The notes under the pieces are model-generated. The model saw only the letters and a list, made by a program, of their open reading frames with translations. It ran no database searches and was not told the DNA's origin. A program made the translations under genes and the position numbers. Shown one piece after another: positions 1 through 64,000 of a stretch of 64,000 bases of DNA (positions are counted from its first letter, which is position 1; every line of letters begins with the position of its first letter). This stretch comes from Candidatus Doudnabacteria bacterium (GTDB lineage: Bacteria > Patescibacteriota > Doudnabacteria > UBA920 > VMFF01): positions 453,358-517,357 of the forward strand of contig JAQBQP010000002.1 of assembly GCA_028286905.1 (NCBI GenBank), written 5' to 3'.

Positions 1-192
1 TTTTATCAAAACGATAAATATCATTACTCGATTAGCTATCCAGACCTTTGGTATCTAAACGATACCTTCGCTAATGATGACTTTAGCGGCCGAAATGAAG
101 AGAATCAATGCATCGGCGGCGATCTAAATATTACTAACCAAAATCCGTTATATTCCAACAAAGAACAAGCAATAGCCGCAGACAATTTAGTT

Positions 193-462
193 ATGTATAT
201 CTTTAAAGTGAATCCTAAAACAACTTTAAAAGGATTTGCAAAGCTTTATTTTAAAAACGATACTGCGATCACTACATCTGAATTTTCTTTTAACGGCACC
301 CCTGGTTTATTGATTTATACTACTACTCCAGATAATGACAACAAATCAATTACCCAAACCTGGGCGGTAACGAAACGCGATAATCAATTGTTCTTATTTG
401 GCTCAAGCAATGATAAAAATGCATTTAACAAAGTTATTAGTAGTTTTAAATTTATTCAATAA
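193..462 (+). CDS. hypothetical small protein (89 aa)
   Basis: ORF-track ORF at the window edge. No recognisable motifs. Confidence 0.3.
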   Translation: MYIFKVNPKTTLKGFAKLYFKNDTAITTSEFSFNGTPGLLIYTTTPDNDNKSITQTWAVTKRDNQLFLFGSSNDKNAFNKVISSFKFIQ

Positions 463-504
463 TTAATGCTGTACTTAAACAATAATTCTTTGTAGACTAA
501 ATAT

Positions 505-1137
505 ATGAAAATAACAAAAATTGGCCATTGCTGCTTAATTATCGAGACCAAGGGTAAAAAAATTGTTACCGACCCTGGGTCTTATACAATTGAAGCAAAT
601 GCTAAAATCGAAAACATCGACTACATTCTCTTCACCCATGAACACCAAGATCACTACCATCTTGAATCATTGAAGGAAATGATGACAAAAAGCCCCCAAG
701 CAGTTGTATACTGTAATGATTCTGTTGCGGCATTATTAAAGACAGCGAACGTCCCGCATACTCAAATTAACCACAACGATACAATTTCCCTTGGAGAAAT
801 TAAAGTTACCGGCATCGGAGAGAAACACGCGATATTACACAGTTCAATTCCGGTTACTTCAAACATTGGCTTCTTAATTGATGACAAACTTTGGTATCCA
901 GGTGATAATTTCACCAATCCAGAATTAGAAATAGAAGTTTTGGCTTTACCAGCGGTAGCACCTTGGTTAAAATTAAGCGAAGTAATTGATTATGCAATTG
1001 CTTTAAAGCCTAAAATTATATTCCCTGTTCACGACAGCGGTGCGCACAGTTTTATGCACCTAATGCTCGAGAAAATACTTAGCAGCCATGATCTGGAATT
1101 TGTGCCAATGTCCGAAAATGATGTAAAAGAGTTTTAA
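505..1137 (+). CDS. MBL-fold metallo-hydrolase
   Basis: The THEHQDH motif is the H-x-H-x-D-H signature of the metallo-beta-lactamase fold. The 210-aa ORF is followed by a hairpin with a T-run at about 1140-1175. Confidence 0.7.
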   Translation: MKITKIGHCCLIIETKGKKIVTDPGSYTIEANAKIENIDYILFTHEHQDHYHLESLKEMMTKSPQAVVYCNDSVAALLKTANVPHTQINHNDTISLGEIKVTGIGEKHAILHSSIPVTSNIGFLIDDKLWYPGDNFTNPELEIEVLALPAVAPWLKLSEVIDYAIALKPKIIFPVHDSGAHSFMHLMLEKILSSHDLEFVPMSENDVKEF

Positions 1138-1172
1138 ATAAAAATTCCCGCCTAATCACAAGGCGGGAATTT

Positions 1173-1727
1173 TTATTGCAATTCTGCTTCTGGTTTTAAA
1201 TGATCTTTAAAGTTTTTATAGAGTTTTTGAATTTTGGGATCAATAACCAACTGACAGTATGGATTGTTTGGGTTGCGCTTATAATAATCCAAATGATAGT
1301 CTTCGGCAGAGAAAAACTTCGTGAATGGTTCTAATGTTGTAACTATTGGATCAGAAAAATCCTTTAAGTGGTTTTGAATTGATTTTTCTGCCGCTTCTTT
1401 TTGCATTTGGTCGTGAAAGAATACTGCCGAACGATACTGAGTGCCAACATCGTTACCCTGTTTGTTTAATGTTGTTGGATTATGGGTTGCAAAAAATACA
1501 TCTAAAATATTTTCAAAGGAAATTATTTCAGGATCATACTTAATCTGAACCGCTTCGGCATAAGGCGTATTGCCCATGCTAACGCGGTCGTAATTAGGAA
1601 TTTTACCGTCATCTCCGGCATATCCAGAGAGAACTGATTCCACACCCTTTAAACGCTTAAAAATCGCTTCTGTGCACCAGAAACAGCCGCCTGCCAATGT
1701 TGCTACCTCGACTTGGTTGCTATTCAT
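1173..1727 (-). CDS. msrA: peptide methionine sulfoxide reductase MsrA
   Basis: N-terminal GGCFWC catalytic motif typical of MsrA. Length 184 aa. Confidence 0.85.
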   Translation of the reverse strand: MNSNQVEVATLAGGCFWCTEAIFKRLKGVESVLSGYAGDDGKIPNYDRVSMGNTPYAEAVQIKYDPEIISFENILDVFFATHNPTTLNKQGNDVGTQYRSAVFFHDQMQKEAAEKSIQNHLKDFSDPIVTTLEPFTKFFSAEDYHLDYYKRNPNNPYCQLVIDPKIQKLYKNFKDHLKPEAELQ

Positions 1728-1897
1728 AGTACTCCTTTTATTACGGGTGAACTAAATTCAAATTAAATATATCATAATTATTATATATCGTCGTGCGCTT
1801 CTTCGACGTAATTCTAAGTTGTGATAAAGGCTGCCCACCAATCCAGAATTAAAAAATCCGCCCCGACTTAGTCGGAACGGATTTTGAGCTGTAAAAA

Positions 1898-2266
1898 CTA
1901 CATGCTTGGCTGAGAAGGAGAAGACATTTTGCTTGTTCCGAAACCTAAGTACAAAAGTACTAAAGTCAAAACGATGTGCAAAATATTGTCAGCCATGTTT
2001 ACATTGATCAAGCTAGTCATCAAAGATGGGGTCACAAAACCAAGGATTGTAACAAGCGCGTAGATAACACCAAAAGTCTTTGCAGCCATTTGGGCAGCGT
2101 CTTCACTCTTTGAAGCTGCGAAGATAAGCAAAAGACCAGAAATTAAGTGAACTAGGTTGTGTACCAAATTTGTACCAAAGATACCCAAGATTGGCATACT
2201 AAAAAAACCAAGGATACCTACTAAAACAAATACTACACCTAGAATCATAACTGCTTTTTTAAGCAT
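1898..2266 (-). CDS. small integral membrane protein
   Basis: The 122-aa ORF is almost entirely hydrophobic helices. Confidence 0.4.
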   Translation of the reverse strand: MLKKAVMILGVVFVLVGILGFFSMPILGIFGTNLVHNLVHLISGLLLIFAASKSEDAAQMAAKTFGVIYALVTILGFVTPSLMTSLINVNMADNILHIVLTLVLLYLGFGTSKMSSPSQPSM

Positions 2267-2412
2267 AATTTTATATAAATTTTAATTTTTACCAAATAAG
2301 AAACTTATAAATATGGCGTTCGACCTACGCTTTTCATAAATTAAGCATAATACATTTAAACAAATAAGTAAATTAAGAATTATACTTAATGTATATACAA
2401 AAAGTACAATAT

Positions 2413-3984
2413 TTATGCCAATTCTTCCCCAAAAACCTCTAAAGCTATACTAGAGGTGTCTGAGTTTTCCGCAGCTTCTACTTTCTCTAAAATTGTAGTC
2501 AAACGGAATTTGGTATTAAAATGACCATTCATTACACCCAAAAACGTGCTTTTATTTTTATAGGCATCCAAACTATCTTTATGAAATTTATAATTAAAGG
2601 CAATCACAATTATATTTTGTTCAACGCTTTTTACCTGAGCGCTTTTCATTACAGTCAGCAAAGTACTAGCCACCGCGCGCACCTTCTGCATTAGCTCCGG
2701 CCAGGCCAATAAAACCTCTTGGTAAGATACTATTTTCAAATCTGCGAAGTCTTGATCTGATTCTTCCTCTAAATTTTGTTGCACCACGGGCTTAAAAGAT
2801 TCTTCTTCTACAAAATTTGTTGAGTGCTGAGGCTTCGCAGCTGATGCAAGTGAGCTGACCGGCGTGGTTTTTACACTGGCGGTGCTTTGTAACGATGCCG
2901 GCATGGCATTAAGCTGCTGCCCAAGGCAGGCTTCAGCTGCTGCAATCTCCACTGGCAGTTCAGAATTCGGACTAATTTGAAAATCTTTATTGGCGCGCAA
3001 AAACAATCGAATAATAAATAACAACTGGTTCGGTTTAATCTGTTCTACTTGGCGATTTAAATTTTTAATTTGATTTTGGTCAAAAGCGAAGTTAATATTA
3101 CCGCCTAGCGATACTAACAAAACTTTTCTTAAATATTCTAGAAAATCTTTATTAAACTGAATTGGGTCTACTCCCCCAGCAAACTGCTCTTGTAAAAAAT
3201 TTAGCGCTTTTGCAGAGTCTTTTACAACTAGCAAGTCTAAGAAGTTTTGTGCAGCCAGTATATTTGTTAAACCCAAAAGTTTTTCTGCCTGAGCAATATC
3301 AATATTATCAAATGTAGAAAGTTTGTCTAAAATGGAAAGCGCGTCACGTACGCTCCCCTCTGCGCTGTTCAAAACTAGTTCTAAACTAGCGTCATCAATT
3401 TTAATTTTCTCTTTTTTTGAAATGTCTTTTAAATGCGCGAGCAGCTTTTGGTTGTCGATTTTTTTAAAATCAAAGCGCTGCGTTCTTGAAATTATTGTTG
3501 CTGGCACCTTATGTATTTCTGTGGTGGCTAAGATGAACACCGCGTGCTGCGGCGGTTCTTCTAAAGTTTTCAGGAGCGCGTTAAAAGCCCCTTTTGAAAG
3601 CATGTGCACTTCGTCGATAATAAAAACTTTGTACTTTGATTGGGTTGGACTAAACTTCAAATGTTCAATTATCTCGCGAATGTTTTCAACTCCGGTATTT
3701 GAAGCAGCGTCGATCTCAATCAAATCTAAACTATTATTTTCCAAAAACTGTTTGCAAATTGCACAGTTATTGCAAGGTTCACCATTTTTTTGCTCTGGAC
3801 AGTTTATTGCTCTAGCTAAAATTCGAGCGACTGATGTTTTACCTGTACCGCGAGTGCCTGTAAACAAATAGGCATGTGCAAAACTCCCGGCTGCAACAGC
3901 CTTCTGTAGAGTTGTTTTGATATGTTCCTGGCCAATTACTTCTGCAAAGTTTTTAGGCCTATAATTTCTGTATAAAACCGGCAT
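2413..3984 (-). CDS. dnaX: DNA polymerase III subunit gamma/tau
   Basis: Walker A GTRGTGKTS. A zinc-binding Cys cluster (CPEQKNGEPCNNCAICK). The overall clamp-loader AAA+ layout. Confidence 0.85.
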   Translation of the reverse strand: MPVLYRNYRPKNFAEVIGQEHIKTTLQKAVAAGSFAHAYLFTGTRGTGKTSVARILARAINCPEQKNGEPCNNCAICKQFLENNSLDLIEIDAASNTGVENIREIIEHLKFSPTQSKYKVFIIDEVHMLSKGAFNALLKTLEEPPQHAVFILATTEIHKVPATIISRTQRFDFKKIDNQKLLAHLKDISKKEKIKIDDASLELVLNSAEGSVRDALSILDKLSTFDNIDIAQAEKLLGLTNILAAQNFLDLLVVKDSAKALNFLQEQFAGGVDPIQFNKDFLEYLRKVLLVSLGGNINFAFDQNQIKNLNRQVEQIKPNQLLFIIRLFLRANKDFQISPNSELPVEIAAAEACLGQQLNAMPASLQSTASVKTTPVSSLASAAKPQHSTNFVEEESFKPVVQQNLEEESDQDFADLKIVSYQEVLLAWPELMQKVRAVASTLLTVMKSAQVKSVEQNIIVIAFNYKFHKDSLDAYKNKSTFLGVMNGHFNTKFRLTTILEKVEAAENSDTSSIALEVFGEELA

Positions 3985-4010
3985 AAATCTATTATAGCAC
4001 CTAAAGTTTT

Positions 4011-4463
4011 TTAGCGAATAGTTGGCAGCTCACTCTTCTTAAAAACAACGAGCTTATAGCCAAAAAAGTTCCAAACTAAGCCAATTGCGGTACCGCAAAG
4101 CGCGCCGAACCCTGGCCAATAAACAGCCAAGCTCTCCGGATGGCCAATGTATTTAACTACCAGAGTAGCCACGCCAACATTTATAAAAAATCCGATTATA
4201 CTAACAATAAAAAATTCACTTAATTCCACAACCTCATTTTGCTTGCGACTCCCAGCGAAGGTCCAATATTTATTCATGAAATAGCTGTTTACCAAAGCAA
4301 TGACGAAAGATATCGATTTAAATACTATATAATAAATGCCATCTTTACCTTTTCCGCCACTAAGCCCAATTAGCAAATATAAAATTACCAGATCAATTCC
4401 GGTATTAATTATCCCAACTATAATGAAGCGAAAGATCTGTTTCGCTAATTGTTTATCAATCAT
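4011..4463 (-). CDS. GtrA-family membrane protein
   Basis: About 150 aa with 4 TM helices and a layout like GtrA/polysaccharide-synthesis flippase-associated proteins. Confidence 0.45.
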   Translation of the reverse strand: MIDKQLAKQIFRFIIVGIINTGIDLVILYLLIGLSGGKGKDGIYYIVFKSISFVIALVNSYFMNKYWTFAGSRKQNEVVELSEFFIVSIIGFFINVGVATLVVKYIGHPESLAVYWPGFGALCGTAIGLVWNFFGYKLVVFKKSELPTIR

Positions 4464-4484
4464 AGGTTTTAGGTGCTACTTAAA

Positions 4485-5117
4485 TTAAACTTCGTCCATT
4501 TCGTGCTCTTCTGGATTTGTAGCGCGTTTTGGAGATTCAGAATCATCGTTAAGTTCAAAGTCGGCCGGATGATCGCCAGGATTTTTAATAACATTTTCTA
4601 CTGCTGCCCAATTCGAATCTGAATCTTTTGGCACCACAATAGTAACTTGGTCACCAACATCAGCTTTAAAATAAGTTAAAGATGCTAGTAAAACTTTATA
4701 AGCTTTTCCGTCGGCAATAATTTTGTGGTCGCCCTTGTCATCTTTAGTTAACAAGCCAATGATTTTTCTGCGTTCAATTGGACCAATTTGTTTGTAAATA
4801 AAGGAGCCATCTTCGCTGATGGTTAACTTCAAAACATCGCCCTCGATCAATTTGCTCTTAGAGGCATAGTTCGCTGGAACTGGATATTGCTTGCCGTCCG
4901 GCCCAATCATGTTCTGACCATCAAAAACACCTTCTACTACCTTACCGCCATCGGATACCGAAAGCATCTGAGCTTTCTCAGTAAATTTAGCGCTTTGATC
5001 AAAGCTTAATTCTTTTCCGCCCATCATCTCCTTTAATAACTGTTTCGCAGAACGAATATTCTTTTCCGCTGAATCAATCATCTGGACGATAAGGGCCAAA
5101 TTCGATAATTTATCCAT
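4485..5117 (-). CDS. hypothetical protein (210 aa)
   Basis: ORF track. Sits immediately upstream of the T4SS-like ATPase on the same strand. Confidence 0.4.
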   Translation of the reverse strand: MDKLSNLALIVQMIDSAEKNIRSAKQLLKEMMGGKELSFDQSAKFTEKAQMLSVSDGGKVVEGVFDGQNMIGPDGKQYPVPANYASKSKLIEGDVLKLTISEDGSFIYKQIGPIERRKIIGLLTKDDKGDHKIIADGKAYKVLLASLTYFKADVGDQVTIVVPKDSDSNWAAVENVIKNPGDHPADFELNDDSESPKRATNPEEHEMDEV

Positions 5118-5275
5118 AATTTCCTTATATTTATTTTAAATTTATTTTTGTTTGCGTTTGGCTATATTTAGCCTGGGACCGGCCTTTTGTTTTTATATCA
5201 AATAGATCCGTTCTTAACAATGTATATTATAACACAGGTTTTATGAAGAATAGGTGAAGAGTTGTCCCCTGCTGT

Positions 5276-7786
5276 TTATAACCCTTTTTCAACCGCGGCA
5301 GGGCCTGCAGACATGAATTCAGCCACCTGGCTGCTCTCTAACAAATTTGCTTCCACTTCTTGGCGTGAGCGGCCAAACTTTAAACGTGAAAGCTGTCGAA
5401 TAGCATTAGCGATCTCTTTAGAGCCTCCTGCAGGTGGTGGTAAGGTTCCAATATTAAAAGGCTTTGATGCAGTGCCTTTTACCATTAATTTTACGTACGC
5501 ATTAAAACGATCGATGTTAACCAAATCAAACTCATTAAAGACTGGGGCAAATTCTTTAGCCATAACTTCGGCATCTTCAACTCCAATACGGAAAGCTATT
5601 TCAGTACCGACGTTTCCGAACACCGCATCGCGAACATCTTTGCTACCTGCACCAGCCGCTCCCGCGCCTTGTTCCAATTGTCCTAAATATTGGTGGGCAA
5701 TAATTAAGTTCAAGTGATATTTTCGGGCTTCTGAAAGAATTGATGAGAAAGCATCTGTAATAAAGTTTTGGAATTCGTCGACATACAGATAAAAATCTTT
5801 ACGATCATCTTCATTTGGAATATCTGTTCTAGAAAGCGCGGCCATCTGTAATTTAGAAACGATCATTAAACCTAAAAGCTTGGCATTAATTTCGCCGGTT
5901 TTGCCTTTTGCCAAATTTACCAACAAAATCTTTTTATTATCCATGACATCACGGAAGTCAAAACCGGATTTTGATTGACCAATAATATTACGGATCATTG
6001 AATTTTCCACAAATCTTCCCACTTTTGAAATTAAATAGCCAAGCATTTCGGATTTATGAAAATCGGAAGTCTTTGCCATTTCTTTTTCCCAATAATTTCG
6101 AACAACTAGGTCCTTAACCTTGGAAACTTTATATTTTTGGAATTCCACATCGGTAAAAATTCTTGGAATATCTGCAATTGTCCCTGGGTGCTCATCATCT
6201 GCCATTAAAGTCAGCATCGCGTTACGCATGTTGTGTTCGAACATCGGACCAAGCATTGCTGGATCTGTCACTAACTTATAGAAAATTGAAATCATCTCCT
6301 GAACAGCAAAATCTTTTTGTTCTTCGCTTTTTACTTCCAGAATATTCAAACCCATCGGTCGGTCCAGATCAAACGGCTCAAAAAGAATTACATCTTCAGC
6401 GCGCTCTTTCGGAATATGCGGCAAAATATGTTCGATCAAATCACCATGCGGGTCAACCACACAAACGCCTTCGCCGTTAATGATGTCCTGGATTACCATG
6501 TTTTCCATCAAAACTGATTTACCCGAACCAGTACGGCCAATAATGTACATATGTTTGCCGCGGTCTTCTCTGGCAATTTTTATTTCGGTTTTAACATTGC
6601 GGAAATTATTTATTCCCAACAAAGTTCCTTCGGTAGCCAGGTTTGTAGGTGCCGGCGCTTTTTTGGATAGCAGCCATTTAATATTTGGCGTTTCAACAAA
6701 CGGTGTTGGCAAATGCCAAATACTTGCCAACTCTTCAGTATTTAAAATAGTTTCTTTACCGTAATCATTAAAAACACGGAAAATGTAATCCAATAAAATG
6801 CTTTTATCGTTGCGCTTTTTAACTTTGAAACCATTAAAAGGCGGCATCGAATATTGCATGAAAGAGGATAGCAGGTTGCGCATATGCAAATCGGCGCTAG
6901 TCATATCCGTAGCAGAAGTAATAATTCGAAGATTAGTTTTGAAGCCCGGCCTGCTGGCCTTTTCTTCTAAGCGCTTAACGATATCCTGCTGCATCGGCGT
7001 TAAATTTATCGGACTATGTTGGCCCGTTAAATCTTTGTGGTCGTGAGACTTGGATTTATTTGAAGAAGAAAAAATATCATGAATCGCACGGGCAAATACA
7101 CCCTTCTCTACTAATGAAGGGTTTTTGCCTTGCTGAATTTCTAAAGCCATATGCCTTGGCTTACTTTGCCAGGAACTACCCGCCGGACTAACAATAAGCT
7201 GAATAACCGCGCCTTCATTTTGATCCATCTTAGACATTGCACTGGTAATCGCATTTAAAGGATCCGATTCCATTAGCTTGTAGGTGCGAAATGGATAAAC
7301 ATAATTCTTTTGTAAGACTAATTCTGCGGTAGACTGAACTGTTTTTGGCGCGAAGGGGTTGTAACCATGTACTTTCTCAATTTGAGCTTCCGGATATTGG
7401 CCATGCACTTGCTTTTCAATTAAGTCCTTAAGCTCGTTTGAGCAGTTAATATAAAAAGAAATTTTCTTATCAACAGCTGCTATTTCGAAAGAAATGTAAT
7501 CATGGTGGCTAAAAAAGCCTTCTTTTCTGCCAGCTTCTGCTAAAGTGGTATAAATTTGTTCAGCAACAGCAATCATCTGCTTCTGATGTTCTTGATCTCG
7601 GTTTTTATCACCTTCTGCGATTTGTTTTGGTACTTGAATTTCAAAAAATACCGAAGTTTTCAAACGTGGCATTACTAATTTAGAAAACTTCCGATGACGT
7701 TTCCAATAATGCCAAACGACAATAAAAAACCCTACAACCGCAATTGCAAGGATTAAATATAAGATTAAAAGTGTAGTTGAGTTCAT
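5276..7786 (-). CDS. T4SS coupling-protein-like ATPase (TraD/VirD4/TraG-family; membrane-anchored)
   Basis: N-terminal TM helix. Walker A GRTGSGKS. A long AAA/HerA-FtsK-like ATPase body, 836 aa. Confidence 0.55.
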   Translation of the reverse strand: MNSTTLLILYLILAIAVVGFFIVVWHYWKRHRKFSKLVMPRLKTSVFFEIQVPKQIAEGDKNRDQEHQKQMIAVAEQIYTTLAEAGRKEGFFSHHDYISFEIAAVDKKISFYINCSNELKDLIEKQVHGQYPEAQIEKVHGYNPFAPKTVQSTAELVLQKNYVYPFRTYKLMESDPLNAITSAMSKMDQNEGAVIQLIVSPAGSSWQSKPRHMALEIQQGKNPSLVEKGVFARAIHDIFSSSNKSKSHDHKDLTGQHSPINLTPMQQDIVKRLEEKASRPGFKTNLRIITSATDMTSADLHMRNLLSSFMQYSMPPFNGFKVKKRNDKSILLDYIFRVFNDYGKETILNTEELASIWHLPTPFVETPNIKWLLSKKAPAPTNLATEGTLLGINNFRNVKTEIKIAREDRGKHMYIIGRTGSGKSVLMENMVIQDIINGEGVCVVDPHGDLIEHILPHIPKERAEDVILFEPFDLDRPMGLNILEVKSEEQKDFAVQEMISIFYKLVTDPAMLGPMFEHNMRNAMLTLMADDEHPGTIADIPRIFTDVEFQKYKVSKVKDLVVRNYWEKEMAKTSDFHKSEMLGYLISKVGRFVENSMIRNIIGQSKSGFDFRDVMDNKKILLVNLAKGKTGEINAKLLGLMIVSKLQMAALSRTDIPNEDDRKDFYLYVDEFQNFITDAFSSILSEARKYHLNLIIAHQYLGQLEQGAGAAGAGSKDVRDAVFGNVGTEIAFRIGVEDAEVMAKEFAPVFNEFDLVNIDRFNAYVKLMVKGTASKPFNIGTLPPPAGGSKEIANAIRQLSRLKFGRSRQEVEANLLESSQVAEFMSAGPAAVEKGL

Positions 7787-7831
7787 TTATTTTTTATTTT
7801 GATTTTGATTTTGAGTTTTTGAACGATCTGG

Positions 7832-8236
7832 CTATTTATTTTCTTCGTCTGAGTTCTTACCAACGAATTTTAGCATGTCATTTACTAAGTCATGCGGGTC
7901 TTTGTTAAATATTTCTGATTCAGCCGCCGGATCCTCGCCATCCCCAATCACCTTTTCAATCAGCTGAATCGTGTCGGATTTAGATGTAGTATCTGCAGAG
8001 ATATGGATTTCTGAACCTTGCAAAGGCACTTCTTTTTCGATAAGCCTACCATCAGCGCTAAAAATCGGCACATTTGATGGTTCCTCGATTGAATAATGCT
8101 TTACCGGCTCAGGAGCTGGCACTTCCAGTTTTTCTGAACGATCTAGTCTTGGCTTAAGTGAAACTTCTTTTTCTGTTTTACTTAAGTCTAATTTTTCGGA
8201 TTTAATTTCTTCTGGCATAATTTCCTTATTTAACAA
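7832..8236 (-). CDS. hypothetical acidic protein (134 aa)
   Basis: ORF track. Highly acidic and low complexity. Confidence 0.35.
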   Translation of the reverse strand: MLNKEIMPEEIKSEKLDLSKTEKEVSLKPRLDRSEKLEVPAPEPVKHYSIEEPSNVPIFSADGRLIEKEVPLQGSEIHISADTTSKSDTIQLIEKVIGDGEDPAAESEIFNKDPHDLVNDMLKFVGKNSDEENK

Positions 8237-8327
8237 TATTATAACACTAATTTGCCTTTAAGTTAACATCGAATTATAATACAAATGAAGTTAGTTGTAA
8301 AGACTGAAACAAAAACTATAAAACTAG

Positions 8328-9248
8328 ATGAGTTTAAAAATAATCCATACTAAAAATCTTCGTTGGATTGATATCATGAACCCAGGTAAGGAGGAGATCG
8401 ATTACTTAAAGAAGAATTTCGATTTTCATCCATTGGACTACGAGGACATTTTAGGCAATTCCCAACATACTAAAATGGAGACCCACAAGGACTACAGCTT
8501 GTTGGTGCTTCTTTTTCCGGTTTATAATCGCCAAACTAAAGAAATTTCTCCCGGAGAAGTAGATTTTTTCGTGGGTAAAGATTATTTAATCACAATTCAT
8601 GATGGTGCAATGTACACTTTGGTGAAGCTAGTGAACAGTACTCATACGGAATTAGCAAACCGCCAAGAGTTCATGTCCAAGAACTCCGGATATCTGCTTT
8701 ACCAAATTCTTGAGTCTTTATTTAGACGCAGCTTTCCAATTCTGGATCATATCAATAAGGATATGAATGAGATTGAAAAAAATGTTTTTTGGGACTTAAG
8801 CTTACGAATGTTAGAGAATATTTCTTTAATGAAAAGGAATATAATTGATTTTCGCAGAATAATGAAAACTCACCACTTGGTGATCAAACGTTTAATTCAG
8901 AAAAAAGAAACTTACCTAACTTTTACGGACAGCAAAGTTTATTACAGCAATCTTTTAGAACATTCGGAAAGCATTTGGGATATTTTAGCCATTCAAAAGG
9001 AAACAATTGAAGCGCTTCAAGACGCCAGCACTTCACTAGCGACCAACCGCTTAAACAAAACTACAAAAATAGTAACCATTCTATCGGCATTGTTTCTGCC
9101 AGCCACATTTGTTATGTTTATGTTTGGAGTAAAGACCGCAAGTTTGCCACTTGAACACAATCCTTATGGCTTCGAAATAATTGTGGCGATTTCTGTTGGC
9201 AGCTCGGTACTCACTTACATATTGTTCAAAAAGAAGAAATGGCTTTAA
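8328..9248 (+). CDS. CorA-like divalent cation transporter (MIT superfamily)
   Basis: Soluble N-domain followed by two C-terminal TM helices. The usual GMN motif position reads FGVK, which is atypical. Confidence 0.5.
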   Translation: MSLKIIHTKNLRWIDIMNPGKEEIDYLKKNFDFHPLDYEDILGNSQHTKMETHKDYSLLVLLFPVYNRQTKEISPGEVDFFVGKDYLITIHDGAMYTLVKLVNSTHTELANRQEFMSKNSGYLLYQILESLFRRSFPILDHINKDMNEIEKNVFWDLSLRMLENISLMKRNIIDFRRIMKTHHLVIKRLIQKKETYLTFTDSKVYYSNLLEHSESIWDILAIQKETIEALQDASTSLATNRLNKTTKIVTILSALFLPATFVMFMFGVKTASLPLEHNPYGFEIIVAISVGSSVLTYILFKKKKWL

Positions 9249-9252
9249 ATCT

Positions 9253-10671
9253 ATGAAATTTAGCTTTTATAACACTCTTAAACACCGGATTGAACAGTTT
9301 AAACCGCTAAATAAAGCTGAGGTTAAGCTATACACTTGCGGACCTACTGTTTATAACCATGCCCATATCGGCAACCTTCGAGCTTATCTAAGTGCGGATA
9401 TTTTAAAGCGCGCATTGCAATTTAATGATTACGATGTAAATTGGGTAATGAACATTACGGATATTGATGACAAAACAATTGCAAATACAATAAAAGAACA
9501 TGGAAACAGTGCAAATGTTGAAAATTTAAAAGAATTTACCAATCGTTTTTACCAGATTTTTTTAGAAGATTTAAAAAAAATTAATATCGAACCAAAGGAT
9601 ATCAGTTTCGTAAAGGTTACCGAAAAAATTGCTGATATCCAAGAGTATATCGTTAAGCTAATGGAAAAAGGCTACGCTTACAAAACTGAAGACGGATCAA
9701 CTTACTTTAGCATCGCAAAATATCAAAAAGACTTTGGCGATTATGGCGATTTAGTTGGAGAGAAGTTTATCGAAGGAAAAAAGATTGGCGCACGAGTTAA
9801 GGTAGATGAATACGATAAGGAAAATTTATCAGACTTTGCTTTGTGGAAAGCACATGGCGATGATGATGCAGAAATTTTTTGGGACCATCCAGTGCTCGGC
9901 AAAGGCCGTCCTGGCTGGCATATTGAGTGTACTCTAATTAACTATTACAAATTCCCTTCCGGAACCGACATTCATACTGGCGGTATAGACTTATTATTTC
10001 CGCACCACACTAACGAGATCGCCCAAGGCCAAGCTTTGTATCGTCCTTATGTAAACTATTGGATGCACTCCGACCATATTCAGGTTAAAGGCACAAAAAT
10101 GGCAAAAAGTGCTGGAAATTTTCTATTGTTAAGTAATTTAGAGCAGCGTTATATTAATCCCCTGGCTTTTAGATATTTAATATTACAATCTCACTACAAG
10201 AGCAAGTTAAATATTACTGATGAGAGCTTGGCGGCGGCACAATCTGGTTATAACAATATTATTAAAGAGATCAGTAAATTAAAAAACGAAAGTAATCCTA
10301 GCATTACGGCTACCCCAAACGCTATATTAGTGGATAAATTTAGACAAGCGATCAATAATGATTTAAACACTTCCGAAGCAACTGCGATAATATTTAAAAT
10401 ATTAGATTCGGAAATATCCGTTGAAGAAAAGTTACAGACTCTTTATAAAATAGATGAGGTTTTAGGTTTAAGCTTAGAGAACTCTTACGCCCCTGATATT
10501 ATTAAAATTTCTGATCTACCGGAAAAAATTCAAATTTTAATTCAAAAAAGAGACGCCGCTCGAAAAAATAAAGATTATAGCGCTTCCGACCAACTTCGCT
10601 CCGAGCTCGAAGAACTTGGCTATCTGGTGGAAGATTCTCCGAAAGGCACCAAAGTTCAAAGAAAACCATAA
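9253..10671 (+). CDS. cysS: cysteine--tRNA ligase
   Basis: HIGN (HIGH-like) and KMAKS (KMSKS) class-I motifs. A zinc ligand Cys is present. Start refined to the in-frame ATG at 9253 (MKFSFYN...); the track ORF runs from 9181 and overlaps the upstream gene. Confidence 0.85.
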   Translation: MKFSFYNTLKHRIEQFKPLNKAEVKLYTCGPTVYNHAHIGNLRAYLSADILKRALQFNDYDVNWVMNITDIDDKTIANTIKEHGNSANVENLKEFTNRFYQIFLEDLKKINIEPKDISFVKVTEKIADIQEYIVKLMEKGYAYKTEDGSTYFSIAKYQKDFGDYGDLVGEKFIEGKKIGARVKVDEYDKENLSDFALWKAHGDDDAEIFWDHPVLGKGRPGWHIECTLINYYKFPSGTDIHTGGIDLLFPHHTNEIAQGQALYRPYVNYWMHSDHIQVKGTKMAKSAGNFLLLSNLEQRYINPLAFRYLILQSHYKSKLNITDESLAAAQSGYNNIIKEISKLKNESNPSITATPNAILVDKFRQAINNDLNTSEATAIIFKILDSEISVEEKLQTLYKIDEVLGLSLENSYAPDIIKISDLPEKIQILIQKRDAARKNKDYSASDQLRSELEELGYLVEDSPKGTKVQRKP

Positions 10672-10723
10672 GCAGCAGTACAACCTTGCCATAAGCAAGG
10701 TTTTATTGTAGAATAAATCCCAT

Positions 10724-11698
10724 ATGTCAGAAAAATTTTCTTGGGAAAAATTAAAACACCCTGTTGTTGCTTTAGCGCCAATGTCTGGTATCTCAGATTC
10801 ACCAATGCGCTTAATGGCAAAGAAATTCGGCTCAGATATTGAGTTCTCCGAGTTTATTTCAGCTGCCAGTTTATTTTACAAAACTGAAAATGAAAAAAGC
10901 TTTGCCTTAGCACACTTTCTAGAAGAAGAGCGCCCATACATAATCCAGTTATTTGGCAACGATCCGGCGCATTTTAAAGTGGCTACGAAAATTTTAGCAG
11001 AAAAATACAAGCCGGACGGCTTTGATATTAACTTTGGCTGCCCAGCACACTCGGTTGTTAATTCAGGGGCTGGCTCCGCGTTGTTTTGCGAACCTGCAAA
11101 AGCGAAGCAAATTATTGAAACCGTAAAAGAAGCCAGCGGTGGGTTGCCAACCTCTATAAAACTACGCGCAGCATACAAAAAAATCCCTGCGGCTGAGTTC
11201 ATAAACAATATTCAAGGAGCTCCATTTGAAAATGTGACTTTACATATGCGCACTTATGAGCAATTGCATACCGGAGAACCTAACTGGGACACTGCTAAAG
11301 AGCTTAAACAGATTTTAAAAGTGCCATTAATTATAAACGGCGGAATTAACAGCGGGGAAAAAGCCAAAGCAGCTTTAGAATATACAGGCGCCGATGGCGT
11401 TATGATTGCTCAAGCTTCCTTAGGTAACCCTTTTATCTTTAGAGAAATACAGGCGGCTTTAAATAACCAACCAATCCCTGTTACGACTTTACAGGAACGA
11501 ATAGAAACAGCCTTAGAGCATGCGCGCTTAATGGTACAAACCAAAGGACCAAAACATGGCGTAATCGAAATGCGAAAACATCTAGCATGGTACTTTAAAG
11601 GCTACCCAAACGTTTCAGAATTGCGTTCTAAGCTAGTTAGAGTTGAATCATTGGCTGAACTAGAAGAAACATTAAAAAGTGCTGTTTTTAGTGTTTAA
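10724..11698 (+). CDS. dus: tRNA-dihydrouridine synthase
   Basis: TIM-barrel Dus-family layout. It starts ALAPMSGISD and has a conserved catalytic Cys region. Confidence 0.75.
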   Translation: MSEKFSWEKLKHPVVALAPMSGISDSPMRLMAKKFGSDIEFSEFISAASLFYKTENEKSFALAHFLEEERPYIIQLFGNDPAHFKVATKILAEKYKPDGFDINFGCPAHSVVNSGAGSALFCEPAKAKQIIETVKEASGGLPTSIKLRAAYKKIPAAEFINNIQGAPFENVTLHMRTYEQLHTGEPNWDTAKELKQILKVPLIINGGINSGEKAKAALEYTGADGVMIAQASLGNPFIFREIQAALNNQPIPVTTLQERIETALEHARLMVQTKGPKHGVIEMRKHLAWYFKGYPNVSELRSKLVRVESLAELEETLKSAVFSV

Positions 11699-12390
11699 AA
11701 TAAATCTGGGTACAACTCCCCTATACTGGTAAATTCGTTTGCTCCGACAACAATATGGTCAATTAATTGAATGCCCACGACCTTGCCAGCGTCGGATACT
11801 TGTTTAGTTACTTCCAAGTCCGCTTTACTAGGGAGACTAGCTCCTGACGGATGGTTATGTGCCAAAATTATGCGTGAAGCATAATTTTTTATTGCAGCAA
11901 TATAAATTTCTCGAGGGTGCAATAAAGAAGAGTCCAGTGTTCCTATTGAGATGGTTCGAGGGTCTGTTATTAATCTTGATCTACTGTCTAAGCAAAAGAG
12001 TAAAAGGTGTTCTTTTTTCTCGTTTTTTAAATACTTGTCTGCTAGCTTAAAAGCATCTAAAGAATTAAAAATATTACCCGATTGAGGTTGGACATATTCC
12101 ACTTGTAATCTTTTGCCTAGCTCAAATGCTGCTTTAATTTGGACAGCTTTAACATAGCCAACCCCTTCAATGGAAGTTAGGTCTGGAATGCTTGCATCAT
12201 TAAGCTCTTCTAAGCTTTTATATTTGGAAAATATGTTTTTTGTAAGATTTATCACCGAACCAACCTTAGAACTTCCATGCCCGAGTATAATCCCCAACAG
12301 TTCTTGCAAGGACAATGAACTCGCACCAAAACTGCGTAGGCGCTCTCGAGGTCGATCTACTAATGGTAAATCTTGAATTGTTACTGACAT
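11695..12390 (-). CDS. radC: RadC-family JAB/MPN domain protein
   Basis: C-terminal HNHPSG motif of the JAMM/MPN+ fold. N-terminal helix-hairpin-helix-like region. Confidence 0.8.
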   Translation of the reverse strand: MSVTIQDLPLVDRPRERLRSFGASSLSLQELLGIILGHGSSKVGSVINLTKNIFSKYKSLEELNDASIPDLTSIEGVGYVKAVQIKAAFELGKRLQVEYVQPQSGNIFNSLDAFKLADKYLKNEKKEHLLLFCLDSRSRLITDPRTISIGTLDSSLLHPREIYIAAIKNYASRIILAHNHPSGASLPSKADLEVTKQVSDAGKVVGIQLIDHIVVGANEFTSIGELYPDLF

Positions 12391-12639
12391 TTAACCCTCG
12401 CTATAAACTTGCTCTAGCTTCCACTGCAAGTTCTTAGTATTGAACGCTAATTTAAAGAAATTAGCACTATCTGAAACAGAGAAATAATGAATTAGCGTTT
12501 GTCCTTCTAAAGTTTGATGGCGCATATTTACTTTGTTTATATTGTAAACACGACCATTCCACTTTAAAGCCTTCGGCCAAACCAAATTTTTCTTGAATAT
12601 TGTCATCACTTCTACAACTTCATTTACTTCTGACAACAT
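12391..12639 (-). CDS. hypothetical protein (82 aa), within the apparent lexA operon
   Basis: ORF track. It is contiguous with radC: the stop of this ORF abuts the radC start. Confidence 0.4.
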   Translation of the reverse strand: MLSEVNEVVEVMTIFKKNLVWPKALKWNGRVYNINKVNMRHQTLEGQTLIHYFSVSDSANFFKLAFNTKNLQWKLEQVYSEG

Positions 12640-12656
12640 TTGCCTCCTAACGAAAT

Positions 12657-12836
12657 ATTATTCCACGAAATTCATCGTTAACTATTAATGGTATGCCTCT
12701 AATAGAAGATACTTGGTCAGATATTTTTTGAATAGGACAATCATGTTTTTGACCGTTAACGCAGTGTGCGCAAAGCCTTTGAATGTTTTGTATTATTGTA
12801 TTTTTAGTTTTTTCAAGCTCTGACATACAACCTCCA
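12657..12836 (-). CDS. small Cys-rich protein (about 59 aa), within the apparent lexA operon
   Basis: Hand translation gives MSELEKTKNTIIQNIQRLCAHCVNGQKHDCPIQKIS.... It starts immediately after the lexA stop. It is below the ORF-track length cutoff. Coordinates approximate. Confidence 0.3.
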
Positions 12837-13457
12837 TTAATCTTCTAGATTTCTAATTACACCAACTACTTTACCTTGTACGGTCCATTCTTCTTGAGGA
12901 TAAATATTTTTAAAATTTTCATTTTCTGGCTTTAGATAAGCTCTGTTCTGTACTTTAATAAAGCGCTTAACCGTAGCTTCATCGTGAAGCAATGCCACAA
13001 CTATATCATTATTCTTAACATCTTTAGTTGGCTTCACAATAACTAAATCGCCTTCTAAAATTCCTGCATTTTTCATACTTTCTCCTCTAACCCTAAGCAA
13101 GAAAACATCTTTTCTACTTTTAGTTAAAGTTTGAGGCAAATTAATCCAATCTTCGATATGCTCTTCAGCCAAAGTTGGCATACCTGCTTGGATGTTTCCC
13201 AAAATTGGCGCTCTAAACATTCCTTTATTAAGAGATTCGCCCATTGTCTGTAAAACTTCTATTCCTCTAGCCTTTCCCGATATTTTGATATATTCCTTTT
13301 CTTCAAGTTGATCCAAAAGCTTTGATACCGCATTCTTTGAGCTTACTCTTAAGTACTTTGCCATTTCAGATAATGACGGCGGCAAACGCTTTTCTCTAAC
13401 CTCAGAAACTATAAAGCTAAGAAGTTTGGATTGTTTTTCTGTTAATTCTTCCATCAT
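12837..13457 (-). CDS. lexA: LexA repressor
   Basis: N-terminal wHTH. C-terminal S24 peptidase domain with the Ser (GESM) and Lys (KVVGVIR) dyad. Confidence 0.85.
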   Translation of the reverse strand: MMEELTEKQSKLLSFIVSEVREKRLPPSLSEMAKYLRVSSKNAVSKLLDQLEEKEYIKISGKARGIEVLQTMGESLNKGMFRAPILGNIQAGMPTLAEEHIEDWINLPQTLTKSRKDVFLLRVRGESMKNAGILEGDLVIVKPTKDVKNNDIVVALLHDEATVKRFIKVQNRAYLKPENENFKNIYPQEEWTVQGKVVGVIRNLED

Positions 13458-13522
13458 CGGGATTAAGTAAAAAAGTTAGATTTGATCCCGACAACTTATG
13501 CCAGGATATATCTATAGTAAAC

Positions 13523-13536
13523 GATCGTTCACCTGG
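13523..13536. promoter_or_regulatory. candidate LexA operator (palindrome AACGATCGTT; Cheo-box-like AAAC-N4-GTTC)
   Basis: A perfect 10-bp palindrome about 70 nt upstream of the lexA start. It resembles the GAAC-N4-GTTC class of SOS boxes. Position approximate. Confidence 0.3.
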
Positions 13537-13617
13537 TGTCAACTCTAAAATTATCTAGGCTTTTTAAGCGCTAGACGCAGTTATCCACAAAAAAAATAGA
13601 ACACAAAAAGGTTCTAT

Positions 13618-13767
13618 TTGAATTCCGCTATAACATCGTCATCTTCCCCAGCACACTCTTTGCAAAGGTCCGGCTGAGTTACAGATCGATTAGTTGCACT
13701 TAAATGCCGCCCGCAAATTGCACAAGTATCAGCATCGGCATCTAATTGATCATATGGGTCTGCCATA
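13618..13767 (-). CDS. small zinc-ribbon protein (about 49 aa)
   Basis: Hand translation gives MADPYDQLDADADTCAICGRHL...CKECAG..., with two CxxC pairs. Followed by a hairpin and T-run. Coordinates approximate. Confidence 0.3.
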
Positions 13768-13781
13768 TATCTTCTTTAATT

Positions 13782-14063
13782 TTATTTTTTTGCTAAAAGA
13801 AAATTTATTATATGAACCACTGATTCCCAAATATTTTTTAATATCGGAAGAGACGCTGGGAGCAAAATTATCAAGGCAATTATCCAAATAAAGTCTTTCG
13901 ACAGTACTTTGAATATTCCATAAATAATCAATATTGCCAACAAAAAAGAAATTACCGGGTGCAAACTAACTGGGAAATAACCTAAAAATTGATTGTAAAT
14001 TGAGTATATTCCATCCATGTCTATATTGTAGCAAATCCACGCTAATTGGAAAGTGTTGACCAA
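13782..14063 (-). CDS. small membrane protein (93 aa)
   Basis: ORF track. Two or three hydrophobic helices. Confidence 0.35.
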   Translation of the reverse strand: MVNTFQLAWICYNIDMDGIYSIYNQFLGYFPVSLHPVISFLLAILIIYGIFKVLSKDFIWIIALIILLPASLPILKNIWESVVHIINFLLAKK

Positions 14064-14074
14064 GAGAGCATTTT

Positions 14075-14422
14075 ATGGGATTATCCAGATATGAACGAGC
14101 GTCGTCGCTAGCAAGCACGAAGGCCTTCAGATTGATGGAGGATTTCATCATGGAGCTGGAGCAACAGATACCGCTGTTTCCGGAAGACGCAGAGAAGTTG
14201 CGTCAAATCGCGATGGTAAGATCATCTCTCGAAGGTGTTCGTCGCCATAACGACGACATTCAGCTGAGGGTTGTCTGCATGGACGGCCTTCTGCAGCTTG
14301 AGACTTACTACCACAGTCCTCGCGGAGACACCATCTACTACCTCGTTTTGTATCCCGGAAACAAGGGGTACCGCCGAGTCACTGGCCTCCGGTTTGCCTA
14401 CAACCAGGTCACAGCCTCGTAG
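14075..14422 (+). CDS. hypothetical protein on a GC-rich insert
   Basis: The ORF sits on a roughly 400-bp segment that is visibly much more GC-rich than its flanks. It is followed by a hairpin with T-run at about 14455-14495. Confidence 0.4.
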   Translation: MGLSRYERASSLASTKAFRLMEDFIMELEQQIPLFPEDAEKLRQIAMVRSSLEGVRRHNDDIQLRVVCMDGLLQLETYYHSPRGDTIYYLVLYPGNKGYRRVTGLRFAYNQVTAS

Positions 14423-14513
14423 CCACATAACGCCCTACGGTAAGCCCCGCTTCACGAAAACGAAAAGCGCGAACGACATATTATGCTCGTCCGCGCTTTT
14501 TCTATTCCAATTG

Positions 14514-15077
14514 TTATTTCAGCTTATTCACAATTACGATATGCGGATTTTCAAAAATATCTTTCATAAACCGATCAAAAATACTTTTGCGGTATTCATA
14601 CTCTTTTGTTTCAAAAACTGCGTAGTTTAATTCTAAGCCCATAATTTTCTCTGCACCAGCAATAAAATTTGATAGCGCCTTCTCAGAAATATCTCCGGCT
14701 AACAAAATATCGCAGTCTGTCTCGGTATCTGCGCAAAAAATTCCGCAAAGAACTCCAACTTTCAAATTTGGAATTTTTTTCATATTCCGAACCAACTCAT
14801 CTTCATAATTTTTAAAGGTTTTGGAAACAGACAAACGCAAATCATTTAAAAAAGGATTTTTCTTATTCACGAGATAATAGCGTTTTTCTTTCTTGGTAAA
14901 GGTCATCAAAAGGCCGGTTTTAACAAAAAAACTTAAATGCGGCGCCAAGGCCTTAGAAGATAATCTTTTTTCCAATTCACCCAAGTAAAAACTTCTTTCC
15001 GGGCTTGCCAATAACAAGCCAATGATTTTGGTTTTAAGGTTATTTTCTAGAATGCTTTCAAGCAGGTTCTCTGACAT
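14514..15077 (-). CDS. hypothetical protein with N-terminal wHTH-like region
   Basis: ORF track, 187 aa. Divergent from the 647-aa membrane protein. Confidence 0.4.
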   Translation of the reverse strand: MSENLLESILENNLKTKIIGLLLASPERSFYLGELEKRLSSKALAPHLSFFVKTGLLMTFTKKEKRYYLVNKKNPFLNDLRLSVSKTFKNYEDELVRNMKKIPNLKVGVLCGIFCADTETDCDILLAGDISEKALSNFIAGAEKIMGLELNYAVFETKEYEYRKSIFDRFMKDIFENPHIVIVNKLK

Positions 15078-15149
15078 ATGAAAAAGTATACCACAGGCTT
15101 GAATTTTTGTTGAGTTTTTCCATAATTTATGCTATTTTTTAGGTAAGAA

Positions 15150-17093
15150 ATGAACTCTTTAGAAACACAAGTCGGCCAAATATTTATCAGCGACAAAAAG
15201 CTTTCCAAAAGCTTTGTTTGTTTATTATCAGAAAAAGTGCCGGAGACTAACGCAGAGATTTTTTCGCTCGTTGAAATACCGATTCTAAATCCAAGCGCTT
15301 GGTCTGAATATGAAAAGTTGGCCAAACTAATCCAAACTATTTTACGAAAGAACTTCCGCAAAACTAATGAAAATGCTTTTGAAAACTCGATTGCCCAAAT
15401 AAATGATGAGTTAGCAAAGTTTGCCGCCGCTGGACAGACCGCTTGGGTTGGTAAAATTAATGCTTGCCTGGCAGTTCGACAAAACGATAATTTATTTATT
15501 TCCACAACCGGCAAGATTCATGCTTATCTTTTCCGAGATAAACAACTTTCTGATATTGCTGACTCGCCTACAAAAATAAATCCTTTGAAAACTTTTGAAA
15601 ACTTTGCAGTTGGAAAAGTTGCCAAAAAGGATTTTTTGATTTTTACAACTACCCAGCTTTTAAATTACATTTCAATTGAGCGATTAAAAGATATTATCAG
15701 CAAGGCTGACCTCGGTGTTGCCTGCCAAAGCATTGCTGGTATTATTAAAGATTTAGCTGATCAAACTGTTTCTTTTGGGACTTTCATTTTGGAGTTAGGA
15801 ACTCCCAAAGAAAACGGAGTTGAAAGTGTTTTAAAATTCACAGGCTTAACAGAACAGAAATCGTCTCAAAAAATAATTTCGAACTTAACGCCGGTAATCG
15901 GCACTTTTTATAAAAAAGTCCTTTGGAAGATAAAAAACTTTAAAAAGCCGCAAATTAATTTAAAAGATGTTAACCCGATGCTAATTGCAGAACGGGCTAA
16001 AAAGATGACCGATTTAAATAAGATTAAAGCTTTGCCAAAAGCAAAAAAGTTCTTTTTAGCATCTGCGGCATTGTTTATTATCATTCTTTTAATAAATCTT
16101 TTTGTTGCAATCCATGTCCGTTCAAAGCACAAATTAACTGACCAAGCGAATCAAGTTTTTGCGGACATCCAAACTAAGATTAACCAAGCAAACAGTGCTT
16201 ATATTTATAACGATAAAACTCAAGCAGCTACATTGCTTGCGGAAGCCCAAGCAGAGTTAACAAAAATTCCTAGCGGAACAGCTTTTGAAAGCCAAAAAAA
16301 TAAAACTAACTCGGATATAATTGATCTACAAAACAGCTTAGGCGGCCTAAGAACAGTTCAAGTTACTGAAGTCGCTAAATATTCTGATAATACAGTGAGT
16401 AATTTTAAAAGTGCCGGGGGCTCGATGTATCTCAGTAATGCCTCTGGATTGTTCGTACCATTCAAAAACGGCTCGCTAGGACAAGCATTTACTCTTTCGA
16501 ATACATCTATCGCCGGCATAAATACTACTGACAGCAGCTTAATTTTTAGCGATAACAATGGACAGCTGTTTCAAGTCGACCCAATAAATAAAATCGGCGT
16601 AAAAGAAGCTGCGAATTTAACCTTGGGCAAGGGCTTGGCCTTTTACGGGAATACCGTGAAAGCTTATACGGTAGATACTAGATCTAACCAAATTCTAAAC
16701 GTGACCTTGAATAAGAATGCCCAGCAAACGAACTACTTAAAACAATCTTCTGATTTATCTAACGTCATCGATTTAGCGATTGATGGATCAGTTTATCTTT
16801 TATACCCTGATCGTATCAAAAAGTTTGTTTCTGGCAACGAAAAAAGCTTTACAAATCCAAGTTTAAAATATTCAACAAAAGCAAAAATCTACGCAAATAG
16901 CAATTGGAAATACCTTTATGTTCTTGATCCTGATGCAAAAAAGATCATAGTATTAGATAAGAGCGGCAGTGTGAAAGCACAGTACACATCAGATAAATTT
17001 ACAAACCTCAAAGACATGGTTGTTGATGAAGCCGCTAAAAATATTTACCTTTTAAACGACACGAGCATTCTAGAATTTCAATCGCCAATATAA
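15150..17093 (+). CDS. membrane protein with N-terminal PP2C-like domain, one TM helix and a beta-rich C-terminal domain
   Basis: GKINACLAVRQNDNLFISTTGKIHAYLFRD resembles the PP2C/SpoIIE core. There is one TM helix (FFLASAALFIIILLINLFVAIHV). The C-terminal half is a long S/T/N-rich region. Confidence 0.4.
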   Translation: MNSLETQVGQIFISDKKLSKSFVCLLSEKVPETNAEIFSLVEIPILNPSAWSEYEKLAKLIQTILRKNFRKTNENAFENSIAQINDELAKFAAAGQTAWVGKINACLAVRQNDNLFISTTGKIHAYLFRDKQLSDIADSPTKINPLKTFENFAVGKVAKKDFLIFTTTQLLNYISIERLKDIISKADLGVACQSIAGIIKDLADQTVSFGTFILELGTPKENGVESVLKFTGLTEQKSSQKIISNLTPVIGTFYKKVLWKIKNFKKPQINLKDVNPMLIAERAKKMTDLNKIKALPKAKKFFLASAALFIIILLINLFVAIHVRSKHKLTDQANQVFADIQTKINQANSAYIYNDKTQAATLLAEAQAELTKIPSGTAFESQKNKTNSDIIDLQNSLGGLRTVQVTEVAKYSDNTVSNFKSAGGSMYLSNASGLFVPFKNGSLGQAFTLSNTSIAGINTTDSSLIFSDNNGQLFQVDPINKIGVKEAANLTLGKGLAFYGNTVKAYTVDTRSNQILNVTLNKNAQQTNYLKQSSDLSNVIDLAIDGSVYLLYPDRIKKFVSGNEKSFTNPSLKYSTKAKIYANSNWKYLYVLDPDAKKIIVLDKSGSVKAQYTSDKFTNLKDMVVDEAAKNIYLLNDTSILEFQSPI

Positions 17094-17617
17094 AAACGTC
17101 GCAACATTTTTTCCGCATAATTAATCCTAGTTTTCACGGAATACACTGGGATCTTTATGATCGCACTAATTTCCTTGTAAGTGAGATTTTGGAAGTAATA
17201 AAGCTCTAAAATTATTGAGTGCGTTTTATTGATTAAGCTTAATGATTCAAATAGCTTGTGGCTTATTAAAGTCTTTTCCAACTGCGCATCCGGTAAGATA
17301 TCACCGGCAATGCTAAAATTATCAAGCGGTTCAGCGACAGGTTTCATCAAAAAAGTTTTTACGCAATTAATCGCAATGGTATAAAGCCAGGTCTTCCATT
17401 TTTTGGTTTGATCAAAAGTATCGCTTTTAAGATAAGCTCGGATGAAAGCTTCTTGAACAATATCCGCTGCTTGATCATAATCTCTTAAGTAATTATGATA
17501 AATGAAATTTAGCAAGGGTTCTTGATGACGGTCCACCAAAATTCTGTAAGCATCCGGATTTGAAACGGTTTGAATTGCTAACTCTTCGTCGCTTTGCGGA
17601 TAATGGAAGCTGAGCAT
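17078..17617 (-). CDS. ECF-type RNA polymerase sigma factor (sigma-70 family)
   Basis: Region 2 (LNFIYHNYLRDYDQAADIVQEAFIRAY) and region 4 HTH. The likely start is the internal ATG (MLSFHYP...), because the track start lies inside a terminator hairpin. Confidence 0.7.
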   Translation of the reverse strand: MLSFHYPQSDEELAIQTVSNPDAYRILVDRHQEPLLNFIYHNYLRDYDQAADIVQEAFIRAYLKSDTFDQTKKWKTWLYTIAINCVKTFLMKPVAEPLDNFSIAGDILPDAQLEKTLISHKLFESLSLINKTHSIILELYYFQNLTYKEISAIIKIPVYSVKTRINYAEKMLRRFYIGD

Positions 17618-17689
17618 ATTTTTAGTTTTAATACTGCCCACTAAACATACTCCAACAAAATTAAATAAAAATAAAAAAAGCACCGTATA

Positions 17690-18170
17690 CTTTTTCGACC
17701 TTGGGAGGCCTAGAAGTATACGGTGTGCTCGTGGGAGGCACGATTTCTTTTTTTGTTTTACCGGCCTATCGGTAAGCGATTGGGTTGGGATTGGGCCCCT
17801 ACCGACGCTTGCGAGAGTTCTCTCCGATTCAGCGAAGCCGAATAAGAAAGCTGTTCGCCAAACAAACTAAGAAACCAACACAGTGAGTGACCGGCCCAAG
17901 ATCGAGACTCTTTTCAAAGCTTCCTTGCGGTTGCCTCTAGAAAGTTTTCGTCTTGTGACGATATCTGACTGTTGTACCTACAGCGCATGGTGCAGTCGAC
18001 CGATGTGACACATCTCGTTCAGGTTCACCGGCAAAGGCTTGCCTGTTCGAGGGCCGCATGATGCTGGACCGAACACTGTTTGGATAACTCCTCCTACGAG
18101 CTGTCCTTTTTCGCGGATCTTTCCTGCTAATCCCCTCCACCGGAAGGTTGTCGCAGACCAGATTTCGCGA
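17690..18170 (-). ncRNA. candidate structured non-coding transcript (class unknown)
   Basis: About 480 nt, relatively GC-rich, with only short overlapping ORFs on both strands. On the minus strand there is a sigma-70-like promoter (TTGACC-17-TATTCT) at about 18170-18200. A strong hairpin with T7 run at about 17690-17740 closes it. Class unresolved. Confidence 0.3.
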
Positions 18171-18284
18171 TTCAGTAATTGCAGAATACTCCCAACCAAT
18201 AGTATGGTCAAGCACGGTTACAAGCATCTTTTCCACCAAGTTATCCAGTTCTTATCCACTTTTGCTTCAAAATTAGTGACATTA

Positions 18285-18315
18285 AAAAAAACGGCCCTTT
18301 CGGACCATTTTTATA
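18285..18315 (-). terminator. rplL terminator
   Basis: GGTCCGAAAGGGCCG followed by a T8 run on the minus strand. Confidence 0.45.
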
Positions 18316-18339
18316 AACTTAGTAGAACTGAGGCAGTAG

Positions 18340-18732
18340 TTATTTCAAAACTGCTTTACCACCAGCTTCTTCAATTTTCTTTTTCATTTCTTCAGCTTCA
18401 GCCTTAGCAACATTTTCCTTGATTGCTTTTGGAGCGCCATCGACTAAGTCCTTAGCTTCCTTTAGACCAACGCCTGTGATTTCACGAACAACTTTGATTA
18501 CGCCAATTTTGTTAGCGCCACTTTCAGTTAATTCTACTGTGAATTCTGTCTTTTCTTCAGCGGCAGCAGCACCACCGGCGGCAGGCATAGAGCCCATCAT
18601 CATTGGAGCAGCAGCTGAAACGCCAAACTTTTCTTCTAATACTTTAACTAATTCTGAAAGTTCCAAAACTGATAGTTTTTCGATTTGTTCAACCAAACCT
18701 TGGAATTTTTCAGGAACTTGTGTGTCTGCCAT
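18340..18732 (-). CDS. rplL: 50S ribosomal protein L7/L12
   Basis: Characteristic Ala/Gly-rich hinge and the C-terminal EAK...GAP...KEAEE domain. Confidence 0.9.
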
Positions 18733-18751
18733 ATAATAAATTCCTTTCTAA

Positions 18752-19273
18752 TTATGCTTTAGATTCTTTAATTGCATTCAATACATTAACGATGCTGCGA
18801 ACATTGCCTGCAAGGACGTTAACAAAACTGGAGATCGGCGCGTTGATTGTACCAACCAATTTGCCAAGCATTTCTTGCTTGCTTGGAAGCGCTGCCAAAG
18901 CACCGACTTCTTCTGCACTCAAGAATTTATTATCCATAACACCAGCCAAAATCTTAACATTCTTGTTTTCTTTTACGAAAGCCGCGAATATTCTTGCTGG
19001 AGCTACTTCATCCAATTTAGAAACACCTAGAACTACAGGAGCCTTAAAATCCATGCCGCTGATATCAACACCATGTTTTTTTAGAGCTCTTCTGATCAAA
19101 GTAATTTTAGCTACTTTGGTGACAATGCCTTCTTTACGAAGATTGCTTCTCAGTTCGTCAATTTTCTTTACAGTTGTGCCGCGGTAATCCGCGAAAACAA
19201 TTGATTTAGCATTTTCTAACTGCGCTTCTAGCTCAGCTAAGATTTGCTCTTTTGCACTTCTTTTAACAGCCAT
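18752..19273 (-). CDS. rplJ: 50S ribosomal protein L10
   Basis: L10 fold. It lies immediately upstream of rplL with a 20-nt spacer. Confidence 0.9.
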   Translation of the reverse strand: MAVKRSAKEQILAELEAQLENAKSIVFADYRGTTVKKIDELRSNLRKEGIVTKVAKITLIRRALKKHGVDISGMDFKAPVVLGVSKLDEVAPARIFAAFVKENKNVKILAGVMDNKFLSAEEVGALAALPSKQEMLGKLVGTINAPISSFVNVLAGNVRSIVNVLNAIKESKA

Positions 19274-19480
19274 TTAGGTTTATCCTTCTGACCTTATTTG
19301 GAATAGAGCCGACCGTATCCCTGTTAAAAATAAATCTCGGTTCTCACCGAGTTTGAACTAGCAATTTAGCGCTTAACGCCAGTATCGCATAGATCCTCGG
19401 TAGGCTTGCCGCTGAGCGGATTATGTCTTTATCAGACGCCGACTTTCTTAGGAATATTCTATTCTGCTGAAACTATAACA
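19274..19480 (-). promoter_or_regulatory. rplJ 5' leader (probable L10(L12)4 autoregulatory leader)
   Basis: A roughly 200-nt untranslated, GC-enriched, hairpin-rich region between rplJ and mltG, in the position of the known L10 leader. Confidence 0.35.
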
Positions 19481-19508
19481 AAAACAACACCATAAGTCAA
19501 TAATACGG

Positions 19509-20345
19509 CTATTTTAAGTACTTGGCCTTGTTTGCGTTCTGCTCATCCAAGGTCTTAGCATAAACGGCAGTGCCATCGGGCTTGCTTAAGAAATAAATAT
19601 AGTTTGATGGTAGGTAATGAACTACTGCCAAAATAGATGACAAGGAAGGGTTTCCAATCGGTCCAGGAGGCAGTCCTTTGTATTTATAAGTGTTATAAGG
19701 AGAATCAATTTGCAGCTGAGCCAAAGTGGCAGAGGGGCTCTTACTTTTAGTTATATAGCCGATCGTGGCATCGCTTTGAAGCGGCATGCCTCCTTTTAAG
19801 CGATTGATGAAAATACCGGCGACAGTTTCCCTTTCTGTTTGCAAAGTAGCTAAATCAGATGCCGAAACGGTGCTGGTATTACGGCCCACTTCCCTTTCAA
19901 CAATTGAAGCTAAAGTCAGTACCTCATAAACCGTTTTCTTTTGAGCATGAATATCTGAAACGATTTCAGGAGTTATTTTTGTAGAAGTATTAGCCAAAAT
20001 CTTATTAATTACATCCGCTGCGGTAGCGTCTTTTGCAAAAAAATAAGTGTCTGGAAATAAATAGCCTTCAAGGTTTTTTATTGGCACTTTTTCACCAAAA
20101 TAATCAAACGTTAAAGCTGATTGTGCTAATTGCTTATCAAAAGCATTTTTTGAAACAATGCCTTTTTGCGCTAAATCATCTGAAATGTTTTGATTAGTCC
20201 AACCTTCCACTGCCCGCCATTTAATTTGCACCGGCGCGGCCACAGGCGGCTTGCTGACTCGGGTAAAATGGTTATATACGCGCGGGCCTAAGCTAATAAC
20301 TCCAGCTAGAATTAGAATAAAAACCAAGAACTTAAATATCTTCAT
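19509..20345 (-). CDS. mltG: endolytic murein transglycosylase MltG (YceG family)
   Basis: N-terminal TM anchor followed by a YceG-like domain. Confidence 0.7.
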   Translation of the reverse strand: MKIFKFLVFILILAGVISLGPRVYNHFTRVSKPPVAAPVQIKWRAVEGWTNQNISDDLAQKGIVSKNAFDKQLAQSALTFDYFGEKVPIKNLEGYLFPDTYFFAKDATAADVINKILANTSTKITPEIVSDIHAQKKTVYEVLTLASIVEREVGRNTSTVSASDLATLQTERETVAGIFINRLKGGMPLQSDATIGYITKSKSPSATLAQLQIDSPYNTYKYKGLPPGPIGNPSLSSILAVVHYLPSNYIYFLSKPDGTAVYAKTLDEQNANKAKYLK

Positions 20346-20410
20346 AAATTAACTTTAGCACAAACAAAAAAATCCCGCCTGGCTCAAAAAGCCGGCGGGA
20401 TTTTTAAAAA

Positions 20411-21100
20411 CTATCTAGTAATATCTTTTTCGATCGCATCCAAGACCTTTTTAGCATGGTCTCTTCCACCTAAACCAAAAGCTAAACCACCAGCAATTGA
20501 TAGCATTGCTACAATTCCGATAAATAAGCTCTTGATAAATTCAGTGTCAATGCTCAACTGACCCATTGCAGTAAGAACTGCCATGATGATTATTGACCAA
20601 CGAGTAACAGCTGCTAGAGCGTTAGCGCTGCGCATCTGTCCTGCTTGCAAAGCTCCTTTAACCAAATCGGCTAAGAAGTTTGCAGCAATAATACCAATCA
20701 TTAACATTGCTACTGCTACGATAACGTTGCCAAAATATGGGAATATTCTGCCATACAAGAAAGCACTTACTTGGGTTAAGCCAAGAATTTCAGCGGCAGC
20801 AATAAAGACTCCAATCAAAACAAACCATTTAATCAGCCATTCGCCCAAACCAGAAATTGTTAATTTTCGGCCGGTACGTTGAGATAAAGTGTCCAAACCT
20901 AAACGATCTGCAAATTTATCAACCTTAAGAGATACTAAAATCTTCTTAACTAATTGACCCAAAAAGATCGCGATCAACCAACCTAATATCAAAAATATGA
21001 TTGCTGCGATAATGTTTGGTAGAAAACTTAAAACTTTAAACCATAGCGCTTGCAGTGAATCCACTACGCTGCTTTGGTAAGTTCCATTGTAATAATTCAT
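20411..21100 (-). CDS. polytopic membrane protein (229 aa), possibly mechanosensitive-channel-like
   Basis: Five or six TM helices. No diagnostic motif. Confidence 0.35.
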   Translation of the reverse strand: MNYYNGTYQSSVVDSLQALWFKVLSFLPNIIAAIIFLILGWLIAIFLGQLVKKILVSLKVDKFADRLGLDTLSQRTGRKLTISGLGEWLIKWFVLIGVFIAAAEILGLTQVSAFLYGRIFPYFGNVIVAVAMLMIGIIAANFLADLVKGALQAGQMRSANALAAVTRWSIIIMAVLTAMGQLSIDTEFIKSLFIGIVAMLSIAGGLAFGLGGRDHAKKVLDAIEKDITR

Positions 21101-21157
21101 TATATTTATATTTCTTAATTAATTTATTTTTTAATCCAAAACCGACCATTCGGATTG

Positions 21158-21598
21158 TTAATCACCCATTATTTGAATGATGTAATCGCGTTTGCGCGAT
21201 CCATCCATTTCAACAAAGAAAATACTCTGCTTTTCCCCAAGCATCAATTTTCCAGCATGTACGGGGATCGTTTCTGAAGAACCTAGCAAAAAGGCTTTAA
21301 TATGAGCGTGTCCGTTGCTTCGTTCGTTTACGGAAACATTCTCCCTAATCTCAAAAACATCATGGGCATACCCCACATTAACCGGAACCAGCCGATGTAA
21401 CATCTTCATAAAATCCTGAAGCAACAATGGTTCGTTATGATTTATTCGGATTGCTGCAGTGGTATGATTAGAAAAAATCAGCGCCATTCCGTTCTTTACT
21501 CCAGATTCTGCTAGCGTTTCTTTGACTGTATCTGAAATGTCAATCGGTTCAAATTGTTTATTGGTCTGAAGCTCTGCTTTTTTGGTATGTACTTTCAC
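21158..21598 (-). CDS. YjbQ/UPF0047-like protein
   Basis: About 146 aa with a YjbQ-like pattern. Weak call. Confidence 0.35.
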   Translation of the reverse strand: MKVHTKKAELQTNKQFEPIDISDTVKETLAESGVKNGMALIFSNHTTAAIRINHNEPLLLQDFMKMLHRLVPVNVGYAHDVFEIRENVSVNERSNGHAHIKAFLLGSSETIPVHAGKLMLGEKQSIFFVEMDGSRKRDYIIQIMGD

Positions 21599-21834
21599 TT
21601 TTTTGTTTCGAGATTTTAGTGCTTTTAACTAGTCTAATTATACCACAACAAGGTCAGTCCTTCCACCCACACCTCCTATCGGGAGGAACGGGTGCGAGGG
21701 CAAACCTTTTTTGCTAAAACGTTTTGCCAAAAATAAAACCACCGGGCATATGAACCGGTGGCTTATTTTGTTTCTACTTATTGCTACTAAGCATTTTACT
21801 GCTTTTAGGCAATCGCTTACGCTAGAGCTATCAA

Positions 21835-22119
21835 TTAAAGGATAGCGTCTTTTGCAGCCTTTGAGACCCTGAACTTTACGACAGTCTTGGCAGGAATGCT
21901 GATAGATTCGCCAGTAGCAGGATTGCGACCCATGCGAGCTGCACGAGCTTTCTTTTGCAATTTGCCTAGACCAGGAACAGTGAACTCACCATTCTTTTTA
22001 GCTTCGCTATAAGCTAGGTCGACGATCATCTCAAGCATTTCAGACACTTCCTTACGGGTTTTGCCGGACTTTTCTGCCAACGTCTGCAACAGTTGGGATT
22101 TATTCATTGGTTTTGCCAT
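21835..22119 (-). CDS. hup: DNA-binding protein HU
   Basis: The 94-aa ORF has the HU arm motif RMGRNPATGESISIPAKTVVKFR. Confidence 0.85.
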   Translation of the reverse strand: MAKPMNKSQLLQTLAEKSGKTRKEVSEMLEMIVDLAYSEAKKNGEFTVPGLGKLQKKARAARMGRNPATGESISIPAKTVVKFRVSKAAKDAIL

Positions 22120-22217
22120 ATTTAGATTTTTAATTATCTCCTAAGAAGTATAGCATAGATGTCAAAATATGCTAATAAAACCGAGTGTTTCTGAGAACCT
22201 GTCAACTCCTTAGTGTA

Positions 22218-22673
22218 CTATTGAATACCGCCAGGGCTTAAAGTATGCAAGCCAGAGGCAAAGTTTTCAACGCTTTGACCAAGACAAAAAGTATAGGTAA
22301 ACGTTGGGAAAACATTAGTTGTATTATCTTTTGGACTTAGGAAACTGCTTCCACCATTGGCATATGTATAGGTATTTTGAGGATCGCTACAAGACCCGTC
22401 GGCAGGCATCGGAGCTGTAGGCAATGCACCAATATAACTAGGAGATAAATCGGTGTCGGCGTTAGGATATCCACCCCATTCATTATTATATTCTTCCATT
22501 GCAGTACTAATTTGGTGTACATCGGCCAAACGCTTAGCATCACGGGCTTTAACCCTAGCGATGTTAAGAGCTAGCAAAACCACACCAGCTAACAAACCAA
22601 TAATTGCGATTACAACTAACAATTCAATCAAAGTAAAACCTTGGTTGCTATGTTTTTTTTGCACTTTTTGCAT
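22218..22673 (-). CDS. type IV pilin / pseudopilin (prepilin N-terminal methylation domain)
   Basis: [18 protein letters not shown] class-III signal peptide with the conserved Glu5. Confidence 0.7.
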
Positions 22674-22790
22674 TTTGTTTCAAAATTTATGAATATTTTT
22701 AGATGAAACCACTAGACCTTATAATTTTATAACGAAATTGCAGTTATAACAAGGAGCAATAAAACCACCTCATAATTGAAGTGGTTTTAT

Positions 22791-22973
22791 TTATCTCTTT
22801 TTCTTTGGCACCTTCGCACCTGCCTGGCGTGCTTCAGACAAGCCAATTGCGATTGCCTGTTTGCGGCTCTTCACTTTTTTATTACTTTTACCGCTTTTTA
22901 AATCCCCAGCTTTATACTCTTCCATAACCTTTTTTACTTTGGTTTGAGCTTTTTTTGAATACTTTCTAGGCAT
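22791..22973 (-). CDS. small basic protein (60 aa)
   Basis: ORF track. Lys-rich. Confidence 0.3.
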   Translation of the reverse strand: MPRKYSKKAQTKVKKVMEEYKAGDLKSGKSNKKVKSRKQAIAIGLSEARQAGAKVPKKKR

Positions 22974-23006
22974 ATAGTTCCCTTTCTATACCCGCTGCTA
23001 AAATTA

Positions 23007-23684
23007 TTAGTTTATAAACTTAAAATAATTTGTATAAGGTCTTAAAGCGTTGCTGCCGCGCAAGTAATAAACATTGTTTCCGTATGCTAAAGCAATTACC
23101 TTAGAACCGCCGAACCTTTGATCGTTAAATATTAGTGCTGGCTGACCATTAATAGTAATTTGCTGAATGTTCGAAACATTTTTGTTCGCAGAAATTTCAT
23201 TACTCAAAGATTCAAAAGACTGTTCTGCATCGGAAATAACTTCAATCTGCCCAAATTCGGTTCCGCCTGGATTATAAAAGGCTAAAACGTTCCCAGCTGC
23301 GGTTTCTAAGCGAGGCTGTAAATTACTTGGCACGCTGATAGAAAAATTAAGCTCAGCAATTTGATAGTTACTAAGTCCTGTAGGAGCTGAAGTTACTGGC
23401 TTTGGGACAGGGGCTGACACTGGAGTTTTCACGACCGGCTTTTCAGTTGCACCAAGCACCGCACCGCTTGAAGGCTGAGTATTAGTAGGCGCCGGAGTAG
23501 ATACTACCGGACTTTGAACTGGAGCAGTGGAAACATTGGTATTGTTGGAATTATCTGCAGGATTTGGATTTAAAATACCGTACTGTTGAATCGGAGTGGT
23601 TCCAGATTTATGCGCGCTATAAATAAAAAAGATGCCTCCTCCTAAAACCAAAAGCAGTAGTACTACATATACAATTTTTTTCAT
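23007..23684 (-). CDS. secreted Pro/Thr-rich hypothetical protein
   Basis: N-terminal signal/TM helix followed by a low-complexity PT-rich linker. Confidence 0.4.
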   Translation of the reverse strand: MKKIVYVVLLLLVLGGGIFFIYSAHKSGTTPIQQYGILNPNPADNSNNTNVSTAPVQSPVVSTPAPTNTQPSSGAVLGATEKPVVKTPVSAPVPKPVTSAPTGLSNYQIAELNFSISVPSNLQPRLETAAGNVLAFYNPGGTEFGQIEVISDAEQSFESLSNEISANKNVSNIQQITINGQPALIFNDQRFGGSKVIALAYGNNVYYLRGSNALRPYTNYFKFIN

Positions 23685-23757
23685 ACGGATCTAATAGATT
23701 ATTCCTAAATTATAATGGTTCTGTATCGATTGAAAATTATAGCATTTAACCAATAAA

Positions 23758-24117
23758 TTAGCTAATAACATTAGCTTTTTTGAACCTAACGGAGAATAAT
23801 GGCTCATATTCGTTATTATCTTGGTCGACTACTTTGACGGTTTCGCCTTTCATTAGAGTAGAAAGGGCTAGGTCGCTAAGCATCTCACGATCTTGTTTTA
23901 GATCTAATTTTGTAGTTTCAAATTTATCTCTGCTACCCGCTTCTTCCCAAGCGATACCTTCTAACTGTTTTTTACGAGCACGAAGCTGCTCTAATTTTTC
24001 GGCAATTTCACGATACTCCCCGGAAGATTCTAGAGCATCTTTATATAATAACTTAATACTTCGGGTTTCTTTTTTGCTTTCCTGAATTCTATTAAATACG
24101 TCCTGAATATTTTGCAT
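23758..24117 (-). CDS. hypothetical protein (119 aa)
   Basis: ORF track. Coiled-coil-like. Confidence 0.35.
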   Translation of the reverse strand: MQNIQDVFNRIQESKKETRSIKLLYKDALESSGEYREIAEKLEQLRARKKQLEGIAWEEAGSRDKFETTKLDLKQDREMLSDLALSTLMKGETVKVVDQDNNEYEPLFSVRFKKANVIS

Positions 24118-24139
24118 TACAAGTTTTATTTTTAATTAT

Positions 24140-24676
24140 TTAGTTATTAACCTTTGTATTATCTCCAATTGGATCACTTAACGCAAATTTCATAGCGGCA
24201 ATACCGCCCGCAACAATTAGAATTAAACCAATCCAAAATAAAAAGGCTGCGATTTGATCAGTATATTTCAAGGCATTCAAATCACTCAAAATCCAATGCC
24301 AATCATGAATTGAGGTTTCCCCTCCTAACAATGGCAGTTCCATTCTTACCGAGTCCCCGGCGTAGACTGAAACATTTATAAAATTCTGACCGACCCATAA
24401 TAACAATAAAGCCGCAGAGTAAAATTCTTTGCGGATCCAAAAATAAAAAACAAAAATCGTTGGCAGCAAACACTGCATCAAACTACCGCCTAAAACATAA
24501 ATAAACATTCCGAACGGCATAAACACAATATGGCCGCCTTCATGAATTAATAAGTTTACGTTATCGATAAAATGCCAGTTATCGCCGGAAGCATTATTAA
24601 ATGCGCTGGAAGCGTAATAAAGAAAATAACTCAGTGCTAAGGCCGCGAAAATCGCTTTGTAATATTGTTTATTCAT
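24140..24676 (-). CDS. membrane protein (178 aa)
   Basis: ORF track. Four TM helices. Confidence 0.4.
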   Translation of the reverse strand: MNKQYYKAIFAALALSYFLYYASSAFNNASGDNWHFIDNVNLLIHEGGHIVFMPFGMFIYVLGGSLMQCLLPTIFVFYFWIRKEFYSAALLLLWVGQNFINVSVYAGDSVRMELPLLGGETSIHDWHWILSDLNALKYTDQIAAFLFWIGLILIVAGGIAAMKFALSDPIGDNTKVNN

Positions 24677-24693
24677 CTTAGAATTTGAAGCTT

Positions 24694-25935
24694 TTAATCG
24701 GTATAAATTTTTATTTTGCCTTTTTGAATAATACTACTAACTACCAGAAAGCTTAAGCCGCTTAAAAACACTAAGCCGGTTACCAGCTCTAAACCAAATC
24801 GCAAGCCAGCATGCGAACCAAATAGCGGTGAATTGGTTAGGTCGGAGATTTTTCCCACTACTGCTGGAGCAGGAGTGTCCCCTAGTAGATGGATGATCAA
24901 AACATAAACAGCAAAAGCGCTAGCACGCATGTGTTTGGGCACAACGTCGTGAATTACCGCTGTAGCAGGACCATGATAAAAACTTAACAATACGGTGCCG
25001 CTAAAAAATAAGAACAGGAAAAGGAATTTCGAATGATCGTCGTGTACTCCAAAATACATCAAGGGCGCTGCTAATATTAAAGAAAAAGCAATCGTTAAAC
25101 TGCGTCCCCAGGCGATGCTCCGTTGCAAATAATCTGCAATATAGCTGCCCAGAAAAACTCCTATGACTCCAGCGAGCATCATCGTTACACCCAGTATTAT
25201 ACTGGCTTGTTGCAAATTATAACCTTTATATCTTCGAACAAACTCGACGCCCCAGGAAACATAAGCACCTACCGCAAAGGTTACCAAAGTTCCGCTAATA
25301 ATGATCCAAACAAAAGCCGGATTTTTAAATAGCTGCCAGAGCGGAATAGTCTCTTCTTCGTGAACTACAATTTTTTCTTTAAGTTTCGTACTTAACCACG
25401 CCAAAAAGAATCCTGGAATCGAAACTAAGAAGAACGCATAGCGCCAGCTAAAATGATATGCGATAATTCCGCCAATCATCGCACCGAGCGTGCCACCCAC
25501 AAACATTCCAATATTAAAATAGCCTTGGGCTTCAGCTCGATTTTCAGACGGAAAATTATCTGAAATCATCGCAGTAGCTGCAGGTGCATAGCTAGCTTCA
25601 CCTATTCCAACCATTGAACGAATGCCAAGCAAAGCGCTAAAATTCGGAGCTAAACCAGAGAGAAAAGATGTAATGCTCCAAAATGTTACTCCGGATGCAA
25701 TCAGTTTTTTTCGAGAATACTTATCTGCTAGCAGTCCCAATGGCACGCTTGCCAAGGAGTGCACCAACATGAAAACAGTTCCCAATAAGCCCAGCTGGGT
25801 GTCAGTGACATGAAATTCATTTTGGATACTATGAAATAAAGGAAAAATGACCTGACGATCAATATAATTAAAAAAGTTTATAAAAGCTAAAACCCATAAT
25901 ATAAACTTCTGATCACGTGTGAGATTTTTTATCAT
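24694..25935 (-). CDS. MFS transporter
   Basis: Twelve TM helices. An MFS signature-like G-x-L-x-D-K/R loop (GLLADKYSRKK). Confidence 0.7.
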   Translation of the reverse strand: MIKNLTRDQKFILWVLAFINFFNYIDRQVIFPLFHSIQNEFHVTDTQLGLLGTVFMLVHSLASVPLGLLADKYSRKKLIASGVTFWSITSFLSGLAPNFSALLGIRSMVGIGEASYAPAATAMISDNFPSENRAEAQGYFNIGMFVGGTLGAMIGGIIAYHFSWRYAFFLVSIPGFFLAWLSTKLKEKIVVHEEETIPLWQLFKNPAFVWIIISGTLVTFAVGAYVSWGVEFVRRYKGYNLQQASIILGVTMMLAGVIGVFLGSYIADYLQRSIAWGRSLTIAFSLILAAPLMYFGVHDDHSKFLFLFLFFSGTVLLSFYHGPATAVIHDVVPKHMRASAFAVYVLIIHLLGDTPAPAVVGKISDLTNSPLFGSHAGLRFGLELVTGLVFLSGLSFLVVSSIIQKGKIKIYTD

Positions 25936-25960
25936 TACTTACAAAGTGTAGCAAATAAGC

Positions 25961-26446
25961 TTACTTTGTTGTAGTTGCGTAAATTAAATGGTTGGTTAAA
26001 TCTTGAGCATCTTTTTGGCTTAAGCCAAGCTGCTGCTTAATTTGATCTGCACTTACAGCTTTATGCAATATTCCTTTTAGGTTTATTTTTGCGCCAACTT
26101 TTGGACTTAACTTAATATCTGGAGAAAAAACATAGAGCATCAAAACATTTTTAGAATCTGTGCTAACAATAAAAACTTTATCCGATATCACTTTAGTGAT
26201 TACCAATCCGTTAATCTCAAATGGACGGTCCTGAAGATTATCAATATTTGCAGTATGGTAAATGCCGTCAAAAGTTGTCAGCACTGAAGTTTCTTTAACA
26301 AAAACAGGTTCGGTGCTTGGTTTAATAACATTCGTACTACTATCTTTACCATGTTTGGTAACGACGATTCCCGTGACAATTACAATAATTACAATCACAG
26401 CTATGATTATTATTTTATTTCTAGTCATTTCTGAAGGCTTATTCAT
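25961..26446 (-). CDS. hypothetical N-anchored protein
   Basis: ORF track. One N-terminal TM helix. Confidence 0.35.
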   Translation of the reverse strand: MNKPSEMTRNKIIIIAVIVIIVIVTGIVVTKHGKDSSTNVIKPSTEPVFVKETSVLTTFDGIYHTANIDNLQDRPFEINGLVITKVISDKVFIVSTDSKNVLMLYVFSPDIKLSPKVGAKINLKGILHKAVSADQIKQQLGLSQKDAQDLTNHLIYATTTK

Positions 26447-26452
26447 AATGTT

Positions 26453-27103
26453 TTATTTAATTAATTCTTGATAATCTAACCAGCTTGCAAGCTCATTTTT
26501 ATTTTGGACATAACCGCGATATTCAATCGCAGTGCCCTTATGGATACTAAGGTGCAAATGTTTTCTTTCACCATCGGTATCGTGGCTTTGCGCTGCCCCA
26601 AGAATTGCTATTTTATCACCTTTCTTTTCTATAGTGCCAATTTTTGGCAGCGAACCTAGGTTTAAGTGGCCATAAAGCACGGTTACATCCGCGCCTGAAA
26701 TAACACACTTTTGGATGATAACTCCGCCGTAGCCATTTACAAAACCCGATACCACTATTTTACCATCACAAATTGCTGAAATTGGAACAGCTAAATCCTT
26801 TTCGGCAGCTGTTGTTTCAAAATCCACACCGGTGTGATAACCGGTGAATTTTTCCGGCTGGACCGGTGAATTTTTCGGTGTAACATAGGTTCCAAAAAAT
26901 TTCTTTGTAATCCTGGTGTTGGCATTAGATATCGGCTCCGCTAATACAGTTATAGCAGTTGGAATGACTGGAGTAGTTGTTGGTGGAGTGCTAAGGGTCG
27001 GCTTGGCAGGGTTGGTTGGAACAGAAGTATTTACTGAGATAGCCTTAGTTGAACCGCAGCCGACAGCCAAAAATAAGCATCCACAAATTAAATATTTCTT
27101 CAT
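26453..27103 (-). CDS. M23-family metallopeptidase (lipoprotein)
   Basis: HxxxD (GYHTGVDF) and HxH (HLHLS) zinc-binding motifs. Lipobox-like start MKKYLICGCLFLAVGCGS, which is why the start was moved to the internal ATG. Confidence 0.7.
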   Translation of the reverse strand: MKKYLICGCLFLAVGCGSTKAISVNTSVPTNPAKPTLSTPPTTTPVIPTAITVLAEPISNANTRITKKFFGTYVTPKNSPVQPEKFTGYHTGVDFETTAAEKDLAVPISAICDGKIVVSGFVNGYGGVIIQKCVISGADVTVLYGHLNLGSLPKIGTIEKKGDKIAILGAAQSHDTDGERKHLHLSIHKGTAIEYRGYVQNKNELASWLDYQELIK

Positions 27104-27122
27104 ATTGGAAGTATATAGGTTT

Positions 27123-27791
27123 TTAACCAAAAAGGTTAGCAATTTCTTGCGCACTTTTATTAAAGTTTCCCAGATTCTTATTGTAGCTTTCAATAAAAGT
27201 TAAAAGGTCTCTTTTCTCGGTGATAAAAATGCTTTCCGATTCACGAGGACCATTTAACAGTTTTCCACGGGATAAGGCCAAAATTCCAAACACCCAAATG
27301 TTTAGACCAAGGCGCTTTTGGATGTACCGGCGTAATTGCTGTGCTTCATAATTTGTCTGACGAACAAATCGATTTATTCTTGGGTCTTTGTAGCTAAACC
27401 GTCCGCGATGGCTTTTAACTTCAACTGCAAAGACTCCGTTCGGGCCGATTACAACATAATCAATATCTCCAACCCCTTCGATTTTTAAATTGTGCAAAAC
27501 AATGTAGTCATCAGATAATTTTTTAAGTTCTCGTCCGATAGCTTGTTCTCCGACAATGCCGAAAGCATATAAATCTGATTTGATTAAAAATATTTTTGAT
27601 AGCTTATAAAAAATTACGATTAAAATAATCATCATTAAATATAAGAAATATAAAGAATCTGGAGTTCCAGAAAGGTAAATTGAAATCCATTTTATTCCGC
27701 CGATCACCGCCAACAGGCATAATAAAAACAAGGAAGTATATAACAATTCCTTGCCTCTTAGATAACTGCTTTTATTATAAAATTTTGCCAT
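27123..27791 (-). CDS. NERD-domain protein with N-terminal TM helices
   Basis: The nuclease-related-domain pattern around ...VVIGPNGVFAVEVKSH.... Two N-terminal TM helices. Confidence 0.55.
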   Translation of the reverse strand: MAKFYNKSSYLRGKELLYTSLFLLCLLAVIGGIKWISIYLSGTPDSLYFLYLMMIILIVIFYKLSKIFLIKSDLYAFGIVGEQAIGRELKKLSDDYIVLHNLKIEGVGDIDYVVIGPNGVFAVEVKSHRGRFSYKDPRINRFVRQTNYEAQQLRRYIQKRLGLNIWVFGILALSRGKLLNGPRESESIFITEKRDLLTFIESYNKNLGNFNKSAQEIANLFG

Positions 27792-27809
27792 CGATTATTT
27801 ACACTAAAA

Positions 27810-29111
27810 CTAAAGGAAGAACGAAGCAATTGCAGCAATACCTGAAACGGTCATTAACGCTACGGTTAGCCACCCAATCCAGCGGACAAACTTATGATTC
27901 TCATTACCTTGCATTATTTCTTTGCTACTGCTCATTTTCACGATCAAAACTAAAATTATTGGCGCAACAACGCCATTAGCCACTGCCGAATAAATTAAAG
28001 CCTTAATCGGATCTAATCCGATAAAATTCATTAGAATTCCAAATACCATCGACACCACAATTACTCCGTAAAAAGCATAGGCTTCTTTTAACTTTCGATA
28101 GAGGCCATGCTTCCATCCAAAACTTTCAGATAGAGCGTACGATGTTGAACCTGCTAAAACTGGAATTGCCAACATACCGGTGCCAATTATGCCGACTGCA
28201 AAAAGCCAAAAAGCCGCGTTGCCTCCAAATGGACGCAAAGCCATTGCAGCGTCCGACGCAGTAGCGATATTGGTTATGCCATGGGCGTACAACGTCCCAG
28301 CACAGGCCGCAATAATAAAAAACATTACAACATTTGAAAAAAACATTCCTGACCAAACATCAGCTTTTAGATCACTAAGCTGTGCAGATGAAACAGGTTG
28401 ATGCCAAGTATCCTCTTCTTTACCTTGTAGGTTTTGTTCTTCTACTTCCTGAGAAGTTTGCCAAAAAAATAAATAAGGCGAGATAGTAGTGCCTAAAATT
28501 CCGCAAATGATTAACAACTCATTCTTATTAAAGTGGATCGAAGGAATAACACTGTGAATAAAAACTTCCCTCCAATTCAAGCCGCTTAAAAGCGCGGAAA
28601 TAATATAAGCGAACAAAACCAAGGCCAAATATTTTAAATACCTTGCGTAAACAACGTATGATGTAAAAATTTGCAACAGCAAACTTAGAGCGGCAAAGAA
28701 TATTACTAAACCAGCAAAATTAATTTGCGGGTTTAAAAGTTGGGCGCCCTTGGCCATTGCCCCAAGGTCTGCGCCAATGTTAAAAGTATTAGCTGCAAAA
28801 AGTAGTGCAGTAGTTAGATACAAGACCGGTTTAGAATAGTTGTGCCTGATGTTCGCTGCCAATCCTCTGCCAGTAACAACTCCGATTCGGGCACACATTT
28901 CCTGAATAACACCCATTAAAGGAAGGGTGAACCATGCTAACCATAATAACCGATAGCCATAGCGGGCACCGGTTTGTGAATATGTTGCTATTCCAGAAGG
29001 GTCATCGTCTGAAGCGCCAGTTGTTAAGCCAGGGCCAAGCTTATGCCAGTATTGTTCCGCTCTTTTTAAAGGAACTTCGATTTCTGTTTCGAAGTTTTTT
29101 TTCTGTTGCAT
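27810..29111 (-). CDS. Nramp-family divalent metal transporter
   Basis: GPGLTTGASDDDPSGIATYSQTGA matches the Nramp TM1 DPGN-region pattern. Eleven or twelve TM helices. Confidence 0.7.
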   Translation of the reverse strand: MQQKKNFETEIEVPLKRAEQYWHKLGPGLTTGASDDDPSGIATYSQTGARYGYRLLWLAWFTLPLMGVIQEMCARIGVVTGRGLAANIRHNYSKPVLYLTTALLFAANTFNIGADLGAMAKGAQLLNPQINFAGLVIFFAALSLLLQIFTSYVVYARYLKYLALVLFAYIISALLSGLNWREVFIHSVIPSIHFNKNELLIICGILGTTISPYLFFWQTSQEVEEQNLQGKEEDTWHQPVSSAQLSDLKADVWSGMFFSNVVMFFIIAACAGTLYAHGITNIATASDAAMALRPFGGNAAFWLFAVGIIGTGMLAIPVLAGSTSYALSESFGWKHGLYRKLKEAYAFYGVIVVSMVFGILMNFIGLDPIKALIYSAVANGVVAPIILVLIVKMSSSKEIMQGNENHKFVRWIGWLTVALMTVSGIAAIASFFL

Positions 29112-29150
29112 AACTAAATTATAGCAATTAACGCTTGTAATTAAAATCTA

Positions 29151-29552
29151 TCAGGCTGTTTCCGAATGTTCTTTTTTCAAAAGCAAACAAGCAGAATTTA
29201 TACAAAAGCGCTTGCCAGTGCTTTCAGGACCATCATCAAAAACATGGCCTAAATGCGCGCCGCAACGTGAACACGTAACTTCGGTACGATTCATATCAAA
29301 TGCATGATCATGCTGCATTTTTACACTTCCAGGAATGGCTTGGTCAAAGCTTGGCCAGCCGGTACCAGATTCAAACTTAGCATCCGATTCAAAAAGTTGC
29401 TGACCACAAGCGGCACAACTATACATTCCTTTATCCTTAGTATGGACGTATTCTCCTGTAAAAGGTGCTTCGGTCCCTTTTTCTCTCATTATGTGATATT
29501 GTTCAGGAGTTAACTCTTTCTTCCAATCTTGATCAGTTTTTTGATTTTGCAT
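29151..29552 (-). CDS. msrB: peptide methionine sulfoxide reductase MsrB
   Basis: Two CxxC zinc pairs and the GTGWPSF ... [10 protein letters not shown] catalytic region. Confidence 0.85.
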
Positions 29553-29573
29553 TAGATCTCCTTAAAATTACTT

Positions 29574-29804
29574 TTAAGCGCTTTGGTTTTCCTGAACAAC
29601 AGCGAACCATTTCTTTTCAATTTCATCACGCTTTGCTTTTAGCTGCTGCAGAGCTTCTGCATCTTCCTTACGATGAAAGAATTTTGTTGCTTCCTGATAA
29701 GTTCCGGCGGTAGTTTCGGTGAAGAACTCTTTTAGCAGATCGTGGTAATCGTGCATTACCTTTTTATACTCTTCGGTCAATTTAATATATTCTAAATTTT
29801 CCAT
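29574..29804 (-). CDS. small hypothetical protein (76 aa)
   Basis: ORF track. Adjacent to msrB on the same strand. Confidence 0.3.
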   Translation of the reverse strand: MENLEYIKLTEEYKKVMHDYHDLLKEFFTETTAGTYQEATKFFHRKEDAEALQQLKAKRDEIEKKWFAVVQENQSA

Positions 29805-29907
29805 AAGGTTTATACTTTTAATACCTTAATTATACCAGAATACTGTTAAAATCCACAATTGTTAATTTAATTTACTAGCTTATGCTTAACTAAAGGAATA
29901 CAAATAT

Positions 29908-30222
29908 ATGGGCCAAACTAATGGAGTAAACACACCGTTTTATGATAAAGATCTGCCAGGGACAACATCAGAAGACAACAGACAATTAAAAAACGCCGAA
30001 GATTTTATGGATTCTGAAGGCATTTTTACTAATGATAAAATTAATCAACTAGAACATGATGCCAGCGAAGGCTCTTTAGAAGCCTTAGAAGAGCTTTTGG
30101 AGATGGCGGATAAATACGGCATTTCCGCTGACAATACTTCTGATATTAGTTCAGTAGTCCAGCAACTGATTATGTTCAGAGATAATCAAGATGCTCCAAA
30201 CACCTTTAATGGCACTGAATAG
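29908..30222 (+). CDS. acidic hypothetical protein (104 aa)
   Basis: ORF track. Confidence 0.35.
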   Translation: MGQTNGVNTPFYDKDLPGTTSEDNRQLKNAEDFMDSEGIFTNDKINQLEHDASEGSLEALEELLEMADKYGISADNTSDISSVVQQLIMFRDNQDAPNTFNGTE

Positions 30223-30240
30223 ACGTGCTAGAATAAAACC

Positions 30241-30945
30241 ATGAATAGCTTCCAAAATAACTTAACCACAATAGACCCAGTTGTAATAAAAGATCAATCG
30301 GCTTTTCTTAGTAGAGTTTTCGGCTGGATGGCTTTGGCATTGTTTATTAGCGCAGGATTAGCTTACTTTGTTGCTGGCTCCGTTGCGGTTCAACAAATAG
30401 TATTTGGCAGCCCGCTGATATTTTTCGGATTGATGATTGCAGAATTAGGTTTAGTAATTTATTTGAGCGCAAAAATCACAAAAATGTCAGTTTCTGCCGC
30501 TAAAATATCATTCTTTTTATACGCTGCGTTAAACGGACTTACACTTAGCGCTATATTTTTGGCATATACTGCAAGTTCGATTGCCGGAACTTTTATTGTG
30601 TCGGCTGCAACGTTTGGAGTAATGGCTTTATATGGATATATTACAAAAAGAGATTTAACCTCTTGGGGCCACCTGCTAATGATGTTCCTGTTCGGAATAA
30701 TCATTGCTGGAATTGTAAACATTTTTATCCAAAGCACTACCTTGTACTGGACTACGACCGTAATTGGCATCGGTCTGTTTGTCGGTTTGACCGCGTACGA
30801 TACTCAGCGCATTAAAAATATGAGCATCGGTAATATTAACTCTCCTGATGAACAAAAAGGTGCGATCCTGGGAGCGTTAATTTTATATCTTGATTTTATA
30901 AACTTATTTCTGTTTGTATTAAGAATTTTTGGTAAAAGAAAATAA
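30241..30945 (+). CDS. Bax-inhibitor-1/YccA family membrane protein
   Basis: Seven TM helices with a BI-1-like layout and a charged C-terminus. Confidence 0.6.
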   Translation: MNSFQNNLTTIDPVVIKDQSAFLSRVFGWMALALFISAGLAYFVAGSVAVQQIVFGSPLIFFGLMIAELGLVIYLSAKITKMSVSAAKISFFLYAALNGLTLSAIFLAYTASSIAGTFIVSAATFGVMALYGYITKRDLTSWGHLLMMFLFGIIIAGIVNIFIQSTTLYWTTTVIGIGLFVGLTAYDTQRIKNMSIGNINSPDEQKGAILGALILYLDFINLFLFVLRIFGKRK

Positions 30946-30972
30946 ACTAAAAAGACTCTAGTCCTTCTGTGG

Positions 30973-32652
30973 TTAGCTGTTCTTTTTGATTAACATTCTT
31001 GCAATCTTCAACTGTTCGTAAGTGTATCGCCCTTTTAGCTTAGCGAAGATTGGAGTTAGCTTATCTTCTTTTGTTTCTCTAAATATAGTGTGAATTTCTG
31101 GAAGCGCTCGCTCCAATTCTGGCGAAAGTAATCTGGATAAATCTTTTTGATTAATTTTTTGTTCCTCTAACAACTCTTCTAGGTGTCCTAAAATAGTTGT
31201 TTGTTTTAGGTTTCTAGCAACGCAAATTTGTTCCAGAGTCTTGCCTTCTTTCCACAACGTCAGCGTTTCTAAGGCAGTATCGCCTTTTTCTTTTTTCTTT
31301 GGCTCTTGCACTTCGTGGGCATCAACTGTGCCACCAATACTGCTGAGATATTTTCGCTGAATCTTTATCAGGTCCTCAGGAGTTAGTGCGCTGAAGTTTT
31401 TTTGTGCTTCTTTTGAAGCGGATTTAAAATTACTGTCTTCCTGTAAAATTTCCGGGTGCACTTGGAAAGCTTTTTCATTTATTCCAAATAAGTGCAGTCC
31501 GGAAAGCCTGCGCACTCTGGAGATTGCAACATAGCCTTGGCCGTATTCAAAAACATCGCTTAAGTCGATTGCTGCTGCATCCATGCTCATACCTTGGCTT
31601 TTGTGAATTGTGATCGCCCACGCTAAGCGCAACGGCAGCTGACTAACCATCGCTCTAAGTTTGCCGCCTTCTTCCGATTTCCAATCTTGAGGAGTAACTA
31701 CAACTCTTTTACCGCCACGAATTTCAACCAGTGGGAAACCTTCGCTAAGATCCCGAACCACGCCAAGGGTGCCGTTGGCATAGCCGGCTTGAGGATTGTT
31801 CTTAGTAAACATTACCACTGCGCCAACCTTTAAATAAAGCTGTTCTGGCGAGAGACAGCCTTTTTTAAGCGTATCTACCAAAGAGCTGCGCCCGGTGTTA
31901 GTCATTACATAAAGGCGGTGCTCGCCAGGAAGCTTTTGCAGCCGTTCATCGTTTAATTTATCTACAGAAACATTTCGAGTAAACAATCGCGGAATCTGGA
32001 TTGGCGTTACAGCTCTTTGTACAATTCGAGATTGAATCGATTCAAAATGCTCTTCTTCTAATTCATTCCGGCGAATTGCTGCAAGCATATTTAAAAAAAC
32101 CGGATCGTCTTGGCGGTGCTGCTCAGTTAAGTAACAAACGGTCGGATTCGCACGTTGCCATGCTGGAGAGTTATATGCAAATTGCTTATGCGGACTTTCT
32201 AAAGTAGCTTGTTTTAGAATTGGCGGCAGTTGAAAAAAATCACCAACAAAAACCACTTGCATCCCGCCAAAAGGTTCTTGAATTTTTCGAACCGATCTAC
32301 AAACTGCATCCACCATTGAAAGTGTTCGCTGAGAGAGCATTGAAATTTCATCGATAATCAAAACTTGGGCTCGCAAAATTCTTTTGGCAAATTTTGGATC
32401 AGCAGCGAGCTTATGCAAATCTGAAGAAGTTAAATCTTCTTTTATTCCAATGCCGCTCCAAGAGTGAATAGTCATTCCGCCGATATGAGTTGCAGCAATA
32501 CCGGTAGAGGCTGTTACTGCCGGTTCAATGCTATGCTCGCGCAAGTAGCGCACAAATTTATTGATCGTATGAGTTTTGCCAGAACCCGGCTCCCCTGTTA
32601 AAAAAACGTTTGCGCCGGATTTCAAAATGTCTAAAGCTTGCTGTTGAGTCAT
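30973..32652 (-). CDS. PIF1/RecD-like superfamily-1 helicase
   Basis: Walker A LTGEPGSGKTH. Walker B/DExx-like LIIDEISM. A C-terminal HTH-like tail. Start moved to MTQQQALDIL, because the track's N-terminal extension runs into a foreign GC-rich segment with no stop. Confidence 0.7.
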   Translation of the reverse strand: MTQQQALDILKSGANVFLTGEPGSGKTHTINKFVRYLREHSIEPAVTASTGIAATHIGGMTIHSWSGIGIKEDLTSSDLHKLAADPKFAKRILRAQVLIIDEISMLSQRTLSMVDAVCRSVRKIQEPFGGMQVVFVGDFFQLPPILKQATLESPHKQFAYNSPAWQRANPTVCYLTEQHRQDDPVFLNMLAAIRRNELEEEHFESIQSRIVQRAVTPIQIPRLFTRNVSVDKLNDERLQKLPGEHRLYVMTNTGRSSLVDTLKKGCLSPEQLYLKVGAVVMFTKNNPQAGYANGTLGVVRDLSEGFPLVEIRGGKRVVVTPQDWKSEEGGKLRAMVSQLPLRLAWAITIHKSQGMSMDAAAIDLSDVFEYGQGYVAISRVRRLSGLHLFGINEKAFQVHPEILQEDSNFKSASKEAQKNFSALTPEDLIKIQRKYLSSIGGTVDAHEVQEPKKKEKGDTALETLTLWKEGKTLEQICVARNLKQTTILGHLEELLEEQKINQKDLSRLLSPELERALPEIHTIFRETKEDKLTPIFAKLKGRYTYEQLKIARMLIKKNS

Positions 32653-32659
32653 GGAATGA

Positions 32660-32738
32660 GCATAACAAAAAAACTTTCGATCGGCGAGGTGAACGAAAAA
32701 ATACACCGGCGATACTCTCCTTTCGGATTTCTCGCCGG
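32660..32738 (-). promoter_or_regulatory. terminator hairpin plus TTTTTTTGTTATGCT motif 6 nt before the helicase ATG
   Basis: Hairpin CCGGCGA...TCGCCGG with T-run, then the TTTTTTTGTTATGCT motif, a 6-nt spacer (CATTCC) and the ATG. Confidence 0.45.
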
Positions 32739-32759
32739 TTACAGCTTCTGGCCGAGGCT

Positions 32760-33278
32760 CTACCAGCGCTTCTGCGCCAGCGTTACCATCAGGACTGTGA
32801 ATGCGATGCCCAGCAGAATGCAGCCGGACGCGATGTTTGCGAACCGTTCGGCGCCGAGCAGAACCATCTGTCCGTGGCACTCATAGAGCATCCAGAGCAG
32901 GCCGCTGGCTGCGAAGATGTCCACGAAGAACATCAGCTTCCGCGACCGCAGCTTCGCCTTGGCGGTTTCCCAGCCCGACTGCTGCTGTTCACCCTCGACG
33001 CTTCGGATGTACGCCGCGATTCGATGGATCGAATAGTCGCCGCGCGCGATCCAGAAGACCATCGTCATTCCGAGCGCGTAGACGAACTTGTACAGCGCAA
33101 CGTTCAGGGTCATCTCAGCAGCGATGAAGCTGAGGAACATGCTGAACGCCAGCAGGAACACTCCGTTGATCATCAGCTTATCTTGCTCGATGATCTCCTT
33201 GCGGAGCTTCTTATTTTCCGCAGCATTCTGCTTCAGTGCCCGCATCTTCTCGTCAACATCCTCGAACATGGGCCTCAC
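32760..33278 (-). CDS. hypothetical membrane protein on a GC-rich insert
   Basis: A roughly 520-bp segment that is strikingly GC-rich relative to its flanks. It has its own TTGACA-17-TATTTT promoter and RBS upstream, and a hairpin with T-run downstream. Confidence 0.5.
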   Translation of the reverse strand: MRPMFEDVDEKMRALKQNAAENKKLRKEIIEQDKLMINGVFLLAFSMFLSFIAAEMTLNVALYKFVYALGMTMVFWIARGDYSIHRIAAYIRSVEGEQQQSGWETAKAKLRSRKLMFFVDIFAASGLLWMLYECHGQMVLLGAERFANIASGCILLGIAFTVLMVTLAQKRW

Positions 33279-33346
33279 TTTTATACCCTCTTGTTGAATT
33301 GTGGACTATTTTATGAACAATCACAAAATACCATATTTAATGACAT

Positions 33347-33964
33347 TTGTCAAAGGTATCCTTCTTACAATTGATAATATATAATAAAAACATGCATAAA
33401 AAAGCTACTTTTGATGAAATATTTAATATTTGGCTTGATTCCGAAGCCAATCAAATTGAGGGCAGAAATATCTTGCCCGTAGCTAAAGCTAAGGGTTTTA
33501 ACTCAGTTGCAGAGTGGCGCCTATCCACTGCTTTAAGATTGGGTATGGATACCAAAATCTGGTCCTTGGAAATAATAGAAAACCCAAACGAAACGCTGCC
33601 TAATATTATTATTGGCCCATATCAAGGATGGTCAAAGTTTTTTAATAACCAATTGCAAACTAGTTTTGCAGAAGCGCTAAAATATAAAGAGTTCTCGGAA
33701 TGGTGCAAAACTCACGATCGGATCATTCCAATATCAAATAATTTTCCATTACCCACGACGATTATTTTATTTCGCAAGCCAAATGGCGATTTGATGCATA
33801 TTGAAGGCGGCCATCGAATTTGTGCAGTAGCATATAAAAAATCAATTGGTTCACCAATTGATTTTGAAAACAAACCAAGCATTACCGCAGCAATCGCAAA
33901 TGTAACTGATTCAGAAATTGCACAGATGCTAATTTTTTTGAAAGAAGGAACTTTTAAAATCTAG
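33347..33964 (+). CDS. hypothetical protein (205 aa)
   Basis: ORF track. It has an IEGGHRICA motif of unknown meaning. Confidence 0.4.
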   Translation: MSKVSFLQLIIYNKNMHKKATFDEIFNIWLDSEANQIEGRNILPVAKAKGFNSVAEWRLSTALRLGMDTKIWSLEIIENPNETLPNIIIGPYQGWSKFFNNQLQTSFAEALKYKEFSEWCKTHDRIIPISNNFPLPTTIILFRKPNGDLMHIEGGHRICAVAYKKSIGSPIDFENKPSITAAIANVTDSEIAQMLIFLKEGTFKI

Positions 33965-33990
33965 TTTAAAAACTAATTCTTTAGCGGTGT

Positions 33991-34365
33991 TTAAAAATTA
34001 TCAAAAAAATCTTTTACTTTCGCCTTAATAGCACTTTCTACTACATCCCGTTTATCCTTAGAAATATCAATTCTTTCAAAATGTTCGTGCCCAGAAAGCG
34101 ATAAGCCAATACTACCGTTAAGGTGCTTCTGTACGTAGCCTTCAAGAACCAACTCATTTTTATCCAAACCCAATGATTGAATTATGCGATTATGGAAATC
34201 CGTTCCTAAATACACATCCCAATTTGATGTGATTATAATTCGCAAATCTCCTTTATCTAAAAAGCGTAAAATCATTTTTTTGTCTTCAGCTGAAGAAACC
34301 CTTATAGTAAAGAATTCTTTCATCGCTTCTATCTCATTTAAGCCTCTGGTTTCAAATTCTGTCAT
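33991..34365 (-). CDS. hypothetical protein (124 aa)
   Basis: ORF track. Confidence 0.35.
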   Translation of the reverse strand: MTEFETRGLNEIEAMKEFFTIRVSSAEDKKMILRFLDKGDLRIIITSNWDVYLGTDFHNRIIQSLGLDKNELVLEGYVQKHLNGSIGLSLSGHEHFERIDISKDKRDVVESAIKAKVKDFFDNF

Positions 34366-34416
34366 GATTTTATAATATCAAAAAAACATCACTCCTACGA
34401 GTGATGTTTTAGATTA

Positions 34417-34893
34417 TTAATTTTGTGTATCCGCACTTGGACCATAAATTGATGGAACCACTGCTCCCATCGCTCGCAAGTATGTAGTCAGTTGTCCGCG
34501 ATGATGGATAGCGTCGAATAAGAATCCCCAAGCCATATGATATTTTTTATCTTTCCAAGTTTCACCCCAACCAGAATCACCGTTTTCCCAATCTTCTTCA
34601 GAAATTTGCTCAAGGTCTGTTTGTAGCTGCGCCATTCCCTGATCAAACTTAACAAGCATATCCTCTTTGGTTTGCTTTTCCATTTCATGCGGGTTAAAGG
34701 CAGGTACGCCTGTAGTTATAATTCCAGAAATAGCTTTCCATTGCAAAGATAATTGTGCGGCCAAGTTTCCAGCGGCACGAGATCTTTCATGAACTTTATG
34801 AGAGTGCTTATCTTCGGACAAAGCTTCTATCGCCACTCTAAACTTTGGTGCTTCTTCTTGCAGAGTTTTTAGGAAAAATTCCTTGTTTGTCAT
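34417..34893 (-). CDS. DinB/YfiT-like (DinB_2) putative metal-dependent hydrolase
   Basis: His-rich four-helix-bundle pattern with a HHRGQ motif. Confidence 0.45.
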   Translation of the reverse strand: MTNKEFFLKTLQEEAPKFRVAIEALSEDKHSHKVHERSRAAGNLAAQLSLQWKAISGIITTGVPAFNPHEMEKQTKEDMLVKFDQGMAQLQTDLEQISEEDWENGDSGWGETWKDKKYHMAWGFLFDAIHHRGQLTTYLRAMGAVVPSIYGPSADTQN

Positions 34894-34937
34894 ATATTTT
34901 TTTATTAGTTATAAATTCATTATACCATATCCACTAT

Positions 34938-36575
34938 TTAGTGCGCTGCTGCAGGTTGCTCTAAAGTCTCTACATTTTTTTCTTTTGGAAGTTTAACAGA
35001 AATCAATAAAGCAAAAAGTATAAAGACAATGCCGTAGGTTAGAACGGCCTTATTCGCTTTAACAGTCGCCTCATGGCTGATGCTAATTATTTCATTTGTA
35101 ACATTTTGCGGTGTCCCTGCCCCAAGGTTAGCGCCTGAGCCAAATTCAATATTTGAACTTTGCTGGACGACTGCCTGGCTTATTGCCGGCTTCATTTCTG
35201 ATGATAAAACGTTACTAGAATTTACACCCGCAGCCAGGTTTGAAGATATGGTGGTAAGCAAAATAGCTCCGAGAATTGCTGAACCCAAAGTTTGCCCCAA
35301 GGTTCTTATTGTACTTGTTACTCCTGAAGCCTCGCCTGCCTGCTGGGCAGAAACAGCTGAAAGAGTTAGATTGCTAGTTTGAGCCATCATTAATCCCATG
35401 CCCATACCAAATAAAGCGAAACCGGGGGCCAAGACCCACGGATTTGCACCAACGTGCAAGCTTTGTCGCAAAACAATAAATCCTAAAACATCAAATAAAA
35501 TACCAATTTGAATTATTCTCTTTGGCGAAATATATTTGCTGACCCAAGCAGACAACGGTGCAGCAATCAAAATAACTGCGGTCATAGGAATCATAGCAAT
35601 GCCGGTGTGCACCGGATCAAGTTTTAAAACTGATTGAAAATAAACAGGCACAGAAAAACTTAAACCTGCTTGACCTAACGCTAGCACTGCAGAGACTGTA
35701 GAACCTACCACAAACGGAGAGTTTTTAAAAAGTTTTAAAGAAACCAACGGAGTTCTACCTTCACGTTCATGCGCTATTTCCCAAACTATAAAAAGTGCCA
35801 ATATTATTATTCCAAGCAGTATGAATACTGGCGTCATTGATAAGCTTCCGAAGCTTAGAGCTGTGGATCCAAGAGTAAATATTTCTTTTGCTTTCCACCA
35901 GCCATAGGTTGAAGCTTCTATCGCACCAAATACGACGAAAAACATTCCTGAAGCAGATAATAGTACTCCCATAAAATCTAAGTCCGACTTCTCATCTGTA
36001 TCCCGAGATTCTTTTATAAACCATGCTCCTATCACCAGCATTGCAGCGATAAAAATATTAATTCGAAAAGCCCATCTCCAGCTATAAGCAGTTGCCAACC
36101 ATCCGCCAATAACTGGTCCAAGCGCTGCCGCCGCCGCGACTATTCCGCCCCAGACACCAAACGCAATTTGACGATCCCTGCCTTCATAACTGGTTCTTAG
36201 CAATGATGCCGTAGCGGGTAACATAAGCGCTGCTCCAATTCCTTCAATTATAGCTTCGCCAATAATCATTGTCCCAACGGTATGGCTAATTGAGGTAATA
36301 AAGGAACCGACCGCAAAAATAACCGCGCCATAAGCAAACATTTTTTTACGTCCAAATAAATCGCCAAGACGGCCGCCGGTAATGGTAAAAGCGGCAAGCA
36401 TCAAAGAGTAGGCTGTTATAACCCATTGAATTTTTTGAATGGTGGTATGCAAATCGCCGATTATAGTCCTTAGCGTAACATTAAGGATGGTTGTATCTAG
36501 AATAATAATAGTAAGGGCAAGGCTCATTACTAATAATGGAATCCATTTCTTGAACCCGGTGTTTTGAGTTGTCAT
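34938..36575 (-). CDS. MFS transporter, DHA2 (EmrB/QacA-like, 14-TM) drug:H+ antiporter family
   Basis: 545 aa with about 14 TM helices and an MFS motif A (GRLGDLFGRKK). Confidence 0.7.
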   Translation of the reverse strand: MTTQNTGFKKWIPLLVMSLALTIIILDTTILNVTLRTIIGDLHTTIQKIQWVITAYSLMLAAFTITGGRLGDLFGRKKMFAYGAVIFAVGSFITSISHTVGTMIIGEAIIEGIGAALMLPATASLLRTSYEGRDRQIAFGVWGGIVAAAAALGPVIGGWLATAYSWRWAFRINIFIAAMLVIGAWFIKESRDTDEKSDLDFMGVLLSASGMFFVVFGAIEASTYGWWKAKEIFTLGSTALSFGSLSMTPVFILLGIIILALFIVWEIAHEREGRTPLVSLKLFKNSPFVVGSTVSAVLALGQAGLSFSVPVYFQSVLKLDPVHTGIAMIPMTAVILIAAPLSAWVSKYISPKRIIQIGILFDVLGFIVLRQSLHVGANPWVLAPGFALFGMGMGLMMAQTSNLTLSAVSAQQAGEASGVTSTIRTLGQTLGSAILGAILLTTISSNLAAGVNSSNVLSSEMKPAISQAVVQQSSNIEFGSGANLGAGTPQNVTNEIISISHEATVKANKAVLTYGIVFILFALLISVKLPKEKNVETLEQPAAAH

Positions 36576-36577
36576 AG

Positions 36578-37009
36578 TTATACGGGAAAATTATTATTTA
36601 ATTCTTTTAGCAACTCTAAAAGTTGTTTTTGTTTAGCTACACTCAATTTAGAAAAAGCTTTGTTCAAACCAGACTCACTGTCCCCCATTGGAAATTTGCT
36701 GAGCAACTGAGTTCCTTTTTTGGTAATTACCAGATTAAGATTCCTACGATCTTTTTTATCCGGCTTTCGCAAAAGATACTTTTCGTCTTCCAAAACATCA
36801 ACTAAGGGAACCAACGAAGGGGGCTGCATACTAAAAGTCTTAGCCATTTCTTTGATTGTAATTGGTTTGGACTTAATTAAAACCAAAATGCCGTATTGCA
36901 ATGGCGTTACGCTTATCTTGGCTGCAGAAAAGCGCTTCTCCGCATCGGCTTTAGCGGTCTTAACCAATTGATACAACAATTGTTTTAGAGGATTTGATTT
37001 GAATATCAT
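36578..37009 (-). CDS. MarR-family transcriptional regulator
   Basis: Winged HTH of the MarR class, 143 aa. Its stop abuts the MFS gene start, so an efflux regulator-transporter pair is likely. Confidence 0.7.
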   Translation of the reverse strand: MIFKSNPLKQLLYQLVKTAKADAEKRFSAAKISVTPLQYGILVLIKSKPITIKEMAKTFSMQPPSLVPLVDVLEDEKYLLRKPDKKDRRNLNLVITKKGTQLLSKFPMGDSESGLNKAFSKLSVAKQKQLLELLKELNNNFPV

Positions 37010-37189
37010 TCAATAATAATAAGGTACCTAATCATTACTGTCAAGTTACTTGGCAAGCATGCAGTTTTCATAACAAAAACTAAAAGCGTAGGCCAAGATG
37101 AAAGAACCTCCGTCAAAACAAAAGAGCCTCGACAAATGAATGTCGGGCTCTTTTCGTTAGCGCATCATGCGCAATTAGAAGTTCCTCCT

Positions 37190-37540
37190 TTACCTTAGAA
37201 CCGGCGCCGGCAACCCGCGGCCCCGAGCGTACCGCCGCGCAAAGAACATACACAGCGGATTAATCGTCCGAACACTGAGGCTCACCCCAAGTACTAAACC
37301 AACCACGGTGACCACCAGCTCCCGCTGCCACGGGATGGGCATTCTCACCAACACCGCTACCGCCATCGAGGTGAACAACGCGACCAGCCCGATGAACGAT
37401 ATGACCATACCCATGATGATTCGGAAGAAGAACGCTTTCTCAACGTACGCTACTCCCGCCATCGATGCCCCAAAGAGAGCCACGAACGCAAAAAAAACAG
37501 GCAACAGGACCAACTCCCACTGGATTAAAAAGCTTTGCAT
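37190..37540 (-). CDS. small membrane protein on a GC-rich insert
   Basis: GC-rich segment. RBS GGAGG before MQSFLIQW.... Three TM helices. A hairpin with T-run follows downstream at about 37140-37170. Confidence 0.45.
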   Translation of the reverse strand: MQSFLIQWELVLLPVFFAFVALFGASMAGVAYVEKAFFFRIIMGMVISFIGLVALFTSMAVAVLVRMPIPWQRELVVTVVGLVLGVSLSVRTINPLCMFFARRYARGRGLPAPVLR

Positions 37541-37655
37541 TGAAACCTCCTGTGGAGGACTTGTTACGGGGATAAATAAAAATAGCACTAATAAGTGCTA
37601 TTTGCAAGATCGGAGTTTCGCAGACCTATAAGATAAACTGGAATAACAAAGATCG

Positions 37656-38510
37656 CTAAATCGTATATTCCAATATTTCTTTGCCTTCCAGCAAAGAACT
37701 CAAATCAAACCTTCTACTTTCCTTCAATTCTTTTGGTTCCCCTGAAAGATCACCCGGCTCAACAAACACAGCAAGTTTTCTGTTACGAGAAAACTCAGGT
37801 CCATTTTTAAAATCTTGCTGCCCTTCAGGGTCAACGCCTTCTAATATTCTTTGAACTAAATTAGGATTAGAAAATAATAAGCCTTTTTCTCGATCTGTTC
37901 CGATTAATGCAAGAATAAGGTTCTTAGGCAAAGCAAGTTCGTAAGTCATATTATTCCTTCTCTTCACTGAATCCCGAAAAGACGCCCGCCTAATTATAAT
38001 CATATTAAAAAATGAATTTCCCATTCCAGGATTTATATCTTCATATTTAACGGGGACTACGGCCTTTTCATAACTAATATCATCGACCATCTCCCTCTTT
38101 TCTTTCCCAAACAATCCCTTAGCAGGTATAATCTTTTCTCGCCTATTAGAGACGCTTCTTTGTACGCTCTGGCGAGCAGCGCCAATATATAAAAGTTCTG
38201 CTTCTTTTTCGTCTACTCCTGGAATTATAGGAGGTTCGTCCATGCGAACATTATTTACAACACGTAATTTTGAGAACGATAATACTTTATACACATCATT
38301 AATTAACCTAGTGCATGAATACGGATACTTTCCGGTTTTAATCCCTTCTACTATATCATTAACAATTCCTTTTTCGTTAAATTCTGGAGTAGTTGAAAGT
38401 AACTCTTGAGCTTGCTGATAAGTATGATCTGGAACATCTCCAGCATTAATATTTTTCAGCATTTTTTGAGACTCTTCCCAAGCTTCTTCGGAGCTATATC
38501 TTTCGGGCAT
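37656..38510 (-). CDS. hypothetical protein (284 aa)
   Basis: ORF track. Low GC. Confidence 0.4.
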   Translation of the reverse strand: MPERYSSEEAWEESQKMLKNINAGDVPDHTYQQAQELLSTTPEFNEKGIVNDIVEGIKTGKYPYSCTRLINDVYKVLSFSKLRVVNNVRMDEPPIIPGVDEKEAELLYIGAARQSVQRSVSNRREKIIPAKGLFGKEKREMVDDISYEKAVVPVKYEDINPGMGNSFFNMIIIRRASFRDSVKRRNNMTYELALPKNLILALIGTDREKGLLFSNPNLVQRILEGVDPEGQQDFKNGPEFSRNRKLAVFVEPGDLSGEPKELKESRRFDLSSLLEGKEILEYTI

Positions 38511-38599
38511 AGTATATTTTTAATTAACATTAGCATATCAAAAAATCATCACAATTACGAATAATGAATTCTTGGCGCCGCTATAAGGACTATTAAAAA

Positions 38600-38650
38600 A
38601 AACAGAGGTGATAAAACTAAAAGCGCGGGACCAAGATGTTTGTCCGCGCT
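38600..38650 (-). terminator. rho-independent terminator after the 38671-39099 gene
   Basis: CAGCGCGGACAAACATCTTGGTCCCGCGCTTTT. Confidence 0.5.
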
Positions 38651-38670
38651 GTTTATTTTGTGGCTTCCTC

Positions 38671-39099
38671 CTACATAATGATTCCGCAGTACCCCGTGCT
38701 CGTACCCTCCAGCCACTCCAATCGATAAAGCGGATGGCTCAAAATGAGCTTACCGCTCTCCCTCTCGAAACGGAAAGGGCAGAAACTCAGCTGTTCAACT
38801 GGCCCCCATGTCCCATCCGGATTGAGGCGCTGCACCGGGAAAGTTACATCCTTCTTCGCTATGGAATCCTGGGCCGTCTTCACATCCGGCGACTGGATCA
38901 ACCGATACCAACGATCCTTCGAGCCCCTTGCAACCACTTCTTCGAAAAGATTCATGGGCCAGGGCTTCGAACTATAAAAAGCTCTGCCGCCGCTTGCTTC
39001 ATCAACGACGATGGGATCGACAAGCGGAGCTTCGCAGTTTGCTACCGCGCCCTTCTTCCGATTCCGATACCAGTTGCTAAAGAACAGTAGGACCCGCAT
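38671..39099 (-). CDS. hypothetical protein on a GC-rich insert
   Basis: GC-rich. RBS AAGGGGG before the ATG. A clean rho-independent terminator follows at about 38600-38650. Confidence 0.45.
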   Translation of the reverse strand: MRVLLFFSNWYRNRKKGAVANCEAPLVDPIVVDEASGGRAFYSSKPWPMNLFEEVVARGSKDRWYRLIQSPDVKTAQDSIAKKDVTFPVQRLNPDGTWGPVEQLSFCPFRFERESGKLILSHPLYRLEWLEGTSTGYCGIIM

Positions 39100-39162
39100 A
39101 TTACCCCCTTAGTTGAACCCAAGTGAGAGATAAATAAAATTACCATGGGTAATGGGAATTGT

Positions 39163-39196
39163 CAAAAGCCCACCTCAATTACAAAGTGGGCTTTTG
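39163..39196. repeat. degenerate copy 0 (hairpin only)
   Basis: CAAAAGCCCACCTCAATTACAAAGTGGGCTTTTG has the same CTCAATTAC loop as copies 1 and 2. Confidence 0.4.
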
Positions 39197-39288
39197 ACAC
39201 GAGTTGTACAGAAAAACTATCCACAAAACACCATATAAAATGATGCGCTCTGGGTAGACGCTCTCGAAGTTTCGAGAGCGCACCGAAT

Positions 39289-39615
39289 TCACGAGATCTT
39301 GAAATATTGATGCCATAACGCCTCTCCTTCCTGATCCAGTGGCAGTCGCAGAATCAGCGGTGGATGATTCCCTGGCAGGATGGTTTCGTCCATGACCAGG
39401 TGTCCGTTTTCCAGATAGAAGCGCCGGGCAACGATCGTACTCTGAACGACCAGAACTCTGGTATGGCGATCCACTATCGCCTGCTTGCTTTCGCCGTGAT
39501 ACACCACGGAGTAGTGCTCTTTCTGGGCGGCGTCCCAAGCCAATGCCCCCAAAACAAATGCGTGCAAGGTCAGAACCAAGAACGCGGCACAGAGTTCTTT
39601 GCAAATCATTTTCAT
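39289..39615 (-). CDS. small secreted protein on a GC-rich insert
   Basis: Signal peptide MKMICKELCAAFLVLTLHAFVLGALA. GC-rich. A strong hairpin follows downstream at about 39245-39280. Confidence 0.4.
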   Translation of the reverse strand: MKMICKELCAAFLVLTLHAFVLGALAWDAAQKEHYSVVYHGESKQAIVDRHTRVLVVQSTIVARRFYLENGHLVMDETILPGNHPPLILRLPLDQEGEALWHQYFKIS

Positions 39616-39720
39616 CTTCAGCTCCAGATCAACGTGATTTAGAATCCTCCTCGAAACCGACCCAATTGCCGGATTAAATAAAATACCACGATTAGTGGTA
39701 TTCGTCAAAGAATTGGAAAA

Positions 39721-40452
39721 TTACCGCTGCCCTTTAAACAAAGCAACGTGAAATCCAAAATCTTTCCCATACTCACCAATAAATATTGGCACGTAAATTA
39801 AATCTAAAGAAAGTCCTAGCTTCTTTTTATCAGATTTATTAAACGCTTTAAAATTAGTCAGTTTTTGGATATCTACATTAGCCCGAGCCAAATCTTTTTT
39901 ATAGAACGTTTTCCCGGTAAATTCAAAAAGATCTGCTAATCCATTTTGAGTCGGAAATGGCAATTCGAGCGCGCTTAACTTTTCCATTATATATTTTACC
40001 GTATATATTTTTGAATTTCTTTCTAATTCGATAGAAAAAAAGTTATCAGGATTAAAACTTGATACGGAACCCTTTCTTGGCATAATAAGAACTTTATTTA
40101 GTTTAAAATATTTAGCTAAATTTATATGTGCTTTATTAGGTTTGGTCACAATAATTCCGCAGTCGTTACTCTTACTTTTGGTATTATGGAACTCTATAAT
40201 AAAACCTGATTTCTTAAATGTCTTTTTTAGAGATTTCGCCAATTTATGCTCGTAGGTTTTGCCTGGCAAATCAAAATTCCTGTTAAGATCTGCTTCGATG
40301 AATCTTAAATTCTTCTCTACAGCTTTCGGATTTGCGATTAAAGCTTCTAAATTTTTATATTCTTTCCTTTGAAGGCTTTTCACTACAGACACGCCGGTCT
40401 TTTCATTACCATGAGTTCCGCCAAGTATCAAGATTTTATTTTCTATTTTCAT
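39721..40452 (-). CDS. succinylglutamate desuccinylase/aspartoacylase-family zinc hydrolase
   Basis: The GGTHGNE motif is the GxHGNE zinc-binding hallmark of the AstE/AspA family. Start set to MKIENKIL.... Confidence 0.6.
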   Translation of the reverse strand: MKIENKILILGGTHGNEKTGVSVVKSLQRKEYKNLEALIANPKAVEKNLRFIEADLNRNFDLPGKTYEHKLAKSLKKTFKKSGFIIEFHNTKSKSNDCGIIVTKPNKAHINLAKYFKLNKVLIMPRKGSVSSFNPDNFFSIELERNSKIYTVKYIMEKLSALELPFPTQNGLADLFEFTGKTFYKKDLARANVDIQKLTNFKAFNKSDKKKLGLSLDLIYVPIFIGEYGKDFGFHVALFKGQR

Positions 40453-40459
40453 AGCAAAA

Positions 40460-40530
40460 GCATAACAAAAAACCACCTCAATTACGAGGTGGGCTTTTGG
40501 CAGGGATTGAGGGAGCAAGTTAGAATAATA
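40460..40530 (-). repeat. cassette-boundary repeat, copy 1 (full)
   Basis: GCATAACAAAAAA, then hairpin CCACCTCAATTACGAGGTGG, then GCTTTTGGCAGGGATTGAGGGAGCAAGTTAGAAT. Confidence 0.6.
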
Positions 40531-40624
40531 TTAACAAATAAGTGCCGTTGACTTTTACCACAAAACATCATAAAATATCATATTCCTGGCGAACGCCTTG
40601 AACACACTCCAACGGAGGCAACAA

Positions 40625-40981
40625 ATGAAGATGCATATGCCGCGTCTCACCACGATTCTTTCCACCCTTCTCCTGACGGGTTGCGCGGGTTTCTCACGTT
40701 CCTGCTCTTCGTGGAATGCGAGAAACTTCGCAAGCGACTGGGTCGTCGTGCAGTACAAGTTCGACGGATCACCCATCAACTGCTGGACTCTCAAGGGCAC
40801 CAGCGTTTCGAACGAGGGAGGGTCTGACGGCATCTACTGGAAGGACGGGACAAGCGGCCATCTGGTTCACATCTCGGGATGGTACAACCGAGTCCAGGTC
40901 GCCAACAACCAGTTCGCGCAAGCCGCGACGCTGATGGGGGTAGACGCAAGCAAGTGCGCAAACGGCAAATACCAACCGTAA
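40625..40981 (+). CDS. lipoprotein on a GC-rich insert
   Basis: Lipobox LLLTGC. RBS GGAGG. Its own TTGACT-17-TAAAAT promoter sits at about 40548-40576. A terminator follows at about 40990-41040. Confidence 0.5.
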   Translation: MKMHMPRLTTILSTLLLTGCAGFSRSCSSWNARNFASDWVVVQYKFDGSPINCWTLKGTSVSNEGGSDGIYWKDGTSGHLVHISGWYNRVQVANNQFAQAATLMGVDASKCANGKYQP

Positions 40982-41091
40982 CGTTTGTGCCGAGCACCAA
41001 AACCACCAGGTTCTTATTGAGCCTGGTGGTGTTTTATTTAAAATAAGCGATGTGGGTTGCTAGAAGAAGTTAGAACTTCAATTGAATATTC

Positions 41092-41544
41092 CTAGTTTTT
41101 GAGTTCCTCGGCCAATCCAATAAGAATTCCTTCGGGCCCACGAATATAACAAAGCCTATAAGAATTCTCATATTGAACCACATCGCCTACGAGTTGGGCG
41201 CCTAACTTTTTAAGCCGTTCAACCAGCTCATCAATGTCACTTACAGTGAACATTGCTCTCAAATAACCAAGAGCATTCACTGGAGCATTTCGATGGTCGG
41301 CAATGACAGGAGGAGTAAAAAAACGCGAAAGCTCAATTCGACTGTGGTTGTCGGGTGTGACCATCATCGCTACCTCAACGTTCTGGTCACCTAATCCAGT
41401 AACACGTCCCGCCCACTCTCCTTCTACAATAGCGCGACCTTCAAGCTTTAAACCAAGCTCGGTAAAAAAAGAAATAACTTCATCGAGGGATTCCACAACG
41501 ATGCCGATGTTGTCCATGCGTAGCACTTTACTTTTTTCTGTCAT
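41092..41544 (-). CDS. VOC-family (glyoxalase/bleomycin-resistance fold) protein
   Basis: Paired beta-alpha-beta-beta-beta modules, 150 aa. Confidence 0.6.
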   Translation of the reverse strand: MTEKSKVLRMDNIGIVVESLDEVISFFTELGLKLEGRAIVEGEWAGRVTGLGDQNVEVAMMVTPDNHSRIELSRFFTPPVIADHRNAPVNALGYLRAMFTVSDIDELVERLKKLGAQLVGDVVQYENSYRLCYIRGPEGILIGLAEELKN

Positions 41545-41582
41545 TTTATTCCGTTATTATTTTAACTGTTGATACCTAAAAA

Positions 41583-41655
41583 GCATAACAAAAAACCAGC
41601 TCCATTACGAGGTGGCTTTGGCACGGGCTATGGGAGCAAGTTGGAACTAGAATTG
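41583..41655 (-). repeat. cassette-boundary repeat, copy 2 (full)
   Basis: GCATAACAAAAAA, then hairpin CCAGCTCCATTACGAGGTGG, then CTTTGGCACGGGCTATGGGAGCAAGTTGGAAC. Confidence 0.6.
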
Positions 41656-41689
41656 CTCAAAAAAACCACCAAATTTAGACAGTTATTTT

Positions 41690-42310
41690 TTACAACAGGA
41701 TTAGAATAAGAGCTATGATCGCCATTCCGAAATCCTCAATAAGCGTTACGTAGGTAAGTGGGACTTTGAGAAACGTTCCTAAACAAGCGCACATAAAAGG
41801 TTCTCGCCTTGCAAACTTAATCGCGACTCCTAATCCGCTAAAAACCATTACAACAAATTCCGCCCACAACAGCCACATCGAATGCAATCCTGATAACATA
41901 GCAAAACCAAAACCTAATTCGATGAACGGATATATGTACCCATATCCGAACCACTTTTTAGCCAAAAGATCATAGGTAGAATAACCTTCAGCAAAACCTT
42001 TTACGTCCATCAATTTAAATCCACCGAAGACTAAAAAGAATCCAGTCATAAAATTCAGAAGAAAACCTGTCAAAGAAATTCGTCCGTTCCAAGCAGTAAT
42101 TACCGAAGCAATAAATATCAGAAGAATGATCACTATCAAAGGTTGATAACTTTTCCAAGTGATCACACCTAAACCTTGTTCAGAGGTTGTGTGCGCCATT
42201 GGTTTGATCTGATCCTTTAAGACAAGCGTCATTCCACATTTTGGACAGCGGCCTAGTTGATCTGAAACAATATCAAGGTGCATCGGGCAAGTATAAATTT
42301 GATTATCCAT
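41690..42310 (-). CDS. membrane protein with N-terminal heavy-metal-binding zinc-ribbon (CPxH...CPxCGM) and DoxX/MauE-like TM domain
   Basis: CPMHLDIVSDQLGRCPKCGMTL matches the HMBD/YHS-like metal-binding ribbon. Four or five TM helices follow. Confidence 0.5.
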   Translation of the reverse strand: MDNQIYTCPMHLDIVSDQLGRCPKCGMTLVLKDQIKPMAHTTSEQGLGVITWKSYQPLIVIILLIFIASVITAWNGRISLTGFLLNFMTGFFLVFGGFKLMDVKGFAEGYSTYDLLAKKWFGYGYIYPFIELGFGFAMLSGLHSMWLLWAEFVVMVFSGLGVAIKFARREPFMCACLGTFLKVPLTYVTLIEDFGMAIIALILILL

Positions 42311-42390
42311 AATTTTGACCTTTCTTAATAAAGTTTCATTATTTCAACAAAATTTTCTTATCATAAGACGATTATACCATACACTAAAAT

Positions 42391-42422
42391 TACGGGCTGT
42401 GGGAGCAAGTTAGAACTGAAAT
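42391..42422 (-). repeat. cassette-boundary repeat, copy 3 (truncated; no hairpin)
   Basis: TACGGGCTGTGGGAGCAAGTTAGAACTGAAAT. Confidence 0.5.
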
Positions 42423-42440
42423 AAGACAAGAATGCTCGTT

Positions 42441-43631
42441 TTAATGCGGATGGTTATGCAGTGGTTTATCGTTTGGGTCGTGCTTCATCCGAGTCAAAAA
42501 AGTCACAGCCAACACAGTCGATATCGGAACTGCAAGTATTAAAGAGATACTTCCTACCAAAGTCCTAACTATTTCTTCCATCACGAACTCGCTATTCAAA
42601 GTAACCCACAATGGTTGAGCCGTATTTAAAACAAATAGCAAAAAAAGCGGTAACGAAGCGCCGGCATATGCAAGCACCAATGTATTCACCAAAGAAGCTA
42701 TGTGCTCTTTCCCGACAGATATACCACCTTGGTATAATCTCTTCTTTTCGATTTGCGGATGCACTTTACGTATTTCATCAACAGAAGCCACTTGGCTTGT
42801 GGTAACATCATCCAGTACTCCCAGAGTTCCAATAATTATTCCACTTAAAAGTAACCCCTGAAGATTTAAAACACTTCCATAGCCTGCTTGGAGATAATAC
42901 GCTTCTTCCGAGCCAAGCCCAAATAACTTTGCTAAGTGCACAAAAAGTGCAGCCATCCCAATTGAAATTACCAATGTTATCAAAGTACTTAAAACAGCAA
43001 TGCTAATACGCTTATTAAAACCATGTGCTAAATAAATAGAACCAACAGATATTACGATGGAGCCGATTAGGGTTACCAATAACGGATTACTGCCATGCAA
43101 GATGGATGGAACTATGAATTTTAATAAAATAAAGATTGTGAAAACTAAACCTAGAATTGATGTGAAGCCACGTAATCTGCCAAAGAAAATAACTACTGCT
43201 AAAAATATTACGATCATTATGCCCAATGCTGGCAAACGATATCTGTCGACAACCGCATATTCGGTTTGTCCTTGATTCATATTTTTAGTTACAACAACTA
43301 TTTCGCCTTTAACAAGCCATTGTTTATACGTATCTGGATTTTCATTAATTCGATAATTAATGACTTTATCTTTTTCTGGACCGTCTAAAATTTGTAGTTT
43401 AGAATCTTGCTCTCGGGCAGGGATCGTCTGACTGCTGTGGGTTATTTCGCTGTTCCATCGCTCATCTTTAGTTATTTCAAGAACTTTGGCCTTTTGAAAA
43501 CTTTGTGGCACTACTGCTCCGGGCTCTACCACCTCTAAGGGAATATTGCCAACACTTTGATTGTCTTGTGCTTTGGACAATAAAGGCACTGAGGATAAAA
43601 GTATACAGATAATTAAAAACAGTTTTTTCAT
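42441..43631 (-). CDS. YibE/F-like polytopic membrane protein
   Basis: Signal peptide, then an extracellular N-domain, then seven to eight TM helices. Confidence 0.45.
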   Translation of the reverse strand: MKKLFLIICILLSSVPLLSKAQDNQSVGNIPLEVVEPGAVVPQSFQKAKVLEITKDERWNSEITHSSQTIPAREQDSKLQILDGPEKDKVINYRINENPDTYKQWLVKGEIVVVTKNMNQGQTEYAVVDRYRLPALGIMIVIFLAVVIFFGRLRGFTSILGLVFTIFILLKFIVPSILHGSNPLLVTLIGSIVISVGSIYLAHGFNKRISIAVLSTLITLVISIGMAALFVHLAKLFGLGSEEAYYLQAGYGSVLNLQGLLLSGIIIGTLGVLDDVTTSQVASVDEIRKVHPQIEKKRLYQGGISVGKEHIASLVNTLVLAYAGASLPLFLLFVLNTAQPLWVTLNSEFVMEEIVRTLVGSISLILAVPISTVLAVTFLTRMKHDPNDKPLHNHPH

Positions 43632-43710
43632 ATATTAGGATTATAGCAATAAAATACTGTAAGCCCCCAAGATATAACACTCAGGGGCTCACAAGTGATC
43701 AGTCTGACGA

Positions 43711-44103
43711 TCAGCAATCTGCCGAAGCCAAAGCGCCGTTCTGAAGCTGAATCTGCTCCAACGGCGACATCGCCAGTAGCTCGCGGGTTGGCGCTGCCAC
43801 AGAACCGCAGCAGTTGTAGAGACCGAAAGCGACGCCGAACTCAGCTTCGCAGATACTGCGAGCGATATCCGTTCCAAGCAGACGGGTGATCTGCTTACCC
43901 AACGCTGTGTTCGGGTCCTGAGGATCCAGGATCTTCGCAGCAGACGCCTTCGTCCTTGCTGCGAGCTCGCCCAGATAAGCGACGCCGAGCGGCAGGTCAC
44001 GCTGAAACGCTTCGAAGAGTGCGCTACGCATCTGACCCTCACTTGCGGTATCCAAATCAACACCGCGCTCGTCCAGCACAGACACGATCGACTGATAAGA
44101 CAT
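43711..44103 (-). CDS. hypothetical protein on a GC-rich insert
   Basis: GC-rich. RBS GGAGGA. It lies 64 nt downstream of the CooC-like gene on the same strand. Confidence 0.45.
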   Translation of the reverse strand: MSYQSIVSVLDERGVDLDTASEGQMRSALFEAFQRDLPLGVAYLGELAARTKASAAKILDPQDPNTALGKQITRLLGTDIARSICEAEFGVAFGLYNCCGSVAAPTRELLAMSPLEQIQLQNGALASADC

Positions 44104-44167
44104 ACATCCTCCGATGATATTCTGAGTACCAGGGCCAAACAGAATGTTTGGAACTGGTTACAAAATA

Positions 44168-45103
44168 TCAATCTCTCAAAACAAAATCTGGGTCGACTTG
44201 TTTTCGCAAATCCTTACCAATAGAAACATTTCCCCAACTTTCCGAATTCTTTATATGAAACTCTACTGTCTGTCTGTAAAACTTCGTCCAATCTTTTTTT
44301 GACTCTCCTACTATTTGGATTAATTTTTTCAGCGCCTGGATATTTTGCTCCTCCAGAAAATTAATCGATATAACCTCTCCTCTTTCTGAATTTTTAACGA
44401 AATCAGATTGGCCAAAATAAACCAACAAGTCTTCACCTAGTTTGTTTTGCAAAAATTGTAAGTCTGAATTATCAGAAATTTTATTTCCAATTGCGACAAC
44501 CTTTACATCGTAATCTTTCGCAAACTTTTTATACTGTTCAAATACTGATACTGATTTTAAGGTAGGCTCAACGACAACAAAAGTAATATCGAATTTTGTA
44601 AACATACCGGAAGCAAAGGTGTCCGCACCCGCGGTCATATCCACGACAACATATTCATCTTCTCTGTCCAACATATGGTTTAACAATAATTCCACTGCGC
44701 CCACTTTGGAGTGATAACATTTAACTCCCAAGTCCTCTTCGCTAAACTCACCGACAGCCATAAATCTTAAGCTACCAGCTGAAATAGAAAACTTTTCAAA
44801 TAGTGGGTTCGTTTCTTTTAACCTTAATAAATTAGATCCTGCGCCAGGTGGGGAAGTTTTTATCATTTCTGAGGCTGATTCTATTCGGGGATTAGAACCT
44901 CTTAAGTACTCCTTTATCTCTGGAAGATACGTACCCAAAGACAAGACTTCAATTAATGGCAACCCTAAAGATCCTTTCATGTGCTGATTAATGTCGGCCT
45001 CAATTGCAAGGACAGGACAATTATTCTGTTGTAAGTATCGGCAGAAAAGTGTGCTGGTAGTGGTTTTCCCACTACCGCCTTTCCCCACAAAAGCTATTTT
45101 CAT
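44168..45103 (-). CDS. CooC/MinD-family P-loop ATPase (metallochaperone-like)
   Basis: Deviant Walker A KIAFVGKGGSGKTT. VVDMTAGADTFASG resembles the CooC switch region. Start set to MKIAFVG.... Confidence 0.55.
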   Translation of the reverse strand: MKIAFVGKGGSGKTTTSTLFCRYLQQNNCPVLAIEADINQHMKGSLGLPLIEVLSLGTYLPEIKEYLRGSNPRIESASEMIKTSPPGAGSNLLRLKETNPLFEKFSISAGSLRFMAVGEFSEEDLGVKCYHSKVGAVELLLNHMLDREDEYVVVDMTAGADTFASGMFTKFDITFVVVEPTLKSVSVFEQYKKFAKDYDVKVVAIGNKISDNSDLQFLQNKLGEDLLVYFGQSDFVKNSERGEVISINFLEEQNIQALKKLIQIVGESKKDWTKFYRQTVEFHIKNSESWGNVSIGKDLRKQVDPDFVLRD

Positions 45104-45166
45104 AAATGCAAATGATTTGCATTTACTATATACGAGGTCAGGAACAAATGCAAGTGACTTGCATTT
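45104..45166. promoter_or_regulatory. two 21-bp perfect palindromes (AAATGCAAATGATTTGCATTT and AAATGCAAGTGACTTGCATTT) in the divergent promoter
   Basis: Read directly in the 84-bp intergenic region between the CooC-like and Fur-family genes. Positions are within about 2 nt. Confidence 0.5.
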
Positions 45167-45187
45167 AGCTAAACTTTGTGCCATACT

Positions 45188-45595
45188 ATGATTATGGAAA
45201 ACAAAGAGCTGGTAAAATCTTACGGCTTAAAAGCAACCCCCACTCGCCTTTCAGTATTAGCGGCGCTACAGAAATATTCAAAACCTGTGAGTGTATTTGA
45301 TATATTAAAAAACTTGAACAAAAATACTGATCAAACCACAGTATACCGAATACTAAATGTATTCGTTGAGAAAGGTATGATAAAAAAAATTGACCTAAAA
45401 AAAGATTTTTCATTTTTTGAAATCAATGAAGGAAAACACCATCACCATTTGGTGTGTCAAAGTTGTTCCAAAATAAAAGAGATTGAATCTTGCGATATCT
45501 CTGCCATAGAGAAACAAGTGTTAAAAAAAAGTGGTTTCAAAAGTATTGATGAGCATGCTTTAGAGTTTTACGGACTTTGCGAAAACTGCGCATAA
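45188..45595 (+). CDS. Fur-family metalloregulator
   Basis: wHTH plus a metal-site region HHHHLVCQSC...C. The track ORF starts at a TTG; MIMENKEL is the likelier start. Confidence 0.7.
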   Translation: MIMENKELVKSYGLKATPTRLSVLAALQKYSKPVSVFDILKNLNKNTDQTTVYRILNVFVEKGMIKKIDLKKDFSFFEINEGKHHHHLVCQSCSKIKEIESCDISAIEKQVLKKSGFKSIDEHALEFYGLCENCA

Positions 45596-45615
45596 AATTT
45601 TTATAATAGACTATC

Positions 45616-45681
45616 AAAAAATCTCCACCCTATTCGGGTGGAGATTTTTTGGCACGGGCTGTGGGAGGTTAGAACTGAAAT
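45616..45681 (-). repeat. cassette-boundary repeat, copy 4
   Basis: Hairpin AAAAAATCTCCACCCTATTCGGGTGGAGATTTTTT, then GGCACGGGCTGTGGGAGGTTAGAACTGAAAT. Confidence 0.55.
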
Positions 45682-45726
45682 GACAAAACAAAACGGAAAG
45701 GTGCCTTTTGACAGCTGTAATTAAAT

Positions 45727-46155
45727 ATGTCATTGTGTGACATTGGCATTCACCCTCTTACCTTTATTTCCATGCCTAGCAGAGAAGAACTAGCGGCACA
45801 GGTGATATGGAACAGCGGTGGTTCCGGTCTCGGTATTTGCCGAGTCGCTAACGCCCTGATACGGGCGATGGACCGGCCGGGACCTAACAATCCCGACTAC
45901 CCTTCCATCGTAGCTGTGTCCGATCCACCAGAGAAGTACACGGACGAGGAACTGACGCTGATCGTAGAATTCGCTCAACGTGCAACGGCCAAACACGACG
46001 AGATGTTTCGCTTCCGTCGTGGCGCAAACCTCATACTGTTCGACAAGGAGGAGTGGAACGGAAGAACTGTGTGGATGCGAAAGCGTCTAACATGGGAGTA
46101 CGGTCCGATGTTCTCACCGACGTTAGTGGAAGCAATTGCGTCCATGGATCGGTAA
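45727..46155 (+). CDS. hypothetical protein on a GC-rich insert
   Basis: GC-rich, 142 aa. Confidence 0.45.
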   Translation: MSLCDIGIHPLTFISMPSREELAAQVIWNSGGSGLGICRVANALIRAMDRPGPNNPDYPSIVAVSDPPEKYTDEELTLIVEFAQRATAKHDEMFRFRRGANLILFDKEEWNGRTVWMRKRLTWEYGPMFSPTLVEAIASMDR

Positions 46156-46270
46156 AACCACAAATCACAGGAGGCTGTAGTTCACGTCATTCTTGGCGTG
46201 AGGTCCCGGGGAACAATAGCATGTTCCCCTTTCCTCTAAGCTCATCAATACTGGTGATCTTAGAGAAAAT

Positions 46271-46330
46271 AACCCCCCTCGAAAGGGTGTTTTTTGATAC
46301 GGGCTATGGGAGCAAGTTGGAACCGAAATA
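46271..46330 (-). repeat. cassette-boundary repeat, copy 5
   Basis: Plus-strand read: hairpin, then GATACGGGCTATGGGAGCAAGTTGGAACCGAAAT. It sits between convergent genes. Confidence 0.55.
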
Positions 46331-46331
46331 A

Positions 46332-47015
46332 CTAAATACCCTGTCGCTTTACTGCTTTAAGTATAAAAAAGCCTGGGTATTTTTTTCCATCAATTTGTTC
46401 CGCTGATGGGTCCCATTGTTCGTCAAATAATTGAACATCGAAATTTTTAAAAAGAAAGTCGTTTAAGTACTCGTTCATGGTATGGGAAGGTTCCTTTACT
46501 AGAATAGTATTGTTCAAAATATTGGAATCAACGATTTGTTGCTCAAAATAATCTGCTGTATTATCTTTCTTTTCAAAGTATTGTCTAAATGGATGCGTTA
46601 CCAAATACATCATTACTCCGCCAGGTTTCAACACTCTGTGTACTTCTTTAAAAACTGGTTTCAGGTCAGAAGAAGTCATAATTGCATATTTGGAAAGTAC
46701 AACATCAAAAAAGTTTTCCTCAAAAGGGAGACTTTCAAAAAGACCTGTTCTAATGTCAGCGTCAGGCATTCTGGATTGGGCTAAAGCTACCATTTCTTTG
46801 GATGCATCAATTCCGTATACCGCAGCCCCCAATTCTTTATAGTAAAGTAAATCTAGACCATCGCCACAAGCCACATCCAGTAATTTCATTCCAGGCTTAA
46901 CAAAATCTAAATAACTATAAAACAACTTCCTGTTTAAATTATTACTGTTTTCACCGGTGTCATGAACCTCGGAAAACTTCTTAGCAAAATTATTATATTG
47001 TGTAGATAATTCCAT
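46332..47015 (-). CDS. class I SAM-dependent methyltransferase
   Basis: Motif I LLDVACGDGLD. Start set to MELSTQYNN..., 6 nt after the GTTATGCT motif. Confidence 0.7.
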   Translation of the reverse strand: MELSTQYNNFAKKFSEVHDTGENSNNLNRKLFYSYLDFVKPGMKLLDVACGDGLDLLYYKELGAAVYGIDASKEMVALAQSRMPDADIRTGLFESLPFEENFFDVVLSKYAIMTSSDLKPVFKEVHRVLKPGGVMMYLVTHPFRQYFEKKDNTADYFEQQIVDSNILNNTILVKEPSHTMNEYLNDFLFKNFDVQLFDEQWDPSAEQIDGKKYPGFFILKAVKRQGI

Positions 47016-47022
47016 AACCCTA

Positions 47023-47077
47023 GCATAACAAAAAATCCCCACTACGACGAGTGAGGAGTTTTTGGCACGGGGCTTGC
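47023..47077 (-). repeat. cassette-boundary repeat, copy A (nearest tRNA-Trp)
   Basis: Minus-sense read: GCAAGCCCCGTGCCAAAA, then a hairpin, then TTTTTTGTTATGCT. The segment GCCCCGTGCCAAAAA is identical to the tRNA-Trp 3' end plus flank. Confidence 0.6.
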
Positions 47078-47206
47078 AGCTCCTTACAGTCGCTGCATTC
47101 CCTCTTCGTTTTGCTAACGCAAAACAAATCAAAGAAGGTCAGGAATCGAGTCGTATTCCATAGCTACCAAATCAAAAATACTCCATCCTGATGGATGGAG
47201 TATTTT

Positions 47207-47280
47207 TGGCACGGGGCGTAGGAATCGAACCTACGTAAGCGGTTTTGGAGACCGCCGTAATACCACTATACGAGCCCCGC
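47207..47280 (-). tRNA. tRNA-Trp (anticodon CCA), CCA end encoded
   Basis: Hand-folded cloverleaf. Acceptor GCGGGGC/GCCCCGT. Anticodon stem GCGGT/ACCGC with loop CTCCAAA. T-arm GTAGG-TTCGATT-CCTAC. A terminator hairpin follows the 3' end. Confidence 0.8.
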
Positions 47281-47350
47281 ATGATCACACTTAAATTATA
47301 CACTACTTAAGAAAAACAGCTTCCGAGCATATAGCGCGCAAGCTGTTTAA

Positions 47351-47506
47351 TTACTTGGTTTCTTTGTGCAAGGTCATCTTACGTTCATGCTTGCAATATT
47401 TCATGATTTCCAAGCGCTTCTGATTTAGCTTCTTATTCTTTCTAGAATGATAATTCAGGTTTTTACACTCTGTGCATTCTAGCTTTATTAGGTTATCTTG
47501 TGACAT
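47351..47506 (-). CDS. rpmG: 50S ribosomal protein L33
   Basis: Hand translation gives [51 protein letters not shown], which fits the L33 zinc-ribbon pattern. It is below the ORF-track cutoff. Confidence 0.7.
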
Positions 47507-47523
47507 ATTTTCCTATTAGGTTA

Positions 47524-47599
47524 TGGAGCCGGCTGTCGGACTCGAACCGACCACCTACGGTTTACAAAACCGTTGCTCTACCGGATGAGCTAAGCCGGC
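47524..47599 (-). tRNA. tRNA-Thr (anticodon UGU), CCA encoded
   Basis: Hand-folded. Acceptor GCCGGCT/AGCCGGC. Anticodon loop TTTGTAA. T-arm GGTCG-GTTCGAG-TCCGAC. Confidence 0.8.
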
Positions 47600-47656
47600 A
47601 AGTGAATGCCGTAGGTCAAATTAACTACTAAAATTTAACACAAATTCCCAAAACTG

Positions 47657-48124
47657 TCAAAGACTATGAGGCTCGCTTCGTGCCTTATAGACTCTCCAAG
47701 AAGCCTTACCTCTCACTATAATCCAATTAACAGGCTGATCCCATTCTTGTCTTATAAGCTTAAGATCTGAAAATTTTGTACTATCAATAATACCTACTTT
47801 TACCCAATTAGAGGGAATTTTAGAAAGAAAACGATCATACCACCCAGCGCCTTTTCCATGCCTGGTACCATAAACATCAAACATTGTTCCTGGAATAAAA
47901 ACCGATACCGGGCCATTCTTAAATCTAGCTAGACAATTATCTGCCCACTCAAATGGATCACTATTTTTATCTTTTGGAATGACAATGAGATTGTTTTTGT
48001 TTATTTCTAAAGGAAATGATAAATCGTTATAATCAACTTCACTTTTTGTGGGTACGTATAAAACAAACCCCGCGCATTGGGAAAATATTTCTTGTAATTC
48101 TTTTAATGCGGCTACTTCTTCCAT
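47657..48124 (-). CDS. 5-formyltetrahydrofolate cyclo-ligase family protein
   Basis: GTRHGKGAGWYDRFL matches the 5-FCL G-x-G-x-G-(Y/W)YDR motif. It is short, at 155 aa. Confidence 0.55.
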   Translation of the reverse strand: MEEVAALKELQEIFSQCAGFVLYVPTKSEVDYNDLSFPLEINKNNLIVIPKDKNSDPFEWADNCLARFKNGPVSVFIPGTMFDVYGTRHGKGAGWYDRFLSKIPSNWVKVGIIDSTKFSDLKLIRQEWDQPVNWIIVRGKASWRVYKARSEPHSL

Positions 48125-48194
48125 AGATGTATTTTAAAAAAAGATGCTGGAGCGGTGAAACTCCAGCATCGGTGGCAATTGCCCGGCGTTTTGA

Positions 48195-49205
48195 TTAGTG
48201 CTCCATGTGTTTGAGAACCTTCACGTATAACTCCTCCACGACCTTCTCTTGCGCTTTGCCAATCTTGGCGTAGTGATCCAGCCCTGGCGCAGAGTTGACT
48301 TCGAGAACCCAAAATGTACTTGGTTTCTGGCTGATGTCGCCCTCAATCATGAGATCAACGCCGCAAAGGCGCAACCCCATATCACGAGTAAGCTTCACGG
48401 CCAGTTTCCTGAACTCCGGATGCACCTTATCGGTTACATCAACAGAATCGCCCCCAGTGGATAGATTGGCGTTGTCCAAAAGGTAGACCCTCTGACCCTT
48501 TGCAGGGACCGAACGTAAGCTAAGCCCTTGATGGAGCAGCTTTATCGGAATTCGCGGGTCGTCCGCCTTGATTTGGGTGTCTCGACTTGAAGCGACAAAC
48601 TGCCTTTGCTTGATCTTCAAGAGCCGTTCGACTGTGGATTTTCCATCGCCGACAATATTGAGCGGGATGCGCTCGTAGGCAGAGATCACTTTTTTGTCGA
48701 GTACGACCAGGCGATAATCCACCCCAAGTACAGGCTGCTGAACGAGCGCTATTCGATCGCGTTTGAAAACAGCGCGAATAGCTTTGTAGAACTCTCGCTT
48801 GTTGTGGACTAGCGAAACACCGGCGCCTTGGCTGCCGCTGTTCGGCTTCACGATGACCGGAAAACCAATCTTACGTGCGTGCCTATATGCGGCGTCCATA
48901 TTTCTGCGAGGGGCGCCAATCGCTCGGCCCCACTGTTCAGAAAAAAAGGTCTTTGAGCCTGGCACGATCGGGTAACCCATCTCTTTCATGAAGAAGTTCG
49001 AGTAGTCCTTGTCACGAGCGATTTCTGACCCTCCCATTGGGTTCAGATCGAGAGTGTTATAGCGGAAGTAGGAGTGCTGACCACTTTTGAAAGTGATCTG
49101 GCCGACGATTTCCCATTCCGGCTCCATAAGAACAGTCGCCCCAATACGAGGAGCGATCTTCTGCAACATCCTTCCGAGCACTAATGATTCTTTCTTCTTT
49201 TTCAT
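48195..49205 (-). CDS. ATP-grasp ligase (RimK/alpha-L-glutamate-ligase-like)
   Basis: ATP-grasp fold pattern (VIVKPNSGSQGAGV... DLMIE... LEVNSAPGL). Its GC is somewhat above the backbone. Confidence 0.6.
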   Translation of the reverse strand: MKKKKESLVLGRMLQKIAPRIGATVLMEPEWEIVGQITFKSGQHSYFRYNTLDLNPMGGSEIARDKDYSNFFMKEMGYPIVPGSKTFFSEQWGRAIGAPRRNMDAAYRHARKIGFPVIVKPNSGSQGAGVSLVHNKREFYKAIRAVFKRDRIALVQQPVLGVDYRLVVLDKKVISAYERIPLNIVGDGKSTVERLLKIKQRQFVASSRDTQIKADDPRIPIKLLHQGLSLRSVPAKGQRVYLLDNANLSTGGDSVDVTDKVHPEFRKLAVKLTRDMGLRLCGVDLMIEGDISQKPSTFWVLEVNSAPGLDHYAKIGKAQEKVVEELYVKVLKHMEH

Positions 49206-49370
49206 CGTATCTCCTATGACTTGGGCTAAGGAAGCAGAGACTGAAATTTCAGCTTTTTCTGGTTCAAAAACTAATGCAAAGATAGCACTTTATTAGCTTT
49301 TAATCAACTTAATTAGATACCTCTTTTCTAAGATATATGTTATATTTTTAGCGAATCAAAACAGAAATCT

Positions 49371-50645
49371 ATGAACAAATTTGAAAAGTACCACAAAGCA
49401 ATTAATTTTCTTGAAGGCTTAAACAATCTGCCCTTACAAGGAGATTATATGATCGATAAACATCATGCGGATGTGTATCTCAAAAGGATGCGATATTTCC
49501 TTGAACTCCTTGGCAATCCAGACGAAAAAATAAAATTTATACACATAACTGGAACTTCAGGGAAAGGAACAGTTACAAATACAATCCATGAGATATTAAA
49601 TGCTGCAGGCAAGAATGTCGGTTCTTTTACTTCCCCATCTGCCTCTACATCTCTTGAAAAAATTAAAGTAAAAGATAAATACATAGCGCCTGACGAACTT
49701 GCTGTAATTGTTGATTACTTGAAACCTTTCATAGACAAAGCTTACATAGAGGGTCCATATGGCAGACCATCTTATTTCGAGATATTTTTAGCTATTGCGC
49801 TAGTCTACTTTAAAAGACAGAAGTGCGAGTGGGTGGTCTTGGAAGTAGGTCTTGGTGGCAGATACGATGCGACAAATGTAATTAAGAGACCAGTTATTAC
49901 TGCTATTACAAACATTGATTACGATCATACTGAGCTTTTAGGTAAAACCTTAAAGAAAATTGGATTTGATAAGGCGGGAATAATCAAGAAAGGATCCATA
50001 GCTTTCACAACTGAACAACGTCCTTCAATTTTAAAAATATTTAGTGAAATCTCTAAGAAGAAAGGCGTAGAGCTAAATGTGTTATCCAAGGAAAACAGTT
50101 ACAGAAAATACAATGCAGAGTTGGCAACAGCTATTACTGGACGCATTGGTATTCAGGACAAATATATTATCCAAGGAATAAATAGCGCTCGCCTTGTATG
50201 TCGGTTTGAGCTTATACAGGATAAACCGATGGTAGTTCTCGACGGTGCGCATAACCGATCTAAAATAAATACTACAATCTACAATTTAAAGCAGCTAAGC
50301 TTTAAAAAGCTATACTTAATTATTGGGGTTGCAGATAATAAAGATCACATCTCTATTTTAGAGCAAATAATTCCAGAAGCTGACCATATCTTCTTTACTA
50401 GATTTCAAAACAAAGAAAGAAAATGTGCTCACCCTAAAGAACTATTAGAGAAATCTAAAGCATATTTTAAAAAAGGAGTGGAAACAGAAATCTATCTTGA
50501 TCCAGAAGATGCTTTATCTAAAGCTCTAAGACTTGCGAAGACTAATGACCTAATATTGGTTGCTGGCTCCTTCTTCTTAGCAGGTGAGCTACGCAAACGA
50601 TGGTACTCCGAAAATGCAGTATTACAGAAAAGAAAAAGTTTTTAA
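49371..50645 (+). CDS. folC: folylpolyglutamate synthase/dihydrofolate synthase (Mur-ligase family)
   Basis: P-loop TGTSGKGT and a Mur-ligase middle domain (DATNVI..., DGAHN). Confidence 0.75.
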   Translation: MNKFEKYHKAINFLEGLNNLPLQGDYMIDKHHADVYLKRMRYFLELLGNPDEKIKFIHITGTSGKGTVTNTIHEILNAAGKNVGSFTSPSASTSLEKIKVKDKYIAPDELAVIVDYLKPFIDKAYIEGPYGRPSYFEIFLAIALVYFKRQKCEWVVLEVGLGGRYDATNVIKRPVITAITNIDYDHTELLGKTLKKIGFDKAGIIKKGSIAFTTEQRPSILKIFSEISKKKGVELNVLSKENSYRKYNAELATAITGRIGIQDKYIIQGINSARLVCRFELIQDKPMVVLDGAHNRSKINTTIYNLKQLSFKKLYLIIGVADNKDHISILEQIIPEADHIFFTRFQNKERKCAHPKELLEKSKAYFKKGVETEIYLDPEDALSKALRLAKTNDLILVAGSFFLAGELRKRWYSENAVLQKRKSF

Positions 50646-50654
50646 CCCCAAATT

Positions 50655-51188
50655 ATGAAAATTATTTTATTAATGGTTACCTCCCTTGATGGCAAGACAA
50701 CAAGATGGAACGAATCAAGAATATTTCAATGGACATCAAAAGAGGATCAAGATAATTTCTCCTCTCTTATCAAAAAAAAATCTTTGCTTATTATGGGAAG
50801 AAAGACTTTTGATGCTGCTAAAAAAATGATAAAGCTTTCTCCAAAAATATTACACGTAGTTTTCACGACGGAACCTGAAAAGTATCTAGACTTAGTGGTC
50901 CCAGGACAGCTTGAGTTTGTAAACGGTAGTGCTATTAACATTATCAACAAACTTGACGATCGTGGTTATAAAGAAGCACTGCTGCTTGGTGGAGAGCACC
51001 TAAATACGGAATTCTTTAAAGAAAAATTGGTGAATGAAGTGTGGCTTACTCTTGAACCCTATTTATTTGGTATTGGAAATCAGCTAGTCCTCTCCGAAAA
51101 ATTAAATATTGACCTAACTCTTCAGAGTATTACTAAACTTAACAAAAAAGGCACACTTCTTTTAAAATATGAAGCAAACAAGAATTAA
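50655..51188 (+). CDS. RibD C-terminal domain / dihydrofolate-reductase-like protein
   Basis: MKIILLMVTSLDGKTT ... LLIMGRKTF is the YwjB/RibD_C-type DHFR-like fold signature. Confidence 0.55.
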   Translation: MKIILLMVTSLDGKTTRWNESRIFQWTSKEDQDNFSSLIKKKSLLIMGRKTFDAAKKMIKLSPKILHVVFTTEPEKYLDLVVPGQLEFVNGSAINIINKLDDRGYKEALLLGGEHLNTEFFKEKLVNEVWLTLEPYLFGIGNQLVLSEKLNIDLTLQSITKLNKKGTLLLKYEANKN

Positions 51189-51312
51189 GGTCTAATACTT
51201 TTTTAAAAGAATTTCCATTATTTGTATAAAACAACCCTTGCTATTAGCCAATTGCTATGCTAACATGTTTAAAGTCTCGATTAAACAATTAACTATCTGG
51301 AGAATTAAATCC

Positions 51313-51423
51313 ATGTTTATAGACGAAACTGAAGAAAAGCAAGACGACGCTGCTGCTATGCCAGCTGAAGGTGCTGCTGATGAAGCTACACCAGCTGCTG
51401 ATGATACAGAAGCCGCTGCTTAA
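51313..51423 (+). CDS. small acidic Ala-rich peptide (about 36 aa)
   Basis: Reads MFIDETEEKQDDAAAMPAEGAADEATPAADDTEAAA. A GGAG RBS sits about 8 nt upstream. A clean terminator follows at about 51446-51482. Weak call. Confidence 0.25.
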   Translation: MFIDETEEKQDDAAAMPAEGAADEATPAADDTEAAA

Positions 51424-51445
51424 TATTGATTCTCTGAAATCAAAA

Positions 51446-51482
51446 TGAGAAAAGGCGATCGCATTGTGCGGTCGCCTTTTTC
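51446..51482. terminator. bidirectional terminator hairpin
   Basis: AAAAGGCGATCGCATTGTGCGGTCGCCTTTTT sits between convergent genes. Confidence 0.5.
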
Positions 51483-51526
51483 GTTTGCTTTGATATCTAT
51501 CCTCCCTACTTGATGTGCTCGGCTGT

Positions 51527-51811
51527 CTACACGACCGCCATGCCTCGTGGCTGAGCAGCCAATCCGCCGCACTGTACAGCGGGCGGCAGGCCTTCGTGCA
51601 GTCTACGCTGCCACTCGACGACGTCTGCTCGTGTGATTCCCAGGATCTCCACGAACCGATCCATGTCTCCGTCGCAATCGGTGACGAACTGATCGCGCTG
51701 CTGTTGGAACAACGGCAGCGCATTCAGTTCGCCTGCCTTTAGGCGCGCCACGGTTTCCCTGGCCTTGCTCAGCAGCCCTTCGCGAACCGCTTCGAGCGAT
51801 TCTCTTTGCAT
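51527..51811 (-). CDS. hypothetical protein on a GC-rich insert
   Basis: GC-rich. RBS GAGGGGGG before MQRESLEAV.... Confidence 0.35.
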   Translation of the reverse strand: MQRESLEAVREGLLSKARETVARLKAGELNALPLFQQQRDQFVTDCDGDMDRFVEILGITRADVVEWQRRLHEGLPPAVQCGGLAAQPRGMAVV

Positions 51812-51876
51812 AATCGGTGCCCCCCTCGGTGAAACGGTGAGTTGGCTATGCCCTAATTCTATTGCCATCAACAGAA

Positions 51877-52308
51877 TTAGTCAAAGCTTCTTACCGCAAT
51901 CACCAGCGTCAATGGCAGAACGTCGCCAAAGGGGTTAAGTTCGACATACGGTTGCTGCATTTTCCAGCTCCGCTTGTAGAAACCAGGCGGAACTGGTGCT
52001 ACAACCCGCGGCTCGAAGATTACTGAATCGCCGGGTTTTACTTCTGGCAAAAAAATCTTCGCGACTAGGTCTGCCGGTTGAATGCGAACTGATTCGAACC
52101 AGCGGTCTTTCCATACCACGCCGCCGCAATTCCGCAACAGCCATTTCTTCTCGACTACTTGTCCGGGAGTAGCCTGAACTGTGTCGATGTGGAAATAGCT
52201 TTCGCTAAACTTCATGCAGTCATCCGACCCGCGCGAAATATTTATCCGACCCTGAGCGCTACTCGTGATCGGGGCCGCAATAAGCAAAGCGATCAACAAG
52301 TAACGCAT
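51877..52308 (-). CDS. secreted protein on a GC-rich insert
   Basis: Signal peptide MRYLLIALLIAAPITSSAQG. Its own TTGACC-17-TATTCT promoter lies immediately downstream of the tRNA-Thr 3' end. Confidence 0.45.
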   Translation of the reverse strand: MRYLLIALLIAAPITSSAQGRINISRGSDDCMKFSESYFHIDTVQATPGQVVEKKWLLRNCGGVVWKDRWFESVRIQPADLVAKIFLPEVKPGDSVIFEPRVVAPVPPGFYKRSWKMQQPYVELNPFGDVLPLTLVIAVRSFD

Positions 52309-52397
52309 CTATTTCTCCGTTGGGGATTTTTGAGAATACAATAAAAAAACCACGCGGTCAAGCGAGGAAAATTGTTCTATTTACTTCTGGTTATTTC

Positions 52398-52473
52398 TGG
52401 AGCCGTTGATCGGAATTGAACCGATGACCTACTCCTTACCATGGAGTTGCTCTACCAACTGAGCTACAACGGC
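52398..52473 (-). tRNA. tRNA-Thr (anticodon GGU), CCA encoded
   Basis: Hand-folded. Acceptor GCCGTTG/CAACGGC. Anticodon loop ATGGTAA. T-arm GGTTCAATTCC. Confidence 0.8.
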
Positions 52474-52500
52474 ATGTCGCCATTCGACAACTTATGGTTT

Positions 52501-52587
52501 TGGTGGGCGGTGAAGGATTTGCACCTTCGAAGCCGTAGAGGCAGCTGATTTACAGTCAGCTCCGTTTGACTACTTCGGTAACCGCCC
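52501..52587 (-). tRNA. tRNA-Tyr (anticodon GUA), long variable arm, CCA encoded
   Basis: Hand-folded. Anticodon loop CTGTAAA. T-arm GAAGG-TGCAAAT-CCTTC. About 87 nt. Confidence 0.75.
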
Positions 52588-52592
52588 ATGAT

Positions 52593-53432
52593 TTATTGTT
52601 GAATTTCAACCAGCTTTTGCTGGATCTCTAGATTCTCCGGATAACGATTGTTTGCCGCGCTTAACATTTCAATCGCGGCGTCTTTGTCGCCTTTCTTTAA
52701 CAAGGCATCCGCAAAGATAACTAAGTATTGCATATTGGCTGGGTCCAAGTCTACCGCTTTCTGGAAGCTCTCGATTGCTTGACCTAATCTACCTGCGCCC
52801 TGCAATGACAGACCTAAGTTCACAAACCTTGCTGGAATTGAACTATTCAAGGCTAAAGCTTTTTCATAAGCTCTTACTGCTTCGTCATATTTGCGCAATG
52901 AAAGGTTGGCATTACCAAGCTGCGCTAAGTACGAATCATTCTGAGGATTGTGTGATACTAGATATTCTAAAATTTCAATAATATCATCGTACTTCTTTTG
53001 CTTAAAATAAATTTTTATCAAGCCTTCATAAGCGCTGTACTCATGCGGATGCTTGCGAATCACTTGAATGTAGGTTTGTTCCGATTCTTCGTCTTTGCCT
53101 TCTTGGAACAGACGCGCCGCTTTGCCAATGCTATTGTAGGCGCCAATATTTATTACCCGAGCTTTTGGTTTAACAAAAGAAGCGAATTTGGAAGCCAAGA
53201 TCTGACCTTGTTTCAAATCCTTGGCTTCCAACATAAAGTGCCAAATTTTATTTATTATTCCAACAAAGAAAGAGTAAACTGCAGATTCCGAAGGTTCTGA
53301 GCTCCCAGCGCTGCCGCCAAATTGTAATTGACCGTTTTCTTCTACGACTTCAGGAATTCGGCGCAAAAATATCACTAGAATTCCCAGTACGCAAAGAACG
53401 ATAATTAAATTAGCGATGAACTGAAAGGACAT
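52593..53432 (-). CDS. TPR-repeat protein with N-terminal TM anchor
   Basis: Four or five tandem TPR-like 34-aa repeats (AYEGLIKIYF..., AVRAYEKALAL...). Confidence 0.55.
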   Translation of the reverse strand: MSFQFIANLIIVLCVLGILVIFLRRIPEVVEENGQLQFGGSAGSSEPSESAVYSFFVGIINKIWHFMLEAKDLKQGQILASKFASFVKPKARVINIGAYNSIGKAARLFQEGKDEESEQTYIQVIRKHPHEYSAYEGLIKIYFKQKKYDDIIEILEYLVSHNPQNDSYLAQLGNANLSLRKYDEAVRAYEKALALNSSIPARFVNLGLSLQGAGRLGQAIESFQKAVDLDPANMQYLVIFADALLKKGDKDAAIEMLSAANNRYPENLEIQQKLVEIQQ

Positions 53433-53468
53433 AAACCTCCGACCCTGCCCTACAAATTTAGGTGGGTA

Positions 53469-54050
53469 CTAATTACCTAAATGATAGCGTGTAAATCGTC
53501 TTACGACAACATTCTCGCCAAGTTTCGCAGCTTTTTCTGCAATAAAATCTTTTATCTTCTTTTCAGGCTCTTTTACGAAGGGTTGTTCCATTAAACAAGT
53601 CTCCTCAAAGTACTTTGCAAGTTTGCCTTCGATCATCTTTTCCACAACTGCTTCTGGTTTTCCGGAATCTTTTGCCTGTTCTTTGTAGATTTCCTTTTCC
53701 TTTTCAATAACTTCATTAGGAACATCTGCTGTAGTTACGTACAAAGGGTTTGCAGCTGCAATGTGCAAAGCTAACTCTTTAGCAAGATTCTTAAAATCAT
53801 CGGTACGCGCTACAAAATCTGTTTCAGTATTAAGCTCCAGCAATACGCCAACTTTTCCGCCGGCGTGGATGTAGCTTTCGATCAGACCTTCGTTTGCAAT
53901 ACGGTCGGATTTTTTCAACATCTTTGATTGGCCTTTTTTGCGCAAAATATCGATTGCTTTTTCTTTATCATTGCCAGCTTCATCTAGAGCTGCTTTGATG
54001 TCCATCATCCCCGCGCCAGTTAAGTCGCGAAGTTCTTTTAATAGTTCCAT
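53469..54050 (-). CDS. tsf: elongation factor Ts
   Basis: N-terminal UBA-like ELRDLTGAGMMDIKAAL, then the EF-Ts core. Confidence 0.9.
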   Translation of the reverse strand: MELLKELRDLTGAGMMDIKAALDEAGNDKEKAIDILRKKGQSKMLKKSDRIANEGLIESYIHAGGKVGVLLELNTETDFVARTDDFKNLAKELALHIAAANPLYVTTADVPNEVIEKEKEIYKEQAKDSGKPEAVVEKMIEGKLAKYFEETCLMEQPFVKEPEKKIKDFIAEKAAKLGENVVVRRFTRYHLGN

Positions 54051-54162
54051 GTTTAACGTCTCCGAAGGTCTGCCCTTACGCCTGCGTCCTCCACCAGGAG
54101 GACCGGGTGGAAGGACGGACCTTGTTGTTATTTTTATCTTGTAATAAAAGTATTAGTACGTA

Positions 54163-54942
54163 CTACTTCGCAGCTTCTGTTGCTGGCGCTTCTTTTGCAG
54201 CGACGGGTGCTGGCTTTGGCGTATTTACCGCATTGATCGGAGCATTTACCGGCACAAAAGAGTTTTTGCCATCGATAATTGCATCAGCCAAAGCATTTGC
54301 AACTAATTCAACGGCTTTAATTGCATCATCGTTTGCAGGAATAACGTAATCAATTTTATCTGGGCTGCCGTTTGTATCAACAACTGCGATAATTTTAACT
54401 TTTGATTTCTGAGCTTCTGTTAAAGCAATTTCGTCATGCTTAACGTCGAAAATTACAACTGCTTCAGGAAGCTTACGTAGGTCTTTGATACCTTCGAACA
54501 AAGTCTTCATTTTTGTAAGCTCGCGTTCCATCATCAAACCTTCTTTTTTAGTGTAATTCTTTTCCATTTCGCCGGTAGCTTTCAAGTTTTCGTATTTTTC
54601 CATCTTCTTGATAGATTTCTGGATTGTACGGAAGTTTGTGAAAGTACCACCCAACCAACGCGTGATAACATAAGGCATTCCAGCTGAAATTGCAGCTGCT
54701 TTTACAGCATCTTTGGATTGACGCTTTGTGCCTACGAACAAAACATAACCGCCCTTAGCAGCAACCTCTTTTGAGAAAGTCATGGCATCTAATAGCTTCG
54801 CACGGGTCTTTTCAAGATCCATAATATGGATATTGTTGCGGACTGTGAAAATATAAGGACGCATCTTTGGATTCCAACGTGAAGTTTGGTGACCAAAATG
54901 CGCGCCGGACTTCAACAGTTCCGGTAAGGAAACATCTTTCAT
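54163..54942 (-). CDS. rpsB: 30S ribosomal protein S2
   Basis: S2 signature region. rpsB-tsf gene order. Confidence 0.9.
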   Translation of the reverse strand: MKDVSLPELLKSGAHFGHQTSRWNPKMRPYIFTVRNNIHIMDLEKTRAKLLDAMTFSKEVAAKGGYVLFVGTKRQSKDAVKAAAISAGMPYVITRWLGGTFTNFRTIQKSIKKMEKYENLKATGEMEKNYTKKEGLMMERELTKMKTLFEGIKDLRKLPEAVVIFDVKHDEIALTEAQKSKVKIIAVVDTNGSPDKIDYVIPANDDAIKAVELVANALADAIIDGKNSFVPVNAPINAVNTPKPAPVAAKEAPATEAAK

Positions 54943-55110
54943 TCGATAAACCTTTCTTTGATAACCGCTGGCAGCATTAAAGCGCCAGGCAGAGATCCTT
55001 GTACTTCTATTTCGGTGATCTCGATTGAAGCCCGCAGGCCATCGAGACAGGATCTGTCCGAAATATGTTTAATTAATAACAAGTGGATTATAACAGGTTA
55101 TCTATAATAT
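54943..55110 (-). promoter_or_regulatory. rpsB leader (possible S2 autoregulatory structure) with TTATAAT -10
   Basis: A roughly 150-nt GC-enriched, hairpin-rich 5' UTR. Confidence 0.3.
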
Positions 55111-55161
55111 GACAAATAGTCCCTGGCATGCTTTAATTAGATATATAAAAACAAGAATTCT

Positions 55162-55773
55162 ATGAAAAGATACATACTGACATCAACCGGCTTATCAGAT
55201 CCAAAACTTAACAAAGAGATTGCTAAATTATTAGAAACAGATCCGAAAGAAAAAGCAGTTATTATAACAACTGCTGCAGAAGAAAAAGACCATAGTAAAT
55301 ATGTTCAAGTGGCAAAAGAACAGCTAATTAAGCTTGGTTACAAAACCGTGCTATTTGTTGATTTTGAAAACGAAGGTTTAGAGAAAATTATTGACGCTGA
55401 TTTAATTTATGTTGCCGGCGGCAATACTTTCAAACTTATGAAGTTTGCTCGAATGCGAAAGTTCGGCTCTCTTTTAAGATTAGACCTTTCGTCGACTAAG
55501 ACCTATATCGGAGTCAGCGCAGGTAGTATTATTTTGGGTAACTCCGTAGAAATTGCTGGTGCGTTAGGCGGCGACTACCGTGATTCAAATGAGGTCGAGT
55601 TAAAAGATCTTACTGCGATAAGATTAGTTATGCGAGACATTTACCCACACTATACGCCAGACCAAGAACAAGAAACACAAAAGTATGAAGAACAAAAAAA
55701 CATCGAAGTGCTTCGCATTGCCGATGATCAAGCGATGCTATATGACAGCAATGGTTTAACTTATTTGGAATAA
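55162..55773 (+). CDS. peptidase S51 family (dipeptidase E/cyanophycinase-like)
   Basis: YVAGGNTF and GVSAGSII motifs place the catalytic Ser in the S51 context. Confidence 0.6.
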   Translation: MKRYILTSTGLSDPKLNKEIAKLLETDPKEKAVIITTAAEEKDHSKYVQVAKEQLIKLGYKTVLFVDFENEGLEKIIDADLIYVAGGNTFKLMKFARMRKFGSLLRLDLSSTKTYIGVSAGSIILGNSVEIAGALGGDYRDSNEVELKDLTAIRLVMRDIYPHYTPDQEQETQKYEEQKNIEVLRIADDQAMLYDSNGLTYLE

Positions 55774-55855
55774 ATCCCTTAATCCATAAAAGGCTGGTTT
55801 TAAAGGCTTGGGCCATAGGTTTACAAAACCCGTCCTATATGTTATTCTATTGGGT

Positions 55856-56128
55856 ATGAAAAACGAACTACACCCAAAATATAATCCAAACGCGAAGTTT
55901 AGCTGCGCATGCGGCAATAGCTTCACATCTGGTTCTACTAGAGATGAAATCCATGTAGAAATCTGTTCAAATTGCCATCCTTTCTATACAGGCAAGCAAA
56001 AGCTTATGGATACAGCTGGTAACGTTGATAAGTTCAGAAAGCGCGCTGAAAAAGCTGTCGTTTACGCTGAAACTAAGACTGTAAAGAAGCCTCGTAAAAG
56101 TCAGGCTGAAAAGAAGACTGCTAAGTAG
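55856..56128 (+). CDS. rpmE: 50S ribosomal protein L31
   Basis: [10 protein letters not shown]... with a CxxC...C zinc ribbon. Start moved to the internal ATG. Confidence 0.85.
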
Positions 56129-56303
56129 CTACTATAAAAAACGGGCAGGGGTCCTGTCGGGGTAGTAATTTTTTACCGAAACTCACGAACAGCAAAAGTT
56201 CGTTCCGTTAAAAAATTCTACCACCGCCACCCCCAAAGCCCGTTTTTTATATGCCCTAAATTAAGCTGTCCCAGTTTTAGACATTAGATGTTACAATATA
56301 TCC

Positions 56304-57350
56304 ATGAAGCCTTCGTATACCAAAATTTTAGAAGAATACCATTCCCTTTCTGAAAAGCTTAGTCACGCTACTCCGGAAGAAATTGCTAAGTTCGGCAAAC
56401 AACAGTCGGACCTTTTTCCAGTTGTTGAGAAAATTCAAGAATTAGAAAAACACGAAAAAGAACTTGAAGAAAATAAAATTTTAGCCGAAGGCAAGGATGA
56501 ATTGGCAGAAATCGCTCAAGAAGAAATTCGTGTAATATCTAAGCGCGTTGCGACATTAGAAGAAGAAATCGAAACCTTGTTAATTCCAAGCGACCCTTTG
56601 GATGAAAAAAACATCATCATTGAAATTCGAGCTGGAGCGGGCGGTGATGAATCGGCTTTGTTTGCTGCAGAACTTTTTAGAATGTACGCGAAGTACGCGG
56701 AAAAACAAAAGTGGCAAACCAGCATTATTTCTGCCAGCCGCAACGATATTGGCGGATACAAAGAAGTCGTTTTCGAAATGAAAGGCAAAAAAGTTTATTC
56801 CAAAATGAAGTTTGAATCTGGGGTGCATCGCGTTCAAAGAGTGCCGGAAACCGAAAAAGCCGGGCGCGTACACACCTCTACTGTAACAGTGGCTGTGCTT
56901 CCAGAATTTGATCAGACCGACATCGACATTCCAATGAAAGACTTGGAAATGACAGCGAATACTGCCTCAGGACACGGCGGACAAAGCGTAAACACCACAT
57001 ACTCCGCTATTAAAATTGTGCACTTGCCTACCGGCATCACTGCACAGTCCCAAGATGAACGCAGCCAAGCCCAGAACCGCGAAAAAGCCCTTGCGGTTAT
57101 TCGCAGCCGTGTAGCTGCTTTCTACCAAGAACAGCGAGAAAAAGAATATAAAGATAAGCGTAAAGCTCAAATTGGCAGCGGCGACCGTTCTGAAAAAATT
57201 CGTACTTATAATTTCCCCCAGGATCGCTTAACCGACCATCGAATCAACCAAAACTTCAACCAAATCTACACAATTCTCGAAGGGAATTTAGATTTGATTA
57301 TTAATGCTTTATTAGAAGAAGACTTGAAACTAAAAAAAGCGGCAATTTAA
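56304..57350 (+). CDS. prfA: peptide chain release factor 1
   Basis: GGQ motif (SGHGGQSVNTT). HLPTGITAQSQDERSQAQN is RF1-like. Confidence 0.9.
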   Translation: MKPSYTKILEEYHSLSEKLSHATPEEIAKFGKQQSDLFPVVEKIQELEKHEKELEENKILAEGKDELAEIAQEEIRVISKRVATLEEEIETLLIPSDPLDEKNIIIEIRAGAGGDESALFAAELFRMYAKYAEKQKWQTSIISASRNDIGGYKEVVFEMKGKKVYSKMKFESGVHRVQRVPETEKAGRVHTSTVTVAVLPEFDQTDIDIPMKDLEMTANTASGHGGQSVNTTYSAIKIVHLPTGITAQSQDERSQAQNREKALAVIRSRVAAFYQEQREKEYKDKRKAQIGSGDRSEKIRTYNFPQDRLTDHRINQNFNQIYTILEGNLDLIINALLEEDLKLKKAAI

Positions 57351-57381
57351 CAGTACATGGTACTGAATACTAAGTACTTAT

Positions 57382-58182
57382 ATGAACCTACAAGTTGAAA
57401 AAGAAATAATTCTTTCGGAAATTACTGGAAAGAGCAAAGAGTTCTTAATTGCCCATCAAGATTTTGTATTGAATAAAAAACAATCAGCTGGATACAAAAA
57501 AATGCTTTCGCAACTGCAACGCGGAAACCCTTTAGCGTACGTCGTGGGGTACAAGTGGTTTTTTGGAAACAAATTTACAGTAACTAAAAACGTTTTAATC
57601 CCCCGTCCAGAAACAGAGCAGTTAGTAGAACGCGCAATTCAGTTAAACGACAAAGCAACTTTTAAAAAAGTAATAGATGTCGGTGTTGGCTCTGGAGCAA
57701 TCATTATTTCTTTAGGAAAGACTTTAAACAAACTCAAAGCGGATTTTTATGGAATTGATATTTCCAGTAAGGCCTTAGCGATTGCCAAAAAGAACTCTAA
57801 AAATATTTTAAAAAACTCTTCAATCAAATTTGTTAAAGGCAACTTGATTAACCCTTTAGCTAAAAAACTTTCTGGGCAACAAAAGGTTTTAATAACGGCA
57901 AACCTTCCTTATCTTTCCAAAAAGGAGTTAAGAGAGCCAACGATTAAAAAAGAGCCGCGATTGGCTTTGTATGGCGGTAAAAACTCTTACGATTTAATAG
58001 AAAAATTTATTAAACAAGTTTCTTTATTGGATTTGAAACAATCTGTAATTTTGTTAGAGATAAATTACAATCAAGCCAAAGCTTTAAGCTCAAAGATAAA
58101 AAAGTATCTGCCGAACGCAGATATAAAAATTCATCAAGACTTTTCGAAGTTTGACCGAATTATTGAAATTACCTTGGCTTAG
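57382..58182 (+). CDS. prmC: release factor glutamine N5-methyltransferase (HemK/PrmC)
   Basis: SAM motif VIDVGVGSGAI and substrate motif NLPY (NPPY variant). It is downstream of prfA. Confidence 0.8.
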   Translation: MNLQVEKEIILSEITGKSKEFLIAHQDFVLNKKQSAGYKKMLSQLQRGNPLAYVVGYKWFFGNKFTVTKNVLIPRPETEQLVERAIQLNDKATFKKVIDVGVGSGAIIISLGKTLNKLKADFYGIDISSKALAIAKKNSKNILKNSSIKFVKGNLINPLAKKLSGQQKVLITANLPYLSKKELREPTIKKEPRLALYGGKNSYDLIEKFIKQVSLLDLKQSVILLEINYNQAKALSSKIKKYLPNADIKIHQDFSKFDRIIEITLA

Positions 58183-58188
58183 GTTTAG

Positions 58189-59052
58189 CTACTTATGCAG
58201 GGTTATTCCAAGCGATTCAGCAAAACGATCAATCCCTTCCACACCATGCACGCGCACCCGAGGCATCTCGTATGCGTTTTTATTTTCGCCGTAAAATCCT
58301 GGAGCGGTAGTGAAAGCCATTTTAAAACCACTGCCGGCAACAATCGCTTCTGTTTCTAAATCATGGTGCCCATAAGGATAAACAAAGGTAATCGGTGCTG
58401 TATGCAGATGCGCTTGGATATCTTTGAGACTGCCTTGAATTTCGTTGATCTTATCCTGATGGGAATATTTTCTGGATGTGAAATCGATATGGTGCTGGCT
58501 ATGCGAAACTATTTCCATTCCGACGGTTTGTGCTCCTAAAATTGTCGGCCAGCTAGCATATTCGGAGTTTGCAACATATTGAGTTATTACCGCGAAAGAA
58601 CCAGTCATGCGATATTTAAGCAAAGTTGGAATAGCATTCTTAAAAGCATCATCAAAACCATCGTCAAAAATTATAACGCACGGTTTTTTTGCCAAATCTA
58701 CTTCGCCCTGCTGGTATTGATACAACGCCTGAGTACTAATGCAGCTATAGCCGGCGGCATATAAAAACTTTACTTCTGCTTCGAAGTCAGCAGTGCTAAC
58801 AGTTAAGTCTCTTCGGTAACGATCGGGGTTAGAGGGCATTTCACCAATGTGGTGATACATCAAAACCGGCACCCGTACCGAACGCGGTATTCCTGGTTGA
58901 GCCGCGGGATGAATATTTATTTCTGCCGGAAGCTCTGATACCGGCGGCGTGCTGAATACCGGAGCGCTGTTATCTGGACGGGTAAATACTCCAAAGATAA
59001 TTAAAAGTCCGGCCACAAATAAAATTCTGCCCAATTCTCTGATATATTTCAT
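58189..59052 (-). CDS. polysaccharide deacetylase (NodB-homology domain)
   Basis: FDDGF... and HSQHH metal-binding motifs. N-terminal TM anchor. Confidence 0.7.
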   Translation of the reverse strand: MKYIRELGRILFVAGLLIIFGVFTRPDNSAPVFSTPPVSELPAEINIHPAAQPGIPRSVRVPVLMYHHIGEMPSNPDRYRRDLTVSTADFEAEVKFLYAAGYSCISTQALYQYQQGEVDLAKKPCVIIFDDGFDDAFKNAIPTLLKYRMTGSFAVITQYVANSEYASWPTILGAQTVGMEIVSHSQHHIDFTSRKYSHQDKINEIQGSLKDIQAHLHTAPITFVYPYGHHDLETEAIVAGSGFKMAFTTAPGFYGENKNAYEMPRVRVHGVEGIDRFAESLGITLHK

Positions 59053-59053
59053 T

Positions 59054-60199
59054 TTATTGTGCCGTAACAGTGTTAGCAGGAGGAACTATTTCAATCCAAA
59101 TCTGACCGCGGTTTAAAGCAATCTCATTACCGGTTTGGTCAAAATATTTTGTGCGACCATCAACCAGTTTCCAGGTACCGTGAATTACCCCGCCATCCAT
59201 ATAAACATCAGCGTCACCGCCCTCGCGAGTACCCATGCTGATCGCATAAAGAGTGTCGGATTTTACCGGCCAATTACGGACGCGCTGCACTATAAGATCT
59301 TTAGCATTTACGCTTTTATTATTACCAGCGTCGATTGTGGCCACACCAGCGTTATATCTTTTATATGTGTTTGTTTTAGAGTCATAAAGCCATTTCACAG
59401 TGTAAGCCGGCAAAGAAAAATTTATGTTTATCTTTGATGCAGTTGGTTGCGCTAAAGCGGCATCGTCTTTAAAAATGTAATCGCTGTAAGTTTTTGTGGC
59501 GCTAAATTTATCATGCTTAGCCATCGCAAACAATTTGTCAGTAGAACTATAAGTGTTATGCGGGGGCAAGCGCGGTGGAATACGGGTCATGTAAGCGCCG
59601 TTCACAAACTGATCCGCATCAGACAGTCCAGGAATGCCTTGCTTTAAATAATACAAGGCGTCACTATTGCCACCGACGTGGGCAAAGATTGCCCCTAGTT
59701 CTTGTGCCCAATCATTAAAATATGTTCTAGCGCTGCGAATTGGCCCGATTGATTTAACTTGTTGGGTTTGGAAAACCGCCAGGAATCGCGTAATGCCGCC
59801 TTCTGCCAAAGCTTCGTAGACAATATCTGCCTGAGAAAGTCCGGATTGCGGTCGAGCGGCAGGAAGATTTTCAATCACTACTGCAAAAGGACGCTGCACC
59901 AAAGCGCTTGGAGTCATTACGCCATTTATAGCAGGGATTTTATCAGCATTGGCTAAACTGTTTTGATAATCGCTTTGGGATTGAAAGATTTTTGAATCTT
60001 GTTCCGCTGCAGAGCCAGAAACGGTTTTAATGCTTTTCTTTGTAGCAGCGTGAACCATAGCGAAAATGCCAACAAAAATTATCAAAGCGGCAATGCCAAT
60101 GAATAAGTTTTTTCGTGGCTTATTTAGGTTTTTACTTGATCGATTCGAATAGCCTTGCATAAAGTCATTATAACATATCAAAAATAAGCGATCGCACAA
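59054..60199 (-). CDS. secreted/anchored protein, possibly DUF3048 (YerB-like)
   Basis: N-terminal TM anchor, 381 aa. Its stop abuts the deacetylase start. Weak call. Confidence 0.35.
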   Translation of the reverse strand: MCDRLFLICYNDFMQGYSNRSSKNLNKPRKNLFIGIAALIIFVGIFAMVHAATKKSIKTVSGSAAEQDSKIFQSQSDYQNSLANADKIPAINGVMTPSALVQRPFAVVIENLPAARPQSGLSQADIVYEALAEGGITRFLAVFQTQQVKSIGPIRSARTYFNDWAQELGAIFAHVGGNSDALYYLKQGIPGLSDADQFVNGAYMTRIPPRLPPHNTYSSTDKLFAMAKHDKFSATKTYSDYIFKDDAALAQPTASKININFSLPAYTVKWLYDSKTNTYKRYNAGVATIDAGNNKSVNAKDLIVQRVRNWPVKSDTLYAISMGTREGGDADVYMDGGVIHGTWKLVDGRTKYFDQTGNEIALNRGQIWIEIVPPANTVTAQ

Positions 60200-60237
60200 G
60201 TGCGATCGCTTATTTTTTGCCTGTAGTAAGGTATAAA

Positions 60238-60897
60238 CTATTCTTTCTTATCAGCTTTATCAGCTGCTTCATCTTCTGGTTTAGTTTCAGCTGCGCCTTC
60301 AACCTTAGAAACGTCTTCCACAATTGGAGCGGCTAATTCTGCTTCAACGTCACGAGGAGGGTTAACTTTAGCAACCATTTCTTCATGATCAGTCAAAATT
60401 TCTACTTTAGAATCAACTTTCAAATCTTTAACGTGGATAGAGTCTTCAAATGTATTCAAGACAGAAATATCAACCACAAAGTTGTGTGGCAAATCTGCTG
60501 GCAAACATTCTACTTCTACTTCCTGCAATACTGTTACCAATGTACCGCCATTTGCTTTAACAGCATTTGAAACACCAATAAATTCTAATTGTACTGTTGC
60601 TTTCAATTTTTCAGTCATACTTACTTCGTAGAAATCGGCATGAATGTATTTACCTGTTAAGTAATGTCTTTGAACATCTTGGATAATTACATTCTTTGCC
60701 TTGCCTTCAATAACTAGATTAACCAAGGTTGATTCTCCAGCCTTACGAAAAGCTTTATCAAACAAAGAATAGGACAACGCCAAATGTTCAGTAGCTTTGC
60801 CATGTCCGTATATGATTGCAGGGATTGAACCTTCTTTTCTTAGTTTTTCAACTGAGTAAGTTGGTCTAGCAACTGCTTGTAATTCAATCTTTTCCAT
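60238..60897 (-). CDS. rplY: 50S ribosomal protein L25 / general stress protein Ctc
   Basis: MEKIELQAVAR...IPAIIYGHGK matches the L25 beta-barrel N-domain. An acidic C-terminal tail follows. Confidence 0.8.
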   Translation of the reverse strand: MEKIELQAVARPTYSVEKLRKEGSIPAIIYGHGKATEHLALSYSLFDKAFRKAGESTLVNLVIEGKAKNVIIQDVQRHYLTGKYIHADFYEVSMTEKLKATVQLEFIGVSNAVKANGGTLVTVLQEVEVECLPADLPHNFVVDISVLNTFEDSIHVKDLKVDSKVEILTDHEEMVAKVNPPRDVEAELAAPIVEDVSKVEGAAETKPEDEAADKADKKE

Positions 60898-61003
60898 TCT
60901 ATAAAACCCCGGGTACTCTTTCCGCACTAATAAGTAGTGCGATACCATCCCCTTTTAATGTGCACGTATTCTAACAGCTTTAAGTGGTTTTGCCAAGTGC
61001 TGA

Positions 61004-61360
61004 TTATTTCCCTAATGCCCGGGCAAAGTCCCCATCAAAACCATTCAAAAACTGATGCACGCTATAGACATCGTCTGCGCGCAAAGGGTCTTGTTTGGAA
61101 AACTTCTTGGTATCATTGCTGGTTAGATCTGTAACCATAACCGCCGAGAAAATCTCCCCGCCTTCAATAGAAATGCCAAAAACTACCGAGCTTTTGCATC
61201 GGGTACAGTCAGAATGTACTAATAAAGTTGCGTGGGTTTGGTCTTCTTGCTTAGTATCAATGATTTTGGTGGTTTCCAAGTTGTATTCGTAACCGCAAAT
61301 CGGACAGCGCAGGGCTTTGGATAACCATTCTATAACCTTTTTGAAATCGATTCTTTTCAT
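61004..61360 (-). CDS. zinc-ribbon hypothetical protein (118 aa)
   Basis: CPICG ... CTRC pairs. Confidence 0.35.
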   Translation of the reverse strand: MKRIDFKKVIEWLSKALRCPICGYEYNLETTKIIDTKQEDQTHATLLVHSDCTRCKSSVVFGISIEGGEIFSAVMVTDLTSNDTKKFSKQDPLRADDVYSVHQFLNGFDGDFARALGK

Positions 61361-61442
61361 TTTTTTCCTTCCTTAATTTCATTTTAACAGAGTCGATTTT
61401 TCAGTCAATTATTTATTTTGAGTTTAGCTTAATTAAGCCGTT

Positions 61443-62540
61443 TCAGAGCCGAATTCCTCTGGCGTTAATTGCTACCGCTTCTGCAATACCCATGCTAATT
61501 GCAACAGTGAGTAGCGAACTGCCTCCGTAGCTAAGCATTGGCAAAGGAATTCCGGTAACCGGCATAATCCCCATGTTCATACCAACGTTAATAACCACCT
61601 GAGAGAGCATCATAAAAAATATTCCGATAATCAAAAAACGCGACAAATCATCCCGGCACTGCCGATAGATAATCAGTAATCTAAATAACAAAATAAAGTA
61701 AAGGGTAATGATTACCATTGAACCCAAAAAACCAAGCTCCTCTGATGCCGAAGCAAAAATAAAATCGGTTTGCCTTTCAGGTAAAAACCGTAACTGGCTT
61801 TGCAAGCCTTTGCCCAAGCCACGCCCAAACACCCCGCCAGAACCAATCGCAATTGTCGCCTGGCGAACATTGTAACCTTTACCTTTTGGATCGCGATCCG
61901 GATTTAAAAATATTTCAATTCTATTTTTCTGATAATCGTGCAGCAAAGTTTTCCATGCTACTCCAGAAAATAACGCCAGTGCAATGAACAGATAGATAAA
62001 AACTTTTTTATTAACCGTACTGAAAAATAACATTCCCAACCAGATTACAAAAATTACAATTGCCGAACCTAAATCCGGTTGTTTTGCAATTAAAAGCATT
62101 GGAATCAAAACGTATAAAAAAGACAGGCTAACATTTTTAAAAGTGTTGATCTCCCCTCTTCGAAGTGCAAAAAACCGCGCTAAAACTAAAACCATAATTA
62201 ATTTCATCAATTCTGCCGGCTGCAAATTGATCACCCCTAGGTTAAACCAGCGGCTGCTTCCCTGTACTGCTCTACCTACTAAAATCAGCCCGCCTAATAA
62301 GGCTACGAATAGCAAGTAATAATAGCGGCTTTGCTTAGTTAAAGTACGATAATCAAAAAAAGCAAAAAATAAAAACAACCCGATCGCAATTAAAGAATAA
62401 ATAATTTGATGGTAAAAAATTGCTTTACTGCCATTTAAGCTAGTGCTATATATCAAAGAAAGACCAACCAGCAATAAAAGAAAGCAGATTACTGCCACCG
62501 TTATGTCCAAATATTTAATCTTTGAAAAAAAGTTATTCAT
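61443..62540 (-). CDS. SEDS-family peptidoglycan glycosyltransferase (FtsW/RodA)
   Basis: Ten TM helices and a conserved FtsW/RodA/SpoVE pattern (e.g. GVINLQPAELMK, LPERQTDFIFA). Confidence 0.8.
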   Translation of the reverse strand: MNNFFSKIKYLDITVAVICFLLLLVGLSLIYSTSLNGSKAIFYHQIIYSLIAIGLFLFFAFFDYRTLTKQSRYYYLLFVALLGGLILVGRAVQGSSRWFNLGVINLQPAELMKLIMVLVLARFFALRRGEINTFKNVSLSFLYVLIPMLLIAKQPDLGSAIVIFVIWLGMLFFSTVNKKVFIYLFIALALFSGVAWKTLLHDYQKNRIEIFLNPDRDPKGKGYNVRQATIAIGSGGVFGRGLGKGLQSQLRFLPERQTDFIFASASEELGFLGSMVIITLYFILLFRLLIIYRQCRDDLSRFLIIGIFFMMLSQVVINVGMNMGIMPVTGIPLPMLSYGGSSLLTVAISMGIAEAVAINARGIRL

Positions 62541-62548
62541 TTAATTCA

Positions 62549-63370
62549 TTATTTGATATTTTCGGGATCTAAAACGTTGGTTTCAATTATTATCCGCGGT
62601 GTGCCAGACACTTGTGTTGCTAATGGAATTGGCCAAAACATTTTATAATCTCGAACTTCTTTAGGTGCCAAAGTGTTTTCGGTGCGCTGATTTACGCCAA
62701 TGATCTTATTGTTTTTATCAAAAACCACCGCACTAATTCGCACTGCACCGATTGTGGAATTGCTTTGATTGCTAATATTGCTTTGCAGGGTAAAACCGAT
62801 CGGATCAGTTTGGTCTTGATATTGCGGAATACCGGCTTTAATTAAAATGTTTGGGATACTGAACCTGCGCTTCCAAACTGGATCAGTAATTTCAACTTGA
62901 ACTTGATCCGGCTGTTGCTTTAAATGAATGTTTGGTAAGATCAAATATTTTTGTTCACCGCCAAGCAAATAGGTTTTATCGCTATCACTACCCAACTCCT
63001 TACCGGCAGCGTCCAAAAATATAAATTTATACTTTAGCTCTTTTGTAGAAAGATCTTGGTTTGGATTTTTTATTAAGGCATAAGCGGAATAATTATCACC
63101 AACCATTGTAAGCGCTTTAGTTTCTACTATTTGCACTGGCAAGGCTTGAACTATCGCTTGATGTGCAGTAATTTCATTTTTTGAGAAACCATTAAGGTAT
63201 ACTTCGGCGACCGCAAACTTTGCAACAAAATAAATCGGAATCAAAAGAATAATAAGAACAAAAAAAGCACGACGGTTAAATTTTGAAAAATTGGCGAAGA
63301 AGTCTTTCAACTTAAGCTCCTTCTCGGCAACCTCAATTTCAAGCTTTTGTTTTTCTATTGATTCGCTCAT
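62549..63370 (-). CDS. bitopic hypothetical protein (273 aa)
   Basis: One N-terminal TM helix. It follows the SEDS gene. Confidence 0.4.
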   Translation of the reverse strand: MSESIEKQKLEIEVAEKELKLKDFFANFSKFNRRAFFVLIILLIPIYFVAKFAVAEVYLNGFSKNEITAHQAIVQALPVQIVETKALTMVGDNYSAYALIKNPNQDLSTKELKYKFIFLDAAGKELGSDSDKTYLLGGEQKYLILPNIHLKQQPDQVQVEITDPVWKRRFSIPNILIKAGIPQYQDQTDPIGFTLQSNISNQSNSTIGAVRISAVVFDKNNKIIGVNQRTENTLAPKEVRDYKMFWPIPLATQVSGTPRIIIETNVLDPENIK

Positions 63371-63404
63371 GGTGACTTAATTATACCATGTTATAATGAA
63401 CTCA

Positions 63405-64000
63405 ATGAAATTCACCCATCTCCACGTGCATAGCCACTTTTCCCTATTGGACGGACTCTCTCAGATTGAGCCGCTTTTAGAACGCGCCCAGGCGCTAAAT
63501 TTCGAAGCACTGGCTCTAACCGACCATGGCGTAATGTATGGCGCAATCGAGTTTTATAATAAAGCACTGGAATTGGGCATTAAGCCGATTATCGGGTTTG
63601 AAGCTTACATTGCAATCCGAGACCTTACAGACAAGCAGGTTAAAGTCGACGACGATTACTATCATCTAACTTTAATTGCAAAAAACTATGAAGGCTACAA
63701 AAATTTAATCCAGCTAACCACCACCGCGCATTTAGACGGCTACTATTATAAGCCACGCATTGATAAGAACTTAATGCGCAAATACTCTGCTGGAATTATT
63801 GCCTTATCTGGTTGTCCGCGCGGTGAAATATACAAAGCTATAAAAAACAAAAGCTTAGATGCTGCGGAACAGGTGCTCAGCGAATACGTGGATATTTTTG
63901 GTAAAGAAAATTTCTTTTTAGAAGTGCAGCGCAACGAACGCGGCAACCGTGATGCTACAAATGAAAAAATTATCCAAGGCTTGGTAACTTTGGCGAAGAA
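63405..64000 (+). CDS. dnaE: DNA polymerase III alpha subunit, N-terminal PHP domain (runs off window end)
   Basis: MKFTHLHVHSHFSLLDGLS...LALTDHGVMYG is the PHP-domain start. There is no stop before the window end. Confidence 0.8.
   Translation, partial: MKFTHLHVHSHFSLLDGLSQIEPLLERAQALNFEALALTDHGVMYGAIEFYNKALELGIKPIIGFEAYIAIRDLTDKQVKVDDDYYHLTLIAKNYEGYKNLIQLTTTAHLDGYYYKPRIDKNLMRKYSAGIIALSGCPRGEIYKAIKNKSLDAAEQVLSEYVDIFGKENFFLEVQRNERGNRDATNEKIIQGLVTLAK

Follow-up and report, generated by a model that had tools for sequence, protein, structure and literature searches.

A divergent gene pair in a 64-kb stretch of DNA from a Candidatus Doudnabacteria bacterium (64,000 nucleotides, here called the window) has the features of a self-regulated metal-starvation module. 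Judged from its sequence, we consider it rather likely that a Fur-family repressor, probably a Zur-like zinc sensor, controls its own gene together with a pair formed by a CooC-like ATPase and a small metallochaperone. Fur gene, operators, ATPase and partner co-occur across phyla, from CPR bacteria to Actinobacteria, and both gene context and operators suggest that the metal is most probably zinc. The first-pass annotation had proposed a metal-delivery or metal-sensing ATPase under autoregulated Fur-family control, a reading that is supported by the likeness to CooC, the recurring operators and the conserved partner.

Locus layout and intergenic palindromes

The locus comprises the following features:

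42389..42416, plus strand: left boundary repeat ATTACGGGCTGTGGGAGCAAGTTAGAAC; 3 matches in the window, 0 expected
42441..43631, minus strand: YibE/F-family membrane protein, 396 aa; PF07907, E 7e-73; His-rich C-terminal tail
43657..43694, minus strand: intrinsic-terminator-like hairpin with T-run, closing the ATPase/SCO5389-like operon
43711..44103, minus strand: predicted SCO5389/PF20704-family small protein, 130 aa; N97-C98-C99 and C-terminal D129-C130
44168..45103, minus strand: CooC-like P-loop ATPase of the MinD/ParA class, 311 aa; Walker A GKGGSGKT, C129-Y-H131
45104..45124, no strand: candidate operator 1, AAATGCAAATGATTTGCATTT (AAATGCAA-ATGAT-TTGCATTT), perfect 8-5-8 inverted repeat
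45146..45166, no strand: candidate operator 2, AAATGCAAGTGACTTGCATTT (AAATGCAA-GTGAC-TTGCATTT), perfect 8-5-8 inverted repeat
45188..45595, plus strand: predicted Fur-family metalloregulator, 133-135 aa; HHHH motif, C-x2-C...C-x2-C, VYR recognition helix
45615..45651, no strand: perfect hairpin with a 16-bp stem between A6 and T6; DNA fold -18.9 kcal/mol, z -7.3
45651..45675, plus strand: right boundary repeat GGCACGGGCTGTGGGAG-GTTAGAAC, whose first 9-13 nt match the tRNA-Trp 3' end in reverse complement

The Fur-family gene (plus strand) and the ATPase gene (minus strand) diverge from a gap that measures 84 bp with ATG 45188 as the first codon of the Fur gene; ATG 45194 is an equally plausible start. 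The start codon of the ATPase reads CAT on the plus strand (45101-45103), and this start is backed by 40+ homologues, all of which begin MKIAFVGKGGSGKT. The public annotation (P0001) places it at 45184, yielding a protein of 338 aa in which both palindromes are translated, and is almost certainly wrong. No terminator was found between the ATPase stop (44168) and the start of the 130-aa ORF (44103). This GC-rich ORF, which had been suggested as possibly co-transcribed, proved to be a conserved operon partner of the ATPase and not an unrelated cassette.

Two perfect palindromes about 20 bp apart had been described in the 84-bp region, and both are indeed perfect 8-5-8 repeats, separated by 21 bp, with centres 42 bp apart and occupying 42 of the 84 bp, half of the gap. 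Operator 2 lies 21 nt upstream of the Fur-gene ATG. Operator 1 touches the ATPase start codon, again as first described, which puts it where the transcription start or 5' leader of the ATPase operon should be. A scan for consensus promoters detected nothing sigma-70-like in the gap, and -35/-10 proposals read by hand were dropped because the -35 element reaches only 3/6 matches. When up to two mismatches to AAATGCAA-N5-TTGCATTT were allowed, the 64-kb window yielded operators 1 and 2 and no further copies (0.11 expected from shuffling). One loose GCAA-N5-TTGC occurs at 28235 and is chance-like.

Equivalent sites were found at other loci. In L087, L089, L091 and L167, twin TGCRA-N5-TYGCA sites surround the promoter zone, and sites like operator 1 abut the ATPase ATG or sit within 10 nt of it. 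Single equivalents lie between the -35 (TTGACA) and the -10 upstream of fur in L004, L092 and L141, and the same site is present in L169 and L171, where fur diverges from a PF20704 gene alone. The palindromes behave as operators since the consensus across loci, TGCRA-N5-TYGCA, occupies matching promoter positions in independent loci, even though their ATPases share only 55-61% identity; their role as candidate operators of the Fur-family regulator is thus supported. As had been pointed out, the half-site is not the classical Fur box; GATAAT repeats are absent. Compared with the published actinobacterial Zur-box core TGnnAAnnnTTnnCA (PMC5472717), operator 1 fits at 10/10 conserved positions and operator 2 at 8/10, with G and C at the inner A/T pair. 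Against the Zur box taaTGaNAANNNTTNtCANta, operator 1 matches all strongly conserved positions and operator 2 misses two. Twin boxes over one promoter also occur at znuA of S. coelicolor, as in the window.

The module had further been described as mobile and flanked by boundary repeats. The flanking repeats are real and go back to the 3' end of tRNA-Trp; that the module is mobile is a possibility. No recombinase lies within 17 kb of the module, and L167, a relative without boundary repeats, has the syntenic four-gene order. The hairpin at 45615..45651 closes the Fur gene in the manner of a bidirectional terminator and also makes up the left part of the right boundary repeat. A reading of the repeats as integron attC sites was rejected: only the terminator hairpin folds, followed by a 28-nt unpaired box. 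An integrase is absent from 30-49 kb, and the module genes lie in both orientations, which we counted against an integron gene cassette. Viral contigs contained no match to the boundary repeat.

The regulator, the ATPase and its partner

The regulator had been called a Fur-family protein, and the assignment is solid by profile: it matches PF01475 with E 1.8e-28 and 99.5 bits (cutoff 23.1) over profile positions 3-121 of 121. It carries H82-85, C88, C91, H121, C129 and C132; among 17 module-linked homologues Y51, R52, H83-85, C88, C91, H121, C129 and C132 are invariant. Placement within the family was less clear-cut, with no subfamily separation by NCBIfam search or phmmer against the PDB. The best PDB matches are Francisella Fur (82 bits) and the Fur-annotated chain 8j6w (68 bits); B. 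subtilis PerR ranks in the middle with 60 bits, and S. coelicolor Nur (3eyy) reaches 43 bits, 18th of 25 Fur-family structures, a weak match; the regulator is no Nur orthologue. A profile of window-type regulators scored 92 bits against Fur, 88 against PerR and 79 against Zur of M. tuberculosis. The preference of a mixed profile for Zur arose only because actinobacterial Zur sequences were in it and was discounted. The motif HHHH-x2-C-x2-C is common to the window regulator and actinobacterial Zur; by profile the window regulator is no closer to Zur than to Fur or PerR. A cysteine five residues before HHHH is absent from the window-type regulator and present in the Zur-type proteins of L060, L062 and L166. 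Window-type regulators do not appear to be orthologues of any characterised Zur. On our reading of the alignment, the regulator seems to lack the Zur site-2 Asp and presumably has Glu instead of Asp at the PerR site-2 position.

The ATPase belongs to a large uncharacterised family whose closest solved relative is CooC1 of Carboxydothermus hydrogenoformans (3kje), the nickel-insertion ATPase for CO dehydrogenase. At E <= 1e-30 the family comprises more than 6,900 clusters at 90% identity and 245 at 50%. The deviant Walker A (KGGSGKTT) and the CooC-like switch region of the first-pass annotation are both present, switch II (DMxAG) being common to the ATPase and CooC1. Checked by HMM, the protein is CooC-like and not ParA, and CooC1 tops the comparisons of sequence (phmmer, 3e-11), profile (8e-21; the next match, ArsA at 2e-8, covers the P-loop only) and fold (Foldseek, 3e-12), with a match spanning 243 residues. 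C129-Y-H131 aligns with C-Y-C of CooC1, a metal-type motif at the same aligned position, and is invariant in 42 family sequences. In CooC1 the C-x-C metal motif sits at the dimer interface. Unlike CooC1, the window ATPase has a C-terminal helical extension of about 70 aa (KDW...FH.KN..W), and it is paired with a PF20704 protein instead of CooT or CooJ. A true CooC identity was rejected, as the C-x-C nickel motif is replaced by C-Y-H and there is no cooS/acs context: neither cooS nor acs occurs among the annotated neighbours in the window or related loci, where part of the ORFs are annotated. The family is also present in aerobes such as Streptomyces, so it does not serve to mature CODH. In Streptomyces it is chromosomal and single-copy, without Fur gene or palindromes. 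Membership in the COG0523/G3E GTPases was likewise rejected, there being no match to a CobW-family model and the protein being a MinD-class ATPase. PADLOC defence models matched neither the ATPase nor its partner.

The 130-aa partner scored 25 bits against PF20704 by hmmscan, slightly below the cutoff of 27. The identical protein P0121 carries a precomputed Pfam assignment to PF20704, and an iterative search seeded with the PF20704-annotated homologue of L004 recovered the partner at E 6e-26; we therefore assign it to the SCO5389/PF20704 family. Its gene has 58% GC (neighbours 33-38%) and a GC3 of 0.64 (genome about 0.33). N-C-[H/C] and a terminal [D/N]-C are found in 47/49 partner sequences. 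The AF2 model (pLDDT 93.9) is least confident at the last residues, and no solved structure matches the predicted fold. Literature searches for SCO5389, COG3640, YibE, CooC with Zur, SCO3560 and SCO3563 returned nothing on the ATPase family.

Recurrence of the module and its zinc context

Other low-GC loci contain the same combination of Fur gene, ATPase, partner and operator. L004/L005 and the P0007 contig carry fur>ATPase>PF20704 all in one direction; in L167, fur points away from ATPase>PF20704>YibE_F, and a divergent fur is also present in L087, L089, L091, L102 and L160. Of the non-Streptomyces loci, 62 extend 500 bp or more to each side; 36 of these have an adjacent partner gene and 14 an adjacent Fur gene, and for the 21 low-GC loci the respective numbers are 17 and 11. 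YibE/F adjoins the module in nine cases (L089, L091, L095, L102, L128, L132, L167, L168 and the P0007 contig) and is thereby a recurrent fourth member; it is a candidate metal transporter. ZnuA-type proteins are adjacent in 8 loci, and no locus has both. The ZnuA-like proteins of low-GC loci have Glu at two ligand positions and score far below every NCBIfam cutoff, so that their metal may also be Mn or Fe. The 64-kb window itself contains no znuABC.

The ATPase/partner pair of Actinobacteria neighbours genuine zur-znuACB or follows canonical Zur boxes. L062 has the gene order ATPase-partner-...-Zur-ZnuA-ZnuC-ZnuB, and its module-linked regulator is, judging by a match to S. coelicolor Zur at 3.7e-48, a true Zur orthologue. 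The pair stands beside true Zur in loci of the Micromonospora and Dactylosporangium type. The high-GC loci L060, L137, L158, L161 and L163 have exact Zur-box cores ahead of the ATPase, at a distance of 38-130 nt upstream. In S. coelicolor, Zur ChIP-chip gave a strong peak 24 bp upstream of SCO3560, annotated as 'ATP-binding protein', which by synteny only is probably the Streptomyces member of the ATPase family. No canonical Zur box was found upstream of the ATPase in 74 Streptomyces species.

Alternative readings and proposed function

The same architecture could serve nickel (or cobalt), with a Nur-like regulator over a CooC/UreG-like chaperone pair for a nickel enzyme, in other hosts perhaps glyoxalase I or Ni-SOD; we regard this as unlikely. 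The Nur box tTGCaa-N5-ttGCAA matches the operators at 10/12 positions with an identical core, TGCAA-N5-TTGCA, including the non-conserved central 5 bp, so that conserved operator ends and a free 5-bp centre are common to S. coelicolor Nur and the window. It counts against zinc that the half-site has C at position 3 like the Ni-responsive Nur box, whereas Zur boxes weakly prefer A. Nur is also a Fur-family repressor that overlaps promoters, as proposed for the window regulator, the nearest solved relative of the ATPase inserts nickel, the C-x-H motif resembles the Cys-Pro-His nickel site of UreG, and a glyoxalase-family gene lies 2.6 kb away (41092-41544). However, the module is not linked to sodF or nik transporters, the targets of Nur, and no nickel transporter (Nik, NiCoT) or nickel enzyme was linked to it in about 90 loci. 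The recurrent neighbours are instead ZnuA-type binding proteins, together with genuine Zur and Zur boxes in Actinobacteria, and Nur is among the weaker structural matches of the regulator (43 bits versus 82 for the best). An iron or manganese module of Fur or Mur type, whose ATPase dimer would bridge an Fe-S cluster or Fe/Mn through Cys/His like Mrp/NBP35 or NifH, seems quite unlikely as well. The regulator does score best against true Fur and retains the Glu of Fur site 2, the His-His-Glu-Glu typical of Mn/Fe binders occurs in the ZnuA-like proteins of L171, L014 and L094, and NifH and Cfd1 are among the structural neighbours of the ATPase. Yet a NifH-type 4Fe-4S cluster would need more than the one Cys that is conserved per ATPase monomer, genes for siderophores, Feo, Suf or Isc are not linked, the operator differs from a Fur box, and the actinobacterial members occur in Zur contexts rather than Fur contexts.

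It is very improbable that a PerR-like sensor governs a peroxide or thiol-stress module in which the Cys-containing small protein and the ATPase act in redox repair and not in metal delivery. PerR is a mid-rank match, the invariant residues of the partner are cysteines, and a redox-linked proteome of Streptomyces tsukubaensis showed a two-fold increase of SCO5389 (PMC7602649). Against this, none of the loci has a linked catalase, peroxiredoxin or thioredoxin gene, and the recurrent neighbours are metal transporters. On our reading of the alignment, the regulator also seems to have Glu and not Asp at site 2 of PerR. A role in partition or positioning, with a ParA/MinD-type ATPase, centromere-like palindromes and the Fur-like or the small protein as adaptor, is scarcely credible. 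The deviant Walker A does place the ATPase in the MinD/ParA class, MinD, FlhG and plasmid ParA are structural neighbours at E about 1e-8, and type Ib par loci typically have upstream repeats that also serve as operators. However, a ParA/MinD identity was rejected on matches confined to the P-loop (about 35 residues), with 21 bits for ParA_partition (cutoff 180) and 21-25 bits for MinD models (cutoffs >200), while CooC1 is the clear best match. No ParB-, ParG- or MinE-like gene was identified near the ATPase, its Streptomyces relatives are single-copy chromosomal genes with neither Fur gene nor palindromes, and the metal-type Cys/His motif is invariant in the family.

We therefore return to a zinc-type starvation module, for which the following mechanism is proposed. 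When metal is plentiful, metal-loaded dimers of the Fur-family protein would bind the palindromes, one dimer each. As these cover half of the divergent gap, any promoter there would be occluded, and the bound repressor would silence the regulator gene as well as the ATPase/SCO5389-like operon. Under metal shortage, the repressor would leave and the operon would be expressed. The ATPase may then dimerise on ATP like CooC, UreG or HypB, joining two C129-x-H131 motifs into a shared metal site, to or from which the partner could pass metal by means of its N-C-C and flexible Asp-Cys tail. The metal would be supplied by the YibE/F membrane protein, or by ZnuABC in its place in other lineages. In the case of zinc, the regulator would work as Zur and the ATPase pair as a functional analogue of the Zur-regulated COG0523 GTPases.

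Those GTPases (YciC/ZagA, ZigA, Zng1) are likewise P-loop NTPases with a Cys-based metal motif, likewise stand under a Fur-family zinc-type repressor, beside znuABC or behind Zur boxes, and resemble the module in their presumed allocation of metal during starvation. They are G3E GTPases, whereas the module ATPase is of the MinD/CooC class, lacks the GCxCC motif and the CobW C-terminal domain, and has an obligatory small partner protein. UreG-UreE and HypB-HypA similarly combine a nucleotide-dependent dimer that has a Cys/His interface site with an adjacently encoded small metal-binding partner, the site and the metal binding being predictions for the module. They differ in that the predicted fold of the module partner is unrelated and matches nothing in the PDB, and that no urease or hydrogenase client is present with the module. 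We tentatively propose, as a possibility, a third class of nucleotide-dependent metallochaperone beside G3E GTPases and canonical CooC, in which a Cys-x-His ATPase works with an Asp-Cys partner and, in many lineages, a YibE/F importer, within Zur-type zinc-starvation regulons from CPR bacteria to Actinobacteria that include the SCO3560 ChIP peak.

To our knowledge, the allocation of scarce zinc is now explained almost wholly by COG0523 GTPases, whose clients are mostly unknown. If the proposal is true, a second, structurally unrelated NTPase system would allocate zinc under the same type of control, and first functions would be assigned to the CooC-like 'ATP-binding protein' (probably SCO3560), to SCO5389/PF20704 and to YibE/F (PF07907). 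The module is open to direct testing, since its operator and Cys/His motifs are defined and Streptomyces and Micromonospora are tractable hosts. We know of almost no transcription-factor/operator pairs defined in CPR bacteria, and the module offers a regulatory handle in this group.

The regulator, the ATPase and its partner

The window derives from a 540-kb contig of a Candidatus Doudnabacteria (CPR/Patescibacteria) MAG, and NCBI has proteins from this contig that are identical to the ATPase and to the 130-aa ORF. The module and its surroundings comprise the following features:

42389-42416, boundary repeat
42441-43631, minus strand, YibE/F membrane protein gene
43711-44103, minus strand, 130-aa partner gene
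44168-45103, minus strand, CooC-like ATPase gene
45104-45124, palindrome AAATGCAAATGATTTGCATTT, putative operator 1
45146-45166, palindrome AAATGCAAGTGACTTGCATTT, putative operator 2
45188-45595, plus strand, Fur-family regulator gene
45651-45675, boundary repeat

The plus-strand gene matches PF01475 with 99.5 bits, which makes the regulator a clear Fur-family member, as the first-pass annotation had proposed. It carries HHHH followed by C-x2-C, a C-terminal C-x2-C and a VYR recognition helix. No NCBIfam equivalog reached its cutoff, and solved Fur, PerR and Zur proteins scored similarly, both with the regulator as query and with a profile built from the seven module-linked relatives nearest to it. 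Judged by sequence, we assign it to no subfamily.

Pfam and NCBIfam matches to the ATPase are confined to the P-loop, and CooC1 (3kje) stood out among solved structures (phmmer 3e-11, residues 1-243 of the ATPase). A 42-sequence ATPase profile gave CooC1 8e-21, followed by ArsA at 2e-8 in the P-loop only. Foldseek with the AF2 model (pLDDT 91.7) likewise placed CooC1 first (3e-12), before MinD, NifH, FlhG, ParA and ATPase-type HypB, and DLGVKCYH of the ATPase aligns with GSQCYC of CooC1. A ParA identity is therefore rejected and the ATPase is CooC-like, as suggested earlier, although two defining features of CooC are missing: the C-x-C motif and, among the annotated neighbours in the window and related loci, linkage to cooS/acs. 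Invariant in the ATPase family are C129-Y130-H131, ADINQ, DMTAG.D.F.SG, NK and a C-terminal extension, the last of which CooC lacks. UreG uses an interface metal site of the Cys-x-His kind (Cys-Pro-His). The family is large: at E ≤ 1e-5 it has more than 6,900 clusters at 90% identity, and at E ≤ 1e-30 it has 245 at 50% identity, with database names only such as 'ATP-binding protein' or 'CO dehydrogenase maturation factor'. The papers searched contained nothing about this ATPase family, about what SCO5389 does, or about YibE/F; they mention SCO5389 once, in a proteomics table. We place the ATPase start at 45103 (311 aa) because all homologues begin MKIAFVGKGGSGKT in the alignment. The public annotation (P0001, 338 aa) starts 27 codons upstream at 45184 and translates both palindromes; given the homologues, we take it to be an error.

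The 130-aa ORF has a weak PF20704/SCO5389 match, was reached with E 6e-26 when an iterative search was started from the PF20704-annotated homologue in the related locus L004, and shares 50-65% identity with relatives bearing this annotation. An ATPase gene followed by a PF20704 gene recurs in the closest relatives, namely L004/L005 and the contig of protein P0007, both with Fur upstream as well, and L086. The full window arrangement, with fur divergent from ATPase>PF20704>YibE_F, is present in L167. Of 62 loci from outside Streptomyces that had sufficient flank, the partner adjoins the ATPase in 36 and a Fur gene does so in 14; for the low-GC subset the counts are 17 and 11 of 21. Three further loci (L169, L170, L171) have a Fur gene divergent from the partner gene alone. 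No terminator was found between the ATPase and partner genes in the window, and a strong one lies 3' of the partner gene. The downstream GC-rich ORF is the conserved partner of the ATPase. Its AF2 model is confident (pLDDT 93.9, the tail less so) and gave no PDB fold match below E = 1. Among 49 ATPase-linked members, 36 carry N-C-H and 11 N-C-C, and 47 end in [D/N]-C, a pattern resembling a Cys/His metal site whose C-terminal ligand is mobile.

The partner gene has a GC3 of 0.64 and all its neighbours 0.30-0.35. In six low-GC loci (L086, L087, L092, L141, L089, L102) it exceeds the adjoining ATPase gene by +0.13 to +0.38; the excess is limited to the coding region and to the N-C-C subfamily, and the syntenic L167 has a native-looking copy (GC3 0.32). 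This pattern suggests that alleles from donors of higher GC may have replaced this single gene repeatedly, or that gene conversion is biased. Between the ATPase stop and the partner gene, 44128-44160 holds a possible degenerate boundary-repeat copy (CAGGGC-N12-TTGGAACT, spaced as in full copies) that could be the edge of a replaced segment.

Putative operators and the candidate metal

Both palindromes reported in the first-pass annotation are present just where it put them, and operator 1 indeed directly adjoins the ATPase start codon. Together they cover 42 of the 84 bp of the divergent gap, 42 bp apart from centre to centre, and are the sole matches to AAATGCAA-N5-TTGCATTT in the 64 kb at up to two mismatches (0.11 expected from shuffles). 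Comparison among loci supports regarding them as operators. The divergent loci L087, L089, L091 and L167 have two sites of this type each, one of which, AAACGCAA-TAGAT-TTGCGTTT, directly adjoins the ATPase ATG of L087. Where fur comes first (L004, L092, L141), a single site lies exactly between the TTGACA -35 and the -10; L160, L102, L169 and L171 also have one site each. The consensus AAWYGCRA-N5-TYGCRWTT, free in its centre, has the same 6-5-6 layout and the same core as tTGCaa-N5-ttGCAA, the Nur box of S. coelicolor (PMC2691836). Operator 1 fits all strongly conserved positions of the actinobacterial Zur box (taaTGaNAANNNTTNtCANta / tGaNNatSatNNtCa; PMC5472717); operator 2 has G and C in place of the inner A/T pair of that box.

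The context favours zinc. In L062 (Dactylosporangium), the ATPase and partner are followed by a luciferase-like gene and Zur-ZnuA-ZnuC-ZnuB, the Fur-family protein matching S. coelicolor Zur at 3.7e-48, and L060 (Micromonospora) has a Zur-type gene convergent with the pair. Five high-GC loci carry exact Zur-box cores 38-130 nt upstream of the ATPase, and near-exact cores are present in L100, in L166 and, in L060, upstream of the partner; chance matches are estimated at ~1e-6 per position at this GC content. The 78 Streptomyces loci (~0.87 Mb) contained no exact core. A ZnuA-type protein flanks the module in eight loci and YibE/F in nine, never both, and in L102 yibE/F forms one operon with fur, the two genes overlapping. 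YibE/F thus behaves as a transporter that takes the place of the other. In S. coelicolor, Zur ChIP-chip gave a strong peak in the intergenic region of the divergent genes SCO3559 and SCO3560 'ATP-binding protein', 79 bp from the former and 24 bp upstream of the latter, tabulated without discussion (PMC5472717, Supplementary Table 1). Its value of 3.85 exceeds those for rpmG/rpmB and rpmF. The Streptomyces ATPase gene lies 102 bp (L001 5899-6000) from a divergent 286-aa gene, just beyond HAD-IB hydrolase and Ssd/tad genes; because this neighbourhood is syntenic, SCO3560 is very probably the S. coelicolor family member.

Other observations speak against zinc. The window-type regulator does not score as an orthologue of Zur, and the ZnuA-like proteins of the low-GC loci carry Glu at two ligand positions and are assigned to no type. 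In addition, 74 other Streptomyces species showed no canonical Zur box ahead of the ATPase. Nickel is a live rival: the published Nur and Zur boxes differ mainly at half-site position 3 (C in Nur, weak A in Zur), which is C in the window operators, and the ATPase resembles CooC/UreG.

YibE/F (PF07907) genes occur in the window and in L089, L091, L095, L102, L128, L132, L167 and L168, wherever the ZnuA-type protein is absent. The window protein ends in a His-rich tail (KHDPNDKPLHNHPH). Distribution and tail suggest that YibE/F is a metal transporter. In the Streptomyces loci (L001-L003, L006-L085), an element GGAGTGGTCTTCTTCAC located ~60 nt before the ATPase gene is strongly conserved. In Ktedonobacter racemifer (L014), a Fur, ZnuA-like, ATPase and partner module has a phage-type integrase on one side and a CopC-CopD-YtkA copper-resistance gene on the other (572-1732, 7650-9533), a neighbourhood that looks like a metal island.

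Boundary repeats and mobility

The unit at 42.4-45.7 kb is bounded by two same-orientation repeats, with more copies at ~40.5, 41.6, 46.3 and 47.05 kb. Each is a terminator hairpin followed by GGCACGGGCTRTGGGAGCAAGTTRGAAC. Its hairpin-TTTTTGGCACGGG portion aligns with the terminator of tRNA-Trp (47207-47280, minus strand) and with the reverse complement of the tRNA 3' end; serial site-specific insertion at this tRNA would be expected to leave such a footprint. No integrase was found in 30-49 kb, and the repeats were absent from the 171 related loci compared and from viral contigs. An attC reading was rejected for want of an attC-like fold. L167 keeps the Fur/ATPase/partner/YibE_F order, with a MauE gene near, and lacks the repeats. 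For these reasons the mobile cassette proposed earlier is real in its flanking repeats, and its mobility, to which the patchy distribution across phyla also points, is plausible and no more.

The array at ~38500-47280, ending at tRNA-Trp, parts small units of very different GC (glyoxalase, HMBD-MauE, Fur module, GC-rich orphan ORF, methyltransferase). It resembles the product of serial insertion at tRNA-Trp, here in a CPR genome; no recombinase was found. Between two repeats lies a GC-rich 142-aa ORF (45727-46155, GC3 0.58) that matched nothing in Pfam, NCBIfam or PADLOC. A heavy-metal-binding-domain/MauE fusion membrane protein (41690-42310) adjoins the module, separated from it by a boundary repeat; the MauE gene of L167 is at 6771-7325. 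The opposite side of the variable region has a PIF1-type helicase (30973-32880) that carries an HTH_40 domain at its C-terminus and is followed by GC-rich ORFs without family match (32610-33964).

Proposed mechanism

From the parts of the module and their co-occurrence, which are observed, we infer every step of the following scheme. Metal-loaded repressor dimers on both operators would silence the divergent promoters, combining autoregulation with operon repression, and metal starvation would lead to production of the ATPase and its partner. ATP-driven dimerization of the ATPase would form a Cys2His2 interface site, with which N-C-C and the terminal Asp-Cys of the partner could swap metal supplied by YibE/F or ZnuABC. 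The module is a real, conserved and uncharacterised unit of an ATPase and a small protein under Fur-family control, and is most likely a zinc-starvation metallochaperone system. It follows the same general plan as known 'metalloregulator plus NTPase chaperone' systems, of which it would be a variant not previously described.
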